NCBI GenBank assembly: GCA_947084945.1
Contig: CAMTUP010000015.1
Span: 24,576 to 88,575, forward strand
Source of the DNA: an uncultured Ignavibacteria bacterium
GTDB taxonomy: Bacteria > Bacteroidota > Ignavibacteria > Tepidaquicellales > OLB5
Length of the DNA: 64,000 bases
Direction of reading: 5' to 3'
Under the pieces are notes generated by a model. That model searched no databases. It was not told where the DNA came from and saw nothing but the letters and a program-made list of their open reading frames with translations. Below, piece after piece: positions 1 through 64,000 of the stretch; the first letter of the stretch is position 1; every line of letters begins with the position of its first letter. The translations under genes and the position numbers were made by a program.

Positions 1-851
1 TAAATATTTTTTCTGAACATTAAAAACACAGCGCCTATTATAAACAAAAATACTTCTGCCGGGCCAAATAACAGAAACAACCTGAAAATTTCCTTAGCAT
101 TTGTAAACTGATTAATTAGGTCAAACTTCAACGCAGATTTGCCAAGACTGGTATTGGATACAATTGTACCAAAAGTATAATATGCAAATATCCAAAAAGG
201 CAATACTATGCTCAAAACACAAACAGGATATTTCAGGGTCTTTAGGAAACCCTGTTTCCTGCTATAATTCCCGAATGCAAACATGAACCATAAAATCGTA
301 ATTAAAACAAAAATTTCCGGTCTAATTAACATTCCAAATCCCATTAAAAAAAACGATATATATATCCTCTTTGAATAGTATAAATAAAAAATAAGAAGTA
401 CGGTAAATACTGCAAATGATGTTTCCATACCTGTAAATGTTGATCTGATAATCAAGGGATTCAGCATGAATATCAATAGGGCGCTTAAGCGGTAAATGAT
501 ATTTTCTCCGAAGAAGAATTTTGTAAACTTATAGAAAATTATGAAAGAGATTAAAATAAATACCATGTCCAGTGTTTTAGCAAACCAAAACGGGTCTAAC
601 CCAAGAATAAAAGGGATTGTAAGTATTAAAGCCCATAGAGGCCCTGTAACTCCATAACTTGGTTCACCCTTATTAAAAGAGAAATTGTATCCTTCTGAAA
701 TATTCTTGGAGTATTTCAAATATATAAAGGTATCATCAGGTGAATAACTAAACTTCAGGTACTGGCAATAAATAAAGATCAAAACGGCAGCTATAACGGC
801 AATTTTAATTATCTTGTTACTCTTGAATGTAAAACCGGCCGAACTATTCAT
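1..851 (-). CDS. Polytopic membrane protein, GT-C/ArnT-like glycosyltransferase-fold candidate (N-terminal part; runs off the window start)
   Basis: Absent from the ORF track because no stop lies in the window. Reverse-strand reading from the ATG at 851-849 gives MNSSAGFTFKSNKIIKIAVIAAVLIFIYCQYLKFSYSPDDTFIYLKYSKNISEGYNFSFNKGEPSYGVTGPLWALIL... This is colinear with the N-terminus of the 1639-3105 product (PDDTYIYLQYAKNIAAGNGFSFNPGEESYGVTSPLWVLIL; both contain GMETSFAV). The end frame was checked (..MFRKNI at positions 20-3). Confidence 0.7.
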   Translation of the reverse strand, partial: MNSSAGFTFKSNKIIKIAVIAAVLIFIYCQYLKFSYSPDDTFIYLKYSKNISEGYNFSFNKGEPSYGVTGPLWALILTIPFILGLDPFWFAKTLDMVFILISFIIFYKFTKFFFGENIIYRLSALLIFMLNPLIIRSTFTGMETSFAVFTVLLIFYLYYSKRIYISFFLMGFGMLIRPEIFVLITILWFMFAFGNYSRKQGFLKTLKYPVCVLSIVLPFWIFAYYTFGTIVSNTSLGKSALKFDLINQFTNAKEIFRLFLLFGPAEVFLFIIGAVFLMFRKNI

Positions 852-869
852 TTAATAATCAGAAATAAT

Positions 870-1634
870 TTATTTTACCCGGGGAAGATCAAGCGAAGTG
901 TCAATTTTTTCTTGCATACGCCAAATAGCCTGACAAGGAAATTTATTTTCATATAAGGAACGGCTCATCATAACGGAATCAACCCCATGCTTTTCAAGTC
1001 CCTGAATTTTGCTAAGGTCCTGGTAGTTCGATATTCCGCCTGCTGCTGTTACTTTTAAGCCAGTTTCAACTGCAATATTTTTTAGACCCTCTATATCTGG
1101 ACCGGTTAAAGTACCAACTCTGGATACATCCTGATAAATAATACGTTCAACTCCAAGGGTTTTCATGCCAAGAGCAAATTCAAGTGAGTGAATATTTGTT
1201 ACATTACCCCAGCCATCTTTAACAAGGTAACCATTTCTCACATCAACACTGATAGCCACTTTACTTTTACCAAATTCATCAAGAAGTTTTTTAACAAGAT
1301 CAATATTATCAATAGCTGATGTCCCGATAACTATACGGTAAACACCAAGCTCACTTATTAATTGTTTTGCTATTTCAAACGTCCTGATACCGCCGCCAAG
1401 TTGTATAGGTACTCCGACTGTTTCTGTGATTTCCTTGATAAGCTCATAATTTTTTCTTTTACCTGATACAGCGCCATCAAGATCAGAAATATGGATAACC
1501 TTAGCGTTTTCCTTTCGGAAAAGCCTCGCCATACTTAACGGACTCTCAGAATAATAAACGGTCTTATCCTCAAGTCCTTCCACCATTCTTACAGAGCGGC
1601 CATTCCTAATATCTATTACGGGTATTACAAGCAT
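870..1634 (-). CDS. hisA: HisA-type (beta/alpha)8 isomerase (ProFAR isomerase family)
   Basis: VIPVIDIRNGRSVRMVEG..., HISDLDGAVSGK, GGGIRT and AAGGIS match HisA-family signature segments; 254 aa. Confidence 0.8.
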   Translation of the reverse strand: MLVIPVIDIRNGRSVRMVEGLEDKTVYYSESPLSMARLFRKENAKVIHISDLDGAVSGKRKNYELIKEITETVGVPIQLGGGIRTFEIAKQLISELGVYRIVIGTSAIDNIDLVKKLLDEFGKSKVAISVDVRNGYLVKDGWGNVTNIHSLEFALGMKTLGVERIIYQDVSRVGTLTGPDIEGLKNIAVETGLKVTAAGGISNYQDLSKIQGLEKHGVDSVMMSRSLYENKFPCQAIWRMQEKIDTSLDLPRVK

Positions 1635-1638
1635 TAAA

Positions 1639-3105
1639 TTAATTCGTTGGTTTAATAATTTTATATATTTTATAATAACGCGGCGATGGATCAGAAATAC
1701 CCAAACTTGGGAATTTTTTTGTTAACTCAAGCTGTAAACCATACTTGCCAAATTCAGTAACTGTACTTGTTTCTGAAGTATCGCGGTCAATCACATAATC
1801 AGCTTCAATAAATTTCAGCAACTTGTGAGTTTCCATTCGATCATCAAGCGGAGAAGACATAATTTCTTTATTTAAAACAAGATCCCTGTTAATAAGCGCA
1901 GCCGCATCAATTATATACCTGTTAGAAAAATAACCAATAGCCCCAACATCATTTACCAGTATTTTAGCTTTTGGATCCGTATTCTGTTTAAGCCAATCTG
2001 CAATTGGAATAAAACATTCATTAACCCCTTTTGCAAAATCATCAGTGCTGGGTTTAACAAATTTATAAAATATAAATTGCGAATAAAATACTGAAATCAG
2101 AAATACTGCAATTATTATATATTTTTGGTTAAACTTCAGATTTTCAATTGATTTTAGACCAATTAATATAAAAAATGGTGAAATTATCAACAGGTAACGT
2201 GATATAATATCTGCATCAGTAATTATATAAAGAAATACTAGCGCAAATATCCATATAAACATTGGTAATGTTTTCTGAAAGTTTTTCTTCTTAATTGCGA
2301 ACAATATAAAAACAACTGAAAGTAATAATTCAAATAAACCGGCACCGGCAAGAGTTTTAGATATTTCCTTTACCTGTTCAAAAATAATTAGGGGACTGAG
2401 TGATAATGTTGATTTTCCAAGCGCTGTATTCGGCATAAATGTACCAAAGCTGAGCTTGGCATATAAGAGAAATATCAAGACAGGAATTGCTGTTAACAAA
2501 ATATACTTAGAAATTTTTAAAAGATTAAATTCATTTTGTTTTTTCAGGTTATATAATACTATTACAAACAGAACTAGAAATAAAACAAAACCTTCAGGTC
2601 GAGTGAGGTAGAATAAACCCATCAAAAAAAACATTAAGGACCATTTTTGAGTATAATATAGTAAAAAGATCCACACTACCAGCATAACAGCAAAACTGGT
2701 TTCCATTCCTGAAAAAGTCCACCTTACAAACCAGGCATTCAGAATAAATATCCCTGTAGCAGCATAACGGGTCATATCATCTTTAAAGAAAAGTGATGCT
2801 AACCTGAAAAATAGAAATATAGAAAATAAAGCGCATAACAGATCAGCAAATTTAGAGAACCAAAATGCATCAATACCAATAAAATTTGGTAATGTTAATA
2901 TCAATACCCAAAGCGGACTTGTAACTCCGTAACTTTCTTCACCCGGATTGAATGAAAATCCATTACCAGCAGCAATATTTTTTGCGTATTGAAGATATAT
3001 ATATGTATCATCCGGGGCATAGTATGGCTTTTGAATTATGGAAATACAAAAAAGAATTAAAGATACAATAATTAAAATTATTCCTATTGACTTATTGCTT
3101 TTCAC
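1639..3105 (-). CDS. Polytopic membrane protein, GT-C/ArnT-like glycosyltransferase-fold candidate
   Basis: 488 aa with about 12 hydrophobic segments. The N-terminal DDTYIYLQYA...GVTSPLW motif is shared with the partial paralog at 1-851, and there is a soluble C-terminal domain. Confidence 0.65.
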   Translation of the reverse strand: MKSNKSIGIILIIVSLILFCISIIQKPYYAPDDTYIYLQYAKNIAAGNGFSFNPGEESYGVTSPLWVLILTLPNFIGIDAFWFSKFADLLCALFSIFLFFRLASLFFKDDMTRYAATGIFILNAWFVRWTFSGMETSFAVMLVVWIFLLYYTQKWSLMFFLMGLFYLTRPEGFVLFLVLFVIVLYNLKKQNEFNLLKISKYILLTAIPVLIFLLYAKLSFGTFMPNTALGKSTLSLSPLIIFEQVKEISKTLAGAGLFELLLSVVFILFAIKKKNFQKTLPMFIWIFALVFLYIITDADIISRYLLIISPFFILIGLKSIENLKFNQKYIIIAVFLISVFYSQFIFYKFVKPSTDDFAKGVNECFIPIADWLKQNTDPKAKILVNDVGAIGYFSNRYIIDAAALINRDLVLNKEIMSSPLDDRMETHKLLKFIEADYVIDRDTSETSTVTEFGKYGLQLELTKKFPSLGISDPSPRYYKIYKIIKPTN

Positions 3106-3193
3106 AAAGCAATAATAGTAAGAAAATTATAAAGAAAAAGGGTAATCTACCTGATTACCCTTAGAAAAAAATTCTGATACATTTTTAAATCTA

Positions 3194-5527
3194 TTATCTT
3201 CTCACCACCGCAACTTTACCCGTGCAGACATTACTTGCATCTTTATTATACCCTGCTATAATATATATACCGCTTGATACATAATTCCCATTCAAATCCT
3301 TACCATCCCATTCAGCAATCCTGCCGCCTGGTGTTTCAAATTCCGCAACCAATGTGCCGCTGATAGTTAATATTTTCACGGTTGATTCTGCAACCAAACC
3401 ATCAATTTTAAGCTTTGTATCACCCGGCAGTAAGAATGGATTTGGTCCCACTTTAATTTTATCACAGGTTTCCAATGGCTGAATAGCTATAGTATTCAGC
3501 GAAGCCAATCCTTTTTCTGTTCCAAAATAAGCAACTCCGGTTTTAGCTGATACAACAATACTCAAAATTTTATTCGTAGGTAATGGTGAGTTTACAGTAT
3601 TATACCTTGCAAGCAAAGTTGAGCCATCAGGTGATACGTAAAGCAAACCGTTTGCAAGTGTGCCTATCCATTTATTATTCAAAGCATCAACAGCAATGAA
3701 CAAAACATTTTCTGTGAGCGGAGTGCTAATTCCATTTTCTATAATTCGCATTTTAAATGTATTTGGAATACTACCTGGGCTATTTATAACCTGTTCTGGA
3801 TTAGCAATTATAATAATACCGTTATCAGTCGCAATCCAGACTTCACCATTCTTATCAACTACAACATGATTTGATGTGCTAATATCTGTTCCCAAAAGTG
3901 AGGCGTTAATAATCGTTCCATTTGGATTTGTATTTTCATTAAAATATACTACACCTCTGGGTGAGCCAGGTAGATCGTTGGGTAAAGTCATCCATTTTGT
4001 ATTAAAATTATCTATAGCCAAATATATCAGTGTAGTAACAGTAGCGTTAGAAGGTGTGGGATATGCAAGGCATGGGGCGGTAGGTGAAAATCGCACTATT
4101 GGAAGTGAGTTGCTTGGTGCCCTGTTGATAAGCCATAAATTTCCTGAATTATCCTCCCACATACCTTCTACTAAAGTAAAATTTCCATCCAGTGAAACAA
4201 GACATGAATTCTGGTTGGTGTATAATACTACACTATCCCCGTCTATTTTTAACAAACCTGAGCCATAACCGCCAGCCCAAACAGTATTTGAATATTTTGA
4301 AGCATATATATGCCTGAAATCATTAGCCTGCATCCAGGGATACTGGTCTGTTGTAAAATTTTTCCAGTTGTTTAAATCAAATCTATAAACACCCGCATTT
4401 AAACCACCTGAAACACCGTAAATATTTCCGTTTTGATCTATAGAAATATCCTGAAAAACATTTGATGCTGGTCCGTTAGGGAAAACATAATTATTTGTAT
4501 TATTTCTGTAAACATTAACTCCGTTGTTTACAGTACCAATTAAAAGATCACCCCCGTTATTCACCTTTAGCGAGTTTACTTCCGTTCCGCTTTGGATAAG
4601 CTCTGCGTTATTAATATTATTTAAATTAACCCTGAATATTCTGTAATTTCCTTTATAACCATTGTAATTTGTATATGCAGAAAAGTAAAGTACATTGCCT
4701 GATACTGTCATTCTGTAAACAGGATCAACAAACGGAAAACCATTATATATAGGTGCATAAGTGTTGAGTGTTCCATTCTGGTAATAAACCATGCCGCTAT
4801 CAGTTCCCATAAATATCTTTGAATCAAAATAAGCGATACTGTTAATATGGTTACTATTTAAAACAGAATTTCCTGTTACAAATGTTGACCAGTTAGATGC
4901 TATGGGAAGATTATTATTGATGTTTGCATATGCTATTCCATTCCTTGTTGCCGCCCAAATAGTATCGTTAATTACAATAATATCATATACCGGGCTTGAA
5001 GTTGCTAAATTGCCTAACCTTGTATATGGCTGATCTACAAACTGGAATTGAGGAATATTGAATTTAACTATACAAAACTCTGTTGAAAAGAACATCTGGT
5101 TATTATATTCATAAAAAGCATTTATTCTCTTTGAAGGTTCATTTGATGTGCTGATATCGGTTATTTGCCTCCATGATGCATCGGTAGGATTAAGAACACT
5201 TATCGATCCGTCAAAAGCTCCAACCCAAACCTGCCCATTATTTCCTGTTGTTATTGCGGTAAGCTCGTTTGATCTTATACCATCCAGTGTTGTAAATTTT
5301 TTAATATTACCTGAATTATTGGGATTGAAATTAAATAAACCACCCGAAGTAGCAGCCCAAACCTGGTTATTACTCAATGAAATGCCCTTAGTTTCTCTTA
5401 ATGATGTGTATATGTTCCAGCCATTAGAACTTTGAGAATACGATATACTGCAAAAATAAAAAGAACTGCATATAAAAGAAATTAATATTACTAAGATAAA
5501 TTTTTCGAGAATTTTTTTATTCAGCAT
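3194..5527 (-). CDS. Secreted double beta-propeller protein with T9SS C-terminal sorting domain (PorZ-like architecture)
   Basis: 777 aa with a signal peptide. It has repeated WIGT/WVGA/WIAT..G propeller blades of the two-component-regulator-propeller type. The C-terminus is GPNPFLLPGD...WDGKDLNGNYVSSGIYII...KVAVVRR. Confidence 0.75.
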   Translation of the reverse strand: MLNKKILEKFILVILISFICSSFYFCSISYSQSSNGWNIYTSLRETKGISLSNNQVWAATSGGLFNFNPNNSGNIKKFTTLDGIRSNELTAITTGNNGQVWVGAFDGSISVLNPTDASWRQITDISTSNEPSKRINAFYEYNNQMFFSTEFCIVKFNIPQFQFVDQPYTRLGNLATSSPVYDIIVINDTIWAATRNGIAYANINNNLPIASNWSTFVTGNSVLNSNHINSIAYFDSKIFMGTDSGMVYYQNGTLNTYAPIYNGFPFVDPVYRMTVSGNVLYFSAYTNYNGYKGNYRIFRVNLNNINNAELIQSGTEVNSLKVNNGGDLLIGTVNNGVNVYRNNTNNYVFPNGPASNVFQDISIDQNGNIYGVSGGLNAGVYRFDLNNWKNFTTDQYPWMQANDFRHIYASKYSNTVWAGGYGSGLLKIDGDSVVLYTNQNSCLVSLDGNFTLVEGMWEDNSGNLWLINRAPSNSLPIVRFSPTAPCLAYPTPSNATVTTLIYLAIDNFNTKWMTLPNDLPGSPRGVVYFNENTNPNGTIINASLLGTDISTSNHVVVDKNGEVWIATDNGIIIIANPEQVINSPGSIPNTFKMRIIENGISTPLTENVLFIAVDALNNKWIGTLANGLLYVSPDGSTLLARYNTVNSPLPTNKILSIVVSAKTGVAYFGTEKGLASLNTIAIQPLETCDKIKVGPNPFLLPGDTKLKIDGLVAESTVKILTISGTLVAEFETPGGRIAEWDGKDLNGNYVSSGIYIIAGYNKDASNVCTGKVAVVRR

Positions 5528-5634
5528 TATTTTATTGTTTAATTAAAAAAGAGTAGAGGTATTATCTATAGTTTAGATTATGATTGTATGATAATTGAAT
5601 TTTGATAATTATTCTAAATTTTTATTTTTGCTAA

Positions 5635-5949
5635 TTATAGAAGTTCATTTAAAGCCTGTTCAAGCTCAGATTTGGTATGATTATCGCTTTGTGAAGTTGC
5701 AACGTAAATTCCTTTTTCATAAGCTTTCCTTGCTTCGGTTTCATCTCCCAGAATCTCGTATGTTTTACCAAGCTGGTAGTATGTAGCAATATAGTTTGGA
5801 TCAAGTGTTTTTAGCTCTTCAAAAATATCTTTTGCATTTTCGTGTTCATTATTAGAAAAATATTCCAGCCCCAAAGCATACCTTACAAATGTATCTGATG
5901 GATCTATTTGGAGCATATTTTTCAAATTTTCTATCCTGCTGATACTCAT
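5635..5949 (-). CDS. Small TPR-repeat protein
   Basis: 104 aa; TPR-like helices (YALGLEYFSNNEHENAKDIFEELKTLDPNY, YYQLGKTYEILGDETEARKAYEKG). Confidence 0.65.
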   Translation of the reverse strand: MSISRIENLKNMLQIDPSDTFVRYALGLEYFSNNEHENAKDIFEELKTLDPNYIATYYQLGKTYEILGDETEARKAYEKGIYVATSQSDNHTKSELEQALNELL

Positions 5950-6044
5950 TCCTCTTGATACTCATTCAACTAATTTAAGCAACTTAAACGAAAATTAAAA
6001 TTAATAAAAGTGAAAAAATTTGCAACATAAGATAAAACCAGTAT

Positions 6045-6329
6045 TTACAAAGAGATATTCTCAAGGTCTAAAGCAATATCTATATCATTTTGTGTAATTC
6101 CGCCTACTTGGTGTGTTGAAAACGATACTTCAACATCTTTAAATTTCATTAAAATATAATCAGGATGGTGGTTTCTTTTCTGGCAATATCCGCCAATAGC
6201 CGTTACAAAACCCATAGTTGAAGGAAAATTTTTAGTTTTATAAGTTTTTTTTATCGAGCCATCCTTATATTCCCACCCATTTAATTCCTTTAATGCTTCT
6301 GAAATCTGTTCATCTGTTAATTTATACAT
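6045..6329 (-). CDS. 4a-hydroxytetrahydrobiopterin (pterin-4a-carbinolamine) dehydratase
   Basis: MYKLTDEQISEALKELNGWEY...HHPDYILMKFKDVEVSFSTHQVGGIT matches the PCD family core. The track ORF extends to 6350, but the internal Met at 6329 fits the family N-terminus. Confidence 0.85.
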   Translation of the reverse strand: MYKLTDEQISEALKELNGWEYKDGSIKKTYKTKNFPSTMGFVTAIGGYCQKRNHHPDYILMKFKDVEVSFSTHQVGGITQNDIDIALDLENISL

Positions 6330-6350
6330 AATGATTCTATAATTAATCAA

Positions 6351-6372
6351 AAGCGGGCACTTGAGCCCGCTT
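6351..6372 (-). terminator. Hairpin downstream of the 6402-8372 gene
   Basis: aagcgggc-acttga-gcccgctt: 8-bp perfect stem, followed on the minus strand by a short T run. Confidence 0.5.
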
Positions 6373-6401
6373 TATAAAATTTTGCAACATTAAATATGTG
6401 A

Positions 6402-8372
6402 TTATTTAACCAAAATCATTTTCTTTGTATCAGTAAAATTACCTGATACAAGTTTGTAAAAATATACTCCGCTTGAAAGCATTGATGCATCAAATAGAAC
6501 TGAATTTGAACCCGCATCTTTAATTTCATTAACAAGTGTTTTAACTTCTTTGCCGGTTACATCGTATATTTTTAATGTAACAATCCCTCGTTGTGGTAAC
6601 TGGTAATTTATAACAGTTGCCGGATTAAACGGATTTGGATAATTCTGGCTAAGCGAAAATTCATACGGATTTTCTAACCTGTTATTATCAGTTACAACAT
6701 CAGTTACATTAGTAACCGGTATATCTATGTATGAATTTCTGCTTAAATAAACATAATTATAGCCATTGTTCAGCACAGGAAGAACAAATGGATTAGTCCC
6801 TAAAAACCACTGGTCATCAATATGTGTATCAAGATTTGTGATAATGATCTTAATTTTATTTCCTGCTTTAAATATATGTGAATGCGCCTGACCTTCAAAG
6901 TTTTTGGTTCTCCTGCTGTTAGCTGTATAATTTCTATCGGTATAATTTATCCTGTTAATGAGTTTTTCTTTTCCGTTTGTCTGAACTTCTATAATCTGGA
7001 AATTATACTGTGTAAATGTACTTGCTGATGATAAGTAATCCAGATTAACCTTTGGTATCCCAAGCCATTTTTTATCGCTTGTTAATGCAGTACTTGTAAA
7101 TGATACAGTATTTTTTTTAAATTTTGAAGTAAATGTTGTACCTGTGAACTCCTCATTTACGGCTTCCTGCATTGTAAGTCCGCCAGTAACCTGATTTCTG
7201 ATGGAAGTTCGTGTATTATTATTAGTACCTGCGGTAGTTGTTAAGCGGTTATTAGTATTAAAATACAGCCTGTATGGCGATGTAATATTCTGCAGAGCAA
7301 CTTTAGAGCTATCATGTTTAAAGGTCCAGTATAAACCATTTACCGGATACATTGTTGAAGCATAGTCATAATTAGCTGCTGGCAATTTAGTTCCGGAATA
7401 AGGGAAAAGCCAGTAATAGAACCAATCATTGAAAAACTGCATATGCCATGTGTCTTCTGTGGGTGAATTATCTCCACCATGCCCCTGTACAGCCCCAAGA
7501 TAAAGCCTGAATGTTGAATTAGTATTAAGTGTTGATGCCTTCATTATGCCCGAAGCATTAAAAAACTTATCCTGCCATGAGCCTTCCATTATCAACGGTA
7601 CACGATTATTGGGAATGCTTGTCATAAAATCTCTTCCCAATGGCAGCCAGTATGCAAGACTATCCCAGTAATTCTTACTGCTTGAATATATCCAGTCACT
7701 CATTCTTTCAACCTGCGGAGTATATCTTGCAGTATCGGGAGTGTATTCAACTGTCCATAACAAAGTCATTTTTATACAGCCATTTTCTATCCAGCTTGTT
7801 GCAAAATCTGGAGGAGCAAGCGCTGAAATTATTGTCTTTACATTCATACCCATTGTACAAGCCATATATGGAACAAGTCCGCCTTGCGAACCACCCATTA
7901 TAAGTATGTTTCCGGGATTGATTCCGTTCGGAGTATCCTGTTTAATAAAATTTATGAACTCTATCATATCCTGAGCTTCTATGTTGGATATAAGGTTTGA
8001 TAGTCCGGTTGAATTACCCTGCCCGCGCATACTGAATGTTGTAGTATAATATCCATATTCAGCCTGTGCTTTGGCAAATGCAGCAAGTGTTTCTTTATTA
8101 TCGCCATATCCATGCACGAAAACTACTGTAGGCCAGCCACCTGTTGGTGGTGTACCTTGTGGTATGAATTTTAAAGCATCCAGTATTATGCCATCTCGGA
8201 GGGTAACTGTAAAATCGACCCTTGTTACAGGAACTGCCGGGGCATTGGAATACTTTGGAAGGAGTTTCATATATTCATAGTTATCCCTTGCTCGTTTTTG
8301 CTGGGTATAACTTATGTTATTGAGTATTGTAAAAGAAATTAATGCCAAAAATAGTAATTTAGCTGCTCTCAT
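6402..8372 (-). CDS. Secreted CocE/NonD (S15 X-Pro dipeptidyl-peptidase-like) alpha/beta hydrolase with T9SS C-terminal domain
   Basis: 656 aa with a signal peptide. It has VVFVHGYGDNKE and the nucleophile elbow GGSQGG. The C-terminus is NYPNPFNPATVINYQL...SGVYFYKL...KKMILVK. Confidence 0.8.
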   Translation of the reverse strand: MRAAKLLFLALISFTILNNISYTQQKRARDNYEYMKLLPKYSNAPAVPVTRVDFTVTLRDGIILDALKFIPQGTPPTGGWPTVVFVHGYGDNKETLAAFAKAQAEYGYYTTTFSMRGQGNSTGLSNLISNIEAQDMIEFINFIKQDTPNGINPGNILIMGGSQGGLVPYMACTMGMNVKTIISALAPPDFATSWIENGCIKMTLLWTVEYTPDTARYTPQVERMSDWIYSSSKNYWDSLAYWLPLGRDFMTSIPNNRVPLIMEGSWQDKFFNASGIMKASTLNTNSTFRLYLGAVQGHGGDNSPTEDTWHMQFFNDWFYYWLFPYSGTKLPAANYDYASTMYPVNGLYWTFKHDSSKVALQNITSPYRLYFNTNNRLTTTAGTNNNTRTSIRNQVTGGLTMQEAVNEEFTGTTFTSKFKKNTVSFTSTALTSDKKWLGIPKVNLDYLSSASTFTQYNFQIIEVQTNGKEKLINRINYTDRNYTANSRRTKNFEGQAHSHIFKAGNKIKIIITNLDTHIDDQWFLGTNPFVLPVLNNGYNYVYLSRNSYIDIPVTNVTDVVTDNNRLENPYEFSLSQNYPNPFNPATVINYQLPQRGIVTLKIYDVTGKEVKTLVNEIKDAGSNSVLFDASMLSSGVYFYKLVSGNFTDTKKMILVK

Positions 8373-8485
8373 AGTAATTTTTCCCTACTTTATATATTGT
8401 GTAAAATTAATAAAAATAGTGTTTTGTTCCAATACAAAAATCAAAATCTTATATTTGATAAATCCCTTTAAAATAGGATTTTAAG

Positions 8486-8519
8486 AAAAAAATAAAAACC
8501 CCGCTTTTTGAGCAGGGTT
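8486..8519 (-). terminator. Rho-independent terminator after the 8802-10835 gene
   Basis: Minus strand reads aaccctgc-tcaaaaa-gcggggtt (8-bp stem including one G-U pair), followed by tttttattttttt. Confidence 0.6.
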
Positions 8520-8579
8520 TATTTGAAGTAACTTGATATGGATCAATTATCTTTAGTTACTTTTGTAAAGCGAAATTTA

Positions 8580-8681
8580 TTATGCTTTTCTCATTTGTTT
8601 GTTACTATAAAACAGGTAACCTAGTATTACAAATGGTATTAACAGAAACACAAAGATTACCGGTAATATTAATAGTGACAT
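8580..8681 (-). CDS. Possible 33-aa single-pass membrane peptide
   Basis: ATG at 8681 gives MSLLILPVIFVFLLIPFVILGYLFYSNKQMRKA, then a stop. Too short for the ORF track; supported only by hydrophobicity and the intergenic position. Confidence 0.2.
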   Translation of the reverse strand: MSLLILPVIFVFLLIPFVILGYLFYSNKQMRKA

Positions 8682-8801
8682 TTTTGACTCTCTTCTAATA
8701 AATTATTTTTCATTTTATCTTTTTTAAAGCAGGGATATCCCTAAAATTGTTCCCTAACTATCCCTGCTTATTTTTATTTTACTTAATTTATACTTTAAGT
8801 T

Positions 8802-10835
8802 TTATTTTACTAATGTCATTTTCTTTACTTCAGAGAAGTTTCCAGCGGTTAGTCTGTAGAAATATATACCGCTTGAAAGGTTCTGAGCATTGAACATTAC
8901 ATTGTATGAACCGGGGTTTTGCACGTCATTTACTAAAGTCTGAACTTCCCTGCCTAATAGGTCATATATCTTCAATTCAACCTTCTGGGCATCAGCAATT
9001 GAATACTGTATCATTGTGCTGGGGTTAAACGGATTCGGGAAATTCTGTGTCAAGCTATATGAATACGGTGAATTATTTTCGGGTGAATTTTCTTCAGCAA
9101 ACAAAACATCAATCCTGTTATATACATTGGTAACAATAGGAAGCTCAACATATGAATTGCTGCTAAGATATACTGTATGGTCGCCATTTTTCATTGTAGG
9201 TAATACAAATGGGTTTGTACCAAAGAACTCAGCATCTGTATGCGCTTTATCAAGATTTGTTATTATGACCTGGATCTTGCTTCCTGCCTGGAAGATATGT
9301 GAATGTGCCTGACCTCTGAATGTAACCTGCCTTCTTGAGCCTTTGGTATAATTTCTATCTGTAAAATTAGCGCGGTTTACAAATCTTCTTTCTCCGCTTG
9401 CGAGTACTTCATATATCTGGTAATTAAACTGTGCGAATGTTTGAGCTGCTGATTTATAATCAAGCCTTACAACGGGTGTGCCTGTCCACTCAAGATTAGT
9501 TGTTAATGCAGATGAAAGAAACTTCACTGAATCTTTTTTGAATTTTGCATTAAAATTTGCTCCATTAAATTCATCATATACTGCCTGCTGCAATGTATAT
9601 CCTGAAGTTATTCTGTTCCTCAAAGTAACATTGTTATTGCCTGATTGAACTGTAGTTTTTAAGACACCATTCCTATTCAGGTAAAGTCTCATTGGAGTAG
9701 ATATATTTCTAAGGAGTGTTGTTGAGCTATCATGTGTAAATGAGAAATACTGATTATTTACAACCGGAAAATGTGTTGATGCATATTGATATTTTGCCTG
9801 GGTAAATATTGTTGTTTCCATTCCCCATAATGTCTGATAAAAGAAATTATTGAACCAATCCATATGCCAAATATCTTCTGTTAAAGATATATCGCTGCCA
9901 TGTCCGCGAACTGCGCCAAGGTATGATGTTAATGGAGCGTTTGTAATTTTATCAATATGCAGCATCCAGCCATCTGCATTAAAGAATTTATCCTGCCATG
10001 CTGCTTCTACAAGAACTGGAGTTGTTATATTTGGAAGTCCTGTTATAAAATCTCTATCGCGTGGAAGCCAGTAAGCCAGACTATCCCAATATTGTTTATT
10101 ATCTGCATATATCCAGTCGCTCATTCTGCTTACCTGTGAATTATACCTTGCTGTATCAGGTGTATATTCAATTGTCCATAATAATGTCATTTTTGTACAA
10201 CCGTTCTCTATCCAGCTTGAAGCAAAGTCCGGTGGAGCAACTGAATTAATAATTGCTGCAACCTGCATACCTCTGATTGCTGCTATTAATGGAAGCGCGC
10301 CGCCCTGTGAACCGCCCATAATAAGTATCTTAGATGGGTTTGAACCATTTACTGAATCAGCTTTTAACCATAAAACTATTTCTTTTAAGTCATCTGCTTC
10401 TAATGTACTTATTAGATTTGATTGTCCGGTTGAAAATCCCTGACCGCGGACACTGAATGTCATAGTGTAATAACCATATTCAGCCTGCGCACGGCAGAAA
10501 TCTGCAAGTGTTTCTTTGTTATCGCCATATCCGTGTACCATCATAACTGTCATCCAGCCACCTGCGGGGGGAGTAACTTCGGGTATAAATTTTAAGCAAT
10601 CAATAATAACACCATCACGCATTGTAATAGTGAAATCAGTGCGGTTTACAACTAAATTTGCATCACCTGTGCTGCTTGGGAGTAAATATGAGGGTGTCCA
10701 TGAATTAAGTTTACCGGGTTTACTCATTACCTTACTTTGTGTATAGATAACTTCGGTGTAAGACATAAAAAAAAGAGCCAATGATAAGCATATCATTAAA
10801 AGTCTCTTTGTGTTTCGGGTTTTAATAGCATTCAT
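8802..10835 (-). CDS. Secreted CocE/NonD (S15-like) alpha/beta hydrolase with T9SS C-terminal domain, paralog of 6402-8372
   Basis: 677 aa. Long blocks are near-identical to the 6402-8372 product (APPDFASSWIENGCTKMTLLWTIEYTPDTARY, HGYGDNKETLA, GGSQGG). The C-terminus is NFPNPFNPSTMIQYSI...SGIYFYRL...KKMTLVK. Confidence 0.8.
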   Translation of the reverse strand: MNAIKTRNTKRLLMICLSLALFFMSYTEVIYTQSKVMSKPGKLNSWTPSYLLPSSTGDANLVVNRTDFTITMRDGVIIDCLKFIPEVTPPAGGWMTVMMVHGYGDNKETLADFCRAQAEYGYYTMTFSVRGQGFSTGQSNLISTLEADDLKEIVLWLKADSVNGSNPSKILIMGGSQGGALPLIAAIRGMQVAAIINSVAPPDFASSWIENGCTKMTLLWTIEYTPDTARYNSQVSRMSDWIYADNKQYWDSLAYWLPRDRDFITGLPNITTPVLVEAAWQDKFFNADGWMLHIDKITNAPLTSYLGAVRGHGSDISLTEDIWHMDWFNNFFYQTLWGMETTIFTQAKYQYASTHFPVVNNQYFSFTHDSSTTLLRNISTPMRLYLNRNGVLKTTVQSGNNNVTLRNRITSGYTLQQAVYDEFNGANFNAKFKKDSVKFLSSALTTNLEWTGTPVVRLDYKSAAQTFAQFNYQIYEVLASGERRFVNRANFTDRNYTKGSRRQVTFRGQAHSHIFQAGSKIQVIITNLDKAHTDAEFFGTNPFVLPTMKNGDHTVYLSSNSYVELPIVTNVYNRIDVLFAEENSPENNSPYSYSLTQNFPNPFNPSTMIQYSIADAQKVELKIYDLLGREVQTLVNDVQNPGSYNVMFNAQNLSSGIYFYRLTAGNFSEVKKMTLVK

Positions 10836-10878
10836 CTTTATAGATGTCCTTTCAGAATAGATTAGTTATTGATTAAAA

Positions 10879-11044
10879 ATAATCTTTTCTGCTATCGCAT
10901 TCCCTACGAATTAGTATGTTACAAATATAGCCTCTTGTCCACTCCTAAAACAATCGTAAACTTAAGTAAATCTGTAATTACACTCTAAACCTAATTAATC
11001 ATACTTTCACTGTATAACGAAAAAACCTATATTATCTAACGTAT
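10879..11044 (-). repeat. Copy 1 of a ~165-bp promoter/leader repeat (partner at 20188-20351)
   Basis: Aligns by eye in direct orientation with 20188-20351. A ~75-nt core is almost identical (cgttatacagtgaaagtatgaWtaattaggtttagagtgtaattacaKatttacttaagtttacgattgttttagg on the minus strand). It lies immediately upstream of the ATG at 10835. Confidence 0.85.
10923..10930 (-). promoter_or_regulatory. Candidate Bacteroidetes-type -7 box (TAnnTTTG)
   Basis: Minus strand reads TATATTTG, with a TTG about 21 nt upstream (gaTTGttttagg). It is conserved in both repeat copies and lies about 85 nt upstream of the ATG. Confidence 0.4.
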
Positions 11045-11184
11045 GAGGGTGAGGATTGAGATGAAGGAGTCTTTTGGGAAGTTAAAAGTGGCGATATTAG
11101 CGTTTTTTTGAGTATGCGGGAAAAGTACTAAAAACAGTCAACTTTTAAGCCTGCTAGAGTAGAAAAGCGACCATGTCTAAGACA

Positions 11185-11219
11185 GGTGAAGACTGCATAA
11201 AGCGCAGAAAGCCTTCACC
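11185..11219. other. Nested stem-loop in a noncoding junction
   Basis: ggtgaag-a-ctgc-ataaagc-gcag-aaagc-cttcacc: outer 7-bp and inner 4-bp complementary arms. Confidence 0.45.
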
Positions 11220-11232
11220 ACTGAGGTTCACG

Positions 11233-11254
11233 GAGGACACAGAGGACACAGAGG
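11233..11254. repeat. Short tandem repeat, 9-nt unit gaggacaca, about 2.4 copies
   Basis: Read directly: gaggacaca gaggacaca gagg. Confidence 0.7.
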
Positions 11255-11266
11255 TATGCAATATTT

Positions 11267-11292
11267 CTTTGTTGGTGACAACACCAACAAAG
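11267..11292. other. Perfect 11-bp hairpin just upstream of the first rhs fragment
   Basis: ctttgttggtg-acaa-caccaacaaag. No flanking T run on either strand, so it is not a classical terminator. Confidence 0.7.
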
Positions 11293-11329
11293 GGCTAAAA
11301 TTTTCTATATTTATGATAACTCAAACAGA

Positions 11330-12835
11330 TTGTTAAAAACACAAAATGATGATGGAAATAATACATCAACATTTAACATTATCAACGGCTATGATAAAGA
11401 CGGCAATTTTGTAGGCATGAAGCGTTATGGCTCGTCTAATAATCTTGCAGATAATTTTACTTATACATATTTTAGCGGTACTAATAAACTGCAAAAGGTA
11501 ACAGGACAGATGAACGATGATTACAGCTATGATGCAAATGGCAATGTTACATATGATAATGTTAATAAAAATACCGAAATTAAATATGATCACCGCAATT
11601 TGATGATAGAAAACAAAAATATTTCATCACTTAATACATACCGGACATTATACCGATACGATGAAGCAGGTAACAGGATAAGTAAAAAGCAATATCTCTA
11701 TATAAACTCTCCCCCGCCCGGAGGTATTGTCCGAAGGACTCCTCTCGGAGAAGGAATTGAAAGCGGTACTGGATATGGTGACAGCATTATAGTAGATGTA
11801 GGCGACGGAAGCGGTTACTGGTCTTTGGTTGGCAATACGTATTATGTCCGCGATGTTTCAGGTAAAGAAATTGCAATATATTCAGGAAGTTCTTTAACTC
11901 AATGGAATATTTGGGGACTTGATAACGTGGGTAAGATTAATTCAGATACTACTCGCAATTATTACCTGAAAGACCATTTGGGAAGCGTAAGAGTAGTTTT
12001 GAACAGTACTAATACAGTAATCTCTGCTCAAGACTATGATTGTTGGGGCTATTTACTTGAAGGGCGAACTTATGAATCCGTGTCATCAGTTAATCAGCGA
12101 TACAAATTTACCGGTAAAGAAAGAGATAGAGATTTAGAAAGTAATTATGATTATTTTGGTGCGAGGTATTATGATAGCAGGATAGGAAGGTGGGGCGGAG
12201 TTGAGCCAAAATATGATAAGTATGTAGGAGTAACACCATATAATTATTCCTTAAACAATCCTATAATAATGATTGATCCAAACGGTAAAGATCCATATAG
12301 GAAGTATCTTGTATCCTTGCAAACAATCTCAAATAATATCAGTTCATTTGGTGATGCAAAATCTAATTCATTGGGTGCTGTACAATCTTTTTATGATATA
12401 GCATCATTTTATAATGATACTAAATATCGTTATACTTTTACTGAAAAATCAGGATTTATTGATTTGAAGCATTTCTTTGCTTCTGCTGGTTTAGTTGCTT
12501 TAAGTCTAGCAAAAAATAAAGCTGAAAATTATGGATTTTTATATGAAGTATTACAAGACTTAGGAATTGCTGATGAAAATTCGGCATACGATCCGGAAGA
12601 TTTGCCTTCAAATAAATTAGGTGCTGAATTTGGTGAGTATTTTGCAAATAGTGAATTAACTTTAGAAGAAGCGTTTGTGGAATTTATGAAAGAGCAAGGT
12701 TCTAAAGATTTGGATGAATCATATTTCAGCATTTGGTATATACCATATGACGAAAATAGCAGACCTTTAGAAAGAAGCAGGTCAAATAGCCCATTTTACG
12801 GTGAAAGAGTCCGAAAAAATTATCTTGAAAATTAA
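11330..12835 (+). CDS. 5'-truncated RHS/YD-repeat protein: about 320 aa of repeat/core plus a 181-aa C-terminal toxin-like domain (CT1, unknown family)
   Basis: YD repeats (YSYDANGNVTYD, YRYDEAGNRISK) are followed by RHS-core-end motifs YYLKDHLGSVRVV, YDCWGY, YKFTGKERD, NYDYFGARYYDSRIGRW and PYNYSLNNPIIMIDPNGK (DPNG at 12275-12286). The frame opens only at 11321, and the track start is a TTG. A full Rhs shell would need well over 1000 additional N-terminal residues. Confidence 0.85.
   Translation: MLKTQNDDGNNTSTFNIINGYDKDGNFVGMKRYGSSNNLADNFTYTYFSGTNKLQKVTGQMNDDYSYDANGNVTYDNVNKNTEIKYDHRNLMIENKNISSLNTYRTLYRYDEAGNRISKKQYLYINSPPPGGIVRRTPLGEGIESGTGYGDSIIVDVGDGSGYWSLVGNTYYVRDVSGKEIAIYSGSSLTQWNIWGLDNVGKINSDTTRNYYLKDHLGSVRVVLNSTNTVISAQDYDCWGYLLEGRTYESVSSVNQRYKFTGKERDRDLESNYDYFGARYYDSRIGRWGGVEPKYDKYVGVTPYNYSLNNPIIMIDPNGKDPYRKYLVSLQTISNNISSFGDAKSNSLGAVQSFYDIASFYNDTKYRYTFTEKSGFIDLKHFFASAGLVALSLAKNKAENYGFLYEVLQDLGIADENSAYDPEDLPSNKLGAEFGEYFANSELTLEEAFVEFMKEQGSKDLDESYFSIWYIPYDENSRPLERSRSNSPFYGERVRKNYLEN
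11729..11749. repeat. Palindromic element gtccgaaggactcctctcgga, in frame (encodes VRRTPLG)
   Basis: Arms tccgaagga / tcctctcgga are complementary apart from a 1-nt bulge. The same element occurs at 15253-15272 and 19493-19512. Confidence 0.7.
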
Positions 12836-12837
12836 AA

Positions 12838-13404
12838 ATGATGATAAAAAAAATTATTATCATAGTACTCTTTTTTGGGGTGGTATATCTATTAAGAATA
12901 TTTCTACTAAATATTCCATTTATTGGGTGGGCTTACGAAGCCTTTGAAATTAAGATTTCCGTTTTCCTATATAATTTTGTTACGAATCCGATTTTAGTAT
13001 CCACATCAGTAATTATTATTATATTAACAAACGTAATTTTATTTAAGAAAAATATTGGTTGGAAATATATTTACATTCAATTTATTCTTTATGTAATTTT
13101 GTTGTTTTGGATTTATGAAGGTTTTAGAATTGAAAATTTAATTTCTTTAGGAAAGAAAATCACTATAGAAGTTGAAAAAGTATTTGCCACTGATAATAAA
13201 TTGCCTCAAAATCTTGACGATATTACCAAGTATAATTTTGATCAAAATGAAGCATCGCAAATAAAAGAAAATTTCAAATATGAACTGGATTTTGCTCAGC
13301 CTATTCCTAAGTATGGATATAAATTGGATTTAGAACCTACTTTTCTAAAATACCATAGGTTTGTATGTAAGCCTTGGACGAAAAAGTTTATAATGTTTGA
13401 TTAA
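12838..13404 (+). CDS. Putative immunity protein 1 (polytopic membrane N-half, soluble C-half)
   Basis: ATG lies 2 nt after the CT1 stop; 188 aa. Hydrophobic segments are IIIIVLFFGVVYLL, ILVSTSVIIIILTNVILF and YIYIQFILYVILLFWIY. The immunity call rests on position only. Confidence 0.55.
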   Translation: MMIKKIIIIVLFFGVVYLLRIFLLNIPFIGWAYEAFEIKISVFLYNFVTNPILVSTSVIIIILTNVILFKKNIGWKYIYIQFILYVILLFWIYEGFRIENLISLGKKITIEVEKVFATDNKLPQNLDDITKYNFDQNEASQIKENFKYELDFAQPIPKYGYKLDLEPTFLKYHRFVCKPWTKKFIMFD

Positions 13405-14470
13405 TAATTTTGTCTGTATACAAATTGATGTAGGCGACGGAAGCGGTTACTGGTCTTTGGTTAGCAATACGTATTATGTCCGTGATATTTCAGGTAAAGA
13501 AATTGCAATATATTCAGGAAGTTCTTTAACTCAATGGAATATTTGGGGACTTGATAACGTGGGTAAGATTAATTCAGATACTACTCGCAATTATTACCTA
13601 AAAGACCATTTGGGAAGTATAAGAGTAGTTTTGAACAGTACTAATACGGTTATCAGTGCCAATGATTATGATTGCTGGGGTTATCCACTGGAAAACCGTA
13701 CTTACCAGCCTGAGAACAGTAAATATAAGTTTACCGGTAAGGAAAGAGATAAAGATTTGGAGAATAATTACGATTACTTCGGGGTGAGATATTATGACAG
13801 CAGGATTGGTAGATGGGGAGGTGTTGAGCCGTTGTTGGATAATAATATTAGTTTTACCCCATATAATTACTGTAAAAATAATCCTGTAATATTTATTGAT
13901 CCAAATGGCGCATGGGATGAATATGTAAATGAAGCGGGCAAGTATCTTGGCTCAGATAATGATCCGAATTCAAATGAAGTGAGAGTTACGAGTGACGAAG
14001 AGTGGAATCAAACAAATTCAAAACAATCATCAAGTGAAGAAAAGAGAAATGAACTTCAGTCTAGAAGCACCCTTTTGAATGAGTACAAGTTTGGAATATC
14101 AATTTCTGAGCAAACTTGGAATGTCTTGGAATCACAAAATGTTGAACGGTTAGATCCCTATGTTATAAACCAAAGTGATTATACTATTTATTATAAGCCC
14201 GAAGAAGGTGACTTACCATGGCCAATTGCTCCACATACCGATTTGTATACAAGGGTAGATGGTTTAAATACCCCATGGATATCTGACGGAAATGTTTACA
14301 AAGTTCCAGATTATTATAGGACTGTAGTTAACTCAAAAGGTGTACCAGATATAAGAGGCATTCCATTAGAAATAATAGGTGAAGTTGTTTCAAAAATAAG
14401 ACCACTGCTTGGCGAAATTAAATCACCTGGTTCTGATTGGAACAACCTAAGGGATGTATACAAAAAATGA
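13397..14470 (+). CDS. Orphan RHS core-end fragment fused to C-terminal toxin-like domain CT2 (186 aa, unknown family)
   Basis: Nucleotide homology to the first fragment starts at about 13427 (DVGDGSGYWSLV...). The stretches 11856-11967 and 13488-13599 are identical over 112 nt. The DPNG boundary is at 13898-13909, then unrelated sequence. The track start is a TTG inside the preceding gene, probably not a real start. Confidence 0.8.
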   Translation: MINNFVCIQIDVGDGSGYWSLVSNTYYVRDISGKEIAIYSGSSLTQWNIWGLDNVGKINSDTTRNYYLKDHLGSIRVVLNSTNTVISANDYDCWGYPLENRTYQPENSKYKFTGKERDKDLENNYDYFGVRYYDSRIGRWGGVEPLLDNNISFTPYNYCKNNPVIFIDPNGAWDEYVNEAGKYLGSDNDPNSNEVRVTSDEEWNQTNSKQSSSEEKRNELQSRSTLLNEYKFGISISEQTWNVLESQNVERLDPYVINQSDYTIYYKPEEGDLPWPIAPHTDLYTRVDGLNTPWISDGNVYKVPDYYRTVVNSKGVPDIRGIPLEIIGEVVSKIRPLLGEIKSPGSDWNNLRDVYKK

Positions 14471-14820
14471 AAAAACTAAAAAATATCTTAGGTTTTAGTG
14501 TTTATATACCATTAATATTTCCAATTGCTTTATATTCTTATTATTTAAGAATTTATATCATATTAGGTCATATTCCTGAAATTAAGAATAAAGATGAGTT
14601 TAATATTACCATGAACTTGCATAGTTTATTAGTATTCAATTCATTTACATTTACTTTTTTAATAGTTTTTATTAATATTTTGTTGATAATTATATGTATC
14701 ATAAAATTAAAGAATAGACCCGATAATTCAATATTAATAGGCTTTACAATTAGTACATTAATTTGGGCTATAGTAGTAATATTTGATCCATTTGGCATTT
14801 TTAGTTGGATTGTAGGTTAA
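14467..14820 (+). CDS. Putative immunity protein 2 (small polytopic membrane protein)
   Basis: ATGA start/stop overlap with CT2. MKKLKNILGFSVYIPLIFPIALYSYYL..., with three strongly hydrophobic segments; 117 aa. Confidence 0.55.
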   Translation: MKKLKNILGFSVYIPLIFPIALYSYYLRIYIILGHIPEIKNKDEFNITMNLHSLLVFNSFTFTFLIVFINILLIIICIIKLKNRPDNSILIGFTISTLIWAIVVIFDPFGIFSWIVG

Positions 14821-14862
14821 TTTTTCCCCTGTTCCTACCAACAACGGCGTAAGACCCGCTGG

Positions 14863-15983
14863 AAATACACAGGTGGTTCCCCTAACCCGGTGTATGATGA
14901 GGATAGCCCAAGTTGGATTTTGCAGAGCGATGAATTTTATGTAAGAGATATTTCAGGTAAAGAAATTGCAATATATAACGGTTCAAGCTTAACACAATGG
15001 AATATTTGGGGACTTGATAATATAGGAAAAATAAACGCTGATACTACACGAAATTATTATTTGAAAGATCATTTGGGAAGCGTAAGAGTAGTTTTGAACA
15101 GTACTAATACAGTAATCTCTGCTCAAGACTATGATTGTTGGGGCTATATACTTGAAGGGCGAACTTATGAATCTGTGTCATCAGTTAATCAGCGATACAA
15201 GTTTACGGGCAAAGAAAGAGATAAAGATTTAGAAAGTAATTATGATTATTTTGTCCGAAGGACTCCTTTGGAGGCGCAAGGTATTATGATAGCAGGATAG
15301 CCAATTGGACAAGCACTGACCCGCTCTTTGAAAAGCATTTTGATTATTCACCGTATAATTATGTACTCAGGTGTCCTACTGTTTTACTGGATCCTGATGG
15401 AAAACAAATTAGATTTTCAAATGATGCATCACTCAGAAATAATGAGTTGCAATCATTAAAAAATACGTTACCTGGAAAATATTCCGAAAATGTTAATTAC
15501 ATTCAAGATGAAAAAGGAAATTACATCTTAGATGCTGTACTTCTAGAAAAGGCATCAACTGACTCGAATCCTGAAGAGTACAATCGATTAATGGACATTG
15601 CAAAGTTTAATGAAATTACTGACATAAAGGCATGGAATAATGAACCAATATCATACGATAAAGGTACATTTACTCTCGGTACATTTAAAGATGAAAACGG
15701 AAGTAAGAAATTAAGAGCTGGTTATACCTTAGTCTCAGGTAAAGTAGACAATCCAAGTGAAAATAAAGATTTATCTACAAGCGGTAATAACGAAGTGTAT
15801 TACTTATGGCTTATGAACGAAACTTCAGTTGCTAGCACATTAGCCCATGAATTGTATGTTCATGTTTGGAATTATATTAAAGGAACAGGGTATACACATC
15901 AAGATGAAAATATAAATAATCAGTCAGAATATTTTGAAAGTAAAGCTAAACAAAACTATGAAGAACGTAAAAATGAAAAATAA
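14863..15983 (+). pseudogene. Orphan RHS core-end + CT3 toxin-like domain, frameshifted by a 20-nt insertion
   Basis: Track ORFs 14890-15300 and 15447-15983 are two halves of one module. Reading ...NYDYF, then the insertion at 15253-15272, the text resumes in the other frame as GARYYDSRIANWTSTDPLFEKHFDYSPYNYVLRCPTVLLDPDGKQ (DPDG at 15390-15401). Deleting the 20 nt restores a single 357-codon frame from 14890. Confidence 0.8.
15253..15272. repeat. 20-nt palindromic insertion gtccgaaggactcctttgga disrupting cassette 3
   Basis: Cassette 4 reads gattattttggcgcaag at the same site, whereas cassette 3 reads gattatttt[gtccgaaggactcctttgga]ggcgcaag. The arms tccgaagga / tcctttgga pair with one G-T. 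Confidence 0.75.
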
Positions 15984-16620
15984 GACAATTTTCGTAAGTT
16001 TCTTTTTTATTTTACTTTCATCACATACTATAATGATTATAAGTGATGACTTGGTTGAACTAAAGGTACTGCCAAATAGAATAAGCAATAACTTAGTTTG
16101 TGAATCCATAATGTATTCAATTACAAATAATTATTCGGATACAATAGTTACTTTTAGTGATGTATTTATAGAGGGCTTGACTGATACTATATCTATATTC
16201 CCAATGTCAAGTATGTTTGCACCAAACCTCGCAATATTAAAGTCACCTAATAACTCACGTTTATTTGTTGATGGTTATTTTGAAATACTTTTTTATCAAT
16301 TTCCGAATTTGTTGGTCATTCCACCAGGTGCAACAAAAGTAATTAATCTGAATATTGCCAATTACAAAACAATTTTAAGTCAAGACATATGGAATATAAC
16401 TGGTATAATTTCGGTTGCACATAAATATGATATTGACACTATTGTCTCAATTAATTATCCCAAAAGATATAGTGAATATGTTAGAGCATTAGATTATCAA
16501 GATACAGTTTATATTTATTCAAAAACTACAGGTTCTATTAATTCAATATATAAAAACGAAAGTTTAGAGCAAATTAATTTAATAAAAGAGGCATTTAAGT
16601 TTAGGTATTATTCAAAGTAA
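15973..16620 (+). CDS. Putative immunity protein 3 (signal peptide or N-terminal anchor plus soluble domain)
   Basis: The ATG at 15973 overlaps the CT3 stop region (aaaATGaaaaaTAA). MKNKTIFVSFFFILLSSHTIMII..., 215 aa. The track ORF starts earlier, at 15934. Confidence 0.5.
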   Translation: MKNKTIFVSFFFILLSSHTIMIISDDLVELKVLPNRISNNLVCESIMYSITNNYSDTIVTFSDVFIEGLTDTISIFPMSSMFAPNLAILKSPNNSRLFVDGYFEILFYQFPNLLVIPPGATKVINLNIANYKTILSQDIWNITGIISVAHKYDIDTIVSINYPKRYSEYVRALDYQDTVYIYSKTTGSINSIYKNESLEQINLIKEAFKFRYYSK

Positions 16621-16705
16621 TCCAAATACACAGAAAGCACACCTGACCGGTGTTTGATGTTTCGGGTGATTCACCGCCATGGACACTGCAGAGTGATGAG
16701 TATTA

Positions 16706-16735
16706 ACTGTCTTCGCCACGGCTCAACCAGTCAAG
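16706..16735. other. 30-nt insertion creating an in-frame TAA in the core-homology part of cassette 4
   Basis: Cassette 3 reads cagagcgatgaattttatgtaagagat. Cassette 4 reads cagagtgatgagtatta[actgtcttcgccacggctcaaccagtcaag]tgttagagat. The stop codon is at 16704-16706. Confidence 0.6.
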
Positions 16736-16802
16736 TGTTAGAGATGTTAGCGGTAAGGAAATAGCGATATACTCAGGAAGCTCATTAACGCAATGGAATA
16801 TC

Positions 16803-17633
16803 TTGGGCTTGGATAATGTTGGCAAGATTAATGCCGATACCACAAGAAATTATTATTTAAAAGATCATTTGGGAAGCGTAAGAGTAGTTTTGAACAGTAC
16901 TAATACGGTTATTAGTGCCAATGATTACGACTGTTGGGGTTATTTACTTGAAGGGCGAACTTATGAATCTGTGTCATCAGTTAATCAGCGATACAAGTTT
17001 ACGGGCAAAGAACGGGATAGAGATTTAGAAAGTAATTATGATTATTTTGGCGCAAGATATTATGATTCACGTATAGCCAACTGGACAAGCATTGACCCGC
17101 TCTTTGAAAAGCATTTTGATTACTCGCCGTATAATTATGTGTTGAGAAACCCGTTAGTGTTGATTGACCCGGATGGGAAGCAAGTAGATATAAAAGAACT
17201 ATCAGACCCTATATATCATATTAACAAAGAAGTGGGATTTATTTATGATTATGCAATCTCTGTGAATAATAAATTAGCAGAGCAAAGCAAAAAATTAAAT
17301 AATACTGCAAAAGAATGGATTCCTAAGTTTGCTTTTAGAAAAGGAGTTGAAATTGCCATGGAATTTGTTGCTTTAAAACTTCAAATGGAAGCAAAATTTA
17401 TGATTAAAATAACTGGTGTTGTGTTACAGCTAGCATTAGATACTAGAGAACTGGGTCCAAAATCGGAACAAGATAAAATGGATGAAATAAATGAAGAGGT
17501 ATATGGTAAAAAGAAGAGAATTGACGAAAATAATGACAAAAAAGAAGAAAAGAAGGAAGAAAAAAAACAAGAAAGCAAAAACACTGAATATAATAAAATT
17601 AAGTTAATACCATTTAAAATTTTTGGGTTTTAA
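16803..17633 (+). CDS. Orphan RHS core-end fragment fused to CT4 (151 aa, hydrophobic helix plus K/E-rich tail)
   Basis: Core homology actually begins at 16624, 4 nt after the preceding stop, but is interrupted by the 16706-16735 insertion. The frame is open from 16707. The core end is ...NYDYFGARYYDSRIANWTSIDPLFEKHFDYSPYNYVLRNPLVLIDPDGKQ (DPDG at 17166-17177). Confidence 0.75.
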   Translation: MGLDNVGKINADTTRNYYLKDHLGSVRVVLNSTNTVISANDYDCWGYLLEGRTYESVSSVNQRYKFTGKERDRDLESNYDYFGARYYDSRIANWTSIDPLFEKHFDYSPYNYVLRNPLVLIDPDGKQVDIKELSDPIYHINKEVGFIYDYAISVNNKLAEQSKKLNNTAKEWIPKFAFRKGVEIAMEFVALKLQMEAKFMIKITGVVLQLALDTRELGPKSEQDKMDEINEEVYGKKKRIDENNDKKEEKKEEKKQESKNTEYNKIKLIPFKIFGF

Positions 17634-17637
17634 ATCT

Positions 17638-17871
17638 ATGGAATTCATTATATTTATTTTACTGTTTATATTATTTGAACTACTTGGCAAAAAGAGTAAG
17701 AATATTACGCTTTGTATCGGAGGTAATATTTTAAAAATTGTAAAAGGAAAAATATTTAATAAAGAATATTTAATTAATCATAAAAAAATAGCACAAACAA
17801 TTGGATATGCAGTTTTAATTTCTTTCCTTTTTAGCATATCGTTTTTTTTAAGTATTATTTTTGGTAATTAG
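17638..17871 (+). CDS. Putative immunity protein 4 (two-TM mini-protein)
   Basis: ATG lies 5 nt after the CT4 stop. MEFIIFILLFILFELLG ... IGYAVLISFLFSISFFLSIIFG; 77 aa. Confidence 0.5.
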   Translation: MEFIIFILLFILFELLGKKSKNITLCIGGNILKIVKGKIFNKEYLINHKKIAQTIGYAVLISFLFSISFFLSIIFGN

Positions 17872-17916
17872 TAACGCAATGCTGACACTACTCGCAATTA
17901 TTACCTAAAAGACCAT

Positions 17917-18810
17917 TTGGGAAGTATAAGAGTAGTTTTGAACAGTACTAATACGGTAATATCTGCTCAAGACTATGATTGTTGGGGTTATTTACTTGAA
18001 GGGCGAACTTATGAATCTGTGTCATCAGTTAATCAGCGATACAAATTTACCGGTAAGGAAAGAGATAAAGATTTGGAGAATAATTACGATTACTTCGGGG
18101 TGAGATATTATGACAGCAGGATTGGTAGATGGGGAGGTGTTGAGCCGTTGTTGGATAAGTATGTAAGTTGGAGCCCTTATAATTATGGTTTATGTAATCC
18201 AATAATTTTAAAAGATGTGAATGGATTAGATGTATTTGTTGCATTTTCAGGTTGGGGTATGCATAAATCAGGAGAAATTATTGACCCTTCAGAATATTCG
18301 CCAACTTCTGAAACTGGAACCAACGTTTTATTATATGATTTACAGAAAACTATTAATGATAACAACATTAATGATTTTGATATTCGAGGATATTATGCAA
18401 GTTCGAGTGGTAGTGAAATTGAAGAGGCATTTAATTTTATTAAACAAAATTTAGAAAATTCAGATGAAAAAGTATATCTGTATGGTTACAGCATGGGTGG
18501 AATAAATATTGTAGAGCTTGCAGATATGTTAGGTGAAGCAGGTATAAGCGTTGAGTTATTATTTACGATTGATGCAGATAAACCATTTACTGGTAGTGAG
18601 CAAAATATACCTAGTAATGTAATTGAAAATTGGAATTTTTATCAAACTAATAAAGAATTACCATTCTTTTCAAGTGGTAGTGTGAATAAAGCATTTGATT
18701 TGAAAAAAACTACAATATTAAATATTAAAAAATCTGATCCTCATATGCAGATGGATGAAGAAACGGGTTCAGCTGTTCTTAGAAAAATTTACGGTTCAAT
18801 TATAAAGTAA
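17917..18810 (+). CDS. Orphan RHS core-end fragment fused to CT5, an alpha/beta-hydrolase lipase/esterase-like toxin domain
   Basis: Homology starts at about 17878 (NADTTRNYYLKDHLGSIRVV) and the frame is open from 17875. The core ends at ...PYNYGLCNPIILKDVNGL (18214-18225). The CT has a GxSxG nucleophile elbow, YLYGYSMGG (Ser codon 18490-18492). Confidence 0.8.
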   Translation: MGSIRVVLNSTNTVISAQDYDCWGYLLEGRTYESVSSVNQRYKFTGKERDKDLENNYDYFGVRYYDSRIGRWGGVEPLLDKYVSWSPYNYGLCNPIILKDVNGLDVFVAFSGWGMHKSGEIIDPSEYSPTSETGTNVLLYDLQKTINDNNINDFDIRGYYASSSGSEIEEAFNFIKQNLENSDEKVYLYGYSMGGINIVELADMLGEAGISVELLFTIDADKPFTGSEQNIPSNVIENWNFYQTNKELPFFSSGSVNKAFDLKKTTILNIKKSDPHMQMDEETGSAVLRKIYGSIIK

Positions 18811-18817
18811 TTATAAA

Positions 18818-19108
18818 ATGAAAATTATAAAATTTATTTCTGCTATCGCAATTTTGTTTTCTATATTCATGTTTTCTTCCATGTATTTTAATTTATATCC
18901 CCCTCTTATTTTTAAAGCATTTTCAAATTATTTTTTTCAATTTTGGATTGTAATTGTTCTGGTCGCATTTAGTTTATCAATATTTTCAATATTTAAGATT
19001 AAATTAAAGAATAATAAAAAACATTATAATTTATTATTTATTAACACTGCTCTACTTGGGTTAGTAATAGTATATTTTGTCTTTGTTTTTTTTGTTCATA
19101 AGCCTTAA
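18818..19108 (+). CDS. Putative immunity protein 5 (three-TM membrane protein)
   Basis: 96 aa, starting 8 nt after the CT5 stop. Hydrophobic segments are IIKFISAIAILFSIFMFSSMYF, FWIVIVLVAFSLSIFSIF and LLFINTALLGLVIVYFVFVFFV. Confidence 0.55.
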   Translation: MKIIKFISAIAILFSIFMFSSMYFNLYPPLIFKAFSNYFFQFWIVIVLVAFSLSIFSIFKIKLKNNKKHYNLLFINTALLGLVIVYFVFVFFVHKP

Positions 19109-19204
19109 ACATTTGTTTGTGAGAATATGTAATTTTGAAGACTTTAATATAGTTATGTAAGAGACACTTGACGCAAATATGAAAATATCTTAACACTCCA
19201 GTGA

Positions 19205-19627
19205 ACAAGAATTATTCAGGATGATTTTCTTTACAAATATGTGAGCGGCACAAACAGGCTAAGAAATATTGGACATGGACAAAATTATACCTATGACCCC
19301 AACGGCAATGTAACTTTAGATGATTTGAATAAAAACACCGAAATAAAATATGACCACCGCAATTTGATGATTGAAAACAAAAATGTTCTTTCTCTTAGTA
19401 CATACATGACAAGATACCGCTATGACGAAGCCGGAAATAGGATAAGTAAAAAGCAATATCTCTATATAAACTCTCCCCCGCCCGGTGGAATTGTCCGAAG
19501 GACTCCTCTCGGTGAAGGCGGTAATGGATACGGAGATAGTATTATTGTGGATGTAGGCGATGGATCAGGCTACTGGACTTTGGTTGGCAATATGTATTAT
19601 GACAAGGATTTTAGTTGTAAGGAATAA
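19205..19627 (+). pseudogene. Terminal RHS repeat fragment duplicating the 5' part of the 11330-12835 gene
   Basis: DDFLYKYVSGTNRLRN...NKNTEIKYDHRNLMIENKN...YRYDEAGNRISKKQYLYINSPPPGGIVRRTPLGEG..GYGDSIIVDVGDGSGYWTLVGNMYY is colinear with residues ~41-172 of the first fragment. It then decays (DKDFSCKE, stop), with no core end or toxin. Confidence 0.75.
19493..19512. repeat. Third copy of the palindromic element (gtccgaaggactcctctcgg), in frame
   Basis: Read directly; same context as 11729-11749 (PPPGGIVRRTPLGEG). Confidence 0.7.
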
Positions 19628-19640
19628 ATATACTTCATAA

Positions 19641-19672
19641 CAAAAAACCCCTGCTCTAATGTAGAACAGAGG
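19641..19672 (-). terminator. Rho-independent terminator of the 19702-20151 gene
   Basis: Minus strand reads cctctgttcta-cat-tagagcagggg (11-bp stem including two G-U pairs), followed by ttttttg. Confidence 0.75.
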
Positions 19673-19701
19673 TTTAAAATTTTCAATATATAAAAATTAG
19701 C

Positions 19702-20151
19702 TTACTTTATGATATTCAATTTTCTTACTTCTTTGTACTTTCCAACAACTAAGCGGTAATAATAAGTGTCCTTGGTCAAATTAGCCTGCTTAAGCTCTGC
19801 CGAAAATTCACCCTTTGGTTTATTATCATCAATTAACACTTTTAACTCTCTGCCCTTTGTATCAAAGATAGAAAACCTAACATACTCACCCTGCGGAATA
19901 GAAAAACTGAATAATGTATTATTTTCAACTAAAAGCATATCGCTCTGCTCAAGCTCGCTGGTACTTAGTGAGTTAGCTTCTGTTGATGTTAAATTATCGG
20001 GGTTAACTGAGCAACCAGTCAAGTTAGTATTACCTGCAAATGCAGTATTGCCAGCTATGCATAAAAAAAGAAGCATTGATAACATTGCTGTCAATTGCTT
20101 CGTTGATAAAAAACTTTGGGTTTTACGGTTTTGGGTCTGATTAGCTTTCAT
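19702..20151 (-). CDS. Minimal T9SS cargo: signal peptide, short Ser/Thr/Asn-rich linker and a T9SS C-terminal sorting domain
   Basis: 149 aa. Hydrophobic h-region LTAMLSMLLFLCIAGNTAFA. The C-terminus FSIPQGEYVRFSIFDTKGRELKVLIDD...DTYYYRLVVGKYKEVRKLNIIK resembles the other CTDs in the window. Confidence 0.7.
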   Translation of the reverse strand: MKANQTQNRKTQSFLSTKQLTAMLSMLLFLCIAGNTAFAGNTNLTGCSVNPDNLTSTEANSLSTSELEQSDMLLVENNTLFSFSIPQGEYVRFSIFDTKGRELKVLIDDNKPKGEFSAELKQANLTKDTYYYRLVVGKYKEVRKLNIIK

Positions 20152-20187
20152 TTTAAAATTACCTTTTAAGAAGTAGATTTATTATTT

Positions 20188-20351
20188 AATAATCTCTTCT
20201 GCTATGGTCTTTCCCTACCGATTAGTGATACAAATATAGCCTGCTGCCCGACCCTAAAACAATCGTAAACTTAAGTAAATATGTAATTACACTCTAAACC
20301 TAATTATTCATACTTTCACTGTATAACGTTAGCCCGATATTCTCTAACGTA
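20188..20351 (-). repeat. Copy 2 of the ~165-bp promoter/leader repeat (partner at 10879-11044)
   Basis: Direct-orientation alignment with copy 1. It lies immediately upstream of the ATG at 20151. Confidence 0.85.
20231..20238 (-). promoter_or_regulatory. Candidate -7 box TATATTTG (copy 2)
   Basis: Same position within the repeat as 10923-10930. Confidence 0.4.
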
Positions 20352-20474
20352 AATACATTATATGTAGAATTTAAATAAATAGGTTATAACATATAAATAC
20401 CGATTTTATTAAAAAAATCGGCAATTTCGAGTGATGTATTTGTACTAGTAAAAAACGGGGGATAGTCCATATTA

Positions 20475-20507
20475 ACTCATCCGATGACTAACAGTCATCG
20501 GATGAGT
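20475..20507 (-). terminator. Perfect 15-bp hairpin 8 nt downstream of the TonB-dependent receptor gene
   Basis: actcatccgatgact-aac-agtcatcggatgagt. No clear T tract, so it could be a terminator or an RNA-stability element. Confidence 0.55.
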
Positions 20508-20514
20508 AGATAAT

Positions 20515-22803
20515 TTAAAACTGAATACTTAATCCTCCAACAGGTAAAAACTTCCATTGGTAGATAGTACCTTGTGTATTCTTATACTCATTCCAGAAGT
20601 ATTGATATACATTTTCTGTATTGAAAACATTTTGCAGCTCTATATATGATACAATACTAAGACCTTTGAAATTCCATTTTTTGTCTAATCTTAAATCAAG
20701 CCTATTGTAATCTTTAAATCTAGAACCGTTGAAGTTATTAAAATCACTAACTCCTCTACCCGCAAATGTTGATGCAGCAATATCAAACGGAGTGAACGGT
20801 CTGCCTGTTGTATAACGGAATTTCAGTCCAACAAGCCAATCATTTGCGAGCTGGTAACCCGCAATAATTGTCAAATTATGCCTGTAATCAAACGTACCGG
20901 GCTTTTCACCGCCCTCAAGTCCGGTAACTTTACTCTCAGCCAGCGAGTAATTTATCATTCCGTAAAAACCGTTTCCTGTAAGTTTTTTATGGAGTGAAAA
21001 ATCTATCCCCTTAGTAAATCCCTTACCTTCACTCACAGCTTCCCCAAATAATAAGTTTGGTCCGTTTTCTGTTCCACTGCTAATTAATACATATGTTGGA
21101 ATTACTGTGCTTACAGGATAATTTTTGTAATCTTTGTAGTATGCTTCTATTGAAAGCCTTAGCTCTGGTGAAATTAAATGCTCCATACCCACAACAAAAT
21201 GGTTTGCCTGAATAAATTTAAGATTCTCATTCCTTGTATCAGCAGTAAGCCAGATGTATTCCGGTGCCTGGTAATAAATTCCGGTTGATACGCTTATTGT
21301 TGTTGTTGGTAAAAAGTTATAACTTATGCCAAACCTTGGTGAGCCTGCTAAATTCTTTTTAATTCCAGAAAAATAATCAACCCTTGCACCTGCATTTAGT
21401 ATAATCTTATCTTTAAACATTTTTAAAGTATATTGCGCAAACCCTGATGCTTTATTATAGTTATCCTTTACATTAATATTTGTTTCAGGAATTGGGTCGC
21501 CAAATGCAGTAGTATCTGCATTATAGAAAGTCTCATACTTTATTTTTATATACCTTGCCGAACCGCCAAGTATAATATTATTTGTCTTGCTCAACTGGTA
21601 AAATACTTCGCTTCTAAAATTAAAATCACTTTCATAGGAGTTATAATTAAATTTCAATTCATCGGTTCTTAAATCATGGTTATTGTAATTAAGGAAAGCT
21701 GTTGAATTAGCAAGTACCGTCTGCACATATCCTTTTTTAAAAAGATTCTTCAAATTAAATCCTGCTGTGAACTGCCTTTGCTTCCCTTTGGCTTTGCCGT
21801 ATGGATTATCATCGCTAACCTCTGATGATTCACCCTCAAAACTGATATTATCTATGCCGCCTACCCCTACAAAACTAAGTCTGGTATTTTTGTTAATATC
21901 ATAAACTGTTTTCAGATTAAAATCCCAATAATCAGGCACAGCAGCAAGCCTGATAGCACCTTTAATTAAATTGAGGTAACTTTTCCTCACAGAAATAATG
22001 AATGAACCTTTTTGAGTGAACAATGGACCTTCAAATATTAATCCAAATCCCGCACTTGAAAGATTTATATCACTTAAATATCTTTTACGGTATCCTTCGC
22101 GGAATTTAATATCCATAACCGAAGATAACTTATCACCGTACCGTGCAGAAAATCCACCAGTTGAAAAATTTACATTATCTATGAACTTAACGTTTATCAT
22201 TCCTATAGGACCGCTTGATGAACCCTGAGTAGGGAAATGATTTACATTGGGAATTTCGATACCATCTATCATTGTAAGATTTTCACTTGGTGAACCTCCC
22301 CGGACAATAAGATCATTCCTCTGGTCATTAGCAGGTGATACACCCGGCATTATCTGAACCATTCGCGAAATATCTTCTACTGCCCCGGGAGCGCGCCTCA
22401 CCTCTTCAAAATCAAGATTATAACTGCTCGTGCTTACATCGGTTGATCTCTGAAAATACTTTCCTTCTACATCAATTTCCTCTGTAGTGATATTTGATAC
22501 GAGTAACTCAATTTCAACATTCGTAGGTCTTGATGAAAGCACAACCACATCGGTATTAATGAACGCTTCATATCCCAGGCTTGATACTTTAAGCTCATAA
22601 GTGCCGTAAGGTATGTCTGTAAACTGAAAATTTCCCTGTGCATTAGTAATGGTTTTAATATCTGCGTTCATTATCATAACTGTTGCTTCGGGTATCGGAT
22701 TTTGCGTTTCCTTATCTGATACCTTACCGTTTATGATACCTTTATCCTGTGTAAATAATGCTGTAGTAAAAACTAATGAAATTAGGATTAATATTTTACT
22801 CAT
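20515..22803 (-). CDS. TonB-dependent outer-membrane receptor with N-terminal carboxypeptidase-regulatory-like domain
   Basis: GKVSDKETQNPIPEATVMI...GNFQFTDIPYGTYELKVSSLGYE (CarbopepD_reg-like), plug-type motifs (DVSTSSY..EEVRRAPGA.EDISRMVQ.MPGV) and a barrel ending ..GGLSIQF. The start is placed at the MSKILILISLVF signal peptide; the track ORF extends to 22845. Confidence 0.9.
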   Translation of the reverse strand: MSKILILISLVFTTALFTQDKGIINGKVSDKETQNPIPEATVMIMNADIKTITNAQGNFQFTDIPYGTYELKVSSLGYEAFINTDVVVLSSRPTNVEIELLVSNITTEEIDVEGKYFQRSTDVSTSSYNLDFEEVRRAPGAVEDISRMVQIMPGVSPANDQRNDLIVRGGSPSENLTMIDGIEIPNVNHFPTQGSSSGPIGMINVKFIDNVNFSTGGFSARYGDKLSSVMDIKFREGYRKRYLSDINLSSAGFGLIFEGPLFTQKGSFIISVRKSYLNLIKGAIRLAAVPDYWDFNLKTVYDINKNTRLSFVGVGGIDNISFEGESSEVSDDNPYGKAKGKQRQFTAGFNLKNLFKKGYVQTVLANSTAFLNYNNHDLRTDELKFNYNSYESDFNFRSEVFYQLSKTNNIILGGSARYIKIKYETFYNADTTAFGDPIPETNINVKDNYNKASGFAQYTLKMFKDKIILNAGARVDYFSGIKKNLAGSPRFGISYNFLPTTTISVSTGIYYQAPEYIWLTADTRNENLKFIQANHFVVGMEHLISPELRLSIEAYYKDYKNYPVSTVIPTYVLISSGTENGPNLLFGEAVSEGKGFTKGIDFSLHKKLTGNGFYGMINYSLAESKVTGLEGGEKPGTFDYRHNLTIIAGYQLANDWLVGLKFRYTTGRPFTPFDIAASTFAGRGVSDFNNFNGSRFKDYNRLDLRLDKKWNFKGLSIVSYIELQNVFNTENVYQYFWNEYKNTQGTIYQWKFLPVGGLSIQF

Positions 22804-22844
22804 ATATAATTTATTATTAATACTTTCTTCAATAACAATACTCA

Positions 22845-23480
22845 TTACTCATTACTCATTACTCTTTGCTCAACACTCATTAAGTTTGTGTTCATAAAAT
22901 GTAAGCTTCCTTTTACAGTCTGCTGAATAACTTCATCAGGCATCATGGCACACCTTCCGCGGATAATTAATGCAGCCATTCCGTGTACAAATCCCCAAAA
23001 TGCAAATGTAGCTGCATCAACATCAGAGTTTATGATATTACCACGAGCAATACAATCTTTAACAGTTTCTCTTAAATAATCATAGGTACGTTGTCCTGCA
23101 TCCCATTCCTTTTTTTCAAATATTTTATCTCCAACACCTTTTGCAATGAACATGAGGTCATAATAATCTTTGTTTTCCATTGCAAACTTCATATATAACT
23201 CACCCATTTTAGCAAGTTTTTCAACTGGATTTCCGATTCCGTCAAGAGTTTTTTGTAATGCATAAAGTTTTTTAAAACCTTCAGTATGGATAGCATGTAT
23301 AATATCACCTTTATCTTTAAAGTATGAATATAATGAACCTGGGGAATACTCTATTTTTTCTGCTATTGCACGCATAGAAACATTCTCTATCCCATTTTGT
23401 GTAAATAGCTGCATTGCTGTTTTTATTATCAACTGCCTCATTTCAAGCTTTTCACGTTCTTTTCTATCTTCTGATCCCAT
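22845..23480 (-). CDS. TetR/AcrR-family transcriptional regulator
   Basis: N-terminal HTH: LFTQNGIENVSMRAIAEKIEYSPGSLYSYFKDKGDI; 211 aa. Confidence 0.9.
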   Translation of the reverse strand: MGSEDRKEREKLEMRQLIIKTAMQLFTQNGIENVSMRAIAEKIEYSPGSLYSYFKDKGDIIHAIHTEGFKKLYALQKTLDGIGNPVEKLAKMGELYMKFAMENKDYYDLMFIAKGVGDKIFEKKEWDAGQRTYDYLRETVKDCIARGNIINSDVDAATFAFWGFVHGMAALIIRGRCAMMPDEVIQQTVKGSLHFMNTNLMSVEQRVMSNE

Positions 23481-23492
23481 ATAAGTAAACCT

Positions 23493-23509
23493 TGTTTATA
23501 TTTTAAACA
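23493..23509. promoter_or_regulatory. Candidate TetR operator palindrome TGTTTA-N5-TAAACA
   Basis: Read directly 13 nt upstream of the TetR ATG, followed by another TTGTTTA half-site. The background is AT-rich, so chance occurrence is plausible. Confidence 0.25.
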
Positions 23510-23717
23510 TTGTTTAATAATTGAATGCAATTTAATATATGAAATTTTAAATGTCAATATAATTAGATAATATTATTAAATAAATTACTGTTTTACAATA
23601 ATATGATTAGTTTAATACAGATAATGTTTTGACTTTAATTTTTATAACAATTTTGCAATCATTACAAATAAATTAATCTATCTTAGTAAAAAAGAGCTTA
23701 TACTCTATAATTAATAG

Positions 23718-25670
23718 ATGCAGGAAAATAATTCTGAAAATACTAATAACAAAGCTGCTAGAAATCCGCTTGATATAAAACTGGGTAACCTTCCTTCCAA
23801 TACTGGTATATACCAGTTTATAGATAAGAACGGTAAAGTAATATATGTCGGCAAGGCAAAGAACCTACGTAACCGTGTTCGTTCATATTTCATTTCAAAG
23901 CCTGTTGGTCCAAGACTCACAAAAATGATATCGCTCATAAGGGATATTGAAATAATAAATACTGATTCCGAAGTTGAATCTCTTATACTCGAAATGAACA
24001 TGATAAAGGAACTTAAGCCCCGATATAATGTAAACCTTAAAGATGATAAATCATTTCCTTACATTGTAATTACCAATGAACCATACCCAAGGGTTTTCAC
24101 AACAAGGAAAAGATTCAATGACGGCTCAAAATATTTCGGTCCATATACTGATGTTGGCAATATGAAATCTTCTCTTAAAATGCTACGTGAACTTTTTATG
24201 ATAAGAACATGCAGTTTAAACATTACAAAAGAAGCCATAGAAAAAAAGAAATTCAAAGTATGTTTAGAATATCATATTCATAAATGCGAGGGTCCATGCG
24301 AAGGGCTTGTATTACAGGCTAAATACAATGAAATGACCGGTGAGATCGAAAAAGTTTTGCACGGAAAAACAACTACATTAATTAAAGAACTTGAAACAAA
24401 GATGAAAGACGCGGCTATTAATGAAAAGTTTGAAGAAGCCGCTGCAATAAGAAATAGAATTGAATCACTTACCGTATATACTGAAAGACAGAAAATTGTT
24501 TCTGAAGACTTCCTTGATAAGGATATAATTAATTTCGTTAAGGAAGATGATGATGCTTGCGCAATGATTCTGAATATCCGCGATGGAAAAGTAATTGGTA
24601 AAAGACATTTTTACTTAGATACAGTTGAAGATAAAGAACCGGGTGAAATTCTCGAGAATGTGATTTTCCGATATTATTCAGAAAATTCATTCATCCCCGA
24701 TGAAATCCACCTGCCCGAAGATACCGAATCAGGAGAGAACAGTATCCAGGCATTTGGTGAGTGGTTCCAAAAGAACTTTAATAAAAAGGTTGATTTTAAA
24801 ATTCCCAAACGCGGAGAAAAAGTTCAATTACTTGCGTTGGTTAAGACTAATGCAAGGTATATGCTTGATGAACTAAAGCTGCAACGGTTAAAACGGGAGT
24901 TTATTCCAAATTCAGTTACATCATTAAAGCGTGACTTAAGACTAACAAAGCTTCCCCGCAGAATTGAATGTTATGATATTTCAAATATTCAGGGCACTGA
25001 TACAGTAGCATCAATGGTAGTCTTTATTGATGGCAGACCAAAGAAAAGTGATTACCGGAAGTTTAAGATACTATCTGCACTGAATGAAGTCGGAAGACCC
25101 GATGATTTTGCATCAATGCGCGAAGTGATTTTCAGGAGATTCAGGAAACTGGCTGAGAAGAAGATAAATAAGACAATTGAAGCAATTAATCCAGTTGCAG
25201 AAGAAGAAAGCGGTAACCCGGATCTCAGCTTTGATTCATTCCCCGACTTAATAGTTATCGATGGCGGCAAAGGACAGCTTTCAAGCGCGGTAAAGGTTTT
25301 AAATGATATAGGCTTAAACAATCTTAATATTATTGGATTGGCAAAAAGATTAGAAGAAGTATTTCTACCTGGAGCAACGGATGCGCAATCAATTCCAAAA
25401 ACTTCAAGCGGGCTTAAGCTGCTGCAAAGAGTCCGTGATGAAGCGCACAGGTTCGCAATAACTTTCCACCGCTCACTTCATGATAAACGGACCTTAAAAA
25501 GCGAGCTTGAAGATATAAAAGGCATTGGCAAAGCTACCGCTCAGAAACTATTAAAAGAGTTCGGTTCAGTTGAAAACATTAAAGAAATGGTGAAAATTAA
25601 TTTTGAGGAGTTCGAGAAGAGGGCGGGGAAAAAAGTGGCTGAGAGACTGAAGGAATGGATTAGAAATTAA
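23718..25670 (+). CDS. uvrC: Excinuclease ABC subunit C
   Basis: GIY-YIG N-terminus (GIYQFIDKNGKVIYVGKAKNLRNRVRSYF), the UvrBC region and a C-terminal HhH (IKGIGKATAQKLLKEFGS); 650 aa. Confidence 0.95.
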   Translation: MQENNSENTNNKAARNPLDIKLGNLPSNTGIYQFIDKNGKVIYVGKAKNLRNRVRSYFISKPVGPRLTKMISLIRDIEIINTDSEVESLILEMNMIKELKPRYNVNLKDDKSFPYIVITNEPYPRVFTTRKRFNDGSKYFGPYTDVGNMKSSLKMLRELFMIRTCSLNITKEAIEKKKFKVCLEYHIHKCEGPCEGLVLQAKYNEMTGEIEKVLHGKTTTLIKELETKMKDAAINEKFEEAAAIRNRIESLTVYTERQKIVSEDFLDKDIINFVKEDDDACAMILNIRDGKVIGKRHFYLDTVEDKEPGEILENVIFRYYSENSFIPDEIHLPEDTESGENSIQAFGEWFQKNFNKKVDFKIPKRGEKVQLLALVKTNARYMLDELKLQRLKREFIPNSVTSLKRDLRLTKLPRRIECYDISNIQGTDTVASMVVFIDGRPKKSDYRKFKILSALNEVGRPDDFASMREVIFRRFRKLAEKKINKTIEAINPVAEEESGNPDLSFDSFPDLIVIDGGKGQLSSAVKVLNDIGLNNLNIIGLAKRLEEVFLPGATDAQSIPKTSSGLKLLQRVRDEAHRFAITFHRSLHDKRTLKSELEDIKGIGKATAQKLLKEFGSVENIKEMVKINFEEFEKRAGKKVAERLKEWIRN

Positions 25671-25951
25671 CCAGCAATATTTTCAAAAACTGATTTTACT
25701 TTAAAATATTTAGTTTTTCTTACTTTTTTCTTTTCTGTTTTTATAAAATCTTTTTCAATAAATTCAATACATGTTCCATCTTCTATAGATTCAATTAGTT
25801 TTGGATATTTTACTATTTCTCTTAAAAAATCAAAACTTAAGCCTATATTTCTGTTTATTTTTTCGTTTTTAGTCATATTTTCAAAATTAATCTTTTTATT
25901 ATTTAAACTGAATATAGCCTTTATATATAAATTGTTCAAATCATAATTCAT
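25667..25951 (-). CDS. Hypothetical protein
   Basis: 94-aa ORF convergent with uvrC (4-nt overlap); no motif recognised. Confidence 0.4.
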   Translation of the reverse strand: MNYDLNNLYIKAIFSLNNKKINFENMTKNEKINRNIGLSFDFLREIVKYPKLIESIEDGTCIEFIEKDFIKTEKKKVRKTKYFKVKSVFENIAG

Positions 25952-26111
25952 TCCATTTATATAAAATATATATTTTAGTTAGAAATACTAACAATTTTCC
26001 CCTTGATAAATACTAAAAACTTTGTTAAAATTACAGTAAGGAGATGTACAGGTATGTAATTTAGGTTTTAAAGGCATTCAATACTTTTTTGTTAACTAAA
26101 CTACTAATAAT

Positions 26112-26795
26112 ATGGATAGCAAAATGATTGAGATTACTTTAAAAGATTTTACCGGTGTTAACGATCTTGAAAGCTCCAAATACCTGCTGCTGAATAAGTT
26201 CAAGCTTTGCGAAAAGGAACTTAACGATACCAGACTTTACCCCACTTACCAGATGCTAATAAATATATACATGCAGCTTGCTGATATTATGAAGAACCAT
26301 AACAGGATATTCAACAAGGAATATACTGATGCTATAAGCGAGCAGGAAATGGATGAAAAGATGATGCTGATAAACAATGAACTTGAAAACAGCTTTGAGC
26401 TTATGCACTGGGCATTTGCGCATCTTAACCGTGTGATGGAACAGGGCAAGGCTATATTTGATTTTGTTGACCAAAGCATTACAATAGAACCAATAGGAAT
26501 TAAAACAATTTATAATACCGAAGGTTATTTCATACTGCCGGATAACAGAGAAAGATTGCTTAGAATTATAAAATACAGCAGGAATCTATATAAAGTTTTA
26601 AAGACGAAAGAAGTAGGAAACAGAGAAATGAAACTAATTACTATTCCAAATGAAATATTAAGAGACCAGATGTATTCAGATGATTTCCTGAACCGGATAA
26701 TTTACATGCTGGATACTGAACTTAATTTTTCATATCAGCAGACAATCCTGCCAGTAGCAAAAAGAAAATTCCTTGGATTTTTGGAGGGATGTTGA
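26112..26795 (+). CDS. Hypothetical protein
   Basis: 227-aa ORF with clean codon usage and no recognisable motif. Confidence 0.5.
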   Translation: MDSKMIEITLKDFTGVNDLESSKYLLLNKFKLCEKELNDTRLYPTYQMLINIYMQLADIMKNHNRIFNKEYTDAISEQEMDEKMMLINNELENSFELMHWAFAHLNRVMEQGKAIFDFVDQSITIEPIGIKTIYNTEGYFILPDNRERLLRIIKYSRNLYKVLKTKEVGNREMKLITIPNEILRDQMYSDDFLNRIIYMLDTELNFSYQQTILPVAKRKFLGFLEGC

Positions 26796-26798
26796 ATC

Positions 26799-27674
26799 CT
26801 ACTCCACCAGCAGCTCAGGTCTATACTCAAAATGCATGGTGTCGTAGTGATACCACTTACCGCCCCAGATGAATCCATGCTTTTCGAAAATCTCGACAAT
26901 TTCTATCGGTATCTGATTTTTCCATACCTTATTGCCATCCCACTGCCAGTAATTGCTATACTTTGTATTTATATCAATCGCAGTGCCGAAAGAATGTGTG
27001 CTCATCCTGTTTGTACCTGCAATTTTACGCCAATTGAAAGTACCTGCTGTTTTGCTAATATACTTATGGAATTCCGCGCCAAGCGTTGCTTCAATTTCAT
27101 CACTCACCTCTTTAATTTTTTTAGCAGCGCCGTTTACATTATTGAACTGAATAGTACATCCGCATATGGAAGGCAGCCACTTAACATTTACAAGATTTCT
27201 TTGAACTTCGCCTGATGAAGAGCCGTACATCTTTGTGAAAAAGGGTTCATATCTTACTCTTCCAGGTTCAAAATCTTCCTCCGGCGGTGAGCCCCAATCA
27301 TTCCCCTTAACATATTTCTGTAACATCATATCTTCAAGGTCGGGGTTATCAAGCATTTCATCGTGGGTTTTATTTTGTATGCCGTCATCCCACTGCATTT
27401 TGGTGCCGTCTTTCCAATACAGAGTATTTTCATCGGCTGATTCCAGAAAATCAGGATAAGCCTTCAGCAGTTTTTTTAATCCTTCGGGAATATTTGAATT
27501 ATTTTTAAGGGTATCAATACCTTTGGGAAGGGTATCACTACTGTTTACCTTTTTATTTAAATCATTATTTGTTTTATTTAGGTCATTGTTTGTATAATTT
27601 GACCTGTTCTCAGTTTCATTGCACGAAAATAAGCTAAAAAACGTGATAATATAGATAAGTAGATTCATAACCAT
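26799..27674 (-). CDS. Peptidase M15 (VanY/D-Ala-D-Ala carboxypeptidase-like) lipoprotein
   Basis: Zn-ligand motifs MSTHSFGTAIDIN and HYDTMHFEY. The start is placed at MVMNLLIYIITFFSLFSCNE (lipobox), which removes the overlap with the divergent 27718 gene. Confidence 0.75.
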   Translation of the reverse strand: MVMNLLIYIITFFSLFSCNETENRSNYTNNDLNKTNNDLNKKVNSSDTLPKGIDTLKNNSNIPEGLKKLLKAYPDFLESADENTLYWKDGTKMQWDDGIQNKTHDEMLDNPDLEDMMLQKYVKGNDWGSPPEEDFEPGRVRYEPFFTKMYGSSSGEVQRNLVNVKWLPSICGCTIQFNNVNGAAKKIKEVSDEIEATLGAEFHKYISKTAGTFNWRKIAGTNRMSTHSFGTAIDINTKYSNYWQWDGNKVWKNQIPIEIVEIFEKHGFIWGGKWYHYDTMHFEYRPELLVE

Positions 27675-27717
27675 TTTTAATATTTTGTAAATATACTTTA
27701 TTACTGCAAATTCTATA

Positions 27718-28425
27718 ATGCAAAAAGGAAAACTATTTTTAATTCCGAACTCACTTGGCAATGATGACCTATCCAAAGTGATACCAGCATCTGTGTTTGA
27801 TATAGTAAATAAAATAGATCATTATATTGTAGAAAACATCAGGACTGCTGCAAAGTTTCTTAAACTGGCTGGATTAAATAAACCACTTAAGGAATTAATC
27901 TTCTATGTACTTAACACTAACAGCAAAGCCGGAGATATTACCGGATACCTTGATGAGGCGGTTCATGGTAAAGATATCGGACTGATATCTGAAGCTGGAT
28001 TGCCATGTATTGCTGACCCGGGGTCTGTAATTGTAACAATGGCACACCAAAAAGGAATACAGGTTGTGCCTATGAGTGGTCCATCCTCAATTCTAATGGC
28101 GCTAATGGCATCAGGAGTAAATGGACAGAGTTTTGCTTTCAATGGTTATCTGCCTATTGATAAACAAGTACGCTTCCAAAAATTCAAAGAGCTTGAAAAT
28201 AAAGTAAAATTTCAGAACCAGACACAGATATTTATTGAAGCTCCACACAGGAATCAAAGGCTATTTGATGAATTTCTGGAAGCATGTTCAGACGAAATAA
28301 TTCTTTCAATTTCAAAAAATCTGACTATGGAAACAGAATTTATCTCTTCTAAAACTATTGCTGAATGGAAGAAAATTAAAATTTCGCTCGGCAAAGATCC
28401 GGTAATATTTATATTAGGAAAATAA
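27718..28425 (+). CDS. SAM-dependent methyltransferase of the tetrapyrrole-methylase fold (RsmI-like)
   Basis: LFLIPNSLGN..., SEAGLPCIADPGS and VPMSGPSSILMALMASG are typical of the RsmI/TP_methylase family; 235 aa. Confidence 0.7.
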   Translation: MQKGKLFLIPNSLGNDDLSKVIPASVFDIVNKIDHYIVENIRTAAKFLKLAGLNKPLKELIFYVLNTNSKAGDITGYLDEAVHGKDIGLISEAGLPCIADPGSVIVTMAHQKGIQVVPMSGPSSILMALMASGVNGQSFAFNGYLPIDKQVRFQKFKELENKVKFQNQTQIFIEAPHRNQRLFDEFLEACSDEIILSISKNLTMETEFISSKTIAEWKKIKISLGKDPVIFILGK

Positions 28426-28428
28426 CAT

Positions 28429-28980
28429 ATGCATTACAAAACCAAATTTAAAATTTCGATACTAATTCTCTCGTTAATAATATTTTCTTGCGGTAAAACC
28501 GATAAACCCGATACAGGTACAAAAGAAAAAACCACAACACAGGATAGTAAAGAACAAACAGGGCAGAACTCAGAAAATCAAAATCAGGAGACTGGCTCAA
28601 CAGAAAAAAAGGATGGCGAAACAAAATCGGGTAAGTTAGATTTGAAATGGGATTTCAGACCTCTGAAACCTGGTCAATATGATGAACCTATGACGGATGT
28701 GTTTTTAATCGTAAACGGGAAAAGTCATTTTGTATCCAAGATATATTACAGTTTTAGTGAAACTCCGAGTTCAGGATACAAAGATTATGAAATACCATCA
28801 GAAGCTTCGCTATCATGCCGTGGGTGGTGGGCTGGAGCGGGTATTGATTACTGGCTAATCAGGAAAAATAATGAGCTTATTGTTATGGGAAGAGATATTG
28901 GAGAAACAATTGATGAAAATGGTGAACCTGGAGATTTTACCGGGAAGCCCTTTAAAGTAACTACAATAAAACCGGAATAA
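28429..28980 (+). CDS. Hypothetical lipoprotein
   Basis: Lipobox LIIFSCGK followed by a low-complexity T/E/Q linker; 183 aa. Confidence 0.55.
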   Translation: MHYKTKFKISILILSLIIFSCGKTDKPDTGTKEKTTTQDSKEQTGQNSENQNQETGSTEKKDGETKSGKLDLKWDFRPLKPGQYDEPMTDVFLIVNGKSHFVSKIYYSFSETPSSGYKDYEIPSEASLSCRGWWAGAGIDYWLIRKNNELIVMGRDIGETIDENGEPGDFTGKPFKVTTIKPE

Positions 28981-29006
28981 TTTTATTAATTAAAATATTA
29001 CTTAGT

Positions 29007-29138
29007 ATGGAAGAAACCTCAAAGAAAACAAGCCTGCTTTCAAAAGCATTGATATGGTTCCTGGTATTTTCAACTATTGTTGTTATCTATCTGACTGTAA
29101 AACTTTTGGTTGTTAGTACATATTTTCGTGATTTATAA
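29007..29138 (+). CDS. Possible 43-aa single-pass membrane peptide
   Basis: MEETSKKTSLLSKALIWFLVFSTIVVIYLTVKLLVVSTYFRDL; too short for the ORF track; weak support. Confidence 0.2.
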   Translation: MEETSKKTSLLSKALIWFLVFSTIVVIYLTVKLLVVSTYFRDL

Positions 29139-29165
29139 AAACAAAAATGTAACACAGTACAAAAC

Positions 29166-29191
29166 AAAAGGACGGGCAATGCCGTCCTTTT
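29166..29191. terminator. Bidirectional terminator hairpin between convergent genes
   Basis: aaaa-ggacgg-gcaatg-ccgtcc-tttt, with A and T runs on either side. Confidence 0.65.
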
Positions 29192-29236
29192 ATAATGATT
29201 TGCAATTAAAATTTAACTAAAGTCTCAACAAAATAC

Positions 29237-29515
29237 TTATCTGCTATTAACAGCATCAGAAAGTCCTTTGCCTGCTTTGAACTTTGCAACTTTTCTTGCA
29301 GAAATATTTATTGTAGCTCCGGTCTGTGGATTTCTCCCTATTCTGGCTGCTCTTTTAGAAACTGAAAAAGTACCAAAACCTACGAGTGATACTCGTCCGC
29401 CTTTTTTAAGTGTTTTTGTTACACATGCTAAAAAAGAATCGAGTGCAGCTTTTGCAGCTACTTTTGTTGTATCTACATCTTCAGACATTTTTGTAATGAT
29501 TTCTTCTCTTGTCAT
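29237..29515 (-). CDS. hup: HU/IHF-family nucleoid DNA-binding protein
   Basis: VSLVGFGTFSVSKRAARIGRNPQTGATINISARKVAKFKAGK; 92 aa. Confidence 0.9.
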   Translation of the reverse strand: MTREEIITKMSEDVDTTKVAAKAALDSFLACVTKTLKKGGRVSLVGFGTFSVSKRAARIGRNPQTGATINISARKVAKFKAGKGLSDAVNSR

Positions 29516-29676
29516 TTGTTTTTAATATTTAATTAGTTAATATTTATTTATTAGAAGTTCTACAAAGATAACTATTTCTTAACAAAATAAAAAATAGTTA
29601 ATTAGGTAGTTAATCATAATTCATACCTTTTTTGATAATTAATATTTAGTTAAAATTGCACCCAAATTAAATCTGA

Positions 29677-31431
29677 ATGAAAATACTACTATCTTATCTA
29701 AAAAATTATCGGGGATTCGTCATCCTTGCCCTCGTATTAGCCGCAGTAAACCAGTTGTTTTCAATGATGGACCCAATTATTTTAAGGTACATTATTGATG
29801 ATTATGCAACAAAATTCGATAAATATACCCCGGAACAGTTTTTTAAAGGCGTAGGTTTGCTGATGGGACTTGGTATTGGTGCTGCATTTGTATCAAGAGT
29901 AGCCAAAAATTTCCAGGATTACTATATTAATGTGATTACCCAGAAGCTGGGGGCTAAAATGTACGCAGATGGCATCAGGCACTCGCTTGAACTGCCATAC
30001 CAGGTTTTTGAGGATAAACGTAGCGGTGAAACTCTCGGCGTTTTGCAAAAAGTAAGGACAGATGTTGAAAAGCTTCTGGCTGTTTCTATTAATACAGTTT
30101 ACACTTCTCTTATTGGATTGATATTTGTAATGATTTATTCTTTTTCAATTCACTGGATAATTTTTCCCGTTTATGCTATTACCGCTCCCCTGATAGCTTT
30201 TATCAGTTCAAAGCTAAGCAAAAAAATAAAGGTGATCCAGAAAAAAATTGTCGGTGAAACTACAGTGCTTGCTGGGACGACAACTGAATCACTTAGAAAT
30301 ATCGAGCTTGTTAAAAGTCTGGGGTTGGCAGGACAGGAAATTAGCAGGCTTAATACAACTACTGATAAAATATTAACTCTCGAACTTAAAAAAGTTAAAT
30401 TCATACGAAGTTTAAGTTTTATACAGGGAACGCTTGTTAATTTTTTAAGGACATCAATTCTATTTATTATGATGTATCTGATATTTTCAAAGATTATAAG
30501 TGCAGGCGAATTCTTTTCGTTGTATGTCTATTCATTCTTTATATTCGGACCACTTCAGGAGCTTGGTAATGTAATTAACATATATAGGGAAACCGAAGTA
30601 TCACTTAGTAATTTTAAGGATATTATCAACACTCCCCTGGAGACCAAGCCTGAAAAACCGGTTTCAATTGGTAAAATAGAAACCATTTCTTTTGACCATG
30701 TTACATTTAAACATCAAAGCGCATCAAACCACGCACTTGAAAATATTACATTCAATACTTCCGTTGGCGAAACTGTTGCATTCGTAGGTCCTTCAGGAGC
30801 TGGAAAAACAACACTTGTTAAACTGCTGGTTGGTCTATATACTCCTCAAATTGGTACTATATTATATAACGGCATCCCGGGCAGAGAAATTGAATTTGAT
30901 AACTTACGCAACCAAATAGGTTTTGTTACACAGGATACTCAGCTTTTTGCCGGCTCTATAAAAGAAAACCTGCTATTTGTGAATCCAAATGCAACCGATG
31001 CCGAAATAATTGATGCCTTGAACAAAGCAGCATGCCAAAATCTTTTAGAAAGAGCAGATAAAGGTATTAATACTGTTATTGGCGAGGGCGGAGTAAAAGT
31101 TTCAGGGGGTGAGAAGCAAAGGCTTTCAATAGCACGTGCTTTATTGCGGCAGCCAAGACTTCTTGTATTTGATGAAGCTACATCAGCACTTGATTCATTG
31201 ACCGAAGAAGATATAAGTCAGACTGTAAGAGATGTTTCAGCTAATACTCATCATATTACAATCCTGATTGCTCACAGGCTTTCAACAATTATGCATGCTG
31301 ATAAAATTTATGTTCTCGAAAAAGGTCGTATGGTAGAAGAAGGTAGACATGAGGAACTGCTGGAAATAAAGGGACTATACTATGCAATGTGGCGTCAGCA
31401 AATTGGTGAACGTCAGCGAATCAATGGATGA
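29677..31431 (+). CDS. ABC exporter, fused permease/ATPase (MsbA/type-1 exporter family)
   Basis: Six-TM N-half, Walker A GPSGAGKTT, signature VSGGEKQRLSIARA and Walker B LLVFDEATSALD. Confidence 0.9.
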   Translation: MKILLSYLKNYRGFVILALVLAAVNQLFSMMDPIILRYIIDDYATKFDKYTPEQFFKGVGLLMGLGIGAAFVSRVAKNFQDYYINVITQKLGAKMYADGIRHSLELPYQVFEDKRSGETLGVLQKVRTDVEKLLAVSINTVYTSLIGLIFVMIYSFSIHWIIFPVYAITAPLIAFISSKLSKKIKVIQKKIVGETTVLAGTTTESLRNIELVKSLGLAGQEISRLNTTTDKILTLELKKVKFIRSLSFIQGTLVNFLRTSILFIMMYLIFSKIISAGEFFSLYVYSFFIFGPLQELGNVINIYRETEVSLSNFKDIINTPLETKPEKPVSIGKIETISFDHVTFKHQSASNHALENITFNTSVGETVAFVGPSGAGKTTLVKLLVGLYTPQIGTILYNGIPGREIEFDNLRNQIGFVTQDTQLFAGSIKENLLFVNPNATDAEIIDALNKAACQNLLERADKGINTVIGEGGVKVSGGEKQRLSIARALLRQPRLLVFDEATSALDSLTEEDISQTVRDVSANTHHITILIAHRLSTIMHADKIYVLEKGRMVEEGRHEELLEIKGLYYAMWRQQIGERQRING

Positions 31432-31716
31432 TTTAATGATGTGTTAACCATTAAGAACCAGTAAAATAGTTTTTTGAAAAAAATTAATGTTATATTTAAC
31501 AACTTTGTTGGCATTAGTCTGACTCTCATTGCAGTATAATTGAATATGAAACTTCGCATAGAAGCATATTTCCTTTTCACATTTCTATCAATTTTCCTTG
31601 AAAAACCATCTATTTATTAGTAATTTACTTGATTATTAAGTAAATTCATTGAAATTTTAACACAAGTTTATTGATTATATACATATATATACAGAATATG
31701 GGTAAATCTGCTCTAA

Positions 31717-32406
31717 ATGTACAATAATTTTAAACATAGTTCTTTATTTTTAGGATTTTTCCTGAATAAAATACCGTTATTTTTGTTCTTTATAATATTT
31801 TATTGTGTCGGTCTCACTTCACAGACAGCAAAAAAAAACAACCTCGAGATATTTGAACAGGAAATCTCAGGTGAGCTGGATAAAATTTTCTTCTTTCCGC
31901 AGGTCGAAAGAGATCGTAAATTTGTTTTCTTTGTAAGCTCTGACAAAAACAACAAAGAAGAAAAAAAGTTCATAGAATCGGTTATCAGGAAGAACTCCGA
32001 GCGAAACAAACTCAAAATATCTTTCGCAAAAGATGAAACGATTGATGCTCCTGATAGTATTTATTATAAATGCAGAATAAAAATACAAAAACTTAAGACC
32101 GAATATACAAAACTCATCAAAAATGGTTTCCTTGGTGAAAAATCAATGCAAAGGAAAATAGTTTCTGAGCTTGATATAGATATTTCTGTTAATAATGGTT
32201 TAATGCTGGTAAATGATGTAATAAGAACAAAGTATAATGATGAGATACCTTATGAAGATTACAAGGTATTCCAAAGCAGTGAATACAAATTCACTCAATC
32301 AATTCCGCCAAATATAAGTTTCATTGAATCCATAATTTTTCCAGCAGCAATAATTACACTTTCTGCAGTAGCTGCAATACTTTTTTTCACCATAAGATCT
32401 AAATAA
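31717..32406 (+). CDS. Hypothetical membrane-anchored protein
   Basis: 229 aa with N- and C-terminal hydrophobic segments; no motif recognised. Confidence 0.45.
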   Translation: MYNNFKHSSLFLGFFLNKIPLFLFFIIFYCVGLTSQTAKKNNLEIFEQEISGELDKIFFFPQVERDRKFVFFVSSDKNNKEEKKFIESVIRKNSERNKLKISFAKDETIDAPDSIYYKCRIKIQKLKTEYTKLIKNGFLGEKSMQRKIVSELDIDISVNNGLMLVNDVIRTKYNDEIPYEDYKVFQSSEYKFTQSIPPNISFIESIIFPAAIITLSAVAAILFFTIRSK

Positions 32407-32459
32407 AAAAGATTTTAATAAATTAAAAAGATCTAATTTAAAAGAACAATAAATAACAA

Positions 32460-33254
32460 TTGAAAAAATTCCAATTTTTAAAACTACCTCGGTATTTCAT
32501 ACTCGTTTTACTTTCACTCTTTGCAATACAGTTTATAAGTGGATGCGGCTCCTCCAAAACTGATATAAACACCGATGACCCTCAAAAAGCTTTTGATATA
32601 GCTAAAAGAAAGTACGATAAAAGGGATTACGTTGATGCTATCGATAACCTTTCATTTATAAAAATTCGATTTCCGGGTACAGATGTATCTGATAAGGTGC
32701 AATTTTACCTTGCAAGCAGCTATTTTTATCAGAAAGAATATATCCTTGCTGCTTATGAATTTGAAAGCTTCTTGAAGAATTTTCCATTAAGCCCGTTTTA
32801 TTCTGAAGGAAAATTCATGCTTGGCAATACATATTACGAGCTATCACCAAAATATTCCCTTGACCAGCAGTTTACAAAAGAAGCATTGAACCAGTACTTA
32901 TCATTTATAGAAGAATATCCTCAGGATAAAAATGTTGCAGACGCAGATAAGAAAATTAAGGAATTAAGAAACAAACTGGCTTTCAAGGATTATTGGACAG
33001 CAGAACTTTATATGAAGACAGATAATTACAAAGCAGCTTCATTATATTACCAGGCTGTATATGATGAATATATTGATTCTGATTGGGCTGATGACGCAAT
33101 GGTAGCTCAGGCAGAAGCATACATTAATGGCAGAAAATATGAAGAAGCGAAAAAAGTACTTGAAAAGTTTTACAAACTTTTCCCAAACAGTACTTTAAAA
33201 GCAAAAGCCGATAAGCTATCAAGCAGAATAAAAGAAAACCAGTCAGTTAAATAA
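32460..33254 (+). CDS. bamD: Outer-membrane protein assembly factor BamD-like TPR lipoprotein
   Basis: Lipobox FISGCGS, with TPR helices and a length (264 aa) typical of BamD/YfiO. TTG start as given in the track. Confidence 0.7.
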   Translation: MKKFQFLKLPRYFILVLLSLFAIQFISGCGSSKTDINTDDPQKAFDIAKRKYDKRDYVDAIDNLSFIKIRFPGTDVSDKVQFYLASSYFYQKEYILAAYEFESFLKNFPLSPFYSEGKFMLGNTYYELSPKYSLDQQFTKEALNQYLSFIEEYPQDKNVADADKKIKELRNKLAFKDYWTAELYMKTDNYKAASLYYQAVYDEYIDSDWADDAMVAQAEAYINGRKYEEAKKVLEKFYKLFPNSTLKAKADKLSSRIKENQSVK

Positions 33255-33305
33255 AGCATTGCAGATAAATAAACTAATTAAAATATAAGAACTGATAAAT
33301 AATTA

Positions 33306-33797
33306 ATGAGCGAATTGAAAACTAAAACAATGAAGGAATCACAGGTAACAATGGTAGAGCTTGTGCTTCCTAATGATACTAATATTTTAATGAACCTGCT
33401 TGGTGGAAGGCTTATGCACTGGATGGATATTGCAGCAGCAATGGCTGCATCAAGACACAGCCATAATATAGCTGTTACCGCTGTAGTTGATGACCTTTCA
33501 TTCCACGAACCTATCAGACTAGGAAACATAGTTTCACTTCGAGCAAACGTTAACAGAGCTTATAATACTTCAATGGAGGTCGGGGTTAAGGTTGAAGTTG
33601 AAGATTTTAAAACCGGAGAAAAAAAACATTCTAACAGTGCATATTTCACTTTTGTTAGCATTGATACTGAAACCGGATATAAAGTGCCTGTTCCGCAGAT
33701 AATTCCAGAAACAGAAGAAGAAACTAAATGGTACAATGATGCACTGATTCGAAGGGAACAAAGACTTAACAAAAAACATGGAATTATTAATAATTAA
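33306..33797 (+). CDS. Acyl-CoA thioesterase (hotdog fold, YciA/Acot-like)
   Basis: ELVLPNDTNILMNLLGGRLMHWMDIAAAMAASRH matches the family signature. Confidence 0.85.
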   Translation: MSELKTKTMKESQVTMVELVLPNDTNILMNLLGGRLMHWMDIAAAMAASRHSHNIAVTAVVDDLSFHEPIRLGNIVSLRANVNRAYNTSMEVGVKVEVEDFKTGEKKHSNSAYFTFVSIDTETGYKVPVPQIIPETEEETKWYNDALIRREQRLNKKHGIINN

Positions 33798-33830
33798 TCT
33801 GTTTAAACCTACTCACGTTTCCCCAAAATA

Positions 33831-34472
33831 ATGCAAGATACACTATCAGAAGTAATAACATTGAAAGCAGTTAACCTTACAAGAAAATTCGATAGAAGAC
33901 CGATATTCAATGATGTAAATTTTGAGCTTTCTATGGGCAGTGCTACTGCAATTACAGGCAGAAATGGTTCAGGTAAATCAACACTTATCAAAATTATCGC
34001 CAACCTTTTAATACAATCATCAGGCGAGCTAAATTTATTTTTAGGAACCGAGAAAGTTAAAAAAGAAAATATTTATAAATACATTGGCTTTGTTTCTCCT
34101 TATCTGAACTTATACGATGAATTCACCGGTTTTGAAAATCTTAGAATAGTATCCGATATTCGTGGTTATGGTCATGATAATATTGATAATGTACTTAATC
34201 GAGTAGGATTGTTTAACCGAAGAAATGACCTGTTGAAAATATATTCATCCGGTATGAAGCAAAGGCTAAAAATTGCTTTTGCTATTTTGCATAATCCAAA
34301 GTTACTTCTGCTTGATGAACCTACAAGCAATCTGGATCTTGATGGCATTGCAGTAGTTGATGATATTGCAGATGAATACAAAAAAGATCGGATACTTATC
34401 ATAGCCACAAATGATGCACATGAAAGAACATTATGCAAAGAGGAAATTAATTTGAACGGAATTGAACACTGA
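33831..34472 (+). CDS. ccmA: ABC transporter ATP-binding protein, CcmA-like
   Basis: Walker A GRNGSGKST, signature SSGMKQRL and Walker B LLLDEPTSNLD. The CcmA call rests on the adjacent CcmB-like gene. Confidence 0.55.
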   Translation: MQDTLSEVITLKAVNLTRKFDRRPIFNDVNFELSMGSATAITGRNGSGKSTLIKIIANLLIQSSGELNLFLGTEKVKKENIYKYIGFVSPYLNLYDEFTGFENLRIVSDIRGYGHDNIDNVLNRVGLFNRRNDLLKIYSSGMKQRLKIAFAILHNPKLLLLDEPTSNLDLDGIAVVDDIADEYKKDRILIIATNDAHERTLCKEEINLNGIEH

Positions 34473-34601
34473 TATTACTGATAAAAAATAAAATATTTTA
34501 AATTTTGGTAAAAAACCTGAATTCAAAAGAAAAATATTTACAAATGACCAAAAGAATACATCAGTTTGAATCCATAAAATCTGTGTTCCGGAAAAGGTAC
34601 T

Positions 34602-35264
34602 ATGTTTAAACAGGCTCTGGCAATATGCAAAAAGGATTTTAAAAGCGAAATTAGGACACGCTATGCTATAAATGCACTGCTGATGTTCATTATTGTGATT
34701 ATTTCTGTAATAAAATTTTCTCTTGGCGAAGATAAGCTTTCAAGCGAAATGAATGCGGGTTTATTATGGATAATCATATTCTTTTCAACTTCAAATGGTT
34801 TATCAAGAGTATTTGTATCCGAAGAAGAACGCGGTACATCCTTAGTTCTAAAGTTAAGCTCTAATTCAGAATCAGTTTTTCTCGGCAAGTTAATTTTTAA
34901 CACATTCTTAACTTTCAGTATTAATTTTTTAATAATATTCCTTTACATCATAATTACCGGCCTTGATATTAAAAACCTTGCGCTATTTTCTTTGACAATT
35001 GGGCTTGGAAATCTTGGACTTTCTGCTGTAATGACCATAATTGCAGCTCTAATATCCAAAGCCAGTTCAAAAGGAACGCTATATCCTGTACTTTCTTTCC
35101 CTCTGTTATTACCGCTAATGCTCGCATCTATAAGCGCAACATGGCTTACCATTGATGGTGTGCCAATTAGCGCTATTGCAGGTGAACTTCAGATGATGAT
35201 ATCCTATACTATTGTTGTAATTACAGCATCTTTCCTTTTATTTGAGCTTGTTTGGAATGATTAG
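34602..35264 (+). CDS. ccmB: Heme-exporter protein B (CcmB)-like membrane protein
   Basis: 220 aa, six TM segments, with the FVSEEERGTSLVL motif resembling the CcmB ExExGT(L) loop. Confidence 0.55.
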   Translation: MFKQALAICKKDFKSEIRTRYAINALLMFIIVIISVIKFSLGEDKLSSEMNAGLLWIIIFFSTSNGLSRVFVSEEERGTSLVLKLSSNSESVFLGKLIFNTFLTFSINFLIIFLYIIITGLDIKNLALFSLTIGLGNLGLSAVMTIIAALISKASSKGTLYPVLSFPLLLPLMLASISATWLTIDGVPISAIAGELQMMISYTIVVITASFLLFELVWND

Positions 35265-35450
35265 CGGTAATTTATTCTTTAAAATCCTTTAAATTTTTAA
35301 TTTTGTATTAATAAAGCAAAAAAGCTACAAGAATAATAATCACTGATAATATCAAACAGTGTAAAAATTTTTGCACCCCTTAATTTCTAATTTTAACTTG
35401 ACATAACGACAAAAAACTTTTAGATTGAATCAATTTTCAGGAGATTTTAT

Positions 35451-36860
35451 ATGGGATTATTCGACGATATTGAATTCGAAGAAGGTTCTAAAAGGAAAAA
35501 TTTAGAAAAGGAAGAATTGATTGATGCTTTGTTGAGCAAGAGCGAGCACTTCATGCCTGATCTTGACATAGATTCAATTGATGATATTGTGAATTATTTG
35601 CTTGAAAGGAATCTTCACACAAAAGCTATATCCTGTCTTAACACACTGATTTTTTATTTTCCATATTCCAACGAAATATGGCAAAGAAAAGCTATTATTT
35701 ATGATCATAAAGGTGATTATAAAAAAGCAATTGAGTGCTTTGATAAGGCAATTAATCTTAACCCAAATGATGAAGAATCACTCATTAATAAAGGAATAAC
35801 TCTTGATAATTCTGGTTTGTTCACCGAATCTATTGAATGTTTTGATGAAGTACTGTATTTTTCTCCAAATAATATTGATGCCCTATTCAATAAAGGACTG
35901 ATACTTGAAAAAGTCGATAGGTTCTCAGATGCTATCGCTTGTTTCCAGAAAATTATTGATCTTGATCCGGATCATAAAGATTCCTATTACGAAATGGGCT
36001 ATTGTTATGATTACCTTGACAGGCTTACCGATTCACTTCAGGCATATGAAAAACATATTGAGATTGTTCCTTTCAACTATAATGCATGGTATAACAAAGG
36101 CGTTGTACAAAGCAGGATGGGAAGATATTATTATGCAGTTGAAAGCTATGAAATGGCTATATCTATAAACCCAAAGTTCGCTTCTGCATGGTACAACAAA
36201 GGTAATGCTTATGCTAGCCTTGGAATTCTTATCCGGGCAATTGAAGATTACAAAACAGCACTATTACTTAACCGCAAGGATGTATATGCTTTATATAATC
36301 TTGCAAGTGCTTATGAACAAATGAGCAATTATAAAGAAGCCATCGAGAACTTTACTAAAGCTGTTTCTATTGAGACAACTCATTATGAATCATATTTTGG
36401 CAGGGGTAACTGTTATTATCAGCTTGAAGATTTCAACAAAGCACTTCGCGATTATGATAAAGCTGTTGAACTATTCCGTGAAAATTCTGAACTTTGGTAT
36501 GCAAAAGCTGATGCAGAATACAATCTTGCAAAAATCCCCGAATCAATTCATAGCTATAAAAAGGTTCTTGCTTTAAGTCCAGATAACCACCAGGCTTATT
36601 TAGACCTTGCAAATACTTATATAGATATTGAAGAATATAAGCAAGCCGATGAATTATTATGCAAGCTTATTGATAAAAATGCTGCCTGGGCAGAACCATA
36701 TTATTCAAAAGCAAAGTTGTATTTTCTGCAGGGTGATGTTGAGTTGGGCTTACATAATATTGAAATGGCTTTTACTATGAATCCAAATGAAAGATTTGAA
36801 TTTGATTTTGAAAGAGATTGGGAAAAAGTACTACAGTTTTTAATTGCCAGAGATAGCTGA
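35451..36860 (+). CDS. TPR-repeat protein
   Basis: About 11 consecutive 34-aa TPR units (W.NKG.., A..YD.A..L.P.). 469 aa. Confidence 0.8.
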   Translation: MGLFDDIEFEEGSKRKNLEKEELIDALLSKSEHFMPDLDIDSIDDIVNYLLERNLHTKAISCLNTLIFYFPYSNEIWQRKAIIYDHKGDYKKAIECFDKAINLNPNDEESLINKGITLDNSGLFTESIECFDEVLYFSPNNIDALFNKGLILEKVDRFSDAIACFQKIIDLDPDHKDSYYEMGYCYDYLDRLTDSLQAYEKHIEIVPFNYNAWYNKGVVQSRMGRYYYAVESYEMAISINPKFASAWYNKGNAYASLGILIRAIEDYKTALLLNRKDVYALYNLASAYEQMSNYKEAIENFTKAVSIETTHYESYFGRGNCYYQLEDFNKALRDYDKAVELFRENSELWYAKADAEYNLAKIPESIHSYKKVLALSPDNHQAYLDLANTYIDIEEYKQADELLCKLIDKNAAWAEPYYSKAKLYFLQGDVELGLHNIEMAFTMNPNERFEFDFERDWEKVLQFLIARDS

Positions 36861-36936
36861 TAATTAACTTTTGGGAGCGTAGGGAATTAGATAGTCTATA
36901 AGATTGCTTCGCTCACAAAAAAACATTATCAAATCA

Positions 36937-37605
36937 CTACTCCTTTATTACTACATCAAGCACTTTTTTATCTTTTATCTGAAGAAGTCTCTTGCTCTTT
37001 AGTCTTCTAACAATATCATAGTTATGAGTTGCAATAAATACTGCAGTTCCTTTATAATTGATATTCAACAATAGCTTAATTATTTCAAAGGATACAAACG
37101 GATCAAGATTTCCTGTTGGTTCATCAGCTATCAAAATGTATGGCTCATTAACAATTGCGCGGGCTATTGATACTCGTTGCTGCTCTCCTCCTGAGAGTTC
37201 ATGCGGCATTTTTTTATATGAATCGAACACACCTACTTCGTTAAGTACATTAAAAACTTTTTTCTTTATCACATCAGGTTTCATTCCTGATAGATAAAGG
37301 GGCAAAGCAACATTTTCAAATATATCCCTGTCATTTAATAACTTGTAATCCTGGAAAACAAAACCTATCTTTCTTCTCAATACAGGTATTTCAGGTTTCT
37401 TAATATGCTTAGAACTGAAACCGTAAACTACAAGCTCACCTAATGCAGGATAAAGTTCCATATTAATCATTCTTAAAAGAGATGTTTTGCCTGTACCGCT
37501 TTCACCAATTAAAAAAACGAACTCTCCTTTATCTATCTTAAAGGATACATCGTTAAATAATTCTTTAGATGGATATGAAAATGAAATATTTTTGAAGTCT
37601 ATCAA
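36937..37605 (-). CDS. ftsE: Cell-division ABC ATPase FtsE
   Basis: [28 protein letters not shown] and ADEPTGNLD; the length and sequence are typical of FtsE. Confidence 0.8.
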
Positions 37606-38586
37606 TTAATTCCTGTTTAATTTTTTATTATTTCTGTTCCGTGATAATTTATCTGCCCATTTAATTGCTTCTATTAAACTTACTTCGCTTGCTATGTTCT
37701 TACCAGCAATATCAAATGCAGTTCCATGATCTGGCGATGTACGTATAAACTCAAGTCCAGCAGTAAAATTTGTTCCTTTATGCCCGGCAAGCATTTTAAA
37801 CGGTATGAACCCCTGGTCATGATACATTGCAAGTATCATATCAAAATTACGGTATTTTTTTGAAGCAAAAAATGCATCAGGTGAATACGGACCTGATATT
37901 TTCAAATCTTTTTGTTTTTTGGCTACTGATTTAATAACAGGTGTAATAATATTTGTTTCTTCATCACCTATTATACCACTATCTCCAGCATGGGGATTTA
38001 ATCCCAACACTCCCATTCTGGGATTTCTGTAACCAAAATCTTTTTTAAGTGAATTATAACATGCTTCTATTTTGTCCTTCAATAATTTCTTTGTAATTAA
38101 ACCTGCAACTTCCTTTATAGGAGGGTGTGTTGTGGCAAAGGCAATATTTATTTTATCCGATAGCATTATCATACATGTATTTTTTGCATTACAAAGTGAT
38201 GTTAACATTTCAGTGTGACCGGTAAAATTATATCCACCCAGGTTTAAGGATTTTTTATTTATTGGAGCTGTAACAATAGCATCATATTCACCGCTAAATG
38301 CAAGCTGAATTGCTGTATCAATAGATAGCCCTGATAAATATCCTGATTCTTCTGTTATTTTACCAATTTGAACCTTTACTTTTTCTGAAGCAATAGGAAT
38401 AATATTAAAATTATCAAGTGATAATTTTATTTTATACTGTTTTGCGTAATATGAAAGAACCGAAAAAGGTGAAACTATTGTAATATCATACTTTTTAATG
38501 AATGAAACATGTTTAAGAGTTTTTAAAATGATCTCTGGACCTATTCCGTTAATATCACCAATTGTAACAAGAATTCTTGTTTTCAT
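37606..38586 (-). CDS. pdxA: 4-hydroxythreonine-4-phosphate dehydrogenase
   Basis: GDINGIGPEI, FTGHTE, NPHAGD, MYHDQG and TSPDHGTAFDIAGK. Confidence 0.9.
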   Translation of the reverse strand: MKTRILVTIGDINGIGPEIILKTLKHVSFIKKYDITIVSPFSVLSYYAKQYKIKLSLDNFNIIPIASEKVKVQIGKITEESGYLSGLSIDTAIQLAFSGEYDAIVTAPINKKSLNLGGYNFTGHTEMLTSLCNAKNTCMIMLSDKINIAFATTHPPIKEVAGLITKKLLKDKIEACYNSLKKDFGYRNPRMGVLGLNPHAGDSGIIGDEETNIITPVIKSVAKKQKDLKISGPYSPDAFFASKKYRNFDMILAMYHDQGFIPFKMLAGHKGTNFTAGLEFIRTSPDHGTAFDIAGKNIASEVSLIEAIKWADKLSRNRNNKKLNRN

Positions 38587-38705
38587 CTGACAAATATAAT
38601 TTTAAACAGGGCTATATACAATGAAGTTTAACATTGTATTGAATTAAATAAATAACTAATTTTACTTACATTTGAAAGTATTAAAACACTTAAATTATTT
38701 GCAAA

Positions 38706-40025
38706 ATGTTAAAACAAATAATTTTTTCTATATTTCTTGTAAATTTAGTCAGCCTGAGCACATTTTCACAAACCCCCGTTAAAGAATATGAACCCCCAAA
38801 AGTAATTGAAGGCAGTAATTTGCTTTTAAATTCTAACCCCAATATGCATATCTTTAATTCAGATAATTCACTGCAACAAACCAGGGTAAGTTACAATATT
38901 GATATTAATGCTAACTATACACGCTGGCGTTTAACAAATAGTATAGATTATACTTTTAAAGCAAATATCTCAACGTACTTCAGAAGATATTCGTATCCTA
39001 TTTTTGAAAATAGAAAATATTATAGTTCTCTTTTCCTAAATATGAGAGGCGGCTTGAGTTATTATTTATTAAAGAATAAATTTTTCATTGGAACCTATGC
39101 AAAATTTTCACAATCAATTAGTAATTCCGATAAACCGCGTACCTATATTTCATTATTCCCCAATATAGGATACGGAAAGATAATTGATGCAATGGTGGTA
39201 AACGAAACATCGAATTTCGAAAAAGTATTATTGAAGGAAAATTACATAAGCAAGCCGTTTGATAATATGACAAGGCAAATTATAAATAATTTACTTGATA
39301 AAAGAAACCACAGTGAATATTACAGTAAGTATAAAGATGATGCTGAAATAGAGTTTTTCACTGAACTTGAAAAGTACCTACTTAGAGAAAAAGTAATATC
39401 CAAACCACTGAATGCAAGAGCTACCATAAAGTTGTTACAGACTCTCGAGAACAGTTCATTTATCCTGTTTCCTCTATTTAAAGGATATCAGCTACAGGCT
39501 GAGTTCAATTATATAAAGTCAAACACAAAAGATACTATAGTATTTCCTCAAACAATCACTCTAAACGGCGCTTATGGTTTGCCTTTAGGAAGCAAAACAA
39601 GTTTACTCTTCACTTCACATTTTATTTTTCCCATAAGTAGTAGTTTTAACGTTGATTACCGGCAATTCAATATGCACTCTCCAATTTTCTTGAAATCTGA
39701 ATTCCAATTAGAAAATAATTATTCCTTAGTTAATCCCAGTTTTATTTATCTTGGTAACGATTTATATGATTATAAAGCTGCTGCAAGTGTTTATTTATTC
39801 CATTATCTAAATCCAACAGTAGGAATAATTGGTAGTATTGAATATACAACTGGTAAGAAGAAGCTTCTGAGTAAAAAACTTGATAATTTTCTGAATGCAG
39901 ATGCAGTATTATTATTCAATATCCTGAATAAAATGAAACTCTCAACAGGAGTGCATTTTTCACAATATCCGAAAGATTCATATAACTTTTCTTTCAGCAG
40001 CGGTATTTCTTATTTTATTTTTTAA
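38706..40025 (+). CDS. Hypothetical outer-membrane beta-barrel protein
   Basis: Signal peptide, alternating beta-strand pattern and a C-terminal ..GISYFIF aromatic terminus. Confidence 0.5.
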   Translation: MLKQIIFSIFLVNLVSLSTFSQTPVKEYEPPKVIEGSNLLLNSNPNMHIFNSDNSLQQTRVSYNIDINANYTRWRLTNSIDYTFKANISTYFRRYSYPIFENRKYYSSLFLNMRGGLSYYLLKNKFFIGTYAKFSQSISNSDKPRTYISLFPNIGYGKIIDAMVVNETSNFEKVLLKENYISKPFDNMTRQIINNLLDKRNHSEYYSKYKDDAEIEFFTELEKYLLREKVISKPLNARATIKLLQTLENSSFILFPLFKGYQLQAEFNYIKSNTKDTIVFPQTITLNGAYGLPLGSKTSLLFTSHFIFPISSSFNVDYRQFNMHSPIFLKSEFQLENNYSLVNPSFIYLGNDLYDYKAAASVYLFHYLNPTVGIIGSIEYTTGKKKLLSKKLDNFLNADAVLLFNILNKMKLSTGVHFSQYPKDSYNFSFSSGISYFIF

Positions 40026-40046
40026 AGGTCTTAAACAGATTTATAT

Positions 40047-41171
40047 TTAAGCAGTCTGGTATTTTAACCTAAAATACTCACGAGCCGCTTCAATCCTTCT
40101 TTTAATGGAAGGATGTGAATATGTCCAGAATTCAACAAACCTATTAGGCTCATCATCTGCAAGATTTTGCTCAGCAAGTTTTTTCATGGTAGATTCCAGT
40201 GAATCAGGGTCTTTTGTTGTATCTATTGCGAACCTATCAGCTTCAAACTCAAATTTGCGTGATATTCCTGCTGTTATAGGACTGGTTAAAAAGCTGTATA
40301 TGGCTGCTATTAGTGCAAGAAGTGGCAATGCCCCTATTTCCCACGGATAAGAGAACCCAAATACCGGTAATAATTTTAAATATACTTGTGACATTACAAA
40401 CAGCCCAATCATAGTACCAAAAAGAGAAATGACAATATTTTTTATTAAATGTCCTTTTTTGTAGTGACCCAGTTCATGCGCAAAAACTGTTTCAATTTCT
40501 TTTTCAGTAAAGGTTTCTATAAGTGTATCACCTAATATTATTCTCTTTGTCTTACCCATTCCTGTAAATGCTGCATTAGCTTTTTTTGTAGTTTTGCTCA
40601 TATCAAATTTATAAACACCACTCACTTTAAACCCGGCTTTATCACACAAAGCTAATAATTTATTTTTCAAATCTTCATTATCAATTGAAGTGAATTTATA
40701 AAACATTGGAAAAATTAACACTGGTGCTATCTGCGCAAGCAAAATAGAATATACCCAAACAATACAGGCAAGATAAAACCACCACAAAACATAACTTGAA
40801 ATTAGCCAGTAAAACAAAAAAGCAATTGGCGCTGCAATTATGCTTCCAATAAGAGCAACTTTAGCTTTTTCCAATAACCACCCGCCGAATGTTAAGTTTG
40901 ATAGTCCAAATTTATGCTCAAGCCTGTAGCCGAATGCATAGTCAGCAGGGAATGATACAATTGAGCTGAATAAACCGATAACGAGTCCATATATAATTAA
41001 TGCAATGTAAGGATTTGATGTAAACCCGAACGAATATACTTCCAGACTTTTGCTGTAGCCAAACCACAAGAATAGTAATAATATTATAAAAGATATCACT
41101 GATTCTGTAATACTTACTGTCCGTTTTATCTTTTCATATTTCTTGGCTAATTCTTTCCTTGTCTCATTCAT
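40047..41171 (-). CDS. M48-family (Ste24/HtpX-like) zinc metalloprotease
   Basis: HExxH as FAHELGHYKKGH, a downstream EFEADRFA, and multiple TM segments. The start is placed at MNETRKEL. Confidence 0.85.
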   Translation of the reverse strand: MNETRKELAKKYEKIKRTVSITESVISFIILLLFLWFGYSKSLEVYSFGFTSNPYIALIIYGLVIGLFSSIVSFPADYAFGYRLEHKFGLSNLTFGGWLLEKAKVALIGSIIAAPIAFLFYWLISSYVLWWFYLACIVWVYSILLAQIAPVLIFPMFYKFTSIDNEDLKNKLLALCDKAGFKVSGVYKFDMSKTTKKANAAFTGMGKTKRIILGDTLIETFTEKEIETVFAHELGHYKKGHLIKNIVISLFGTMIGLFVMSQVYLKLLPVFGFSYPWEIGALPLLALIAAIYSFLTSPITAGISRKFEFEADRFAIDTTKDPDSLESTMKKLAEQNLADDEPNRFVEFWTYSHPSIKRRIEAAREYFRLKYQTA

Positions 41172-41326
41172 AACTGCAAAATTAATCTTATAAAAAATTA
41201 GATTAAACTGAAAAAATAGTGCTGAATTTATGATACAATTATTCATATTGCTATCAAAAATACTTCATTTTACGTTCATAATTATTTACCTATATTTGTA
41301 ATAATAATAATTTTAATATCCGTCTA

Positions 41327-43006
41327 ATGAAAGTATTAAAAATACTTGTTTTCGCTTTATTTTGCATATTTTTAGCATCATGCAGCAAAAAGCCCGAAGT
41401 AATTTATATCAACGGAAAGATATATACTTTAGATAAAAATAATACTGTTGTTGAAGCATTAGCTGTTTATGAAGGCAAGATACTTGCAACAGGTAAATCA
41501 AGCGAGCTGACCGAAAAATACAAAGATGCTAAAATAATTGACCTAAAAGGCAAAACAGTAGTACCCGGATTTATTGATGCTGAAGCAAACCTAATGGAAT
41601 TTTCCAAACAACTAAGTTTGCTTGACCTGAGGAATGCAAGATCAATTGACGAGATTTTAAACATTGTTAAAGAACGTTCAAAAATATCAAAGACTAATGA
41701 ATGGATTGGCGGCTTTGGATGGGATGAACTAAAACTTTCTAATAAAGATCTTGAAAAACTTAATTATAGCATACTGGATAATGTATCCTCTACACAATAT
41801 ATTTATCTTGTTAACGCACTTGGTAACACAACATGGGTAAATAAAAAAGTTTTAGACCTAACCAAAGTTACAAAAGATACTCCCGACCCTGAAAATGGCG
41901 CAATTGGGTTTGGAGATAACAATAATCCAAACGGCTTGTTTTATGAATCCGCACAAGAGCTTATTATTAACATTCTTCCGCAGCCATCTGAACAGGAAGT
42001 GATGAGCAATATCTCTCGCGGTATTAACGAACTTTTCAAATACGGGATAACAGAAATAAATGATGCTAATATCACCGAACAGGGCTTGAATGTTTATAAA
42101 AAAATGGTTGATGATAATATATTCCCTATCAGGTTATATGCTATGATCCCAGGCAAAGGTCCACTCTTTGAAAAATTCATGTCTAGCGGACCTGAAAACT
42201 ATAAAGATAGAATTAACATTAAATGTGTAAGCCTTGAATATGACGGTTATTTCGAAACACAGGATGCAGCTATGGTTAATGATTATATAAATGAACCCAA
42301 GAGAATGACCCCGTTTAATGATGATTTTGACATTAAGGAAATGACAATGAAAGCAAATGAGAAAGATTTTCAGATTTCAGTTAAGACAGTTGGGGACAGG
42401 GCTTTAACGCAGACGCTTAATGCAATTGAATCGGTTAACAAGGAGGTTAAATCTAAAGCAGGCAGAATGAGGCTTGAATATCTCGAATTTGTAACACCAG
42501 CAGATATGCAGCGAATTAAGCAGATGGAAATTATCCCTTCTATTAGACCTGAAGTAACTCTTACTAATAAATTATTATTGAATGATTTAATTAAACCTGA
42601 AAATGTTCAAAATCTTGGGCTATGGAATTCTTTATTCAAACAGAATAATATGATAATTTCCGGTACTGACTTCCCATATCATACTATTAACCCGCTTGTT
42701 ATAATGTATTACCTTTCAAGCGGTCTTTCGGTTGATACTGCTGCTAACAGGCTTGTAAATAATGCCGCTCAAAAACTTTCAGTTCTGGATGCGCTTAAAT
42801 CATTTACGGTTTATTCTGCATATGCTTCTTTTGCTGATGATGTAAAAGGAACACTCGAAAAAGATAAATTTGCTGATATGGTCGTACTTTCAGATGATAT
42901 AGTAACTTCTGATCCGCAAATGCTGCTTAAGGCTAAAATATTAATGACTATCATTCGCGGTGAGGTAGTGTATGATAATAAAAGTACGGGGGCTTACCTT
43001 AATTAG
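41327..43006 (+). CDS. Amidohydrolase-fold (YtcJ/Amidohydro_3-like) lipoprotein, probably non-catalytic
   Basis: Family-like N-terminus (IYINGKIYTLD...GKTVVPGFID) and C-terminus (ADMVVLSDD...). The expected HxH reads AEAN (41576-41590), and other His positions read T and Y. Lipobox FLASCS. Confidence 0.65.
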   Translation: MKVLKILVFALFCIFLASCSKKPEVIYINGKIYTLDKNNTVVEALAVYEGKILATGKSSELTEKYKDAKIIDLKGKTVVPGFIDAEANLMEFSKQLSLLDLRNARSIDEILNIVKERSKISKTNEWIGGFGWDELKLSNKDLEKLNYSILDNVSSTQYIYLVNALGNTTWVNKKVLDLTKVTKDTPDPENGAIGFGDNNNPNGLFYESAQELIINILPQPSEQEVMSNISRGINELFKYGITEINDANITEQGLNVYKKMVDDNIFPIRLYAMIPGKGPLFEKFMSSGPENYKDRINIKCVSLEYDGYFETQDAAMVNDYINEPKRMTPFNDDFDIKEMTMKANEKDFQISVKTVGDRALTQTLNAIESVNKEVKSKAGRMRLEYLEFVTPADMQRIKQMEIIPSIRPEVTLTNKLLLNDLIKPENVQNLGLWNSLFKQNNMIISGTDFPYHTINPLVIMYYLSSGLSVDTAANRLVNNAAQKLSVLDALKSFTVYSAYASFADDVKGTLEKDKFADMVVLSDDIVTSDPQMLLKAKILMTIIRGEVVYDNKSTGAYLN

Positions 43007-43032
43007 TAACTCTGTAATCATACTTGTTATAA

Positions 43033-43905
43033 ATGAATGAAACTGTTAAAACCTGGAATGTTCTTGAAATTTTAAAAGTAACTGAAAATGTCTTTGCAGA
43101 AAAAGGGATAAATAATCCCAGGTTAAATGCAGAATTGCTGCTTAGCGATACCACAGGATACAGCAGAATAAACCTATACTTGAATTTCGAAAAACCACTT
43201 ACTGATAAAGAGGTTTCTGATTATAGGGTAAAGGTTAAACGCCGACTTAAACTTGAACCTTTACAGTATATTTTAGGTAAAACTGAATTTTACAGTTTAA
43301 GTTTTAAAGTTACACCTGATGTACTTATTCCAAGACAGGAAACGGAAATACTTGTTGATATTGTTTTAGAGTTTATTAAATCTAAAAACTTAAATAAACC
43401 CCGTATCCTTGAAATAGGAACAGGCTCTGGATGTATTTCAGTTGCAATTGCAGCAAATACTGAATGTTTAATTGATGCAATAGATATAAGCAATGAAGCT
43501 TTGAAGATAGCCAAAGAAAACAGCATGCTGAACAATCTAACTAATAAAATAAATTTCATTCAACAAGATTTTTTTAATTCATGTGATTCATTTAAAGAAT
43601 ATGATATAGTTGTTAGCAATCCGCCTTATATAGCTGCTGCTGATCTCAAAAATCTCAATGAAGAAGTTAATCAATACGAACCGTCTATTGCACTAACTGA
43701 TAATAATGATGGCTTAACATTTTATAAAAGAATTTTCGAACTTGCCCTTAATACAAAAAACAGCCCTGCTATTTTCTTAGAAATTGGCGATGGAAAAAAA
43801 GATGCTATTGTTACACTTTTAGATAACTACAAAATAGAAAATTTTTCAATTCATAATGATTTAATAAATATACCAAGGGTTTTAAAAGTTGAGCCAATCA
43901 TATAA
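43033..43905 (+). CDS. prmC: Release-factor glutamine N5-methyltransferase
   Basis: EPLQYILGKTEFY, the SAM motif ILEIGTGSGCI and the catalytic NPPY (VVSNPPYI). Confidence 0.9.
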   Translation: MNETVKTWNVLEILKVTENVFAEKGINNPRLNAELLLSDTTGYSRINLYLNFEKPLTDKEVSDYRVKVKRRLKLEPLQYILGKTEFYSLSFKVTPDVLIPRQETEILVDIVLEFIKSKNLNKPRILEIGTGSGCISVAIAANTECLIDAIDISNEALKIAKENSMLNNLTNKINFIQQDFFNSCDSFKEYDIVVSNPPYIAAADLKNLNEEVNQYEPSIALTDNNDGLTFYKRIFELALNTKNSPAIFLEIGDGKKDAIVTLLDNYKIENFSIHNDLINIPRVLKVEPII

Positions 43906-43908
43906 TTA

Positions 43909-44364
43909 ATGATAGCACTAATACAAAGGACTACTGAATGTAATGTCTCGGTGAACTCTGATCTAATTGACAGTATGCGTGCCGGACTTCTTGTTTTCCT
44001 AGGGGTTAAAGAGGGTGATACTGAAACTGATGCTGCATATCTTGCGGCTAAAACAGTTAACTTAAGGATATTTTCTGATGAAAACGACAAAATGAATTTA
44101 TCTTTACTAGATACCGGCTTTGATTTAATGATAGTTTCTCAGTTCACTCTGCATGCCGATACAAAACATGGCAATCGTCCCAGTTTTACCGATGCAGCAG
44201 ACCCAAAAAATGCAGAAGAACTTTATGAGTTCTACATACAGGAAGTTAAGAACCTTATTGGTTTTGATAAAGTTCACAAAGGTGAATTTGGTGCTATGAT
44301 GAAAGTTAAGATTGTGAATGATGGACCTGTAACAATAATTTTAAGAAGTAAAAACGATTATTAA
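43909..44364 (+). CDS. dtd: D-aminoacyl-tRNA deacylase
   Basis: MIALIQR, LLVFLGV, SQFTL and NDGPVT motifs; 151 aa. Confidence 0.9.
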   Translation: MIALIQRTTECNVSVNSDLIDSMRAGLLVFLGVKEGDTETDAAYLAAKTVNLRIFSDENDKMNLSLLDTGFDLMIVSQFTLHADTKHGNRPSFTDAADPKNAEELYEFYIQEVKNLIGFDKVHKGEFGAMMKVKIVNDGPVTIILRSKNDY

Positions 44365-44381
44365 TTATTATTGAACCTATA

Positions 44382-45245
44382 TTGGAAAACATTTTAATAA
44401 TTGGTTACGGAAAGCTTGGCTCTCACCTATACTACGCATTTAAAAATGCAGGCAAAAGATATGATATTTCAGTTTTTAAAAGTATAAAAACAACAGCCAG
44501 TAAATTCAATAAACTGGTTGAGAAATCCAATTTAATTTTTATCTGTGTTCAGGATTCAAAAATACCGGAAGCAGTATCATTAATTTATAGAACATCTGTA
44601 AACCTTAAAGGAAAATATATTTTTCATACATCGGGAGCTTTAACAAGCGATAAGCTTACATCACTAAAAGAAAAAGGAGCAAGCACTGCAAGTTTCCACC
44701 CGGTTCAAACATTTGAACGGAAAGCATTAAAACATTCAAAGAGATTTAATGATATATACATCGCTTTGGAAGGAACTAAAACTGCTGTGATAAAAGCTGC
44801 ACTTTTATCACGAATATTTAAGGCTATTCCGTTTGTTATAAAAAAAGAAAATAAAGTATATCATCATATATGCTGTGTAATGGCATCAAATTACCTAACA
44901 GTATTATATAGCAAAATTGAAGAAACCGGCTCTAAAAAGATACAAATAAATGGGTTTAATAAACTCAAATTTTTCGACATATATATGCCTCTAGCGCTGC
45001 AAACACTTGAAAATATTTCATCAGCGGGACCTAAAGCAGCATTAACCGGACCCATTGAGCGTAACGATATAAGTATTTTAGAAAGTCATTTAAAAGCATT
45101 AAGTACTGCCGGAAAAGATATACTTTTTTACTATGTAATGATGGGAATTGAAACAGTTAAACTTGCGTTAAAGAAGAAAAGCATTAATAATCAACAGGCA
45201 GACAAAATATATAAGTTGTTTTCTAAATACATAAAATTACACTAA
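44382..45245 (+). CDS. Rossmann-like / DUF2520-domain protein
   Basis: N-terminal ILIIGYGKLGSHL dinucleotide-binding motif and C-terminal ALTGPIERNDISILESHLKAL. TTG start. Confidence 0.65.
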   Translation: MENILIIGYGKLGSHLYYAFKNAGKRYDISVFKSIKTTASKFNKLVEKSNLIFICVQDSKIPEAVSLIYRTSVNLKGKYIFHTSGALTSDKLTSLKEKGASTASFHPVQTFERKALKHSKRFNDIYIALEGTKTAVIKAALLSRIFKAIPFVIKKENKVYHHICCVMASNYLTVLYSKIEETGSKKIQINGFNKLKFFDIYMPLALQTLENISSAGPKAALTGPIERNDISILESHLKALSTAGKDILFYYVMMGIETVKLALKKKSINNQQADKIYKLFSKYIKLH

Positions 45246-45251
45246 TTTATA

Positions 45252-45926
45252 TTGAATATCAAAGACTTAAAACTACTTATTTTTTTTATAACAGTATTAA
45301 TATCAGCAAACATATATTCTCAGAGTTTTACAAAGCCAAATCTTCACATACGTTCTGGAAGTATCTTACATAACGGATCTTATACTGATTTATTGAAGAA
45401 TAAACTTGTTACTAAAAGATCCATAAGTGCATTATTTATCGGTTTAGGCGGAGGACTCGGAATACCAACATCTAAATTTTCAGAAACTACAAATCCTGCA
45501 TTTGGTTTACTCGGGCGACTGGAATTTTCATCAACCGGGATTTTTCCATTTGTCATTGGGGGAGAAGTAAATTATTATTCCTTTAATTCACCTGATGAAT
45601 TTCGTACTGTAAATCTTTTGAGCAGTTTCAGGACAAAAGTTCTGGCTTTTGGATTAAATATTGATTATTCACTCTCAAATCTGATTCGTTCTTCTTTCAC
45701 TATGCCGTTCATTGCAGTTGATGTGAAAAGTAACAATATAAAAAGAGATTTTGATGTTGACCGCTCATTTGAAGGACTTCCTGCAACCGAATCAAAAGTT
45801 AGTATTGGCGCTGGTATTGGATTTACTGTTTTTATTTTAGATTTTTCTGTGAAATACAATTACATGAAAGATAACTCATTTGTTTCAGTTACAACTAAAA
45901 CTAAATTCCCTATAATAAGATTTTAA
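45252..45926 (+). CDS. Small outer-membrane beta-barrel protein
   Basis: Signal peptide, Gly-rich strand pattern and a C-terminal ...KFPIIRF. Confidence 0.55.
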   Translation: MNIKDLKLLIFFITVLISANIYSQSFTKPNLHIRSGSILHNGSYTDLLKNKLVTKRSISALFIGLGGGLGIPTSKFSETTNPAFGLLGRLEFSSTGIFPFVIGGEVNYYSFNSPDEFRTVNLLSSFRTKVLAFGLNIDYSLSNLIRSSFTMPFIAVDVKSNNIKRDFDVDRSFEGLPATESKVSIGAGIGFTVFILDFSVKYNYMKDNSFVSVTTKTKFPIIRF

Positions 45927-46616
45927 ATGGACCTAAAATCATACGTTGAAAATATTTATATAATTCCGATACTTATCTTTTCAGTGGTAATACACGAAAT
46001 GGCGCATGCTTGGGTGGCATTAAAGTGCGGAGATTCTACTGCTAAAGATCTTGGAAGACTAACTCTAAACCCTATTCCACATATTGACCTTTTTGGTTCA
46101 ATTTTAGTACCATTGTTTTCAATAATTGCAACGGGCAGGGTTTTTATTGCTTGGGCAAAACCCGTACCAATTGACCCAAGGAATTTCAGTAATTTTAAGC
46201 GCGACGATACACTTGTAACTATTGCGGGTCCTATTTCAAATCTAATTATCGCTTTTCTTTGTACCGGTTTTGTTATTATTATCTATTATATTATGGCAGC
46301 TGTTAATCTTCCCGATGGCTCTTATTTTAATGATTTTCTGAGTTATATGTTTAAAATGTTCTATGCTGGCATATTTCTTAATGTTTCACTTGCTGTTTTT
46401 AATATGATACCTATTCCACCGCTTGACGGCTCACACGTTCTTGCAAATATATTACCTGATGATCTTGCAATGCGTTACAGAAACATTGGATTTATGGGAA
46501 TATTTATCATACTTATGCTGTTTAACTTTATACCAGGTTTTACATCCGTTTTTATTTCAATAATTTCATTTGTTGCAAAACCGTATCTCGGTTTAATTAA
46601 TATATTTATACCATGA
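45927..46616 (+). CDS. Site-2 protease family (M50) membrane metalloprotease
   Basis: HEMAHAW (HExxH) in TM1 and the downstream NMIPIPPLDGS motif. Confidence 0.85.
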   Translation: MDLKSYVENIYIIPILIFSVVIHEMAHAWVALKCGDSTAKDLGRLTLNPIPHIDLFGSILVPLFSIIATGRVFIAWAKPVPIDPRNFSNFKRDDTLVTIAGPISNLIIAFLCTGFVIIIYYIMAAVNLPDGSYFNDFLSYMFKMFYAGIFLNVSLAVFNMIPIPPLDGSHVLANILPDDLAMRYRNIGFMGIFIILMLFNFIPGFTSVFISIISFVAKPYLGLINIFIP

Positions 46617-46978
46617 AAAATAACATAGAAATAAACGAAAATACCGATATTAATATTCTGGAAGATTATTACCCGGATAGACCACTATCAGAGGAAGAAA
46701 CTGTCCAACTCAACAGAAATGTTGGTAAAAAAATACTATCAAGTAAGCGAAGCATTTTCAAGGTTATAAGCCATTTAAAGGCTTTAAGAAGATATTTGAT
46801 GGATAGTGATATAAAATGGTACAGGAAATCAATTGTAGTTGCAGCTCTGATTTATTTTGTAACCCCCATTGATGCTATGCCTGATTTTGCTCCCTTTGTA
46901 GGCTATCTTGATGATATCGGAGTTATTGCATGGACGATCAAATTCCTTGGTAGCGAAATTTCTTCGTTTTACGATTAA
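46613..46978 (+). CDS. DUF1232 (YkvA-like) membrane protein
   Basis: PIDAMPDFAPFVGYLDDIGV is the DUF1232 signature. Confidence 0.75.
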   Translation: MKNNIEINENTDINILEDYYPDRPLSEEETVQLNRNVGKKILSSKRSIFKVISHLKALRRYLMDSDIKWYRKSIVVAALIYFVTPIDAMPDFAPFVGYLDDIGVIAWTIKFLGSEISSFYD

Positions 46979-46991
46979 CTTTAATGCTTTC

Positions 46992-48089
46992 TTATATTTT
47001 CTGACCTTTCCACACTACTTTCCTATCAATAGCAAGCAGTACAGATGTTATAATTACATATATTGCGAAATATATTTCATATAAAGGCATATACAAATAT
47101 ATCTTGTACATTTTAAATTCTTTAATTGCAGGAAAAAGAAATACTGAATCTGCAATTAACTTTGTGATAAAAAAGAAAAGATAATCCTGTACGCTTAAAT
47201 AAGCCCATCCTGTCAGTATTACTGACCCTGTAAGCCATGAAAATATTCCAACAACTATTCCGAAATTAAATATTCCCATTCCTCCTATTACCCAGCGCTT
47301 TTTCTGACGGAAGAGTGTCGTTATATCTAAGCATGGCAGTGTTATATTTTTGGTATCATCATCCAGAGGAAACTGAGTTCTCTTGTATTTACTATCTTTG
47401 TGTATCTTTTGCAATAATAGAAAATCTTCAGTAATTGAAAACTTGATGTTTTCATAACCCCCAATCTTATCGTAAGCATCTTTTCTATATGACATATTAT
47501 TTCCAACACAGCTTATTGGAACACCAACACCATCACCACCTGCTGCTATAGAAAGCAGGTAAAGCCAGTCTGTTGATTGCAAACTGAAAAACAGCCCTCT
47601 GGGTAAAATCACGGAAAACCCTGCTGTAACTCCGGTGTTATCATCATAATAATCCAGCATTCTGCGTATCCAATTACGGTTTACCTTAATATCTGCATCA
47701 GTTGTGAATATTATATCGCCTGTTGTAAGTTTTAGCGCTTGTGCAAGAGCATTGGTTTTACCTTTTAGCTTTTCATATGATTGGGTTACTTCAAAGTACC
47801 TAAGAGATGAATGCTTTTGGGCATATGTCATCATTATTTCTTTTGTCCTGTCAACAGACCTGTCATTAACAAGTAGAACTTCAAGTTTTTCCATCGGGTA
47901 ATTAAGAGCAAGAAGTGATAAAATACAATCTTCTATACTATCTTCTTCATCTTTAGCGCAAATTACAACTGATACCTTTGGTTCAAATGATGATCTTTTT
48001 GCTTTCCTTGAATTAACAAGCAAACCAATAAGCATTATCAAATGCATTAATAAATAAATGCCTAGTAATATGTTTACTATTATATCCAT
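46992..48089 (-). CDS. Family-2 glycosyltransferase with C-terminal TM segments
   Basis: VSVVICAKDEE...LLVNDRSVDRT and TDADI (DxD) motifs; 365 aa. Confidence 0.8.
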   Translation of the reverse strand: MDIIVNILLGIYLLMHLIMLIGLLVNSRKAKRSSFEPKVSVVICAKDEEDSIEDCILSLLALNYPMEKLEVLLVNDRSVDRTKEIMMTYAQKHSSLRYFEVTQSYEKLKGKTNALAQALKLTTGDIIFTTDADIKVNRNWIRRMLDYYDDNTGVTAGFSVILPRGLFFSLQSTDWLYLLSIAAGGDGVGVPISCVGNNMSYRKDAYDKIGGYENIKFSITEDFLLLQKIHKDSKYKRTQFPLDDDTKNITLPCLDITTLFRQKKRWVIGGMGIFNFGIVVGIFSWLTGSVILTGWAYLSVQDYLFFFITKLIADSVFLFPAIKEFKMYKIYLYMPLYEIYFAIYVIITSVLLAIDRKVVWKGQKI

Positions 48090-48119
48090 AAAAAAAGTCC
48101 CGCTCTTTACAACGGGACT
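48090..48119 (-). terminator. Rho-independent terminator of the porU-porV-cargo operon
   Basis: Minus strand reads agtcccg-ttgtaaagag-cgggact, followed by ttttttt. Confidence 0.7.
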
Positions 48120-48148
48120 AAATTAATAATATTCTTCATTAAATCAAA

Positions 48149-51100
48149 TTATTTTACAACAGCAATTTTAATTGAAGCTGTCTCACTGCAACCGCCATTT
48201 AGTTCTAATACAGCAATATATATACCGCTTTGCACGTTTGAAATATCCCATGGTACTTCATTATCCAACCCTTTATTTGTTGTCCCTGCGAGTGTTGTAA
48301 CAAGCTCCCCCGAAAGATCCAATATTTTTATGCTGATACCCGTTACATCACCATTTAGGAAGTAACGGATATTGGTAGAATTGCCGTATGCAGGATTAGG
48401 CCAGTTATACACCTTATCGGAAGGCAGACATGGTAAATTACTTGTTACTCTTGTTATGCTGCCTGAACCGTCATTTGAATGATTTGAATTCCTTAAAAAG
48501 TTCTTCCATAATATCTTTGTTGAATCATATGTCCACTGCGTTTTATATCCGTATAGATAACCATCTTCTGAATATACCAGAAGCCCAAAGTTACCATTTG
48601 AATTAATAATTGCAGGAGTTGATCTAACTCTGCCACCGGTTGTGAGCGGGAAACCATCAAGCACTTTACCGTTTATACTGTAAGCATATACTCTTCCATC
48701 ACCAGTACCAAATATTACTTCAGCAATATTATCACCATTAAGATCAGCTACAGCAACACCACTTGTTATTGAAGTAACATTTGGAATGCTGTATGGAAAG
48801 TTATCCAGTACAACACCAAATTTATTGATAACAAATATCTTATTATCTGCGGTAAGAATTATTTCCTGATGTCCATCTCCATTAATATCACAAATAGTTG
48901 GAGTGGAATTAACTGTTGTGATTCCTAGATTATTTGAAAGAACTGTATCACCGCCAAAAGCACTTGTTCTTAATATTTTATTATCATTTGTTATCTTTAC
49001 CGGGGTAGTTACAGGGTTAATTGGCTGTAAAAATAATATGTTACTTGATACAAGATATTTATAATTATCTGAAATAAAAGTGTAACTACCTGGTAGTGTA
49101 CCATCCATACTCAGAGCTAAAGATCGGATCTTTGAAACTGCTACAGAATCAAAAGTAAAGACCAGACTATCAAGTGAAAACTTCCCTATTTTACCATTTT
49201 GTGTACCAATAAAAATCTTATTGCTTTGTGAAGGCTGCGTTGGAGTTTTCACGGTTAAATTTGGAGTTGTTAATCCAACACCTGCATCAAAGCTCTGTAC
49301 TAACGGAGCAGTTGTGGCTGTATCGATTACAAAACTTATTAAATTAAGTTTATTGCCTGAAACTCCTGTAACAAACTTACTTTGTCCTCCGATATTATAA
49401 TTCAAGTATCCCACTGCAAAACCAGAAGCACTATCTTTAAGCAGACCATTAGGCATATCAACTCTTATTGGATTACCATTATCTCGGAAACCGAACAAGC
49501 TATCATTTACATTTACAAATAACTCATCAAAGTTATTCCCATTATAATCAAATCCGATAGGCTGTGAATTGCCACTAATATCTATACCTACAAACCTTGG
49601 GAAACCTGAAATATTAGCTATATTTCCGCACCTTTCAAAACTAAAGGTCATAACCGGTCCTATCTGGCTAAATGCGCTCAGGCAGACCCTTGAATTAATA
49701 TTTGAATAGCTTTTTGAATTTGGAAAAGATGTTTGATTGAAAATATTCCTGTATATATTTGAAGGTCTATAATGCTCACCATCGTACCAAAAATCAACAA
49801 AAAAACCATCACTTACAATATCACCTATTGGAGTACTAACAACAACACCTATATCCTGCGAGCCTTTCGCTTCCTCAACATCAACACCTCTGTGATTAAT
49901 ATCTGTATTGATTCTATTACTTGAAATCTTTGCATCTATAATATTCTCATCAATATGCCAAACTAATATTCCACCCTGGTAGTTAGCGGTATCATTTTTA
50001 AAACCGGGTAAGCTCCAATCCAGTTCATCAACATCAGTAATGCTTCCTTTTAGTTTCCATATATCCGAACTGTTAAAACCATCAACATCCTGTGTAAATT
50101 TAAGTGAATCCCTTATGCCGTTTTTTACAAAATAAATAGTTTGCCCGTTGCCATATGCGTCACGGTTACGGTTTTCCACAAGGAAATATTCCTTACCGCT
50201 TATTAAAATTTTATAGACCGATTCGTTACCGTTTACATCAAGTGTAGCAGCCTTGGTTGTATATGTTCCGTTTGCGCCAATAAGTATCGGGTCAACCCAA
50301 CCCAGATATTGTTTTTCCCACGCAGAAGGTTCCGGAGGGAAAACACCAAGATAACTGAAAATAGCCTGTCCATCCATTAAACCAAACCTGCCAATTGCTG
50401 TTCTTCCCGTTTGTGTATCAAAAAGATCAGGAAGTCCTAAATGACTTCCAATAGTTGCAACAACAATTCCATTCATTCCAAGTTCTAAATAAATATTCCC
50501 AAACGATGTATTAATAATCCTGTATTCCTGTTCAGGCAAAATGCATGAGCTTGGTATTATTGTTCCTTCATTTGTATAATATCCCTGTGTCGTATCTCCA
50601 TATACTGCTCTTAAACTGCTTAATCCCATATAAATAGAAGGAATATCAAGCTCCCCTACAAACAAGCCTTGTGAAGCAAGATCAACATCTCTGCCAACAC
50701 CTGCATGGAATATTATGAAAGCAGAATTTGAGGCGTTAATCCCAGAAAAATCTATTGTGCTGTCTGCTGAGCGCCATACATCAAAAAATAAATTACCCAT
50801 CCTTTGGAGGTTTTCTGTTCTTCTTGGTGAATAATCCTGCATTTCATTGGGTAAATTACGAACTGATGGAAGTAAAAAATAATTTACTATTAATTTTCCT
50901 TTTGATGATTTGTAGTAATAGTTCTTAAGAAACTCAAGCTTATGAATAAAATACAAACTATCGTGTGGCGGAGCATCTACGGAATCAGGATAATTGTTTG
51001 ATAAATCAAACCTGCCATCTCCTGTTGTCTGAGAGTTGTTATCGGGTTTGAACTGAACCCTGATAGCATACACATTCAGAGTTTCAGGTAAAACTGAACG

Positions 51101-51298
51101 GAACATCTGATTGTTATAATAACTTTCAATTTTACTCTGTGGATGATAATTGATTGGATGAGATAAAATTAACTGTTTATCTGCAATTTTATTGTTCAGC
51201 AGGTTACTATTCTGCGAATACACAATAAATTTTACGGATACTATCAGCAATAGGACTGTTAATACCCGCAAACTCAATAGCGAAATTTTAATATTCAT
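48149..51298 (-). CDS. Large T9SS cargo: M6 (immune-inhibitor-A)-like domain with a degenerate active site, FG-GAP/VCBS repeats and a T9SS C-terminal domain
   Basis: GIVVATIGSHLGLPDLFDT (50415-50470) aligns with the M6 motif G..aHEfGHdLGLPDeYD but lacks H-E..H. Downstream are GRFGLMDGQ and PSAWEKQYLGWVDP. FG-GAP-like segments are CDINGDGHQEII and ADLNGDNIAEVIFGTGDGRVYAY. The CTD is NWPNPAYG...SGIYIAVLEL...IKIAVVK. Confidence 0.7.
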   Translation of the reverse strand: MNIKISLLSLRVLTVLLLIVSVKFIVYSQNSNLLNNKIADKQLILSHPINYHPQSKIESYYNNQMFRSVLPETLNVYAIRVQFKPDNNSQTTGDGRFDLSNNYPDSVDAPPHDSLYFIHKLEFLKNYYYKSSKGKLIVNYFLLPSVRNLPNEMQDYSPRRTENLQRMGNLFFDVWRSADSTIDFSGINASNSAFIIFHAGVGRDVDLASQGLFVGELDIPSIYMGLSSLRAVYGDTTQGYYTNEGTIIPSSCILPEQEYRIINTSFGNIYLELGMNGIVVATIGSHLGLPDLFDTQTGRTAIGRFGLMDGQAIFSYLGVFPPEPSAWEKQYLGWVDPILIGANGTYTTKAATLDVNGNESVYKILISGKEYFLVENRNRDAYGNGQTIYFVKNGIRDSLKFTQDVDGFNSSDIWKLKGSITDVDELDWSLPGFKNDTANYQGGILVWHIDENIIDAKISSNRINTDINHRGVDVEEAKGSQDIGVVVSTPIGDIVSDGFFVDFWYDGEHYRPSNIYRNIFNQTSFPNSKSYSNINSRVCLSAFSQIGPVMTFSFERCGNIANISGFPRFVGIDISGNSQPIGFDYNGNNFDELFVNVNDSLFGFRDNGNPIRVDMPNGLLKDSASGFAVGYLNYNIGGQSKFVTGVSGNKLNLISFVIDTATTAPLVQSFDAGVGLTTPNLTVKTPTQPSQSNKIFIGTQNGKIGKFSLDSLVFTFDSVAVSKIRSLALSMDGTLPGSYTFISDNYKYLVSSNILFLQPINPVTTPVKITNDNKILRTSAFGGDTVLSNNLGITTVNSTPTICDINGDGHQEIILTADNKIFVINKFGVVLDNFPYSIPNVTSITSGVAVADLNGDNIAEVIFGTGDGRVYAYSINGKVLDGFPLTTGGRVRSTPAIINSNGNFGLLVYSEDGYLYGYKTQWTYDSTKILWKNFLRNSNHSNDGSGSITRVTSNLPCLPSDKVYNWPNPAYGNSTNIRYFLNGDVTGISIKILDLSGELVTTLAGTTNKGLDNEVPWDISNVQSGIYIAVLELNGGCSETASIKIAVVK

Positions 51299-51302
51299 TT
51301 AA

Positions 51303-52448
51303 TTATTTCTGGGGTTGTTCTTCGGTTTTCTTTTCCTCGGGTTTTTTAATTGTTGTTTCCTGCTGTCCAAAATTAACTGAAAGCGTAAACCTGAGTGTAT
51401 TAGCCAAAGGATGGTTTTCTTCAATTGTATTGATGTAACTGAAATCAAATCCATACATACTGTAACGAATGCTTGCGCCTAGAGTTATAAATTTTCTTTT
51501 TCCTCTATTAGGATCTTCATAGAAGAATCCGCCTCGTAAACCAATTAGCTTTGGATTTCCGTACCAATATTCTGCACCAACTGAACTTTGTATAGATTTC
51601 ATAACATTATCAAAACCTCCGCCAAAAGAAGTAAATATTCCTTTATAAACAGGATCTGATACTCCGCCTTCTCTTCTTTTTACAAGTAACTTAGCAAAAT
51701 CTGCTGTAATTGTAAAATTATTAAATTCGCTTTGATATAAATCATATGCAAATCCAAGGCGAAGGTTTGTAGGAAGAGGGTCAGCCTGAGCATTATCAAC
51801 ATATGTAACCTTTGGACCGATATTCGAAAGATTAACCCCGATACCAAGCTTGTTATTGATAAATTTCAATTTAGTTTTAGTTGGCTTCCATAGAGTTGAT
51901 AAATCAAAACTTAGGTTATATGCTGTTCCTGTTCCCCGCTCACTTCCAACCGGGTCAACTGCAAGCTTACTGTAAATAAATCTTGTAACAACTCCTACTC
52001 CAAGATCTTTTGTAACCTTTGTGCCATATCCAACAGCAAGAGCACCATCAAACGCCTGGTAGTTTCCTATTTCATTTCCAAATTCATCTGTCTGGATAAT
52101 TTTACCTATATTTAGGTAAGTAATGCTTACTCCAAGAGTTCCTTTTAGTTTCTTCATGTAATATTTACCTGCAAGGAAGTCATAGAACAAATCAGATAAA
52201 CCAAGACCAGGCAGCCATGGTGAGTGAGTTATTGAAATCTGAGACCCCTTTTGGAAACTTAAACCTGCCGGATTCCAAAACATAGCTGATGCATCATTAA
52301 TCATACCTGTACCGGTTTCACCCATACCTGCATTTAAAGAATTTGGTCCTATTAAAAGGAAGGGAACTGCTGATTCACCCTGTGCATAAATACTTCCTGA
52401 TAGCACAACAAACGCAGTAAGCATAAACATTTTAAATTTAAACATCAA
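51303..52448 (-). CDS. porV: T9SS outer-membrane shuttle protein PorV (LptO)
   Basis: 381 aa with a signal peptide. It has the PorV-type N-terminal motif LLIGPNSLNAGMGETGTG...WNPAGL and a FadL-like barrel pattern, and sits immediately downstream of a PorU-like gene (the conserved porU-porV arrangement). Confidence 0.75.
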   Translation of the reverse strand: MMFKFKMFMLTAFVVLSGSIYAQGESAVPFLLIGPNSLNAGMGETGTGMINDASAMFWNPAGLSFQKGSQISITHSPWLPGLGLSDLFYDFLAGKYYMKKLKGTLGVSITYLNIGKIIQTDEFGNEIGNYQAFDGALAVGYGTKVTKDLGVGVVTRFIYSKLAVDPVGSERGTGTAYNLSFDLSTLWKPTKTKLKFINNKLGIGVNLSNIGPKVTYVDNAQADPLPTNLRLGFAYDLYQSEFNNFTITADFAKLLVKRREGGVSDPVYKGIFTSFGGGFDNVMKSIQSSVGAEYWYGNPKLIGLRGGFFYEDPNRGKRKFITLGASIRYSMYGFDFSYINTIEENHPLANTLRFTLSVNFGQQETTIKKPEEKKTEEQPQK

Positions 52449-52487
52449 AATAATCCTCCAAGATATATATTTTTTTATTAACTATTT

Positions 52488-55400
52488 CTACTTTAAAACT
52501 GCTAATTTTCCCGTATTTGTAACCGATAGCCCATCTACAGATTCGACTACCATTTTGTAAATATAAACACCATTTCCCAATGTTTCACCATCTTGATCTT
52601 TCCCATCCCAGTTAATTACAACAAACTTATCTGAAATGTTTTGCTTCTCTATTTCTTTTATAAGTCTTCCAGCTACAGTATAAACTTTGATCTTCACAAC
52701 AATATCAGCAGGATAGTTGTGTTGAAATGTAAATGCAGTATTACTGCTAAACGGATTTGGGTAATTATATATGTTTGTAACCTGTAGTGTGCCTGTTGAA
52801 GTTACTTCAAATTCTATTGTAGCCACAGATGAGTTATTGTAAGTATCCCATGCTTTAAGTTTTAAGGTATGCCTTCCTATAGAAATTCCCGAAAAATCAT
52901 ATTCTAATGTACCCGAGGTATATGATGTATCACTGTTATAATAATTAGTAAAATCATACTTGTTGTTTTCATCGCCATCAAGCACCCCTTCAAGCTTGTG
53001 GCCAAGTGTACCTGTAGTATTAATGCCTGATTCATCAAATAGATCTGCAATAAATTTGAAGTTATCATTTACAATATCACCGCTTCTAAAATTTCTGGTA
53101 TTTACAAACATGCTGATCCTGGGACCTGTTGTATCTATTGCTGCATTTGGATTAATTCCGCCAACAATAAAATTTCTGTTTATACCTGCGCCATCAAACT
53201 GGTTATTAAAAAAATAATTAATCAACTTTCCAGGTTGGTTCTGGTAAGAAATATCTTTTGGTACAATAAATTCTGCTGACCACTTTCCGTTTTGAACATT
53301 TTTGATACCTGAATAAATTATACCTCCGTTTAATTTGAAATACTGAACATAAGGAGGATTACAATCTTCTGATGTTGCTGCATTTCTATCAACATCATAT
53401 ATCTTTAGTACAAGCTTTCCATTGTAATCAGTCCATAAACTTGTATCAGGTTTAACTACGGAACCGTATATCTTTATTCTGCTTAAAGCTTTCATTGTAT
53501 CTCCAGTAAGTCCGCTTATACTATCAATTATAGACCTGAATCTAGGCATTTGAACCCTTATAGTAGGGTCGCACAATAAGATATATTTAGCATCATTTTC
53601 TGAATATGATATTTGCTGCTTTGTACTAAAAATGGCTGCACCAAATCTTTTTTGCAAAAGCAGTGTATCCCTTGGAGTATAAAGATTATTGAAAAGAGGT
53701 CTCATCAATGCATCATTGCCTGATGCATATACAGGTCTCGAAGCAGCGAATGTACCTATTGCACCTTTACGGTTTGCCATCATAAAAAGTTCACCAGCAC
53801 TTATATTGGAAGGATTATCAAACTTGCTCATATCACAGCTTGCAATTGTTACAAACGGGTAGCGGTTTGTATTATTTATTAAGCTTAAAATAATATCCTT
53901 TACAAGCACATATTCATGTGTCCAAACATCCGGACTTCCATGACCCGTAAAATGTATATTTAATGTACCTTCACTCCAATTTTTTGCAATATCAGAATTT
54001 ACCTGAGGCTTTCTTCTTCCCTGGGGCGTGATAACTGTAGGATAATTTGCAAGATATACTTTTTTCTTATCTATATATGGAGGGGTATGCAGTTCGGCTA
54101 AAGCTTCAATCTGTGTTAAATGGCCTATCCTTTCGCAGTCAGGAGCGGTAGTTTTTTCATCATCTGCTACAAAAAGCATCCGATTCTTCCAATAACCATT
54201 ATTTTCACCATTTTCGTAAGCATCTATTTTATTAATGTAACCATTTGCGTCAACAAGTGAATTTGCAGGAATTCTGCCTATAGCCAAATCTGGTTTGCCT
54301 ATTAGATTTTGACCATCTACAACATTCACAAAAAAATCATCTGTTGTAAGACCAGACACCTGGTGAATTTGTGGACTTGTAAGCTCCCACGGTGGTACAT
54401 AGTTACCTCCCTGTGTTATAATATTCTTATAATCAAATCCGCCATCACCCAAAAGACAAACAAATGTAGGTCTTTTGCTCCAATTTTCATAAGCATACTT
54501 TATAAAATCTCTCATAGCAACAGCATCAAGTAAACCACCTGAAAATTCATTAAATATCTGATCAGTTGTTACTATCATAGTTTTTAAGTAATCCGGATTT
54601 GATGTACCAACCTGCTCTCTTTTAATCTTTAATCTTTCTGCAGCAGAAATAAAATCCTTGTGAGTTATAATAATAAAATCAGCTCCATCTGATATGCCGT
54701 GCAAATTTTGATTGGAAACTCTTGAAGAAATTCCGGTTGGAGTCTTGTAACCATTTTCTCCAACTGCAAAGAACCTGCTTAAAGTATTACTTGTTTCTGT
54801 TTTCTGGAATTTAACATTTGAGCTTAAAGTAACTAATGGCTGAATTAATTTCACATCATTGTGAGAAGTTGCATCAAATACCCTTACATTATTGTTAGAA
54901 AACGAAGAGACGTTATATTCTACAACAGCGCTTGTGTTTGGTGAATAGAAATTCAAAAAATCATTTGTAACTGAATTTAATCTCCTTTTATAAAGAATCT
55001 CATACCAGTCAAGATAGCCTTCTGCTTCACCGCTTGATGCATAAAATGTAGATCTTAGTTTAACCTGCTCACCATTTGTTTTCTGTGACTGGTTGATTGT
55101 AAATTCATATGCTATTGTATTTATCCATTCATTAAAGCCTGGGTAAACACAAGATAAAGGATTTGAAAATTCTGACATATTCGAAAAATCATCTTTAACC
55201 AGAAAATAGCCTGTATTAGGACAAATTACCCTTTGAGCAAGTTTTACGCGGTACAAAATATCAGAATTATTCTCAAGTCCGGTTAATGTAGTATTCCATT
55301 CAAATGACTGTCCCGGACGCTTACTGAAGCTAAGCCAAAGATTTCCTTCACTAATAAGATTCGCTTCATCTGGTTCTGTAAAAATTCTCTCAGTAAATGA

Positions 55401-56651
55401 TGAAGGTACTATTGGTGTATTACTGGTTTCAGATGGTGTTAATACCATTCTTTTCCCGGTGTTTGGTGTATTGAAACATATCCAGTAATAATTGCTCCTT
55501 GTATAATAATTAACCATATGGTTAAAGGTATTGCTTAGCGTGTCATAACTCCAGTTATTAACACTTCTTCCATAAAACAGTATAAAATCGTTATTATCAA
55601 AAACACCATCGTTTTCGCCTTCTATATAAACTGCATTTTCAACAAGATCGTTTGGTCTGGATAAATTCATTATTTCTCCAAGCAGTTCACCGCCATTGCC
55701 GTATATCTTAATTGTTCTCGGATCTATTCCGCTTAAATTTATTCCTGCATTTGTAAGAAATGGTCTTGTGATCTTGTATATACCTTCGCTGTTTCCTGCA
55801 TTATTATCTTTGATCTCAATTTTATACCAATCACCTGTAGATAGAACACTATTTATCAGAAGCCTGTTTTTAAAAGCATCTTTATATTTTGGATTAACCC
55901 AGTTGATTGACGTATTGAAATTAATTCCACTACCCGAAAGTAATGAGATTTCTTCTTTGCTTCTTGGTCTGCTTAGCTGAACAGGTGTTTCACCAAAATT
56001 GACCCTAATCCTTATTCTTGTATAAAATTTTACTGTTTTGGTTACAGGGTTAAACTGGAAAGGATATACAACAACATTTCCTGTAACAAGATCTCTTAAA
56101 GGACCTTGGTTTGCTAAACTTACAAAACCTTCAGGTAGAAATTTATTTTGAGAATATTCCGCACTCTTATTATATGTGTAATAAATATTTTCGAAGCTTC
56201 TGATATTTGGATTAATTAAACCAACCTGGGGAACAGGTGCAATAATTACATTTTGTACTTCTTTAACATCATAATCTATTATCTGCACCTGATTTCCTTT
56301 TTCAGAAGGAAGAAAAACCGAGAAACTTCTGTATTTCAAATCAGGTCTTCCTGCTTTAGTGATATCATTACCTAATCCATATTGGAAATCAAAAGTGGAA
56401 ACATACTCACCGTTAATAAATATTTTTTGTTCGGTAACTGCCTCAGGGTAGTATTCAAACTCAATATATGAAGAGTTTGAACTTATTATCTTATAGTCAG
56501 GTTTAACTTCACCAAACAGATAATCGCTCATTTCCGGGTTTTTTTTATCCAAATTGGTTGGATTTTTTGAAAAAAGGTTACTGCCTTGTGCAAATATATC
56601 TGCACCAGTCAGGATTATTAAAGCAATCAGGGAAATTTTTAATGATTTCAT
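52488..56651 (-). CDS. porU: T9SS C-terminal signal peptidase/sortase PorU (gingipain-like C25 cysteine peptidase)
   Basis: 1387 aa. A C25/caspase-like dyad is present: NIHFTGHGSPDVW (His codon 53942-53940) and FVTIASCDMSKF (Cys codon 53837-53835). There is a T9SS-type C-terminus (NYPNPFSSNTAFTF...GVYIYKMVV...KLAVLK), and porV is adjacent. Confidence 0.8.
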   Translation of the reverse strand: MKSLKISLIALIILTGADIFAQGSNLFSKNPTNLDKKNPEMSDYLFGEVKPDYKIISSNSSYIEFEYYPEAVTEQKIFINGEYVSTFDFQYGLGNDITKAGRPDLKYRSFSVFLPSEKGNQVQIIDYDVKEVQNVIIAPVPQVGLINPNIRSFENIYYTYNKSAEYSQNKFLPEGFVSLANQGPLRDLVTGNVVVYPFQFNPVTKTVKFYTRIRIRVNFGETPVQLSRPRSKEEISLLSGSGINFNTSINWVNPKYKDAFKNRLLINSVLSTGDWYKIEIKDNNAGNSEGIYKITRPFLTNAGINLSGIDPRTIKIYGNGGELLGEIMNLSRPNDLVENAVYIEGENDGVFDNNDFILFYGRSVNNWSYDTLSNTFNHMVNYYTRSNYYWICFNTPNTGKRMVLTPSETSNTPIVPSSFTERIFTEPDEANLISEGNLWLSFSKRPGQSFEWNTTLTGLENNSDILYRVKLAQRVICPNTGYFLVKDDFSNMSEFSNPLSCVYPGFNEWINTIAYEFTINQSQKTNGEQVKLRSTFYASSGEAEGYLDWYEILYKRRLNSVTNDFLNFYSPNTSAVVEYNVSSFSNNNVRVFDATSHNDVKLIQPLVTLSSNVKFQKTETSNTLSRFFAVGENGYKTPTGISSRVSNQNLHGISDGADFIIITHKDFISAAERLKIKREQVGTSNPDYLKTMIVTTDQIFNEFSGGLLDAVAMRDFIKYAYENWSKRPTFVCLLGDGGFDYKNIITQGGNYVPPWELTSPQIHQVSGLTTDDFFVNVVDGQNLIGKPDLAIGRIPANSLVDANGYINKIDAYENGENNGYWKNRMLFVADDEKTTAPDCERIGHLTQIEALAELHTPPYIDKKKVYLANYPTVITPQGRRKPQVNSDIAKNWSEGTLNIHFTGHGSPDVWTHEYVLVKDIILSLINNTNRYPFVTIASCDMSKFDNPSNISAGELFMMANRKGAIGTFAASRPVYASGNDALMRPLFNNLYTPRDTLLLQKRFGAAIFSTKQQISYSENDAKYILLCDPTIRVQMPRFRSIIDSISGLTGDTMKALSRIKIYGSVVKPDTSLWTDYNGKLVLKIYDVDRNAATSEDCNPPYVQYFKLNGGIIYSGIKNVQNGKWSAEFIVPKDISYQNQPGKLINYFFNNQFDGAGINRNFIVGGINPNAAIDTTGPRISMFVNTRNFRSGDIVNDNFKFIADLFDESGINTTGTLGHKLEGVLDGDENNKYDFTNYYNSDTSYTSGTLEYDFSGISIGRHTLKLKAWDTYNNSSVATIEFEVTSTGTLQVTNIYNYPNPFSSNTAFTFQHNYPADIVVKIKVYTVAGRLIKEIEKQNISDKFVVINWDGKDQDGETLGNGVYIYKMVVESVDGLSVTNTGKLAVLK

Positions 56652-56676
56652 TCTGGTATTATTAATTGTTTTAAAT

Positions 56677-56712
56677 AAAAAAACCGAAATTGAATAAATA
56701 GTTCAATTCGGC
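56677..56712 (-). terminator. Rho-independent terminator after the GT9 gene
   Basis: Minus strand reads gccgaattgaa-ctattta-ttcaatttcgg (one bulge), followed by ttttttt. Confidence 0.65.
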
Positions 56713-56896
56713 TTTATAAAAATCCTTACAAAATATATTGCTAGCGGTATCCGTTTTTATAAAACCGAAATTCAAACCTCTAACAATTATTCTATAATTT
56801 TTTACCCTCTTTATACAGCAATATATATTGAGAAGTAAGAAATGTCAAGACAAAATGCCTCGTAAAAAAGCCGGAAAAAGCATTAAACCGTAATAC

Positions 56897-58000
56897 TTAA
56901 ACACTTAAAAAGGTCATACTGGTTTCAAGAACACCTAAAATATCAATATTATTGATATTTATCCCATTTGCCTGTATTGCTGCTTTATTTTTTCCTACCG
57001 GACCCCATTCATGAGCTTTTGTTGGTCCAAATAACCCAATTACAGGAACATCAAATCCGGCTGCAAGATGCATTATTCCTGTATCATTTGAAATAAATAG
57101 AGCCGTTCTGCTGATATTTGCCGCATTTTTCATTATTTCTCCATTATACTTAGTATATTTTATATGAGGATACCTTTGTTTTAAGATCTTTTCCAGATTT
57201 TCAATATATTTTTTATCACAATGACCTTCGGAAATGTAAAAATATGCACCTGTTCTTTTATCTAACAATTCCATCAATTCTGAAAATTTTTCCTGAGACC
57301 ATACATTTTGCTCCTTGGCTGCTCCGGGATGAAAACCTATTACTTTCTTTGTAGAATCAGGAAAGTTAGCCGAGTAAAATTCAGAAGCAAATTTTTCCTG
57401 CTCTCCGGTTAAAGTTAATTTTATAAAATTCTCGCTTGGTTTGATTCCCAACTGACTTATAACATCAAGGTTTCTTTCAATTTGATGAACTTTTTTTGAA
57501 TCCCACAAAAAATCTTTTTTAATATTAAGCGTATAACCTATCCTATTCGGTTCGAAATCTTTTGATTTTACACCAACCCTGTATTTTGCTTGTGAATAAT
57601 ATGCCATTAAATGATTAGTTGCCGAAAAAATAACCGATGATGGAATTATTGCAAGTTCTGGTTTCTTATCCCGAAGTATTTTTAAAAGGTCTATAAATTT
57701 TTCAAATCCATTCTCATACAATAGTATATTATTTACAGGTGAGTTATTATTATCAAATATTTCTTTAAAACCTGTTGAGCTTTTTGTAACAAGAGTGATA
57801 TCAGCATCCGGAAAATAACTTCTTACAGAGCGTAGCATTGGGACTGAACACAGCATATCTCCAAGCTGGTGTCTTACTACAATAAGAATATTTTTTATAC
57901 TTTGAAGCTCTTCAAGAGAGGGTGTTAAGTCTTTTTCTAATACAAAACCTTTGAAAATTTTTAAGCCAAAATCACCAAGTACTTTTTCTATCTTGCTCAA
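56897..58000 (-). CDS. Family-9 glycosyltransferase (LPS heptosyltransferase-like)
   Basis: ILIVRHQLGDMLCSVPMLRSVR and SNDTGIMHLAAGFDVPVIGLFGPT are GT9 signatures. Confidence 0.8.
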   Translation of the reverse strand: MSKIEKVLGDFGLKIFKGFVLEKDLTPSLEELQSIKNILIVVRHQLGDMLCSVPMLRSVRSYFPDADITLVTKSSTGFKEIFDNNNSPVNNILLYENGFEKFIDLLKILRDKKPELAIIPSSVIFSATNHLMAYYSQAKYRVGVKSKDFEPNRIGYTLNIKKDFLWDSKKVHQIERNLDVISQLGIKPSENFIKLTLTGEQEKFASEFYSANFPDSTKKVIGFHPGAAKEQNVWSQEKFSELMELLDKRTGAYFYISEGHCDKKYIENLEKILKQRYPHIKYTKYNGEIMKNAANISRTALFISNDTGIMHLAAGFDVPVIGLFGPTKAHEWGPVGKNKAAIQANGININNIDILGVLETSMTFLSV

Positions 58001-58010
58001 AACAAAATAC

Positions 58011-58193
58011 TCAATCTTTCTTTACTTCACGGAATTCAGCATCTTGTATCTTATTTACATCATATGTTCTCTTTTGTGATGTATCCTTTGGGTTTTGTGT
58101 TTTGATTTCCTTTGATCCGTTTATACTTCTAATGATTATTTTAACAACCAGATAAATAAAATACAAAAGTATTGCAATTATAATATATTTCAT
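58011..58193 (-). CDS. Small single-pass membrane protein
   Basis: 60 aa, MKYIIIAILLYFIYLVVKIIIRS.... The start overlaps the upstream stop by 1 nt (TAATG), suggesting translational coupling. Confidence 0.45.
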   Translation of the reverse strand: MKYIIIAILLYFIYLVVKIIIRSINGSKEIKTQNPKDTSQKRTYDVNKIQDAEFREVKKD

Positions 58194-58864
58194 TATTGAG
58201 CAGTTTTTCTTAACGAAGGATTATAATACTTAATTGCAGATTGATCTGATTTGAATATTTCATTTACAAGATCATCAAAATCGGATTGGTTATTTACAAA
58301 ATCAACCTCTTCGCAATTCACTATCATTATTTTTGTTGCTTTATAGCGTGAAAAGAAATAATTGTATGCTTCATTCAAACTGCTGATGTATTCCTCACTG
58401 ATCTCTTTTTCAATTTCCCTTTGTCTTTTCCTGATATTGAGCATAAGTCTTTCTACCGATGATTGAAGATAAATAACAAGGTCAGGCACAACTATTCCTT
58501 TATCCAGCCCCTTTACAACCAGTTCATAAATCTTTAACTCATCATCACTTAAATTTAAATAAGCAAAAATCTTATCCTTTTCAAAAATATAGTCACATAC
58601 AACAAAATTCTGGAAAAGCTCTTTCTGGTTTACATTCTGAAGCTGTGTATATCTTTCAAGCAGGAAGAATATTTGTGTTCTAAGAGCATATTCTTCGGGG
58701 CTGACGTAGAATTTCTCGAGAAACGGGTTATCTTCAAAGTTTTCTAGTATTAACTTGGCATTAATCCGCTCTGAAAGCATCTGAGCTATTGATGTCTTAC
58801 CAGCACCAATAACGCCTTCTATAGCAATGTAGCTTATTTTTGAATTGGATATATTACTTATCAA
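58193..58864 (-). CDS. Deoxynucleoside kinase
   Basis: P-loop IAIEGVIGAGKTS, with an ERS-like segment and length typical of the dNK/dCK-dGK family. Confidence 0.8.
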   Translation of the reverse strand: MISNISNSKISYIAIEGVIGAGKTSIAQMLSERINAKLILENFEDNPFLEKFYVSPEEYALRTQIFFLLERYTQLQNVNQKELFQNFVVCDYIFEKDKIFAYLNLSDDELKIYELVVKGLDKGIVVPDLVIYLQSSVERLMLNIRKRQREIEKEISEEYISSLNEAYNYFFSRYKATKIMIVNCEEVDFVNNQSDFDDLVNEIFKSDQSAIKYYNPSLRKTAQ

Positions 58865-59354
58865 TTGATATTACTTCTTTAACTTTGCAATTATCTTTGC
58901 TTCCGGTATATATGTTTTTAATACTTTTATTTAGTCCGGGATAAATAAATCTCGGTATTAATTCAACAAGAGGTATTAATACAAAATTCCTTTGTTTAAT
59001 ATAAGGATGCGGAACAGTAATCTTACTATTATTTATAATCCTATTCCCGTAAAAAAGAATATCAATATCAATTTCCCTTGCCCGCCATTTGGTATTATCT
59101 TTTCTGCCTGCATTAATTTCGTAACTTTTCAATAGTTCAAGAAGTTTTAATGCTTCTAACCTGCATAAAAATACAGCCGCACAGTTTAAAAAGTAATTTT
59201 GTTTTTTGTAACCCCAAGGCTCAGTTTCATATATTTTTGAAACTGCAAGTAAATTTAAATCTTTGTTTAACGAAAATATTTTTAAAGCACTCTTAATATT
59301 TAAAAACCTGTTACCAATATTTGAACCAAACCCAAGAACAACTAATTCTAACAT
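58854..59354 (-). CDS. folK: 2-amino-4-hydroxy-6-hydroxymethyldihydropteridine pyrophosphokinase
   Basis: LGFGSNIGN, YETEPWG, REIDIDILFY and TVPHPYIKQRNFVLIPL. Confidence 0.9.
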   Translation of the reverse strand: MLELVVLGFGSNIGNRFLNIKSALKIFSLNKDLNLLAVSKIYETEPWGYKKQNYFLNCAAVFLCRLEALKLLELLKSYEINAGRKDNTKWRAREIDIDILFYGNRIINNSKITVPHPYIKQRNFVLIPLVELIPRFIYPGLNKSIKNIYTGSKDNCKVKEVISIDK

Positions 59355-59363
59355 TTATTATAA

Positions 59364-59744
59364 CTATTCCTTTACAGCATGCCTGTATTCAGAATGCTCA
59401 ACTTCTACATAATCAGTTAAACCCCCAAGAGGAGGTGAAGGTTTACGAACATTAATCACTACTTTTTGAACCATTGAAAAATTCTCAATGATCTTTATAG
59501 CAATCCTGTATGCAAGCGCTTCAATAAGGGAAAACTTTTCCAATGAAACTACTTCTTTTATAAATTTATATGCCTGTTCATAATCCAGTGTCTTTTTTAG
59601 ATTATCTTCAGCTTCTGCTTCAGTTACATCGCAGGTCATTTCTGCATCAATTTCAAAAAGTCCGCCGCTCATTCTTTCTGTATCAAGCACTCCATGATGA
59701 GCGTAGAATTTTGCGTTTTTTATGCGAATGATAGTGTAGTTCAT
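59364..59744 (-). CDS. folB: Dihydroneopterin aldolase
   Basis: IRIKNAKFYAHHGVLDTERMSGGLFEIDAEM and LIEALAYRIA. The start is placed at MNYTIIRI; the track ORF extends to 59783. Confidence 0.85.
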   Translation of the reverse strand: MNYTIIRIKNAKFYAHHGVLDTERMSGGLFEIDAEMTCDVTEAEAEDNLKKTLDYEQAYKFIKEVVSLEKFSLIEALAYRIAIKIIENFSMVQKVVINVRKPSPPLGGLTDYVEVEHSEYRHAVKE

Positions 59745-59807
59745 ATTATTATTATTTTTAGAGTACATCAACTGTGCCTGCACAGCTATGACGTGGTTGA
59801 TGCAGTT

Positions 59808-60884
59808 TTATTTCTTTTTATTCTTTAACTGCTTTTTAGCCTTTGGTTTTGTGCTTTTTGATACTCTTAAACTCTTTTTAGTAACTTTGCTTCCGGATTT
59901 CTTTTTCTTAGATGATAGCTTGTTCTTAGCTGATATTGAAGCTGCCTTTTTTGATGATTTTCCCAAAGATTTAGATTTTGCCTTCTTAGCTTTAGCTTCC
60001 TCAAGTGCTAATTTTACCATTGAACCCATTTCAGCTGGTGATTCTGCTACATAAATTCCCGCATCTTTCAAAGCTTTTATCTTATCTTCTGCTGTGCCTT
60101 TGCCGCCTGCTATAATAGCCCCCGCATGACCCATTCTTCTGCCCGGTGGTGCTGTTCTGCCTGCTATATAGCCTACAACCGGTTTAGTAACATATTTTTT
60201 TACATATTCAGCGCATGTTTCTTCTGCATTTCCGCCAATTTCGCCTATCATTATAATTGCATCGGTCTTTTTATCTTCATTGAACAATTTCATTGCATCA
60301 ATAAAGTTTGTGCCAATTATTGGGTCTCCGCCAATACCAATACAGGTTGATTGTCCTAAACCTAATGCAGTTAATTGCGCAACCGCTTCATATGTTAATG
60401 TACCGCTTCTAGAAATGAGTCCAACCCTTCCCTGTAAATGTATGAATCCCGGCATGATACCAATTTTACATTCACCTGGGGTAATTATTCCCGGACAATT
60501 TGGTCCTACCATTCTAACATTTCTTCCTGCTTTGTTCAGATCTTCAAGGTAATTCTTAGCTGTTATCATATCCTTTGTGGGGATACCTTCTGTTATGGTA
60601 ACAATAACATCAACCCCTGAATCGGCTGCTTCAATGATTGCATCTAAAGCAAATGCTGGAGGTACAAAAATAACAGATGTATTTACTCTGGCTTTTTCAA
60701 CCGCTTCTTTGCAGGTATTAAATATCGGCACTTTTTCATCAAACATAGTACCGCCTTTGCCCGGTGTAACACCTGCAACAACGTTTGTGCCATATTCTAT
60801 CATTTGTCTTGTATGAAAGGAACCTTCAGAGCCTGTAATGCCCTGCACCATTAATCTTGTGTTATTATTTACTAAAACGCTCAT
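59808..60884 (-). CDS. sucD: Succinyl-CoA ligase alpha subunit with a Lys/Ser-rich C-terminal extension
   Basis: [43 protein letters not shown] and MGHAGAII (catalytic His loop). The canonical fold ends near residue ~295 and is followed by [16 protein letters not shown]...[13 protein letters not shown]. Confidence 0.9.
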
Positions 60885-60932
60885 TAACCGCTGCTTTCTA
60901 TAATAAAAATTATGTATTTATTGTGGGAATTA

Positions 60933-60955
60933 CTCCAAGGGAGTCCCTTTGGGAC
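60933..60955. other. Double mini-hairpin in the sucD leader
   Basis: ctcc-aag-ggag followed by tccc-ttt-ggga; pattern related to the rhs palindrome tcc-gaa-gga-c-tcc-ttt-gga. Confidence 0.45.
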
Positions 60956-61034
60956 AAATTTAAGGATTATAATCTTATGAAAAAATACCACAAATTCTAT
61001 TAATTAAAACTTAATTTTACTGTAATTTTGCAAT

Positions 61035-61061
61035 AAAAAAGGCAGCCAAATGGGCTGCCTT
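61035..61061 (-). terminator. Rho-independent terminator of the 61085-61798 gene
   Basis: Minus strand reads aaggcagcc-cattt-ggctgcctt, followed by tttttt. Confidence 0.75.
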
Positions 61062-61084
61062 CAAGATATAATTTTTTATTTTAT

Positions 61085-61798
61085 TTATTCTTCTTTAACA
61101 GAATTACTTACAATTAACCACTCACCGTTCTTATTTGCCGAAAGATTATACGTAACCGTAAGCATTTTTGTTACCTCTGTATCTTTACCGTCTTTTTTTA
61201 CTATTTGGGTCTGCTTTACCTTTGCTACTACACTTGCTTTATCATCTTTCTGGCTCAATACCTTAGGCTCTTCTATAACAGTAAACTGCTTTGTATTTCT
61301 GTAGCCTGATTTCATCTTATCAACCGAGCGTGATGGAAAATATTTATGCGCTTTTTTCATGTTGGCATCAAAGTTACCTGATTCATTTATCCCGCGATGT
61401 ATGTATTCATAATAATCTTTAACTGTTGTAGTTGGATTTTCGAACTTCTTGGTTATTTCCTTCTGTATCTCTTTTTTCTTTTTCTGCTTCTTTTCCTTCT
61501 CAACTTTCTTTAAGGAATCTTTTTGTACCTGTGTCATATTCTGTGTTATAGTTGTTGAAACTGTATCGGTGTCAGTATTTTGCTGAGTTGAAGTGTTTTC
61601 AACCATACCCATTTTTTTTTCGCGTTCTTCAAGTTCTATTTCCTTCAGTTTAACTCTTGCTTCACGGTCATTCAACTCTTTTTCCTTATCAGCAAGTATC
61701 TGGAAGCTGGTTTTATTTTGCTCTTCACGCTCTTTTGTGCAACCTGTAATGAAAATTAATATTACAAGGACTGCTATATATTTAATGTAGTTACTCAT
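61085..61798 (-). CDS. Hypothetical lipoprotein with a K/E-rich coiled segment
   Basis: Lipobox FITGCTKE; 237 aa; no catalytic motif recognised. Confidence 0.5.
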   Translation of the reverse strand: MSNYIKYIAVLVILIFITGCTKEREEQNKTSFQILADKEKELNDREARVKLKEIELEEREKKMGMVENTSTQQNTDTDTVSTTITQNMTQVQKDSLKKVEKEKKQKKKKEIQKEITKKFENPTTTVKDYYEYIHRGINESGNFDANMKKAHKYFPSRSVDKMKSGYRNTKQFTVIEEPKVLSQKDDKASVVAKVKQTQIVKKDGKDTEVTKMLTVTYNLSANKNGEWLIVSNSVKEE

Positions 61799-61912
61799 AA
61801 TTATTGAATTATTGGTTTATATGATTACCTTAACTGTAAATATAATAGCAAAATAAAGAAATTGCAACCTTATAAAAAAATATAAACTTTTAATATATTG
61901 AAATTTATTGGT

Positions 61913-62698
61913 TTATTGCGATTCGTAAAGTGTTTTATAGTTTTGAAATGCATTAAATAAAGCAATTGCAACATCATTTTGTCCCTTTTCGCTTGAAAGA
62001 TATTTTTCATTATTAATATCTGAAAGATACCCGATTTCAACTAAAACTGATGGCATTGAAGCACCTAATGTAACCCAATTGCCGGCTTGTATTACACCTC
62101 TTGAAATAAGCTCGGTATGATCCAGCATACTTATCTCAATTATAGATGCTAGATATTCGCTAAACCTTGAATAACCTGCTTGTGCAAGATTTGAAAAAAT
62201 AAAATTATCCATAGTATCCTTGCCAAACTGCTTGAATGCTATCTGATAATTTTGTTTCATTGTAAACTCAACTGCTTCAGGAAATCTTTCCTTATTGAGC
62301 AGATAAATTTCAAATCCATGTTTATCACTTTCTTCCAGTTTCTTATGGTTTGCATGAATACTTACAAAAAGTTTTGCCTTCTGATTGTTTGCTGATATTG
62401 TTCTATCCTTTACAGCTGAATATTCATCGGTTGTCCTTGAATAAATAATTTTAATTTCAGGATATTTATCTTCTATCATCCTGCCAAGTTTTATAGAAAT
62501 CGGCAGAACAATATTTTTTTCATAGACACCCGTTTTACCGCCAATTGCACCGGGATCTTTCCCTCCATGACCTGCATCAATATAAATTACATCAAGCCTG
62601 CATTGAGAAAATAATGTCAAATTACAAAATCCAAATGCCAAAATAAGCAATAGCTGTTTTGTTATATTTTTTGAAATTTGAGATTTGAAATTTGTCAT
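61913..62698 (-). CDS. N-acetylmuramoyl-L-alanine amidase (Amidase_3)
   Basis: IDAGHGGKDPGA, VSIHAN and VLVEIGYLSD. The start is placed at MTNFKSQ, which removes the overlap with yajQ. Confidence 0.85.
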   Translation of the reverse strand: MTNFKSQISKNITKQLLLILAFGFCNLTLFSQCRLDVIYIDAGHGGKDPGAIGGKTGVYEKNIVLPISIKLGRMIEDKYPEIKIIYSRTTDEYSAVKDRTISANNQKAKLFVSIHANHKKLEESDKHGFEIYLLNKERFPEAVEFTMKQNYQIAFKQFGKDTMDNFIFSNLAQAGYSRFSEYLASIIEISMLDHTELISRGVIQAGNWVTLGASMPSVLVEIGYLSDINNEKYLSSEKGQNDVAIALFNAFQNYKTLYESQ

Positions 62699-62705
62699 TT
62701 TGCTT

Positions 62706-63203
62706 TTATCTGTAGTTTGTGAACTGAACCGCAAAATCAAGCTCTGCACCTTTTACCAGTGCAATTGCTTCCTGCAGAAGATCTTTATCTCTGCTTGATA
62801 CCCTCACCTGCTCATCTTGAATAGCAGCCTGAACTTTCATCTTAGAATCCTTAATTAACTTCACAATTAACTTTGCATTATCTTTGCTGATGCCCTGTAA
62901 TACTTCTATAACCTGCCTCATCATTGAGCCGGATGCTTGCTCAGCAGGTTTATATTTCATGGATTTAAGAGGAATATGCCGCTTCACAAATTTATTCTGA
63001 AGCATATCAATAACCGCTTTAAGCTTATAATCATCATCTGCCAGTATAGTAATAGTCTTCTCTTTTTCGCTGTATTCAATTGTACTTTTGGACCCCTTGA
63101 AGTCATACCTCTGAAGAATTTCCTTGCGAGCCTGGTTAACAGAATTATCAATTTCCTGCCAGTCAATTTCCGAGACTATATCAAATGAATATGTATCTGC
63201 CAT
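62706..63203 (-). CDS. yajQ: YajQ-family (UPF0234) nucleotide-binding protein
   Basis: [33 protein letters not shown]...[21 protein letters not shown]; 165 aa. Confidence 0.85.
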
Positions 63204-63206
63204 AAC

Positions 63207-63488
63207 TTAAACCTTCAATTTTTTATTTATGAAATTATACTTATATAAGTTTTCTCTCCCTAGAATTTGCTCAACATGAAATACTTCATTACAGTCATCA
63301 AAAGAAAACATTTCACCATCCAGAACATACCAGTGTTCCCTTTGGGTTGAATTAAGTTTCTTAATTGATGTGAAATAAATCAAAGGAACCGAAATATCTC
63401 TTCCATCAGCCAGTAAAACATTCATTTTCCCTTTAAAAGGAAATGATATTTTCTTTATTAATGGTTTTATTTTTCTTAGTCCGTCCAT
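63207..63488 (-). CDS. DUF2442-domain protein
   Basis: 93 aa. LLADGRDISVPLIYFTSIKKLNSTQREHWYVLDGEMFSFDD resembles DUF2442, and it sits in the usual pairing downstream of a DUF4160 gene. Confidence 0.6.
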   Translation of the reverse strand: MDGLRKIKPLIKKISFPFKGKMNVLLADGRDISVPLIYFTSIKKLNSTQREHWYVLDGEMFSFDDCNEVFHVEQILGRENLYKYNFINKKLKV

Positions 63489-63772
63489 TATTTTGAAATT
63501 TTTATAGTTTTAATTTTTTGACCTTTTCCAAATTTTTCAATCTGTTCTTTAAGCAATTTAATATTTTCTTTAATTAATTTCTCTATCTTTTTTAATTCAG
63601 TTGCAGAAAAACCCCCTTTATCTACAACTTCAATAAATGGTTCAAGCCAAAACTTTGCTGTTCTTCGGTACCTTACTTTTTTGGATTCAACATGGACATG
63701 TTTTCTGTTTTCGGCTAAATCACTCGAGTAAATAAGAAAAACATATTGGTTTATAATGAGAAGTTTTGGCAT
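63488..63772 (-). CDS. DUF4160-domain protein
   Basis: FLIYSSDLAENRKHVHVESKK...AKFWLEP....GGFSATELKKIEKLIKENIKLL fits the DUF4160 pattern. It overlaps the downstream gene by 1 nt. Confidence 0.65.
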   Translation of the reverse strand: MPKLLIINQYVFLIYSSDLAENRKHVHVESKKVRYRRTAKFWLEPFIEVVDKGGFSATELKKIEKLIKENIKLLKEQIEKFGKGQKIKTIKISK

Positions 63773-63774
63773 TT

Positions 63775-64000
63775 TTATTTACCATTTTTAGAAAAAACTG
63801 TATTCGGTTCAAATCCTGAAAGCTGCAGTATAGCATTCCAAATCTTATCAGGCACCGGCTGAACAGAAAGCCTTGCTTCTTTTACTATCCTTGAGTCAGC
63901 AAACCTCTTATCTGCTTTTATCTGTTCAAGCGTTACGGGTTTTGGTAATCTTCTCTTTGGCTTAATATCAAAAATGAATATCTTTGGATTACCTGCTTTG
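63775..64000 (-). CDS. EVE (DUF55/PUA-like) domain protein, C-terminal part (runs off the window end)
   Basis: Reverse-strand reading gives ...KAGNPKIFIFDIKPKRRLPKPVTLEQIKADKRFADSRIVKEARLSVQPVPDKIWNAILQLSGFEPNTVFSKNGK, then a stop. The RLSV.PV....W..I motif is typical of EVE domains. Confidence 0.55.
   Translation of the reverse strand, partial: KAGNPKIFIFDIKPKRRLPKPVTLEQIKADKRFADSRIVKEARLSVQPVPDKIWNAILQLSGFEPNTVFSKNGK

Follow-up and report, generated by a model that had tools for sequence, protein, structure and literature searches.

What are the two direct repeats that bracket an rhs array in the 64-kb stretch of Ignavibacteria DNA analysed here (the window): a regulatory module of the genes behind them, or a trace of how the array arrived? 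By MAFFT and blastn, positions 10879-11044 and 20188-20351 aligned in the same orientation with 85.6% identity over 167 nt (E=3e-44), and a core running from CGTTATACAG to GTTTTAGG was identical at 75 of 77 positions between 10943-11019 (copy A) and 20252-20328 (copy B). Sub-patterns of the core (27 and 45 nt) occurred exactly twice in the window, against 0 expected from 100 shuffles, so the repeats and the almost invariant core of about 75 nt described in the first-pass annotation are real. Low-stringency blastn found no third copy within the window. Below the core, the two copies remained similar, though less closely, along the leader and over the first ~10 codons, and the true unit is therefore about 235 nt. 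As that annotation had stated, both repeats lie directly upstream of minus-strand genes for proteins with a T9SS CTD.

10806..11044, minus strand: copy A, whole module (upstream blocks, promoter, leader, first 10 codons), from alignment with copy B; covariance-model match at 10806-10921, 90.1 bits
20122..20351, minus strand: copy B, whole module, from alignment with copy A; covariance-model match at 20122-20230, 82.5 bits
8802-10835, minus strand: copy A gene, 677-aa S15 hydrolase with T9SS CTD (Pfam Peptidase_S15 and Por_Secre_tail)
19702-20151, minus strand: copy B gene, 149 aa, signal peptide and CTD (Pfam Por_Secre_tail E=0.006, under the family cut-off)
11330..19627, plus strand: rhs/YD-repeat C-terminal cassette array between the copies, outside the module (repeats, YD motifs)

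We conclude that each repeat is probably one copy of a ~235-nt expression module shared by paralogous genes for T9SS-secreted proteins within a single Ignavibacteria lineage. The copies do enclose the rhs array, as first described, but the interval also contains the small CTD gene. The array comprises five ~300-nt repeats with recurring YYDSRIGR core ends and YD motifs at 11522, 11651, 19286 and 19415; its RHS_repeat matches were weak, and its content was not the same in a close strain. Terminator-like hairpins (20423-20398 and 19675-19645) flank the transcription unit of the copy B gene. About 50 nt ahead of copy B, the upstream TonB-receptor gene has its terminator-like hairpin, and the small CTD gene thus needs its own promoter.

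A scan of 185,579 species genomes for CGATTGTTTTAGG-N14-TATNTTTG returned 27 stretches, all in Ignavibacteria metagenome-assembled genomes; a relaxed regular expression with the covariance model gave 62 distinct copies, spread over about 20 genomes of Ignavibacteria, and none outside Ignavibacteria. These copies stood 46-92 nt upstream of the start codon of either an S15+CTD gene or a small gene for a CTD-only protein, except for a few that preceded truncated ORFs or no ORF. The downstream families are ~680-aa S15-type hydrolases with a CTD and ~130-150-aa proteins with a signal peptide and CTD only, and all 21 small proteins tested matched TIGR04183 (T9SS type A sorting domain). Within the window, the module was absent from the neighbouring CTD paralog (6402-8372), from the gene for an FG-GAP CTD protein (48149-51298) and from the PorU-, PorV- and PorZ-like genes. 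The idea of a shared regulatory module for T9SS cargo therefore holds for the families of these two genes, but not for T9SS cargo in general.

The repeats could instead be a duplicated target or recombination scar left by the entry of the ~9-kb rhs island; they are direct, lie on either side of the array and are almost identical over the 77-nt core. An island-free relative would then hold a single copy, whereas rhs-free relatives keep 2-7 copies in the same locus, each ahead of its own gene (four each in L006/L007 and L009, at the syntenic locus). This comparison contradicted the insertion footprint that the first-pass annotation had suggested. The two copies also belong to different subfamilies with leaders just 57% identical, and the gene of copy B lies inside the interval. 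Moreover, a Pfam scan of six island ORFs gave no integrase or transposase domain (just weak RHS_repeat, DUF4056, Thioesterase and Tle1-like matches), and a close strain shares the junction at the small gene but differs in what the array contains. We regard such an origin as extremely improbable. Just as little credence is due to the idea that the repeats are termini or remnants of mobile DNA, be it a miniature inverted-repeat element, the boundary of an integron-like cassette or a site of recombination, although they are multi-copy, lie among small genes in a variable, cassette-like array and break assemblies. The element always stands at a fixed distance and orientation ahead of an ATG, with the first codons included, and occurs at one locus type only in the genomes sampled. 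It is without terminal inverted repeats or target duplications, its core has stops in all six frames, and among the window ORFs scanned with Pfam, each 90 aa or longer, none gave a recombinase match. Two copies without an island had been named beforehand as the mark of a simple paralogous promoter; this is essentially what the relatives have, but the promoter and leader are unusually elaborate.

The upstream half of the module contains the following features.

10943..11019, minus strand: copy A upstream core, with TACAGTGA 11007-11014, GGTTT 10987-10991, GTAATT-ACAG-ATTTAC 10966-10981 and TTTACGATTGTTTTAGG including the -33 TTG 10951-10953
20252..20328, minus strand: copy B upstream core, with TACAGTGA 20316-20323, GGTTT 20296-20300, GTAATT-ACAT-ATTTAC 20275-20290 and the -33 TTG 20260-20262
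10922..10929, minus strand: TATATTTG box of copy A, predicted -7/-10 element, 21 nt downstream of TTG
20231..20238, minus strand: TATATTTG box of copy B, from alignment with copy A
20326..20350, minus strand: distal inverted repeat ACGTTAG-N11-CTAACGT of copy B, read from the sequence

The blocks, in the order TACAGTGA, GGTTT, GTAATT-N4-ATTTAC, CGATTGTTTTAGG and TTG-N21-TATATTTG, were invariant or near-invariant at fixed spacing in 46-62 copies of other genomes. TTG-N21-TAT[ACT]TTTGTA was invariant in all copies found (TAT[ACT]TTTGTA in the 36 aligned copies), indels were nearly absent from the core, and RNAalifold gave no structure for it. In copy A, the distal inverted repeat is reduced to its left arm (11036-11042); elsewhere, mainly in 677-type copies, its arms change symmetrically (ACGGTAG/CTACCGT). 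The best-conserved DNA lies upstream of the -33 element, as first noticed, in blocks extending ~70-110 bp beyond the promoter. Judged by its motifs, the DNA half reads as a predicted promoter with predicted upstream regulator sites. The box ACAGTGAAT resembles a LytTR half-site (consensus ACAGTTAAG), which we take as a lead only. Activator sites of the LytTR/AgrA type are built from a pair of direct repeats of 9 bp, of which the proximal has its centre near -60 (PMC4227749). The module is like them in that its sites lie between about -100 and -50 and that L020 and L023 have extra upstream boxes; unlike them, it has no second matching 9-mer 21-22 nt from the invariant box, and its duplicated boxes are 24 nt apart. 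The TAnnTTTG box with its TTG fits the RpoD motif of Bacteroidota/Chlorobiota, -33 TTG and -7 TAnnTTTG, with the Chlorobaculum tepidum variant TTG-N17-23-TA[ATC][ATC][AT]T (10.1101/172254). All module copies have TTG, a 21-nt spacer and TAT[ACT]TTTG, and the supported RNA structure starts just downstream, at the expected +1; the block-wise conserved DNA upstream of -33 is an addition to such promoters. In this window, TAnnTTTG was not enriched upstream of genes (1.28/kb vs 1.09/kb overall), so that the Bacteroidetes -7 rule can only be presumed to apply to this organism, and a sigma-70 scan did not call the promoter site of the module.

Leaders of orthologs were 0.87-0.91 identical, against 0.50-0.63 at four-fold degenerate sites, which speaks for selection on the leader. 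Identity between copy A and copy B was 0.97 for the core and 0.57 for the leader, and the core of copy A was 0.74-0.89 identical to those of its own orthologs. In other samples, the single variable site of copy A is a T, as in copy B, and the contigs of both genes begin with an identical 30-mer. Local gene conversion accounts for the near-invariance of the core in this genome; a short tract would have homogenised the upstream cores of copies A and B and left the leaders diverged. It is a general phenomenon that gene conversion keeps regulon-type promoter modules alike among paralogous genes for secreted proteins. Like them, the module has several copies per locus with common upstream sites, and in this genome and L009 core identity between different copies exceeds that between orthologs; unlike them, homogenisation is patchy (within-genome mean equal to between-genome mean, 0.74 vs 0.73), confined to the upstream core and not reaching the leader.

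The downstream half is predicted to fold as RNA, with the following parts.

10836..10921, minus strand: copy A leader, predicted 5' UTR (single-sequence fold z = -1.97; pair counts), with 5' strands of P2 (GGG 10902-10904) and P3 (GATAGC 10891-10896), hairpin P4 10854-10890, ribosome-binding-site-like GAAAGGA 10847-10853 and hairpin P5 (CATCT 10842-10846 with AGATG 10833-10837, start codon included)
10817..10829, minus strand: copy A codons 3-7 (GCTATT...CCC), 3' strands of P3 and P2, pairing with the leader
20152..20230, minus strand: copy B leader (single-sequence fold z = -2.22), with P1 CGGT 20217-20220, P2 GGG 20213-20215, P3 TAGC 20201-20204 and hairpin P4 20169-20200
20126..20145, minus strand: copy B codons 3-9 pairing with the leader (GCTA 20142-20145, CCC 20133-20135, ACCG 20126-20129)

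The second conserved block of the first-pass annotation, GTAGGGAA..ATAGCAGA.AGATTAT, was found in both leaders and is one strand of a covarying mRNA helix. GGG and (N)ATAGC of the leader are predicted to pair with codons 3-8 in a helix around the ribosome-binding site, the AUG and a variable hairpin. P1 and P5 each occur in particular subfamilies only, and a few copies (L006_136, L036_135, L009_130) pair partially or in another register. Among diverged leaders, 10 of 12 folded singly into the same architecture (z -2 to -4.4). On sequence-only MAFFT alignments, 74.5% of cells were paired, against 31-38% with slid partners, and the covariation score was 0.172 against 0.128 in shuffles (0/500). 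The leader base ahead of AUAGC covaried with the codon 4 wobble (AU 10, GU 6, GC 5, UA 4, UG 1), and the adjoining pair was UA in 11 and CG in 6. In an alignment of 58 distinct copies that was itself fitted to the proposed structure, double changes were seen in 22 pairs against 15.1±1.8 in shuffles (0/500) and further pair types numbered 61 against 46.3 (0/500), all shuffle-based values being inflated because the copies, paralogs or orthologs of one another, share ancestry. The two relatedness-robust measures were not significant on MAFFT alignments (7 vs 5.2 pairs, 45/500; 11 vs 10.5), and the significant values came from the structure-fitted alignment. RNAalifold recovered P2 and P3 from the 45 best rows with default scoring and P2-P5 with RIBOSUM scoring; it gave no structure from the plain MAFFT alignment or from all 64 model-alignment rows. 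Covariation in these alignments supports the predicted leader-codon fold, including at a synonymous codon position.

Two other readings bear on this RNA half. The whole ~235-nt element might be RNA, a long structured 5' UTR or riboswitch with its promoter further upstream and its boxes being conserved RNA; the distal ACG(T/G)TAG...CTA(A/C)CGT and the short GGG-N4-5-CCC palindromes ahead of TACAGTGA change symmetrically between copies, like RNA stems. We consider this very unlikely, since a terminator-like hairpin lies directly upstream of copy B, sequence beyond the element's upstream end is unrelated among copies, the core shows fixed spacing, few indels and no consensus structure, the whole window elements folded singly gave z of about 0, and the supported helices begin ~10 nt past the TATATTTG box. 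Alternatively, the leader-codon complementarity could be a by-product of descent and coding constraint, the module being a duplicated promoter and signal-peptide start with no function at the RNA level. All copies are related through duplication, there is hardly any variation in the 5' strand (GUAGGGAA, AUAGC), so that many leader pairs carry no information, and the non-significant robust measures and missing full-set structure point the same way. That reading is nevertheless unlikely: variable positions covary, synonymous third codon position included, with five compatible pair types, and the same fold recurs in the 10 leaders with z of -2 or lower. AUAGC/GCUAU is lost in L009_130, which pairs in another register as GGGAAUACU/AGUAUCCCC, and in L016, which pairs as GCAGC/GCUGU; the pairing rate was halved in the slid-partner controls.

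Structured 5' leaders that pair with the coding start control translation or mRNA decay, as in translational operators, RNA thermometers and the E. coli ompA stem-loop. The module is like them in its long-range helix between the 5' end and codons 3-9, which encloses the ribosome-binding site and AUG, and in covariation that extends to synonymous codon positions; unlike them, its ribosome-binding-site-like motif is unpaired, and it matched none of 4227 Rfam families. That its 5' strand GUAGGGAA is invariant points to recognition of a specific sequence, and the trigger may be a protein, a small RNA, a ligand or temperature.

The expression module is an undescribed element of an ordinary kind, a lineage-specific cis-regulatory element whose function and regulator we infer. 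It would have been inherited along with its family of S15-type hydrolases and small signal-peptide and CTD proteins, whose genes sit in a variable array with a TonB-dependent receptor gene on one side and a porZ-containing block on the other; the rhs array would be mere cargo of this region, flanked by two family members. Ahead of the predicted promoter TTG-N21-TATATTTG, the conserved blocks stand at fixed spacing, TACAGTGA near -97, GGTTT near -75, the near-palindrome GTAATT-N4-A(A/T)TTAC near -56 and TTTACGATTGTTTTAGGG over the -33 element, and some copies have the distal inverted repeat in addition. These blocks most likely bind one or more putative transcription factors that switch the whole family together. 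The transcript is predicted to begin a few bases past the TATATTTG box, and its 5' end (CGGU, GGG, N-AUAGC) would pair with codons 3-9, closing a domain with the variable hairpin, an exposed GAAAGGA and the start codon; in the hydrolase genes, this AUG would itself lie inside a small hairpin. This leader fold would be expected to determine how stable the mRNA is, to gate the initiation of translation, or both.

The two repeats flanking the rhs cassette array (window 11330-19627, plus strand) were confirmed by alignment and blastn as same-orientation copies with 85.6% identity over 167 nt (E=3e-44). A 77-nt core within them (CGTTATACAG...GTTTTAGG) was identical at 75 of 77 positions, in agreement with the near-invariant core described in the first-pass annotation. 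Core sub-patterns of 27 and 45 nt each occurred exactly twice in the window, versus 0 occurrences in 100 shuffles. Low-stringency blastn detected no third copy in the window; a weak third match to the leader covariance model (5792-5900, 18.7 bits, E=0.77) had neither promoter core nor downstream gene and was taken as noise. On the minus strand, both copies run up to the ATG of their respective genes, and the placement directly upstream of two genes with a type IX secretion system (T9SS) C-terminal domain (CTD) was likewise verified.

Genes downstream of the two window copies
8802-10835, minus strand: gene of copy A, 677 aa, Peptidase_S15/alpha-beta hydrolase with Por_Secre_tail
19702-20151, minus strand: gene of copy B, 149 aa, weak Por_Secre_tail match

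The C-terminal sorting domain is the sole part common to the two proteins (31% identity), indicating that conservation is much stronger in the non-coding DNA than in the genes. The copies remain similar, at a lower level, across the leader and as far as the initial codons (MNAIKTRN and MKANQTQN); we refer to the whole, about 235 nt with a DNA half and an RNA half, as the element. The core contains stop codons in all six frames as read from the sequence. In the public gene calls of three related contigs (L006, L007 and L008), a 221-aa gene spans the whole element (L006:9339-10004); this call is probably spurious, because other copies have stops in all frames.

The host is a relative of 'Chlorobi bacterium OLB5' (Ignavibacteriota). 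The minus-strand order is UvrC (divergent), a TetR regulator, a TonB-dependent receptor, a terminator-like hairpin, copy B with the 149-aa gene, another terminator-like hairpin, the rhs/YD array (opposite strand), copy A with the 677-aa gene, a 656-aa paralog (55% identical, without element), a pterin-4a dehydratase, a TPR protein and PorZ. Further along the window lie PorV, a PorU-like C25 peptidase and another CTD protein, all without an element copy. The order UvrC, TetR, TonB receptor, element array and, farther on, PorZ was conserved wherever contigs were long enough. The annotation had proposed a module for T9SS cargo in general, which is too wide, as the other CTD genes of the window and the following machinery genes have no element.

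T9SS machinery genes in the window, none with an element
3194-5527: PorZ-like
51303-52445: PorV-like
52488-56651: PorU-like (C25 peptidase)

The element-free paralog (6402-8372), also a hydrolase with a T9SS CTD (S15+CTD), keeps GTAGGGAAAA 9 nt before its ATG in the upstream interval 8373-8801, perhaps as a relic of the invariant block of the leader.

The exact core 20-mer TAATTAGGTTTAGAGTGTAA had no match in the species genomes, and its one metagenome match (L001) had unrelated flanks and was attributed to chance. Syntenic loci were therefore obtained via orthologs of the 677-aa protein. Relatives with 82-86% protein identity carried several element copies each, none with an rhs array. In one such locus (L006/L007), four copies precede genes for a 683-aa S15+CTD protein, 138-aa and 136-aa proteins and the 677-aa ortholog; in another (L009), three precede 144-aa, 130-aa and 676-aa genes and a fourth has no gene. 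Other genomes held as many as 5-7 copies per locus. A degenerate pattern derived from the relatives' alignment (CGATTGTTTTAGG-N14-TATNTTTG) was scanned on 185,579 species genomes and matched 27 stretches, all in Ignavibacteria metagenome-assembled genomes (about 20 genomes). With a relaxed regular expression and the leader covariance model, the search for further copies that the annotation had advised reached 62 distinct copies before two gene types: they lie 46-92 nt before the ATG of a 676-685-aa S15+CTD gene or a 127-149-aa gene, with few exceptions in which the downstream ORF is truncated or missing (L009:5505, L031, L017 and L033:174). The covariance model alone gave 58 distinct matches, all before S15+CTD or CTD-only genes, and no real match elsewhere in 317 kb. 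The comparison across genomes establishes, at the level of sequence, a multi-copy, lineage-restricted, gene-class-specific module with DNA blocks at fixed spacing.

Several single loci deserve mention. The gene-less copies at L009:5445-5580 and L031:49-349 comprise promoter core and box without leader or gene, and their box is followed by a hairpin (GCCGTCAGTGACGGC) and a T-rich run; they may be either decayed copies or promoters of a tiny terminated transcript. One 7.6-kb contig (L033) contains five leader copies. Two of its stretches (1113-1224 and 2839-2950) are identical in the leader, in the 127-aa gene and in 150 nt of upstream sequence, which points to a unit of about 1.7 kb duplicated in tandem very recently. 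Two Rfam Acido-Lenti-1 RNA matches above the gathering score were located inside the variable gene array of L006 (5201-5245 and 5328-5372, minus strand).

The small proteins encoded behind the element are homologous to one another and consist of a signal peptide, a short linker and the CTD, without a passenger domain (about 130-150 aa). TIGR04183 (T9SS type A sorting domain) matched all 21 small proteins tested. For the small protein of the window (19702-20151), whose exact sequence is not on record, a collection of 5.8 billion protein sequences yielded only 66 homologs, and nearly all the named ones were labelled Ignavibacteria. No solved structure matched the family by sequence.

To describe the DNA half, 46-62 copies were stacked on the TATATTTG box, with a numbering that assumes +1 at 7 nt past the box. 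Indels were nearly absent from the stack, in which invariant blocks alternated with variable bases.

Conserved features of the DNA half
about -97: TACAGTGA, conserved block
about -75: GGTTT, conserved block
about -64 to -49: GTAATT-N4-A(A/T)TTAC, a perfect 16-bp palindrome in some copies
-45 to -27: TTTACGATTGTTTTAGGG, containing the -33 TTG
between TTTACGATTGTTTTAGGG and the box: 14-nt spacer, often GGG..CCC
after the spacer: the box, TAT[ACT]TTTGTA

In some copies (L020 and L023), additional TACAGTGAAT boxes lie 24 nt upstream. Copies before 677-type genes, and copy B, have a distal inverted repeat, ACG(T/G)TAG-N11-13-CTA(A/C)CGT, with arms that change symmetrically. Both window copies carry TTG-N21-TAT[ACT]TTTG, and the motif did not vary among the 36 aligned copies. 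An RpoD motif with TTG (-33) and TAnnTTTG (-7) spaced about 17-23 nt apart has been mapped by dRNA-seq in a sister phylum (10.1101/172254), and TTG-N21-TAnnTTTG fits this Bacteroidota/Chlorobiota-type RpoD promoter motif. The box would belong to a promoter with +1 just past it. The conserved promoter-like site was not called by a sigma-70 consensus scan, and no sigma-54 -24/-12 motif was read at the right spacing. The density of TAnnTTTG was 1.28/kb in sense upstream windows versus 1.09/kb overall, from just 47 crude gene calls. Helical periodicity of core conservation was weak (r=0.14 at lag 10 and 0.36 at lag 22), and we make no claim from it. Terminator-like hairpins flank the transcription unit of copy B on both sides. 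We favour a function of the upstream half at the DNA level, as a promoter with regulator sites, because its spacing is fixed, no RNA structure is predicted for it, the sequence farther upstream is unrelated and a terminator-like hairpin precedes copy B. The upstream blocks would bind a putative regulator that co-controls the whole gene family.

Two regulator candidates were rejected. The neighbouring TetR gene (22845-23480) has a promoter palindrome of its own that is absent from the element, and comparison in both directions found no motif common to the tetR upstream region and the element.

Site upstream of the TetR gene
23503-23517: TTAAACAaTGTTTAA, perfect palindrome, with a TTGACA box

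This stretch is strongly conserved, with equivalent sites in three other loci (L009, L022 and L028), and TTAAACAaTGTTTAA with TTGACA probably represents the TetR operator together with the promoter that drives the TetR/TonB-receptor operon. A LytTR-type site requires two similar 9-bp direct repeats 12-13 bp apart, whereas the duplicated boxes of the element have a 24-nt period, and direct comparison of the box with T.GGTTT.., located about 20-21 nt downstream of ACAGTGAAT, gave no more than 3 matching positions out of 9; both spacing and second repeat misfit.

In the RNA half, leaders were folded singly, each between the box and codon 10. The recurrent fold starts about 10 nt past the box and pairs a 5' segment (CGGU, GGG and N-AUAGC) with codons 3-9 (GCUAU-N, CCC and ACCG) in helices P1-P3. 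The leader domain closed in this way contains a variable A+U-rich hairpin (P4) and, about 10 nt before the AUG, a GAAAGGA that stays unpaired; the AUG of the hydrolase genes lies within a further small hairpin (P5). This architecture was common to 10 of 12 diverged leaders (z -2 to -4.4). In an alignment made from sequence only, 74.5% of the P1-P3 pairs were paired versus 31-38% with slid partners, and the leader covariation score exceeded all 500 of 500 shuffles. Most informative is the pair formed by the base preceding AUAGC in the leader and the wobble position of codon 4 (AU, GU, GC, UA and UG), and its neighbouring pair alternates between UA and CG. Copies without AUAGC/GCUAU pair otherwise, for example by GCAGC/GCUGU in L016 and by GGGAAUACU/AGUAUCCCC in the 130-aa gene copy of L009. 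In the alignment of the 58 distinct copies retrieved by the covariance model (R1), double changes occurred at 22 of 31 pairs versus 15.1±1.8 in shuffles, and 61 pair types were seen versus 46.3 (0 of 500 shuffles for both), in copies that are related to one another and an alignment fitted to the proposed structure. Robust covariation measures were not significant on MAFFT alignments, and RNAalifold predicted no structure from MAFFT alignments of the leader or of the upstream part, nor from all 64 model-aligned rows; from the best 45 rows it gave P2 and P3, and P2-P5 with RIBOSUM scoring. The whole window elements (about 210 nt) folded individually had z about 0. Rfam 15 gave no window match at the gathering score, only chance-level matches for both copies at E up to 10, and no match on the elements of five related loci. 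Leaders of orthologs were 87-91% identical versus 50-63% at four-fold degenerate sites.

Pairing and covariation, the check for structure named in the annotation, support a helix between leader and codons. With a conserved predicted fold bearing compensatory changes and a consistent position in the predicted 5' UTR of a defined gene class, the leader qualifies as a candidate structured cis-regulatory leader. A transcription attenuator or intrinsic terminator was rejected, as neither window leader contains a terminator-like site, P4 is A+U-rich and GAAAGGA comes next. The fold would protect the 5' end, restrict how readily ribosomes reach the first codons before it is opened, or both. The 5' strand GUAGGGAA is invariant and its partner variable, and one may speculate that this hints at recognition by a factor. 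The shared promoter/leader of the annotation was right in outline, with an invariant promoter-like motif and a predicted leader-codon helix.

The annotation had offered the duplication alternatively as an insertion footprint of the island of about 9 kb. Were the copies a target-site duplication or recombination scar, island-free relatives should hold a single copy, and comparison of their syntenic loci found four each in L006/L007 and L009. The element copies predate the rhs array and occur without it, copies A and B belong to different subfamilies that each serve their own gene at a fixed distance, and the ORFs scanned between them yielded no recombinase domain. This explanation is wrong. In every genome, the segment from the TonB receptor to the 677-type gene is a variable array, filled by the rhs cassette array in the window. 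In contig L040, from a close strain in the sample of L004, the small-gene junction is 96.5% identical and the sequence then diverges inside the last rhs fragment (L040:805-1957 versus window 19462-19627), indicating that rhs array content varies between strains of one population. A mobile element or MITE was also rejected, as the copies occur at one conserved locus type only, always before an ATG and without terminal inverted repeats.

The similarity between copies A and B is uneven, with a core 97% identical and a leader just 57% identical, and the core of copy A has only 74-89% identity to those of its own orthologs. The copies before the 130-aa and 676-aa genes of L009 likewise have cores 92% identical. 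In three other samples, copy A carries the T of copy B (G in the window) at the lone variable site of the 3' core. Averaged over all genomes, core identity within genomes (0.74) was about equal to that between genomes (0.73), so the homogenisation is best read as occasional short-tract gene conversion and not as a general rule. Four independent short-read contigs, with the 677-aa gene and the small gene alike, start with the identical 30-mer ATATTTACTTAAGTTTACGATTGTTTTAGG (positions 1-30 of L002, L003, L004 and L040). This length is k-1 of those assemblies, indicating that the assembly graph branches inside the repeat.

In sum, the cis-regulatory module is undescribed yet ordinary in concept, and it comes with a candidate new structured leader. 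We consider it rather unlikely that the leader is a new riboregulator which senses a protein, small RNA or metabolite and frees the message start only when the product is secretable, and which forms, with an enhancer-like upstream array, a portable 'cargo cassette' copied before new T9SS substrates and kept in step by gene conversion. To our knowledge, how T9SS cargo is regulated has been worked out in just a few Bacteroidia and Flavobacteriia and in no Ignavibacteria. The repeated core explains a practical nuisance, as short-read assemblies break exactly at these genes, and the analysis corrects the tempting reading of direct repeats around an rhs array as marks of its insertion. The candidate leader is absent from Rfam, and its predicted pairing reaches into the coding sequence, where it would constrain synonymous sites. 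The module provides a testable handle, with defined upstream DNA sites for fishing out the putative regulator.

Follow-up and report, generated by a model that had tools for sequence, protein, structure and literature searches.

In enterobacterial rhs loci, a conserved core that ends in DPxG leads into an AT-richer tip of unrelated sequence, a small immunity ORF comes next, and tandem tips keep a core-homology stub that lacks start signals (Jackson et al., 2009, PMC2935791; Poole et al., 2011, PMC3150448; Koskiniemi et al., 2014, PMC3967940). A C-terminal displacement model has been put forward for rhs tips (Jackson et al., 2009), and orphans can be activated by recombination (Koskiniemi et al., 2014; Poole et al., 2011). 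In Salmonella, main and orphan rhs genes have internal promoters and show toxin-antitoxin (TA)-like behavior (Starsta et al., 2020, PMC7043789). The main-plus-orphan layout is thus already well known from other bacteria; the curious part of the locus described here is its small insertions.

In a 64-kb window (the whole stretch of DNA analyzed), an rhs array occupies positions 11279-19627 of the plus strand and comprises a 5′-truncated head, four core-plus-tip cassettes and a sixth piece at the end; no further rhs sequence was found elsewhere in the window. The array carries five putative toxin tips and five small, ATG-started downstream ORFs of the Rhs family. When the five plus-strand core ends are aligned on their DPxG or DVxG motif (first residue, D, at 12275, 13898, 15390, 17166 and 18214), the cores give way to mutually unrelated sequence past the motif in all five cassettes. 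The four modules beyond the head are displaced (orphan) core-fragment/tip units, each with its own downstream ORF. GC content falls from 37–39% in the cores to 28–36% in the tips and 20–27% in the small ORFs, and the AT-richness of the tips relative to the cores makes them read as foreign. The locus shares with enterobacterial rhs the core, tip and immunity-ORF arrangement, the start-less stubs and the signs of core–core recombination, but it has no full-length main gene, its host is of the Ignavibacteria type with a T9SS, and most of its predicted immunity proteins are integral to the membrane. Taking structure, history and present state together, the region is very probably a headless rhs locus of an Ignavibacteria-type genome.

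A sequence-only reading of the window had proposed this RHS identity, and HMM searches bear it out: TIGR03696 (RHS core, cut-off 32.5 bits) scores 45.6–56.6 bits in cassettes 1, 2, 4 and 5, PF05593 (cut-off 22 bits) passes in the head, and the segments are homologous at the nucleotide level. The interpretation offered by that reading is supported and its description partly confirmed. Of the six core-end segments that it counted, five are real and the sixth is shell only; its picture of five cassettes has to accommodate a cassette 3 split between two frames by a 20-nt insertion and a cassette 4 with a 30-nt, TAA-containing one.

The head (11279-12835, plus strand; PF05593, 25 bits; TIGR03696, 50.9 bits) consists of a YD-shell fragment (~11300-11953), the core (11954-12289, DPNG at 12275) and CT1 (12290-12832). 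Its frame opens at 11279, behind a TGA at 11276-11278 and 51 nt upstream of the TTG at 11330, and not at 11321, 9 nt before the start, as had been read earlier; YD homology begins at ~11300. The alignment starts at residue 459 of fragment P0012 and at ~residue 1551 of full-length relatives. The head is therefore missing ~1,550 N-terminal residues compared with the 16–17 full-length relatives (2,030–2,330 aa), in agreement with the truncation suspected before; its YD shell and core together still span ~330 aa ahead of tip 1. As judged from these alignments, the front three quarters of the gene have been lost. The non-coding junction upstream (11044-11278) is unique: it has no homologue among the 135 loci compared and no homology to the equivalent junction of locus L008. 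It holds a GC-richer stretch, CACGGAGGACACAGAGGACACAGAGG, at 11229-11254, a motif that occurs once in the window.

Cassette 2 (13394-14470, plus strand; TIGR03696, 54.6 bits) is homologous to the head from 13415-13427, with its core ending at 13909 and CT2 at 13910-14467. Positions 13488-13599 are identical to 11856-11967 of the head over exactly the 112 nt reported previously. Cassette 4 (16647-17633, plus strand; 56.6 bits) has an open frame at 16707-17633, a core end at 17180 and CT4 at 17181-17630. In cassette 5 (17875-18810, plus strand; 45.6 bits), homology runs from 17878 to the core end at 18225 (DVNG), CT5 spans 18226-18807, and 113 nt match cassette 2 exactly. Cassette 3 (14821-15983, plus strand) is disrupted and yields two tblastn pieces in different frames: 14821-15297 covers the 5′ homology and the first half of the core, and 15246-15980 the second half and CT3 (15405-15980). 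Its 3′ half scores 29.8 bits with TIGR03696, under the cut-off. ORF inspection found no in-frame ATG start in the cassettes, and cassettes 2–5 have TTG or GTG starts only, as the sequence-only reading had it. Homology restarts 6–27 nt past imm1 to imm4, within the 4–45 nt claimed by that reading; segment 6 begins ~100 nt past imm5, outside that range. This last piece (19205-19627, plus strand; PF05593, 25.3 bits) is a 3′-truncated YD-shell fragment that matches only the shell part of the head (11520-11846, 82% identity); it has no core end, tip, partner ORF or TIGR03696 match.

The core of cassette 3 contains a 20-nt near-palindromic insertion, GTCCGAAGGACTCCTTTGGA (15253-15272, plus strand), that is missing from the other four cores and shifts the frame between NYDYF and GARYY. 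The head (11729-11748) and segment 6 (19493-19512) contain in-frame relatives of this motif, with none expected by chance. Elements resembling it are also present in other rhs cassettes (L009, L059, L079) and in an intergenic stretch at window position 60933. In the alignment of cores, cassette 4 shows a 30-nt insertion (16706-16735) with an in-frame TAA, which recurs at the identical site in L045. Cassettes 3 and 4 thus appear to bear extra lesions, small insertions within the 5′ homology. Palindromic insertions are found in the orphan cores of many MAGs, yet in none of 17 full-length genes.

Sequence comparison assigns four of the five tips (CT1, CT2, CT3 and CT5) to real toxin-tip families that recur behind RHS cores. 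In other MAGs, RHS cores are followed by relatives of CT1, CT3 and CT5; the CT1-imm1 pair recurs on the independent Logan contig L003. CT1 contains the motif GFIDLKH and matches DUF4056 weakly; its AF2 model (pLDDT 86.7) places a β-hairpin ahead of the motif helix. Like the CapCone clade of Lipocone toxins (Burroughs et al., 2025, PMC12419801), it has a Gly six residues before the His (G-x5-H) and an xD motif, and its partner imm1 is predicted to be multi-pass and membrane-embedded. Unlike in Lipocone proteins, its Pfam score lies under the gathering cut-off and an S/GxxSxx-Asp motif could not be located with confidence. Tip 1 looks like a candidate Lipocone/CapCone lipid-targeting toxin. The CT2 family (105 cluster representatives) is C-terminal in every case, including DUF6443+RHS proteins, and its AF2 model reaches a pLDDT of 93.8; neither this model nor that of CT1 has a fold neighbor in the PDB. 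CT3 relatives lie behind RHS cores in L019, L017 and L039, and in L017 an IM3-like ORF follows the CT3-like tip, so that the CT3-IM3 pairing recurs. CT5 relatives come after RHS cores in seven loci; the tip carries GYSMGG and sub-threshold thioesterase, Tle1-like and α/β-hydrolase matches, and resembles a candidate α/β-hydrolase. All family matches of CT1 and CT5 lie under curated cut-offs. No relative of CT4 was detected among the fetched comparison loci.

All five putative immunity proteins are encoded on the plus strand. imm1 (12838-13404, 188 aa, GC 26%) starts with an ATG 2 nt past the CT1 stop and combines three hydrophobic, TM-like spans with a soluble C-terminal part. imm2 (14467-14820, 117 aa, GC 21%, ~4 spans) overlaps the CT2 stop as ATGA; imm4 (17638-17871, 77 aa, GC 20%, two spans) and imm5 (18818-19108, 96 aa, GC 21%, three to four spans) begin with ATGs 4 and 7 nt past the stops of CT4 and CT5. 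The 2–8 nt or ATGA spacing read earlier applies to these four. The ATG of imm3 (15958-16620, 220 aa), at 15958 or 15973, instead overlaps the stop of tip 3 by 11–26 nt, and its product has one N-terminal, signal-like hydrophobic span. Four of the five partners are thus predicted multi-pass membrane proteins and the remaining one has a signal peptide, which suggests toxins that act in the envelope and not in the producer cytoplasm.

Close relatives of the rhs sequence come from Ignavibacteria or FCB MAGs in every case, and T9SS sorting domains and PorZ are present in the flanking genes, consistent with the T9SS-bearing, FCB-type genome assumed by the sequence-only reading. The expected main-plus-orphan layout exists in this lineage, with one to six orphans in L007, L012, L020, L032, L072, L073 and L076 (one full-length gene plus five orphans in L007, one plus six in L076). 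Arrays of this kind (L007, L076, L012, L073) share the core family (50–82% aa identity), the tip families CT1, CT3 and CT5 and the cassette spacing with the window, which differs by its missing ~1,550-aa N-terminal part. The 16–17 full-length relatives (~2,100 aa) have a Sec-type N-terminus and 1,740–2,050 aa ahead of the core; unlike in enterobacteria, this N-terminus is not PAAR/VgrG-linked and no T6SS genes are linked to them. Headless and headed arrays are about equally common among relatives (~17 vs 13). The syntenic locus of UBA2360 (L008) is likewise headless and carries different, intact tips; compared with it, the array of the window is inverted with respect to the common flanking genes.

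The cores are mosaics of one another (max-chi-square permutation p ≤ 1e-4): cassette 5 first resembles cassettes 1/3 and is then 100% identical to cassette 2, and the similarity of cassette 3 switches from cassette 1 to cassette 4. The exact 112–113-nt tracts point to recent gene conversion. The array may have grown by C-terminal displacement, in which incoming core-tip-immunity units recombined with the core of a gene that was then full-length, pushing older tips downstream; gene conversion among the repeated cores would next have reshuffled the cassettes, and a later deletion would have taken the signal peptide and ~1,550 residues from the main gene. We infer that a deliverable toxin from any cassette at this locus is impossible. 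Most likely, the locus would serve both as a group of genes for immunity to the envelope-acting Rhs toxins of relatives and as donor DNA, from which a tip and its immunity gene could move onto a full-length rhs gene, if one exists elsewhere, by recombination within 100–500 nt of core homology.

It is possible, if tentative, that the locus is maintained mainly as an immunity island, whose five small proteins, membrane-bound or exported, would be expressed to protect against the Rhs toxins of related strains, the tips being passengers; such a role is compatible with the main explanation. All five partner ORFs are intact, begin with ATG and are tightly coupled to the stop before them. The lineage often has headless arrays, and the syntenic UBA2360 site holds one with other tips. 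Orphan immunity islands of gut Bacteroidales are presumably acquired interbacterial defense. Orphan immunity genes are described there (PMC12247911) that protect against T6SS toxins; as in those islands, the window clusters immunity genes without a working delivery system at the locus, making protection plausible, but its immunity ORFs all follow an intact tip and core stub, a displaced-tip structure unlike an immunity-only island. Tips as intact as the immunity ORFs argue against a pure immunity function, under which they should decay, and a scan for σ70-type promoters, with scores no better than for shuffled sequence, gave no support. We consider it unlikely that the locus is a functionless relic decaying since the main-gene deletion. 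Truncation of both array ends (head and segment 6), the frameshift in cassette 3, the inserted stop in cassette 4 and the accumulation of palindromic insertions in orphan cores would fit decay; however, all ten tip and partner ORFs (77–220 codons; tips, 150–194) remain open in stop-rich DNA of ~30% GC, the insertions are confined to the 5′ homology and spare the tips, gene conversion has been recent, and the syntenic array has different, intact tips.

The Salmonella precedent (PMC7043789) raises the very unlikely alternative that the cassettes are intracellular TA-like modules with promoters inside the rhs sequence. Every core contains TAGTTTTG, consistent with a Bacteroidetes-type TAnnTTTG element, but this motif has just six specified bases, lies within VVL codons, has a TTTG upstream at a distance of only 13 nt and is not kept in L008. 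The missing in-frame ATG starts and the membrane or signal-peptide nature of the partners, which suggests envelope-acting toxins, also speak against it. It is also very unlikely that the headless state or the order of the cassettes stems from an assembly artefact. The exact repeats exceed common k-mer lengths, the Logan (short-read) assemblies from this strain are broken both at D6, a repeat that brackets the array, and at the core repeats, and in a MAG contig with such repeats the cassette order rests on a single assembly, of which only core 1-CT1-imm1-cassette 2 start is independently seen (L003). Against an artefact, L003 reproduces that part, the junction at 11044-11300 is unique and leads directly into in-frame YD repeats, and long-read MAG contigs (e.g., L011 and L030) also carry headless arrays.

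The end of segment 6 abuts the terminator (a terminator-like hairpin at 19675-19645, minus strand) of the convergent gene 19702-20151, which encodes a 149-aa T9SS cargo. The conserved promoter/leader region of this gene is the right copy of D6 (D6b, 20128-20351, minus strand). The left copy, D6a (10812-11043, minus strand), covers the promoter/leader and first codons of the minus-strand gene 8802-10835 (S15-peptidase/T9SS cargo) and includes CTATATTTGTA, consistent with a Bacteroidetes-type TAnnTTTG element. These direct repeats share ~80% identity over 234 nt, including a 103-nt block at 91%; RNA covariation was not found in D6. Five copies are present in two genomes, upstream of T9SS-cargo genes.

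The array consists of six rhs-related segments on the plus strand, at 11279–19627. The head, a 5'-truncated rhs gene, occupies a plus-strand frame open at 11279–12835, in which YD-repeat text begins at ~11300 and the RHS core extends to DPNG at 12275–12286, followed by CT1, an unrelated C-terminal tip of 181 aa. Cassettes 2–5 are copies of the last 100–500 nt of head shell plus core (70–89% nucleotide identity), each continuing into its own tip (CT2–CT5). By alignment, their shell/core homology spans 13415/13427–13909, 14848–15404, 16647–17180 and 17878–18225 on the same strand. As in orphan modules, the open frame before the core measures 6–76 aa in these four cassettes and offers TTG or GTG starts only. 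The sequence-only reading had placed a small ORF after every tip, and ATG starts are indeed found at 12838, 14467 (ATGA overlap), 15958/15973, 17638 and 18818; the 112-nt identity it reported between 11856–11967 and 13488–13599 is exact. It erred in having the head frame open 9 nt before the called start: the frame opens at 11279, and the TTG lies at 11330. The sixth segment (19205–19627) is rhs-related, as claimed, but does not carry the core end attributed to it, matching only part of the head shell (11520–11846, 82%) and lacking a tip and a partner ORF as well. It is a 3'-truncated scrap that abuts the terminator of a convergent gene at 19702–20151. Directly upstream of the truncated head, a GC-richer stretch at 11190–11260 holds an imperfect tandem, CACGGAGGACACAGAGGACACAGAGG, of which no second copy occurs in the window or in any fetched locus.

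Profile searches bear out the predicted RHS identity. The core model TIGR03696 scores 50.9, 54.6, 56.6 and 45.6 bits in cassettes 1, 2, 4 and 5 (cut-off 32.5), and the repeat model PF05593 scores 25.0 bits in the head and 25.3 bits in segment 6 (cut-off 22), where TIGR01643 is also detected (19.2 bits, cut-off 15.8). In cassette 3 the 3' half of the core alone reaches 29.8 bits with TIGR03696, which falls below the cut-off because a 20-nt insertion splits the core. Cassette 5 has DVNG at its core boundary in place of DPxG. The finding is real, and its interpretation as an array of orphan tip-plus-immunity cassettes behind a truncated head was right in substance.

We scanned 185,579 species genomes for the rhs pattern and recovered 76 loci, almost all in Ignavibacteria MAGs. 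Sixteen of these have open frames with 1,740–2,050 aa before the core and total lengths of 2,030–2,330 aa. The full-length proteins begin with a signal or anchor of the Sec type and share the motif MFNERG (MFNERGYYKS...NGNL; L005, L007, L010, L012, L015 and other contigs). In the four full-length relatives tested, Pfam finds nothing but RHS repeats, and the first ~1,000 aa match no Pfam domain. The DNA upstream of the full-length genes shows no conserved accessory gene. The head has ~225 aa before its core, compared with 1,740–2,050 aa in the relatives, and its alignment to them begins at about residue 1551. It has neither the complete shell nor the N-terminal export or trafficking region; about three quarters of the protein are gone, the signal peptide included. 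There is no full-length main rhs gene upstream of the orphans: the head is cut at ~11300, and the 64-kb window contains no further rhs sequence. A homologue search with the head returned fragments of at most 877 aa, as a family of short Rhs proteins would; the 2,030–2,330-aa genes in the genome loci, which this word-index search had missed, rule that explanation out. An exact DNA scan of GTDB representative genomes with a conserved 38-mer of the core gave no match, which places the source genome outside that set. A protein-guided scan of metagenome contigs reached at best 59–76% identity and thus turned up no contig of the same species.

Many of the full-length relatives are followed by 1–6 orphan cassettes (five in contig L007, six in L076), which establishes that the main-plus-orphan layout known from enterobacteria, and invoked for this array from its sequence, exists in Ignavibacteria. 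The logic of Rhs toxins built on a main gene plus orphans is thereby extended to a phylum with hardly any described rhs loci; the array leaves the current understanding of Rhs systems unchanged. Counting scanned loci in which 3 kb or more of DNA free of rhs sequence precedes the array, and leaving aside duplicates and four misclassified distant loci, ~17 arrays are headless and 13 headed. Headless arrays are about as common as headed ones, which bears on whether orphans are retained for immunity or for recombination. One headless array (contig L004) adjoins an IS110 transposase.

A second headless array occupies the syntenic position in UBA2360, where 6464–19384 of a 1.19-Mb contig (L008, DDTQ01000011.1) corresponds to window 6401–26913. 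Both loci have a TonB-dependent receptor (77% nucleotide identity), an S15 peptidase with a T9SS tail and small T9SS-tail proteins as neighbours. The UBA2360 array comprises two cassettes with tips unlike those of the window and is inverted relative to its flanks, the small-protein gene lying on the opposite side. Its first fragment is decayed, with stops and insertions. The comparison does not establish a single truncation event common to both lineages: the junctions are unrelated with no common sequence, the first fragment in UBA2360 starts ~70 nt deeper in the shell than the head of the window does, and the array is inverted. The rhs remnant at this neighbourhood is either older than the two lineages or recurrent in them.

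The five cores are mosaics of one another. Cassette 5 is 95–97% identical to cassettes 1 and 3 in one block; in the 90 columns that follow it agrees fully with cassette 2 (100%, with an exact tract of 113 nt). Cassette 3 tracks cassette 1 (97–98%) before switching to cassette 4 (87–100%). Max-chi-square breakpoints in three triplets exceed all 10,000 permutations (p<=1e-4). These mosaics show recent gene conversion between the cores. Tips and cores are also decoupled across genomes, since another Ignavibacteria MAG (contig L045) has a cassette 4-type 5' region ahead of a different tip. GC content is 28–36% in the tips, 20–27% in the partner ORFs and 37–39% in the cores; mosaic cores with AT-richer tips and partner ORFs fit the model of Jackson et al. 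(PMC2935791), in which C-terminal ends are displaced.

Tips of the array recur behind RHS cores in other loci (five CT1-like, three CT3-like and seven CT5-like), and at one of them (L017) an IM3-like ORF follows the CT3-like tip. In an exhaustive HMMER search CT2 (13910–14467) matched 105 cluster representatives, two of them DUF6443-RHS proteins of 1,450 aa, and in every case the match is C-terminal; G10, G14, N87, Y113, D117 and G118 are invariant in 32 homologues. CT1 (12290–12832) contains the motif GFIDLKH, in which G55, D58 and H61 vary little or not at all among 17 homologues. This arrangement, a Gly six positions and an xD four positions before the conserved His, matches the CapCone marks of the Lipocone superfamily, namely a Gly six residues and DK/xD four residues before the helix-2 His (Burroughs et al., PMC12419801). 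CT1 scores 21.0 bits against DUF4056 (PF13265; E=2.4e-4), below the gathering score of 23.6. AF2 models of CT1 (pLDDT 86.7; a hairpin, then helices) and CT2 (pLDDT 93.8) have no neighbour in the PDB by Foldseek, and as confident models without PDB neighbours both tips are candidate new toxin folds. PDB sequence searches with CT1, CT2, CT3 and CT5 found nothing significant. CT5 contains GYSMGG, a candidate GxSxG nucleophile elbow of the kind expected in a Tle-like alpha/beta-hydrolase lipase toxin, with sub-threshold matches to a thioesterase (22.8, cut-off 26.4) and a Tle1-like profile (21.2, cut-off 27); its best PDB sequence match, to monoacylglycerol lipase, is weak (E=0.013), and a word-index protein homologue search retrieved CT5 itself only. 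CT4 has no detectable relative.

Indirect evidence from sequence points to the tips as putative toxins and to the small ORFs as putative immunity genes. Among the partner proteins, IM1, IM2, IM4 and IM5 each have 2–4 hydrophobic spans, whereas the N-terminus of IM3 resembles a signal, from which we infer that the putative toxins act in the envelope. For CapCone-clade Lipocone toxins, Burroughs et al. predict lipid head groups as targets, attacked outside the cytoplasm, and report membrane proteins or lipoproteins as the cognate immunity proteins (PMC12419801). Action in the envelope would also suit Sec-exported carriers. The products of the Ignavibacteria full-length rhs genes appear to be exported by Sec, with no sign of a T6SS link; together with mostly membrane-located predicted immunity proteins this hints at envelope-acting toxins with an unstudied delivery route.

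By itself, the locus would be unable to deliver any toxin. Its present value may plausibly lie in protection by the five putative immunity proteins, and its tip-plus-immunity units may be donated, through recombination in the shared core, to a full-length rhs gene if the genome has one elsewhere. The toxin–antitoxin-like internal expression of rhs elements described by Starsta et al. (PMC7043789) is a possible alternative for these cassettes, but fits poorly with membrane-located partners. Each core copy contains TAGTTTTG, encoding VVL, at 11994, 13626, 15089, 16885 and 17933, with TTTG 13 nt upstream. This element fits the Bacteroidetes-type TAnnTTTG promoter but is not kept in the UBA2360 array, and is therefore probably a coding by-product. 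Sigma-70 promoters were also considered; the scan performed no better than on shuffled sequence.

Cassettes 3 and 4 are each interrupted by a small insertion. In cassette 3, 20 nt (GTCCGAAGGACTCCTTTGGA; 15253–15272) lie between NYDYF and GARYY and shift the frame; in cassette 4, 30 nt (ACTGTCTTCGCCACGGCTCAACCAGTCAAG; 16706–16735) with an in-frame TAA lie in the 5' homology, inside the EYY^VRD codons. Contig L045 carries this 30-nt insertion too, at the identical site (1096–1125), again ahead of its different tip. Small palindromic insertions like that of cassette 3 form a class that many Ignavibacteria MAGs carry in their orphan rhs cores; they cluster at a few core positions, and several families of them each occur in more than one genome. 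The cassette 3 insertion belongs with 20–23-nt near-palindromic double hairpins (e.g. GTCC-GAA-GGAC + TCC-TTT-GGA), related copies of which lie at 11729–11748, 19493–19512 and 60933–60955 in the window and, in other contigs, at L009 3068, L059 2558, L079 260 and 2296, and L094 3534. The E1-like window copy at 60933–60955 falls between genes; two other MAGs have related copies at LTQW^NIWGL of their rhs orphans, and intergenic DNA holds some as well. Stem bases vary among the double hairpins while pairing is kept, with changes on both arms in some variants. Two further families, E2 (CCTGACTTATACAGCGCAAGCTGGAGAAGT) and E3 (GGAGCCTG-CCCCCGC-loop-GCGGGGG-AT), are 30–35-nt hairpin insertions at few conserved rhs-core codons, often after the TG of a Trp codon or in place of a TAT codon. 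Their sites are L008 9224 and 9642, L009 2953, L060 1789, L087 4230, L092 2898 and 4801, L082 11972, L029 8837, L049 2425, L052 12482, L061 2638, L069 392 and 1906, L071 485, L018 279 and L104 1254.

We regard these insertions as a putative dispersed repeat family tolerated in silent DNA. For cassette 3 taken alone, the insertion could have been copied as a patch from the head, with which it has a 17-nt exact match; that related elements occur at other sites and in further genomes speaks for a dispersed repeat family. A role as a translational-bypass or splice-like element found no support. Small palindromic insertions occur in none of 17 full-length genes and in ~22 of 190 orphan cores, a difference that is not significant. 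In rhs DNA as a whole, GC-rich hairpins show no enrichment (0.108 per kb versus 0.148 per kb outside). A more far-reaching reading, which we consider doubtful, is that the insertions of cassettes 3 and 4 belong to families of miniature (19–42 nt) palindromic elements that move about inside Ignavibacteria genomes and from one such genome to another, inserting time and again at a small set of conserved rhs-core codons (frequently TG^G of Trp, or TAT), where they would act as on/off lesions of orphan cassettes; headless arrays at a syntenic site across species would then not be debris but an archive under selection whose cassettes are still being exchanged.

Two direct copies of a repeat, D6, at 10812–11043 and 20128–20351, flank the entire array along with a 149-aa gene. 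D6 measures ~170–230 nt and is present in five copies in two genomes, those of UBA2360 lying at 14966–15179, 17882–18053 and 18720–18885 of L008. It has the invariant blocks TACAGTGAA, CGATTGTTTT, GCTATATTTGTAT and GGTAGGG and a TAnnTTTG-type box. As a pair of direct repeats around the array, D6 could be taken for the att-like ends of a mobile island; in UBA2360 it also stands upstream of several T9SS-cargo genes, which argues against this. A structured RNA leader was likewise rejected: D6 shows no RNA covariation and no compensatory pairs, and a promoter and operator region fits better. An Rfam search of the whole window matched no family. D6 is the promoter and leader region common to T9SS-cargo genes (S15 peptidase, small Por_Secre_tail proteins).

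In public assemblies made from short reads of the strain, contigs break at the repeats, and the flanking genes and imm1 are recovered on short Logan contigs only. Same-strain contigs from two samples end inside D6, L001 and L002 at window ~10973 and L081 at ~20277. D6a-specific sequence (left copy) is followed there by a base typical of the right copy, D6b (A, not C, at window 10972), a single diagnostic position. Two explanations fit these contig ends: the strain may have an exact repeat of 54 nt, or a haplotype lacking 10973–20282, and with it the whole array, may coexist.

Follow-up and report, generated by a model that had tools for sequence, protein, structure and literature searches.

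A 20-nt insert in an orphan rhs toxin cassette as a probable copy of a dispersed, REP-like miniature hairpin

This rhs locus raises the question of why one toxin cassette in an array is split by a 20-nt palindrome, while a similar palindrome is read in frame in two other rhs fragments of the same array. A first-pass annotation of the 64-kb window (the whole stretch of DNA analyzed here) had proposed either a mobile or REP-like hairpin or a recombination junction between rhs segments, with a gene-conversion patch as its fallback. The comparisons described here make it highly probable that the insert is a copy of a dispersed, insertable repeat. The best explanation of the insert, and of the repeat family and its insertions, is probably that of a REP-like miniature mobile hairpin.

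The host locus (Table 1) combines a repeated core end, divergent C-termini, and small ORFs, as expected of an orphan rhs toxin–immunity array. A 300-nt core block (family D1) is present in five copies in the window, and the C-termini of the window cassettes are divergent from each other; matches to RHS_repeat are weak in these cassettes, and their homologs have PF25023. Cassette 1 begins abruptly at approximately 11330, preceded by non-coding DNA, and no full-length rhs gene was found, upstream of the orphans or elsewhere, in the 64-kb window. Orphan rhs/YD arrays share this layout, in which 5′-truncated core ends follow one another and every one leads into its own C-terminal toxin, with a small ORF downstream. 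The palindrome has entered the window array as a guest and lies outside rhs biology. For rhs biology alone, the disabling of one orphan cassette by a guest element is a minor point.

Table 1. Coordinates of the rhs cassettes and palindromic units in the window
Feature	Position	Strand	Basis or remark
Cassette 1, 5′-truncated rhs fragment, 501 aa	11330..12835	+	NYDYF/G site (12157/12158) empty
Copy one base longer, in frame, in cassette 1	11729..11750	+	Pattern match and translation
Cassette 2, empty junction TACTTC/GGGG, without TTTTG	13397..14470	+	Alignment
Orphan rhs cassette 3, conserved core end and C-terminal toxin	14890..15983	+	No family assignment; otherwise intact
Canonical 21-nt unit G-TCC-GAA-GGA-C-TCC-TTT-GGA-G	15253..15273	+	Alignment, pattern matches, frame check
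Presumed immunity gene of cassette 3, 195 aa, intact	16033..16620	+	Role from position
Cassette 4, empty site TTTTG/GCGCAAGA at 17048/17049	16621..17633	+	Comparator of the first-pass annotation
Cassette 5, empty site	17872..18810	+	Toxin with weak lipase/thioesterase-like matches
rhs fragment 6, partial duplicate of cassette 1	19241..19627	+	Repeat family D3
Same in-frame copy, in duplicated rhs fragment 6	19493..19514	+	Repeat family D3 (85%), pattern match

The structural claims of the first-pass annotation for cassette 3 hold. A five-cassette alignment shows that it differs from its four paralogs at the junction by exactly 20 nt (15253–15272), GTCCGAAGGACTCCTTTGGA, with a clean 20-column gap in cassettes 1, 2, 4, and 5 between ...GATTATTTT and GGNGC.... 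Because the edge in cassette 3 is ambiguous by one G, placement at 15254–15273 is equally valid; 20 bases of the canonical unit are the insertion and one flanking G is the target's, and the unit is identical to canonical-flank units with a central C in other genomes. The insert shifts the frame by +2, brings in a stop at 15298–15300, and splits the cassette into ORFs 14890–15300 and 15447–15983; taking out the 20 nt yields a single open frame of 357 aa plus stop. The 20-nt unit itself has no stop codon in any frame. Its arms pair as had been described, including one G-T pair, and in the fold of minimum free energy they form an 8-bp hairpin (RNA parameters, -9.6 kcal/mol; DNA parameters, -4.4). 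The identical insert is also present in a separate short-read contig (L001; Logan ERR4904396), seen in 2 samples, and is therefore not an artifact of one assembly. The 19-mer pattern matches three times in the window, against none in 100 of 100 dinucleotide shuffles, and TCCGAAGGA alone also matches three times, against a mean of 0.13 expected by chance.

The other two matches are indeed in frame and are translated as VRRTPLG, but, as a correction to the first-pass annotation, they record a single event, since the fragments that carry them, cassette 1 and fragment 6, are paralogous duplicates (85% identity, family D3). The cassette 1 copy, GTCCGAAGGACTCCTCTCGGAG, lies in a length-variable loop of the RHS shell; the fragment 6 copy ends in ...CGGTG, with its final stem degraded to GGT in place of GGA, and in both the second loop is TCTC rather than TTY. 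In the nearest homolog DNA of cassette 1 (L125), 24 nt are absent in a gap starting exactly after ATTG, and an in-frame VRRTPLG occurs in 0 of 120 rhs homologs compared, so the homologous rhs genes do not have the segment at these codon positions. The best explanation is that this copy is older than that of cassette 3 and that its extra base would have kept it in frame in the shell loop.

These neighbors could in principle have supplied the cassette 3 insert, through local gene conversion or a templated patch from either in-frame copy: the insert agrees with them in its first 15 nt, its terminal GGAG, and its reading phase (VRRTPL). However, cassette 3 has the canonical TTT loop where the supposed donors have TCTC, and was therefore not copied locally. 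With that loop and its length of 20 nt, the insert exactly matches copies in dozens of other genomes, and three further metagenome contigs have this insert at the corresponding site. The fallback reading is thus contradicted, and a local origin is very improbable.

Counted across species-representative genomes, the palindrome is not unique to the window but occurs at 119 or more loci, spread over upwards of 100 further genomes, with the consensus (T)G-TCC-RAA-GGA-C-TCC-TTY-GGA-G(A). Neither part of the refuting condition set by the first-pass annotation therefore holds: the motif is found well beyond its three places in the window, and homologous rhs genes lack it at those codons. The taxa among the matches listed are nearly all Bacteroidota, Ignavibacteriota, or Calditrichota, and among the loci listed a single genome is matched up to five times. 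The genomic contexts of the listed copies are unrelated and mainly intergenic, the motif lying chiefly outside rhs genes: only 21% of copies are covered by an open frame of 150 codons or more, whereas for random positions in these listed loci the share is 79%. No intergenic copies were found within the 64-kb window. Copies are oriented both ways, adjoining inverted repeats of at least 6 bp accompany 13% of copies versus 0.8% of controls, and the repeat often sits at the tip of a pre-existing hairpin. No published sequence matches it, and the REP table of Quentin 2018 is without it, including Bacteroidetes subclass 2.6; the family is apparently undescribed so far.

Two alternative folds are predicted for the repeat: a pair of adjacent 4-bp mini-hairpins, with RAA and TTY as their loops, or a single 8–9-bp hairpin. 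Loops vary (TTT, TGC, TCTC) while stems stay, and in the TCCC-TTT-GGGA variant a compensating G is present in 13 of the 16 copies that have the extra C. Among the matches listed, flanking and central bases read G..C..G or C..G..C in 100 of 116 units, against approximately 1/16 expected with random flanks; this flank–center "covariation" was rejected as structural evidence, since it reflects two orientations of one sequence. Twin hairpins with different stem sequences did not occur above chance, so the repeat is conserved at the level of sequence. Beyond the flank consensus T-G/TCC...GGA/G-A, with T at position -2 in 58–70% of copies, nothing is conserved.

Such sequence-level conservation across phyla, the absence of alternative stems, and two TCC-N3-GGA half-sites spaced one helical turn apart would suit a conserved functional site under selection, whether a protein-binding operator or a structured RNA or DNA signal, with the rhs copies accidental or themselves selected. 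We consider this improbable, given that collinear homologs differ by clean 20-nt indels, that copies also lie within coding regions and tandem arrays, and that neighboring genes are unrelated, with no recurrent regulon at the loci listed. No promoter-side bias of copies was found, strand relative to transcription is unbiased (21 vs. 17), and no Rfam family matches the repeat.

Empty sites exist for both window positions, in cassettes 1, 2, 4, and 5 for the cassette 3 insert and in L125 for that of cassette 1, and contigs L005 and L127, otherwise collinear, differ by a clean 20-nt indel. The left junction is TTG/TCC in 3/3 comparisons (cassettes 3 and 4, L005 and L127, cassette 1 and L125), empty sites being few in all, and target duplication is absent at all three kinds of empty site, the ambiguous G apart. 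Together with the dispersal, these empty and filled sites support the proposed mobile or REP-like hairpin. The repeat would then behave as a discrete insertable unit, with 20 nt added directly 3′ of (T)TG, and a canonical copy probably landed in the most conserved block of cassette 3, between the NYDYF and GARYYD codons, so causing the frameshift. The frameshift is probably tolerated because orphan cassettes are silent spares. That the palindrome instead marks a recombination junction between rhs segments is scarcely credible, and is contradicted for the window copies: although a variant copy in L005 (1166–1189) lies exactly where an orphan rhs fragment starts, homology is unbroken on either side of the insert in cassette 3, L005, L128, and L129, so that the element sits within otherwise collinear sequence with no breakpoint, and most copies of the motif are not in rhs genes at all.

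The same YDYF/G nucleotide is filled in four cassettes: cassette 3 of the window, L129 (1891–1910), L005 (1809–1828), and L128 (1247–1266), the last with a TGC loop. These belong to three lineages that share only 65% identity across the 210 nt on the left side. Because every filled lineage has a closer relative with an empty site, the junction looks like an insertion hot spot, as judged from these alignments. In public data, VRRTP(L/A)E is the terminal peptide of four rhs cassettes.

The same family and insertions could also arise without a dedicated enzyme, if the nascent strand, at a replication fork stalled by hairpin-prone DNA, jumped to a different copy through 1–3 nt of microhomology (TTG at the left end, G at the right) and came back once the unit had been copied. 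At the junctions, microhomology is limited to TTG and G and the target is not duplicated, the T-G that precedes and the G-A that follows many copies would provide such microhomology, and no partner gene was found near the copies. Nevertheless, template switching leaves unexplained the same 19-mer across phyla, the copying of one exact-ended unit each time, and at least three events at one nucleotide in cassettes of such low identity; it appears rather unlikely.

Copies within genes follow a length rule. Among the matches listed, units one base longer (adding 21 nt) are mid-ORF in 5/7 cases, versus 5/93 for other lengths (p = 6e-5). The host genes of mid-ORF copies are real genes; in one of them (L077), the element coincides with an insertion of 17 aa that is absent from solved structures of imidazolonepropionase. 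The canonical 20-nt unit breaks the frame, and therefore only +1 or multiple-of-3 composite variants survive in genes. The window fits this rule, in that its canonical copy frameshifts and its +1 copy is translated.

The length rule also bears on whether the insert might be a programmed recoding signal, either a ribosomal hop from TTT to TTT or a -1 frameshift, such that the cassettes carrying it still make toxin. The insert occupies one codon junction in four cassettes whose downstream frames are intact to the contig ends; it forms a hairpin; and a TTT take-off codon precedes it in cassette 3, L005, and L129, with another TTT 14 nt on, so that a hop would yield F-GGARYYD. Yet the TGC loop of L128 leaves no TTT landing codon, no stop follows the take-off codon (the next codon is GTC), there is no slippery heptamer, and elsewhere the same unit is mainly intergenic. 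A metagenome scan found no further case at the YDYF/G site, and the +1 nt gain of the copies in real genes means that there is no read-through of the 20-nt form. Recoding is therefore highly unlikely. Programmed bypass of the kind found in T4 gene 60 and mitochondrial byp was rejected since the take-off/landing match is not conserved among carriers and fails in L128.

Among known systems, REPs and REPINs are likewise short imperfect palindromes that occur in either orientation, alone or as arrays, at times within larger palindromes and occasionally translated in genes (PMC3733652, PMC6006769). They are dispersed and mostly extragenic, as the repeat appears to be at the loci listed; adjoining inverted repeats and such nesting have been described for REPs (Di Nocera 2013, PMC3733652). 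The 21-nt unit, with its stem-preserving variants, falls within the class of short (20–40 nt) imperfect hairpin palindromes. It differs from REPs in consisting of two mini-hairpins with a common central base, no RAYT gene was found beside its copies in the 8-kb loci listed, and the REP foot tag GT[AG]G or CGTC is absent. REPs are usually species- or genus-specific, whereas the 19-mer is common to several phyla. This identity across phyla is unusual for REPs and could point to a conserved binding site or a templated origin.

IS200/IS605 elements and PATEs resemble the repeat in that hairpins define their ends, target duplication is absent, and a fixed short sequence lies 5′ of the insertion; at the few empty sites available, the repeat was similarly inserted 3′ of a fixed TTG without duplication. 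They differ in that the repeat is far shorter and TnpA was not found in the window or the 8-kb loci listed. MITEs (70–300 bp, with 15–30-bp TIRs and a target-site duplication) do not match an insert of 20 nt with 9-nt arms and no duplication. Rickettsia palindromic elements insert into protein genes and persist when the frame is kept (cited in PMC3733652). At 100–150 bp and confined to Rickettsia, they differ in size and taxon, and the behavior in common is translation within genes. The double-hairpin elements of Allomyces mitochondria and the GC clusters and byp elements of yeast mitochondria are also small G+C-rich (double-)hairpins in A+T-rich DNA, coding sequence included. These are organellar and eukaryotic, their sequences are unrelated to the repeat, and bypass is unsupported for it.

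The RAYT/IS200 link suggested by the first-pass annotation was sought beside the copies and not found. No Y1/HUH signature occurs in the 64-kb window, and one occurs in 1 of the 119 8-kb loci listed (L096, 156–830), 4–5 kb from the copies; no gene families except generic ones recur beside copies in the 8-kb loci listed. A very stable DNA mini-hairpin has the C-GAA-G loop as its core, and this loop suits a single-strand DNA intermediate, as for IS200/IS605-type elements. We tentatively suggest that an HUH/IS200-like or similar enzyme, recognizing the element jointly with the target G, could mobilize the repeat in trans, with a single-stranded hairpin as the intermediate. More speculatively, the 20–21-nt double hairpin may be the smallest site-selective mobile DNA unit so far observed in bacteria. 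Its movement in trans throughout a superphylum would then depend on an enzyme for single-stranded DNA, or on a machinery for templated insertion, by which the target G is paired with the central C, and the rhs YDYF/GARYY block would be a natural hot spot.

If confirmed, this reading would extend the known bacterial repeats by a mini-repeat of invariant sequence that spans a superphylum, with properties between those of REPs and IS200-type hairpin elements, and would offer a handle for finding the mobilizing enzyme. A stop-free 20-nt unit silently splits genes and so leads to annotation errors, as where this toxin cassette was called as two ORFs. In-gene copies with a gained base constitute a readable record of selection, and a reporter carrying the 20-nt frameshift would provide a simple reversion assay. 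Cultured organisms with the repeat include Pedobacter puniceum HX-22-1 and Pedobacter sp. ISL-64.

In an alignment of the conserved rhs blocks, cassette c3 carries a clean 20-column insertion, between ...AATTATGATTATTTT and GGCGCAAGG..., that is absent from c1, c2, c4 and c5; for c4, this is the difference that the first-pass annotation had described. Because a G comes after the insert, its boundary has two valid descriptions. With the insert present, gene callers report two ORFs in c3, the frame meeting a stop at 15298-15300; taking out the 20 nt yields a single 357-codon open frame, again in agreement with that annotation. The insert is identical in an independent Logan contig present in two samples. 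Two related copies, in c1 and in the short fragment 6, are read in frame, as had also been described; they sit in paralogous duplicates (85% identity) and therefore count as one event. Three matches to the motif in 64 kb is far over chance, with none in any shuffle. The c3 copy could have been a local gene-conversion patch, as the annotation allowed, but its loop is the canonical TTT, whereas that of c1 and fragment 6 is TCTC; the c3 copy is thus not derived from them.

Coordinates of the unit, the rhs array and associated features (window positions unless a contig is named)
Feature	Position	Description
c3 insert GTCCGAAGGACTCCTTTGGA	15253-15272; 15254-15273 equally valid	conserved-block alignment
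Related copies GTCCGAAGGACTCCTCTCGG(A/T)G	11729-11750 and 19493-19514	read in frame as VRRTPLG
40-nt rhs block of the hot spot		TTATGATTATTTTGGNGCRAGGTATTATGAT
Filled cassette L005	1809-1828	20 nt identical to c3 insert
Filled cassette L129	1891-1910	20 nt identical to c3 insert
Filled cassette L128	1247-1266	second loop TGC
Second variant on L005, CTCCGAAGGAGTCCCTTTGGGAC	1166-1189	opposite orientation
Region with paired TTATGAT 7-mers	12131-12190	equivalent in every cassette
Tandem units on L064	1600-1950	three units of ~110 nt
Repeat on L023	3780-4100	170-nt repeat
Y1-like ORF on L096	156-830	225 aa
rhs/YD fragment array	11030-20180	5'-truncated; c1 to c5 and short fragment 6
Non-coding DNA upstream of c1	11030-11330	~300 nt
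Cassette c1	11330-12835	
Upstream part of c4	16621-16802	
c5 C-terminal domain	17917-18810	
103-nt direct repeat	10917-11019 and 20226-20328	91% identical

The palindrome is not limited to these three places. A pattern scan with TCCGAAGGASTCCN{0,1}TTTGG over 185,579 species-representative genomes recovered at least 119 loci, where we estimate a chance expectation of ~70 matches for the whole collection, over all phyla. Among the matches listed, nearly all are Bacteroidota, not spread over all phyla as chance would predict; the groups represented are Chitinophagaceae, Sphingobacteriales (including two cultured Pedobacter), Saprospiraceae, Cyclobacteriaceae, Lentimicrobiaceae and Bacteroidales, and the same matches include ~28 Ignavibacteriota, two Calditrichota and one Balneola. 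Several of the genomes listed match repeatedly (at least five times in a Lentimicrobiaceae MAG, at least three in one Pedobacter and in one Cyclobacteriaceae MAG), and the loci compared have nothing in common besides the unit itself. The few odd taxon labels among the matches listed belong to non-canonical chance variants or to contigs that are probably mis-binned. Canonical copies occur on L058, L101 and L118, whose labels are Chloroflexota, Burkholderiales and Acinetobacter pittii; mis-binning in public MAGs is the probable explanation, and the element's surroundings on L058 are almost identical to those on a Chitinophagales contig (L062). A search of viral contigs gave no matches.

The unit follows a double-strand-symmetric consensus, (T)G-TCC-RAA-GGA-C-TCC-TTY-GGA-G(A), and 100 of 116 units among the matches listed carry the flanks G...C...G or C...G...C. 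These two seeming types are one consensus in either orientation. Covariation between flank and centre is for that reason no proof of two hairpins: at loop positions 5 and 17 the base varies within R or Y, with all four combinations present among unbiased extra copies. Loops vary (TTT, TTC, TGC, TCTC) while stems are kept: the additional C of the variant TCCC-TTT-GGGA is present in 16 copies, 13 of which carry the compensating G too, and the stem variants GCCC-TTT-GGGC and TCCC-GAA-GGGA also occur. This pattern of substitution argues for pairing and favours two mini-hairpins of 4-5 bp over a single long hairpin, the form that the computed minimum-energy fold takes. Twin hairpins with other stem sequences are not over chance, so conservation also acts at the sequence level.

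Empty sites were found for both window positions. VRRTPLG is absent from all 120 homologues of c1, where the segment sits in a loop of highly variable length, and in the DNA of the closest of them (L125) 24 nt are missing, starting precisely after ATTG. The c3 site is empty in its paralogues c1 and c4. A second pair with a clean 20-nt indel is formed by cassette L005 and its empty relative L127 (~79% identical). All three empty/filled comparisons share the left junction TTG|TCC and show no target duplication. Together with the dispersed family, these sites support the earlier suggestion of a mobile or REP-like element and contradict its alternative, a recombination junction between rhs segments; a conserved binding site and programmed recoding are each likewise contradicted by specific results.

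Homology searches recovered three more rhs cassettes in which the called protein terminates with YDYF-VRRTP(L/A)E, with the unit at the same nucleotide as in c3, between the NYDYF and GARYYD codons (YDYF|G). The four filled cassettes represent three lineages that are only ~65% identical over the 210 nt left of the insert, and every lineage has an empty relative that is closer (c3-c1 95%, L005-L127 79%), a pattern that also holds over the 60 nt next to the insert. Directly after the insert, all four have different codons (GGC, GGG, GGT, GGA). Given this divergence, the closer empty relatives and the differing codons, no shared haplotype or conversion tract is visible around the insert. Very short conversion patches could have spread it among the four cassettes; the simpler reading of these alignments is that the YDYF|G hot spot was struck independently at least three times. 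When JGI metagenome contigs were scanned for the element together with the DYF codons, no additional case came up—the sole match was a chance one in high-GC DNA—so the filled allele is rare, and a short frameshift-peptide query found nothing. The hot-spot nucleotide lies between two 7-mers, TTATGAT, ~27 nt apart (codons N-Y-D and Y-Y-D); speculatively, a slipped structure between them could expose TTTTGG as single strand. L005 carries a second variant, 640 nt upstream of its filled site and precisely at the start of the orphan rhs fragment homology.

Copies mostly avoid long genes: among the matches listed, only 21% of copies fall within an open frame of 150 codons or more, compared with 79% of positions picked at random from those loci. 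Within genes, a length rule applies. The canonical unit, which lengthens its target by 20 nt, has a stop codon in none of six frames, as read from its sequence; units with one extra base (+1 units) lengthen it by 21 nt. Among the matches listed with canonical flanks, 5/7 of the +1 units lie mid long open frame versus 5/93 of other lengths (Fisher p = 6e-5; unfiltered, 7/12 versus 6/110). The window obeys the rule, the canonical copy frameshifting a silent orphan cassette and the translated copy having a loop one base longer. The host genes are real; they encode a SAM-dependent methyltransferase, a BD-FAE esterase, a beta-lactamase-family protein, an NmrA-like protein and an imidazolonepropionase, in which the element marks an insert of 17 residues that solved structures lack. 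A motif inside an esterase (L039) was rejected as an insertion case, there being no length difference from solved homologues; this copy may be old or coincidental.

Among the matches listed, copies show no clear preference for tandem, convergent or divergent spacers, no clear 3'-end bias and no strand bias relative to transcription (21 versus 17). In the same set, inverted repeats of 6 bp or longer adjoin 13% of copies versus 0.8% of controls, and direct repeats of 6 nt or longer adjoin 6% versus 0.7%. This places a subset of copies at the tip of a larger hairpin, as reported for some REPs (Di Nocera 2013, PMC3733652). Tandem and composite arrays of the unit occur at L032, L064 and L023. Those on L064 lie immediately downstream of four tRNA genes, each tandem unit combining the variant TCCC-RAA-GGGA-C-TCC-TTY-GGAG, a tRNA-3'-end-like stretch and a terminator-like hairpin. 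The L023 repeat holds a perfect-palindrome variant, GTCCGAAGGACTCCTTCGGAG, beside a small hairpin, CCCCC-TTTGAA-GGGGG. Mini-hairpins of the CCCC...GGGG type adjoin many copies elsewhere, and with such neighbours these units may form part of a broader class.

The behaviour of the unit is REP-like, although two of the four defining REP features are without confirmation: a foot tag, which was tested and is absent, and a RAYT link. Its small size does not fit a MITE, nor an RPE, for which the taxon is also wrong. Rfam has no family at the motif at gathering or permissive thresholds, the REP table of Quentin 2018 (Bacteroidetes subclass 2.6 included) has no such motif, and literature string and keyword searches returned nothing relevant, the unit sequence being found in no searchable paper.

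The comparisons show a discrete fixed-sequence unit inserted beside (T)TG, without duplication and in either orientation, in many genomes. It may move as a single-stranded hairpin, in the manner of IS200/IS605 elements and REPs, and the required target G could pair with its central C. The oligonucleotide d(GCGAAGC) is a very stable DNA mini-hairpin, which the C-GAA-G loop of the unit matches. The main mechanistic rival is enzyme-free template switching via the TTG and G microhomologies. A RAYT- or IS200-type enzyme, which the first-pass annotation proposed seeking, did not emerge: motif regexes detected no Y1/HUH gene in the window and one Y1-like ORF among the 119 listed loci, not adjacent to copies, and no recurrent neighbour gene was found beside copies among the matches listed. 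Both results weaken the case for a single-strand enzyme. The Y1-like ORF, on an Ignavibacteriae contig (L096), has NHVH and YIVDNP motifs (Y1 HUH, RAYT-like), with two element copies 4-5 kb off. One neighbour cluster read as UvrA was rejected, belonging to the ABC-ATPase superfamily; the others among the matches listed are short-chain dehydrogenases (SDRs), histidine kinases and large secreted proteins.

Every cassette of the rhs array ends its conserved part with the core block, followed by its own C-terminal domain and a small downstream ORF. No full-length rhs gene lies within the 64-kb window, so all five cassettes are orphans; c1 lacks its N-terminal part and has non-coding DNA upstream. 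The upstream part of c4 contains stop codons and a ~30-nt additional segment relative to the other cassettes, and its 5' end is therefore also degraded. The C-terminal domain of c5 weakly matches Thioesterase and a T6SS Tle1-like phospholipase, that of c1 weakly matches DUF4056, and the toxins of c2, c3 and c4 matched no Pfam family. The host is an Ignavibacteria genome: homologues carry that name, and Por_Secre_tail and PorZ genes lie near the array. A direct repeat brackets the entire array, both copies lying upstream of minus-strand Por_Secre_tail-domain genes and including a TAnnTTTG-like promoter box. Three short-read contigs (L002, L003 and L004, from two samples) end precisely at this repeat, and the array could therefore be an island between the repeats, or there could merely be an assembly breakpoint there.
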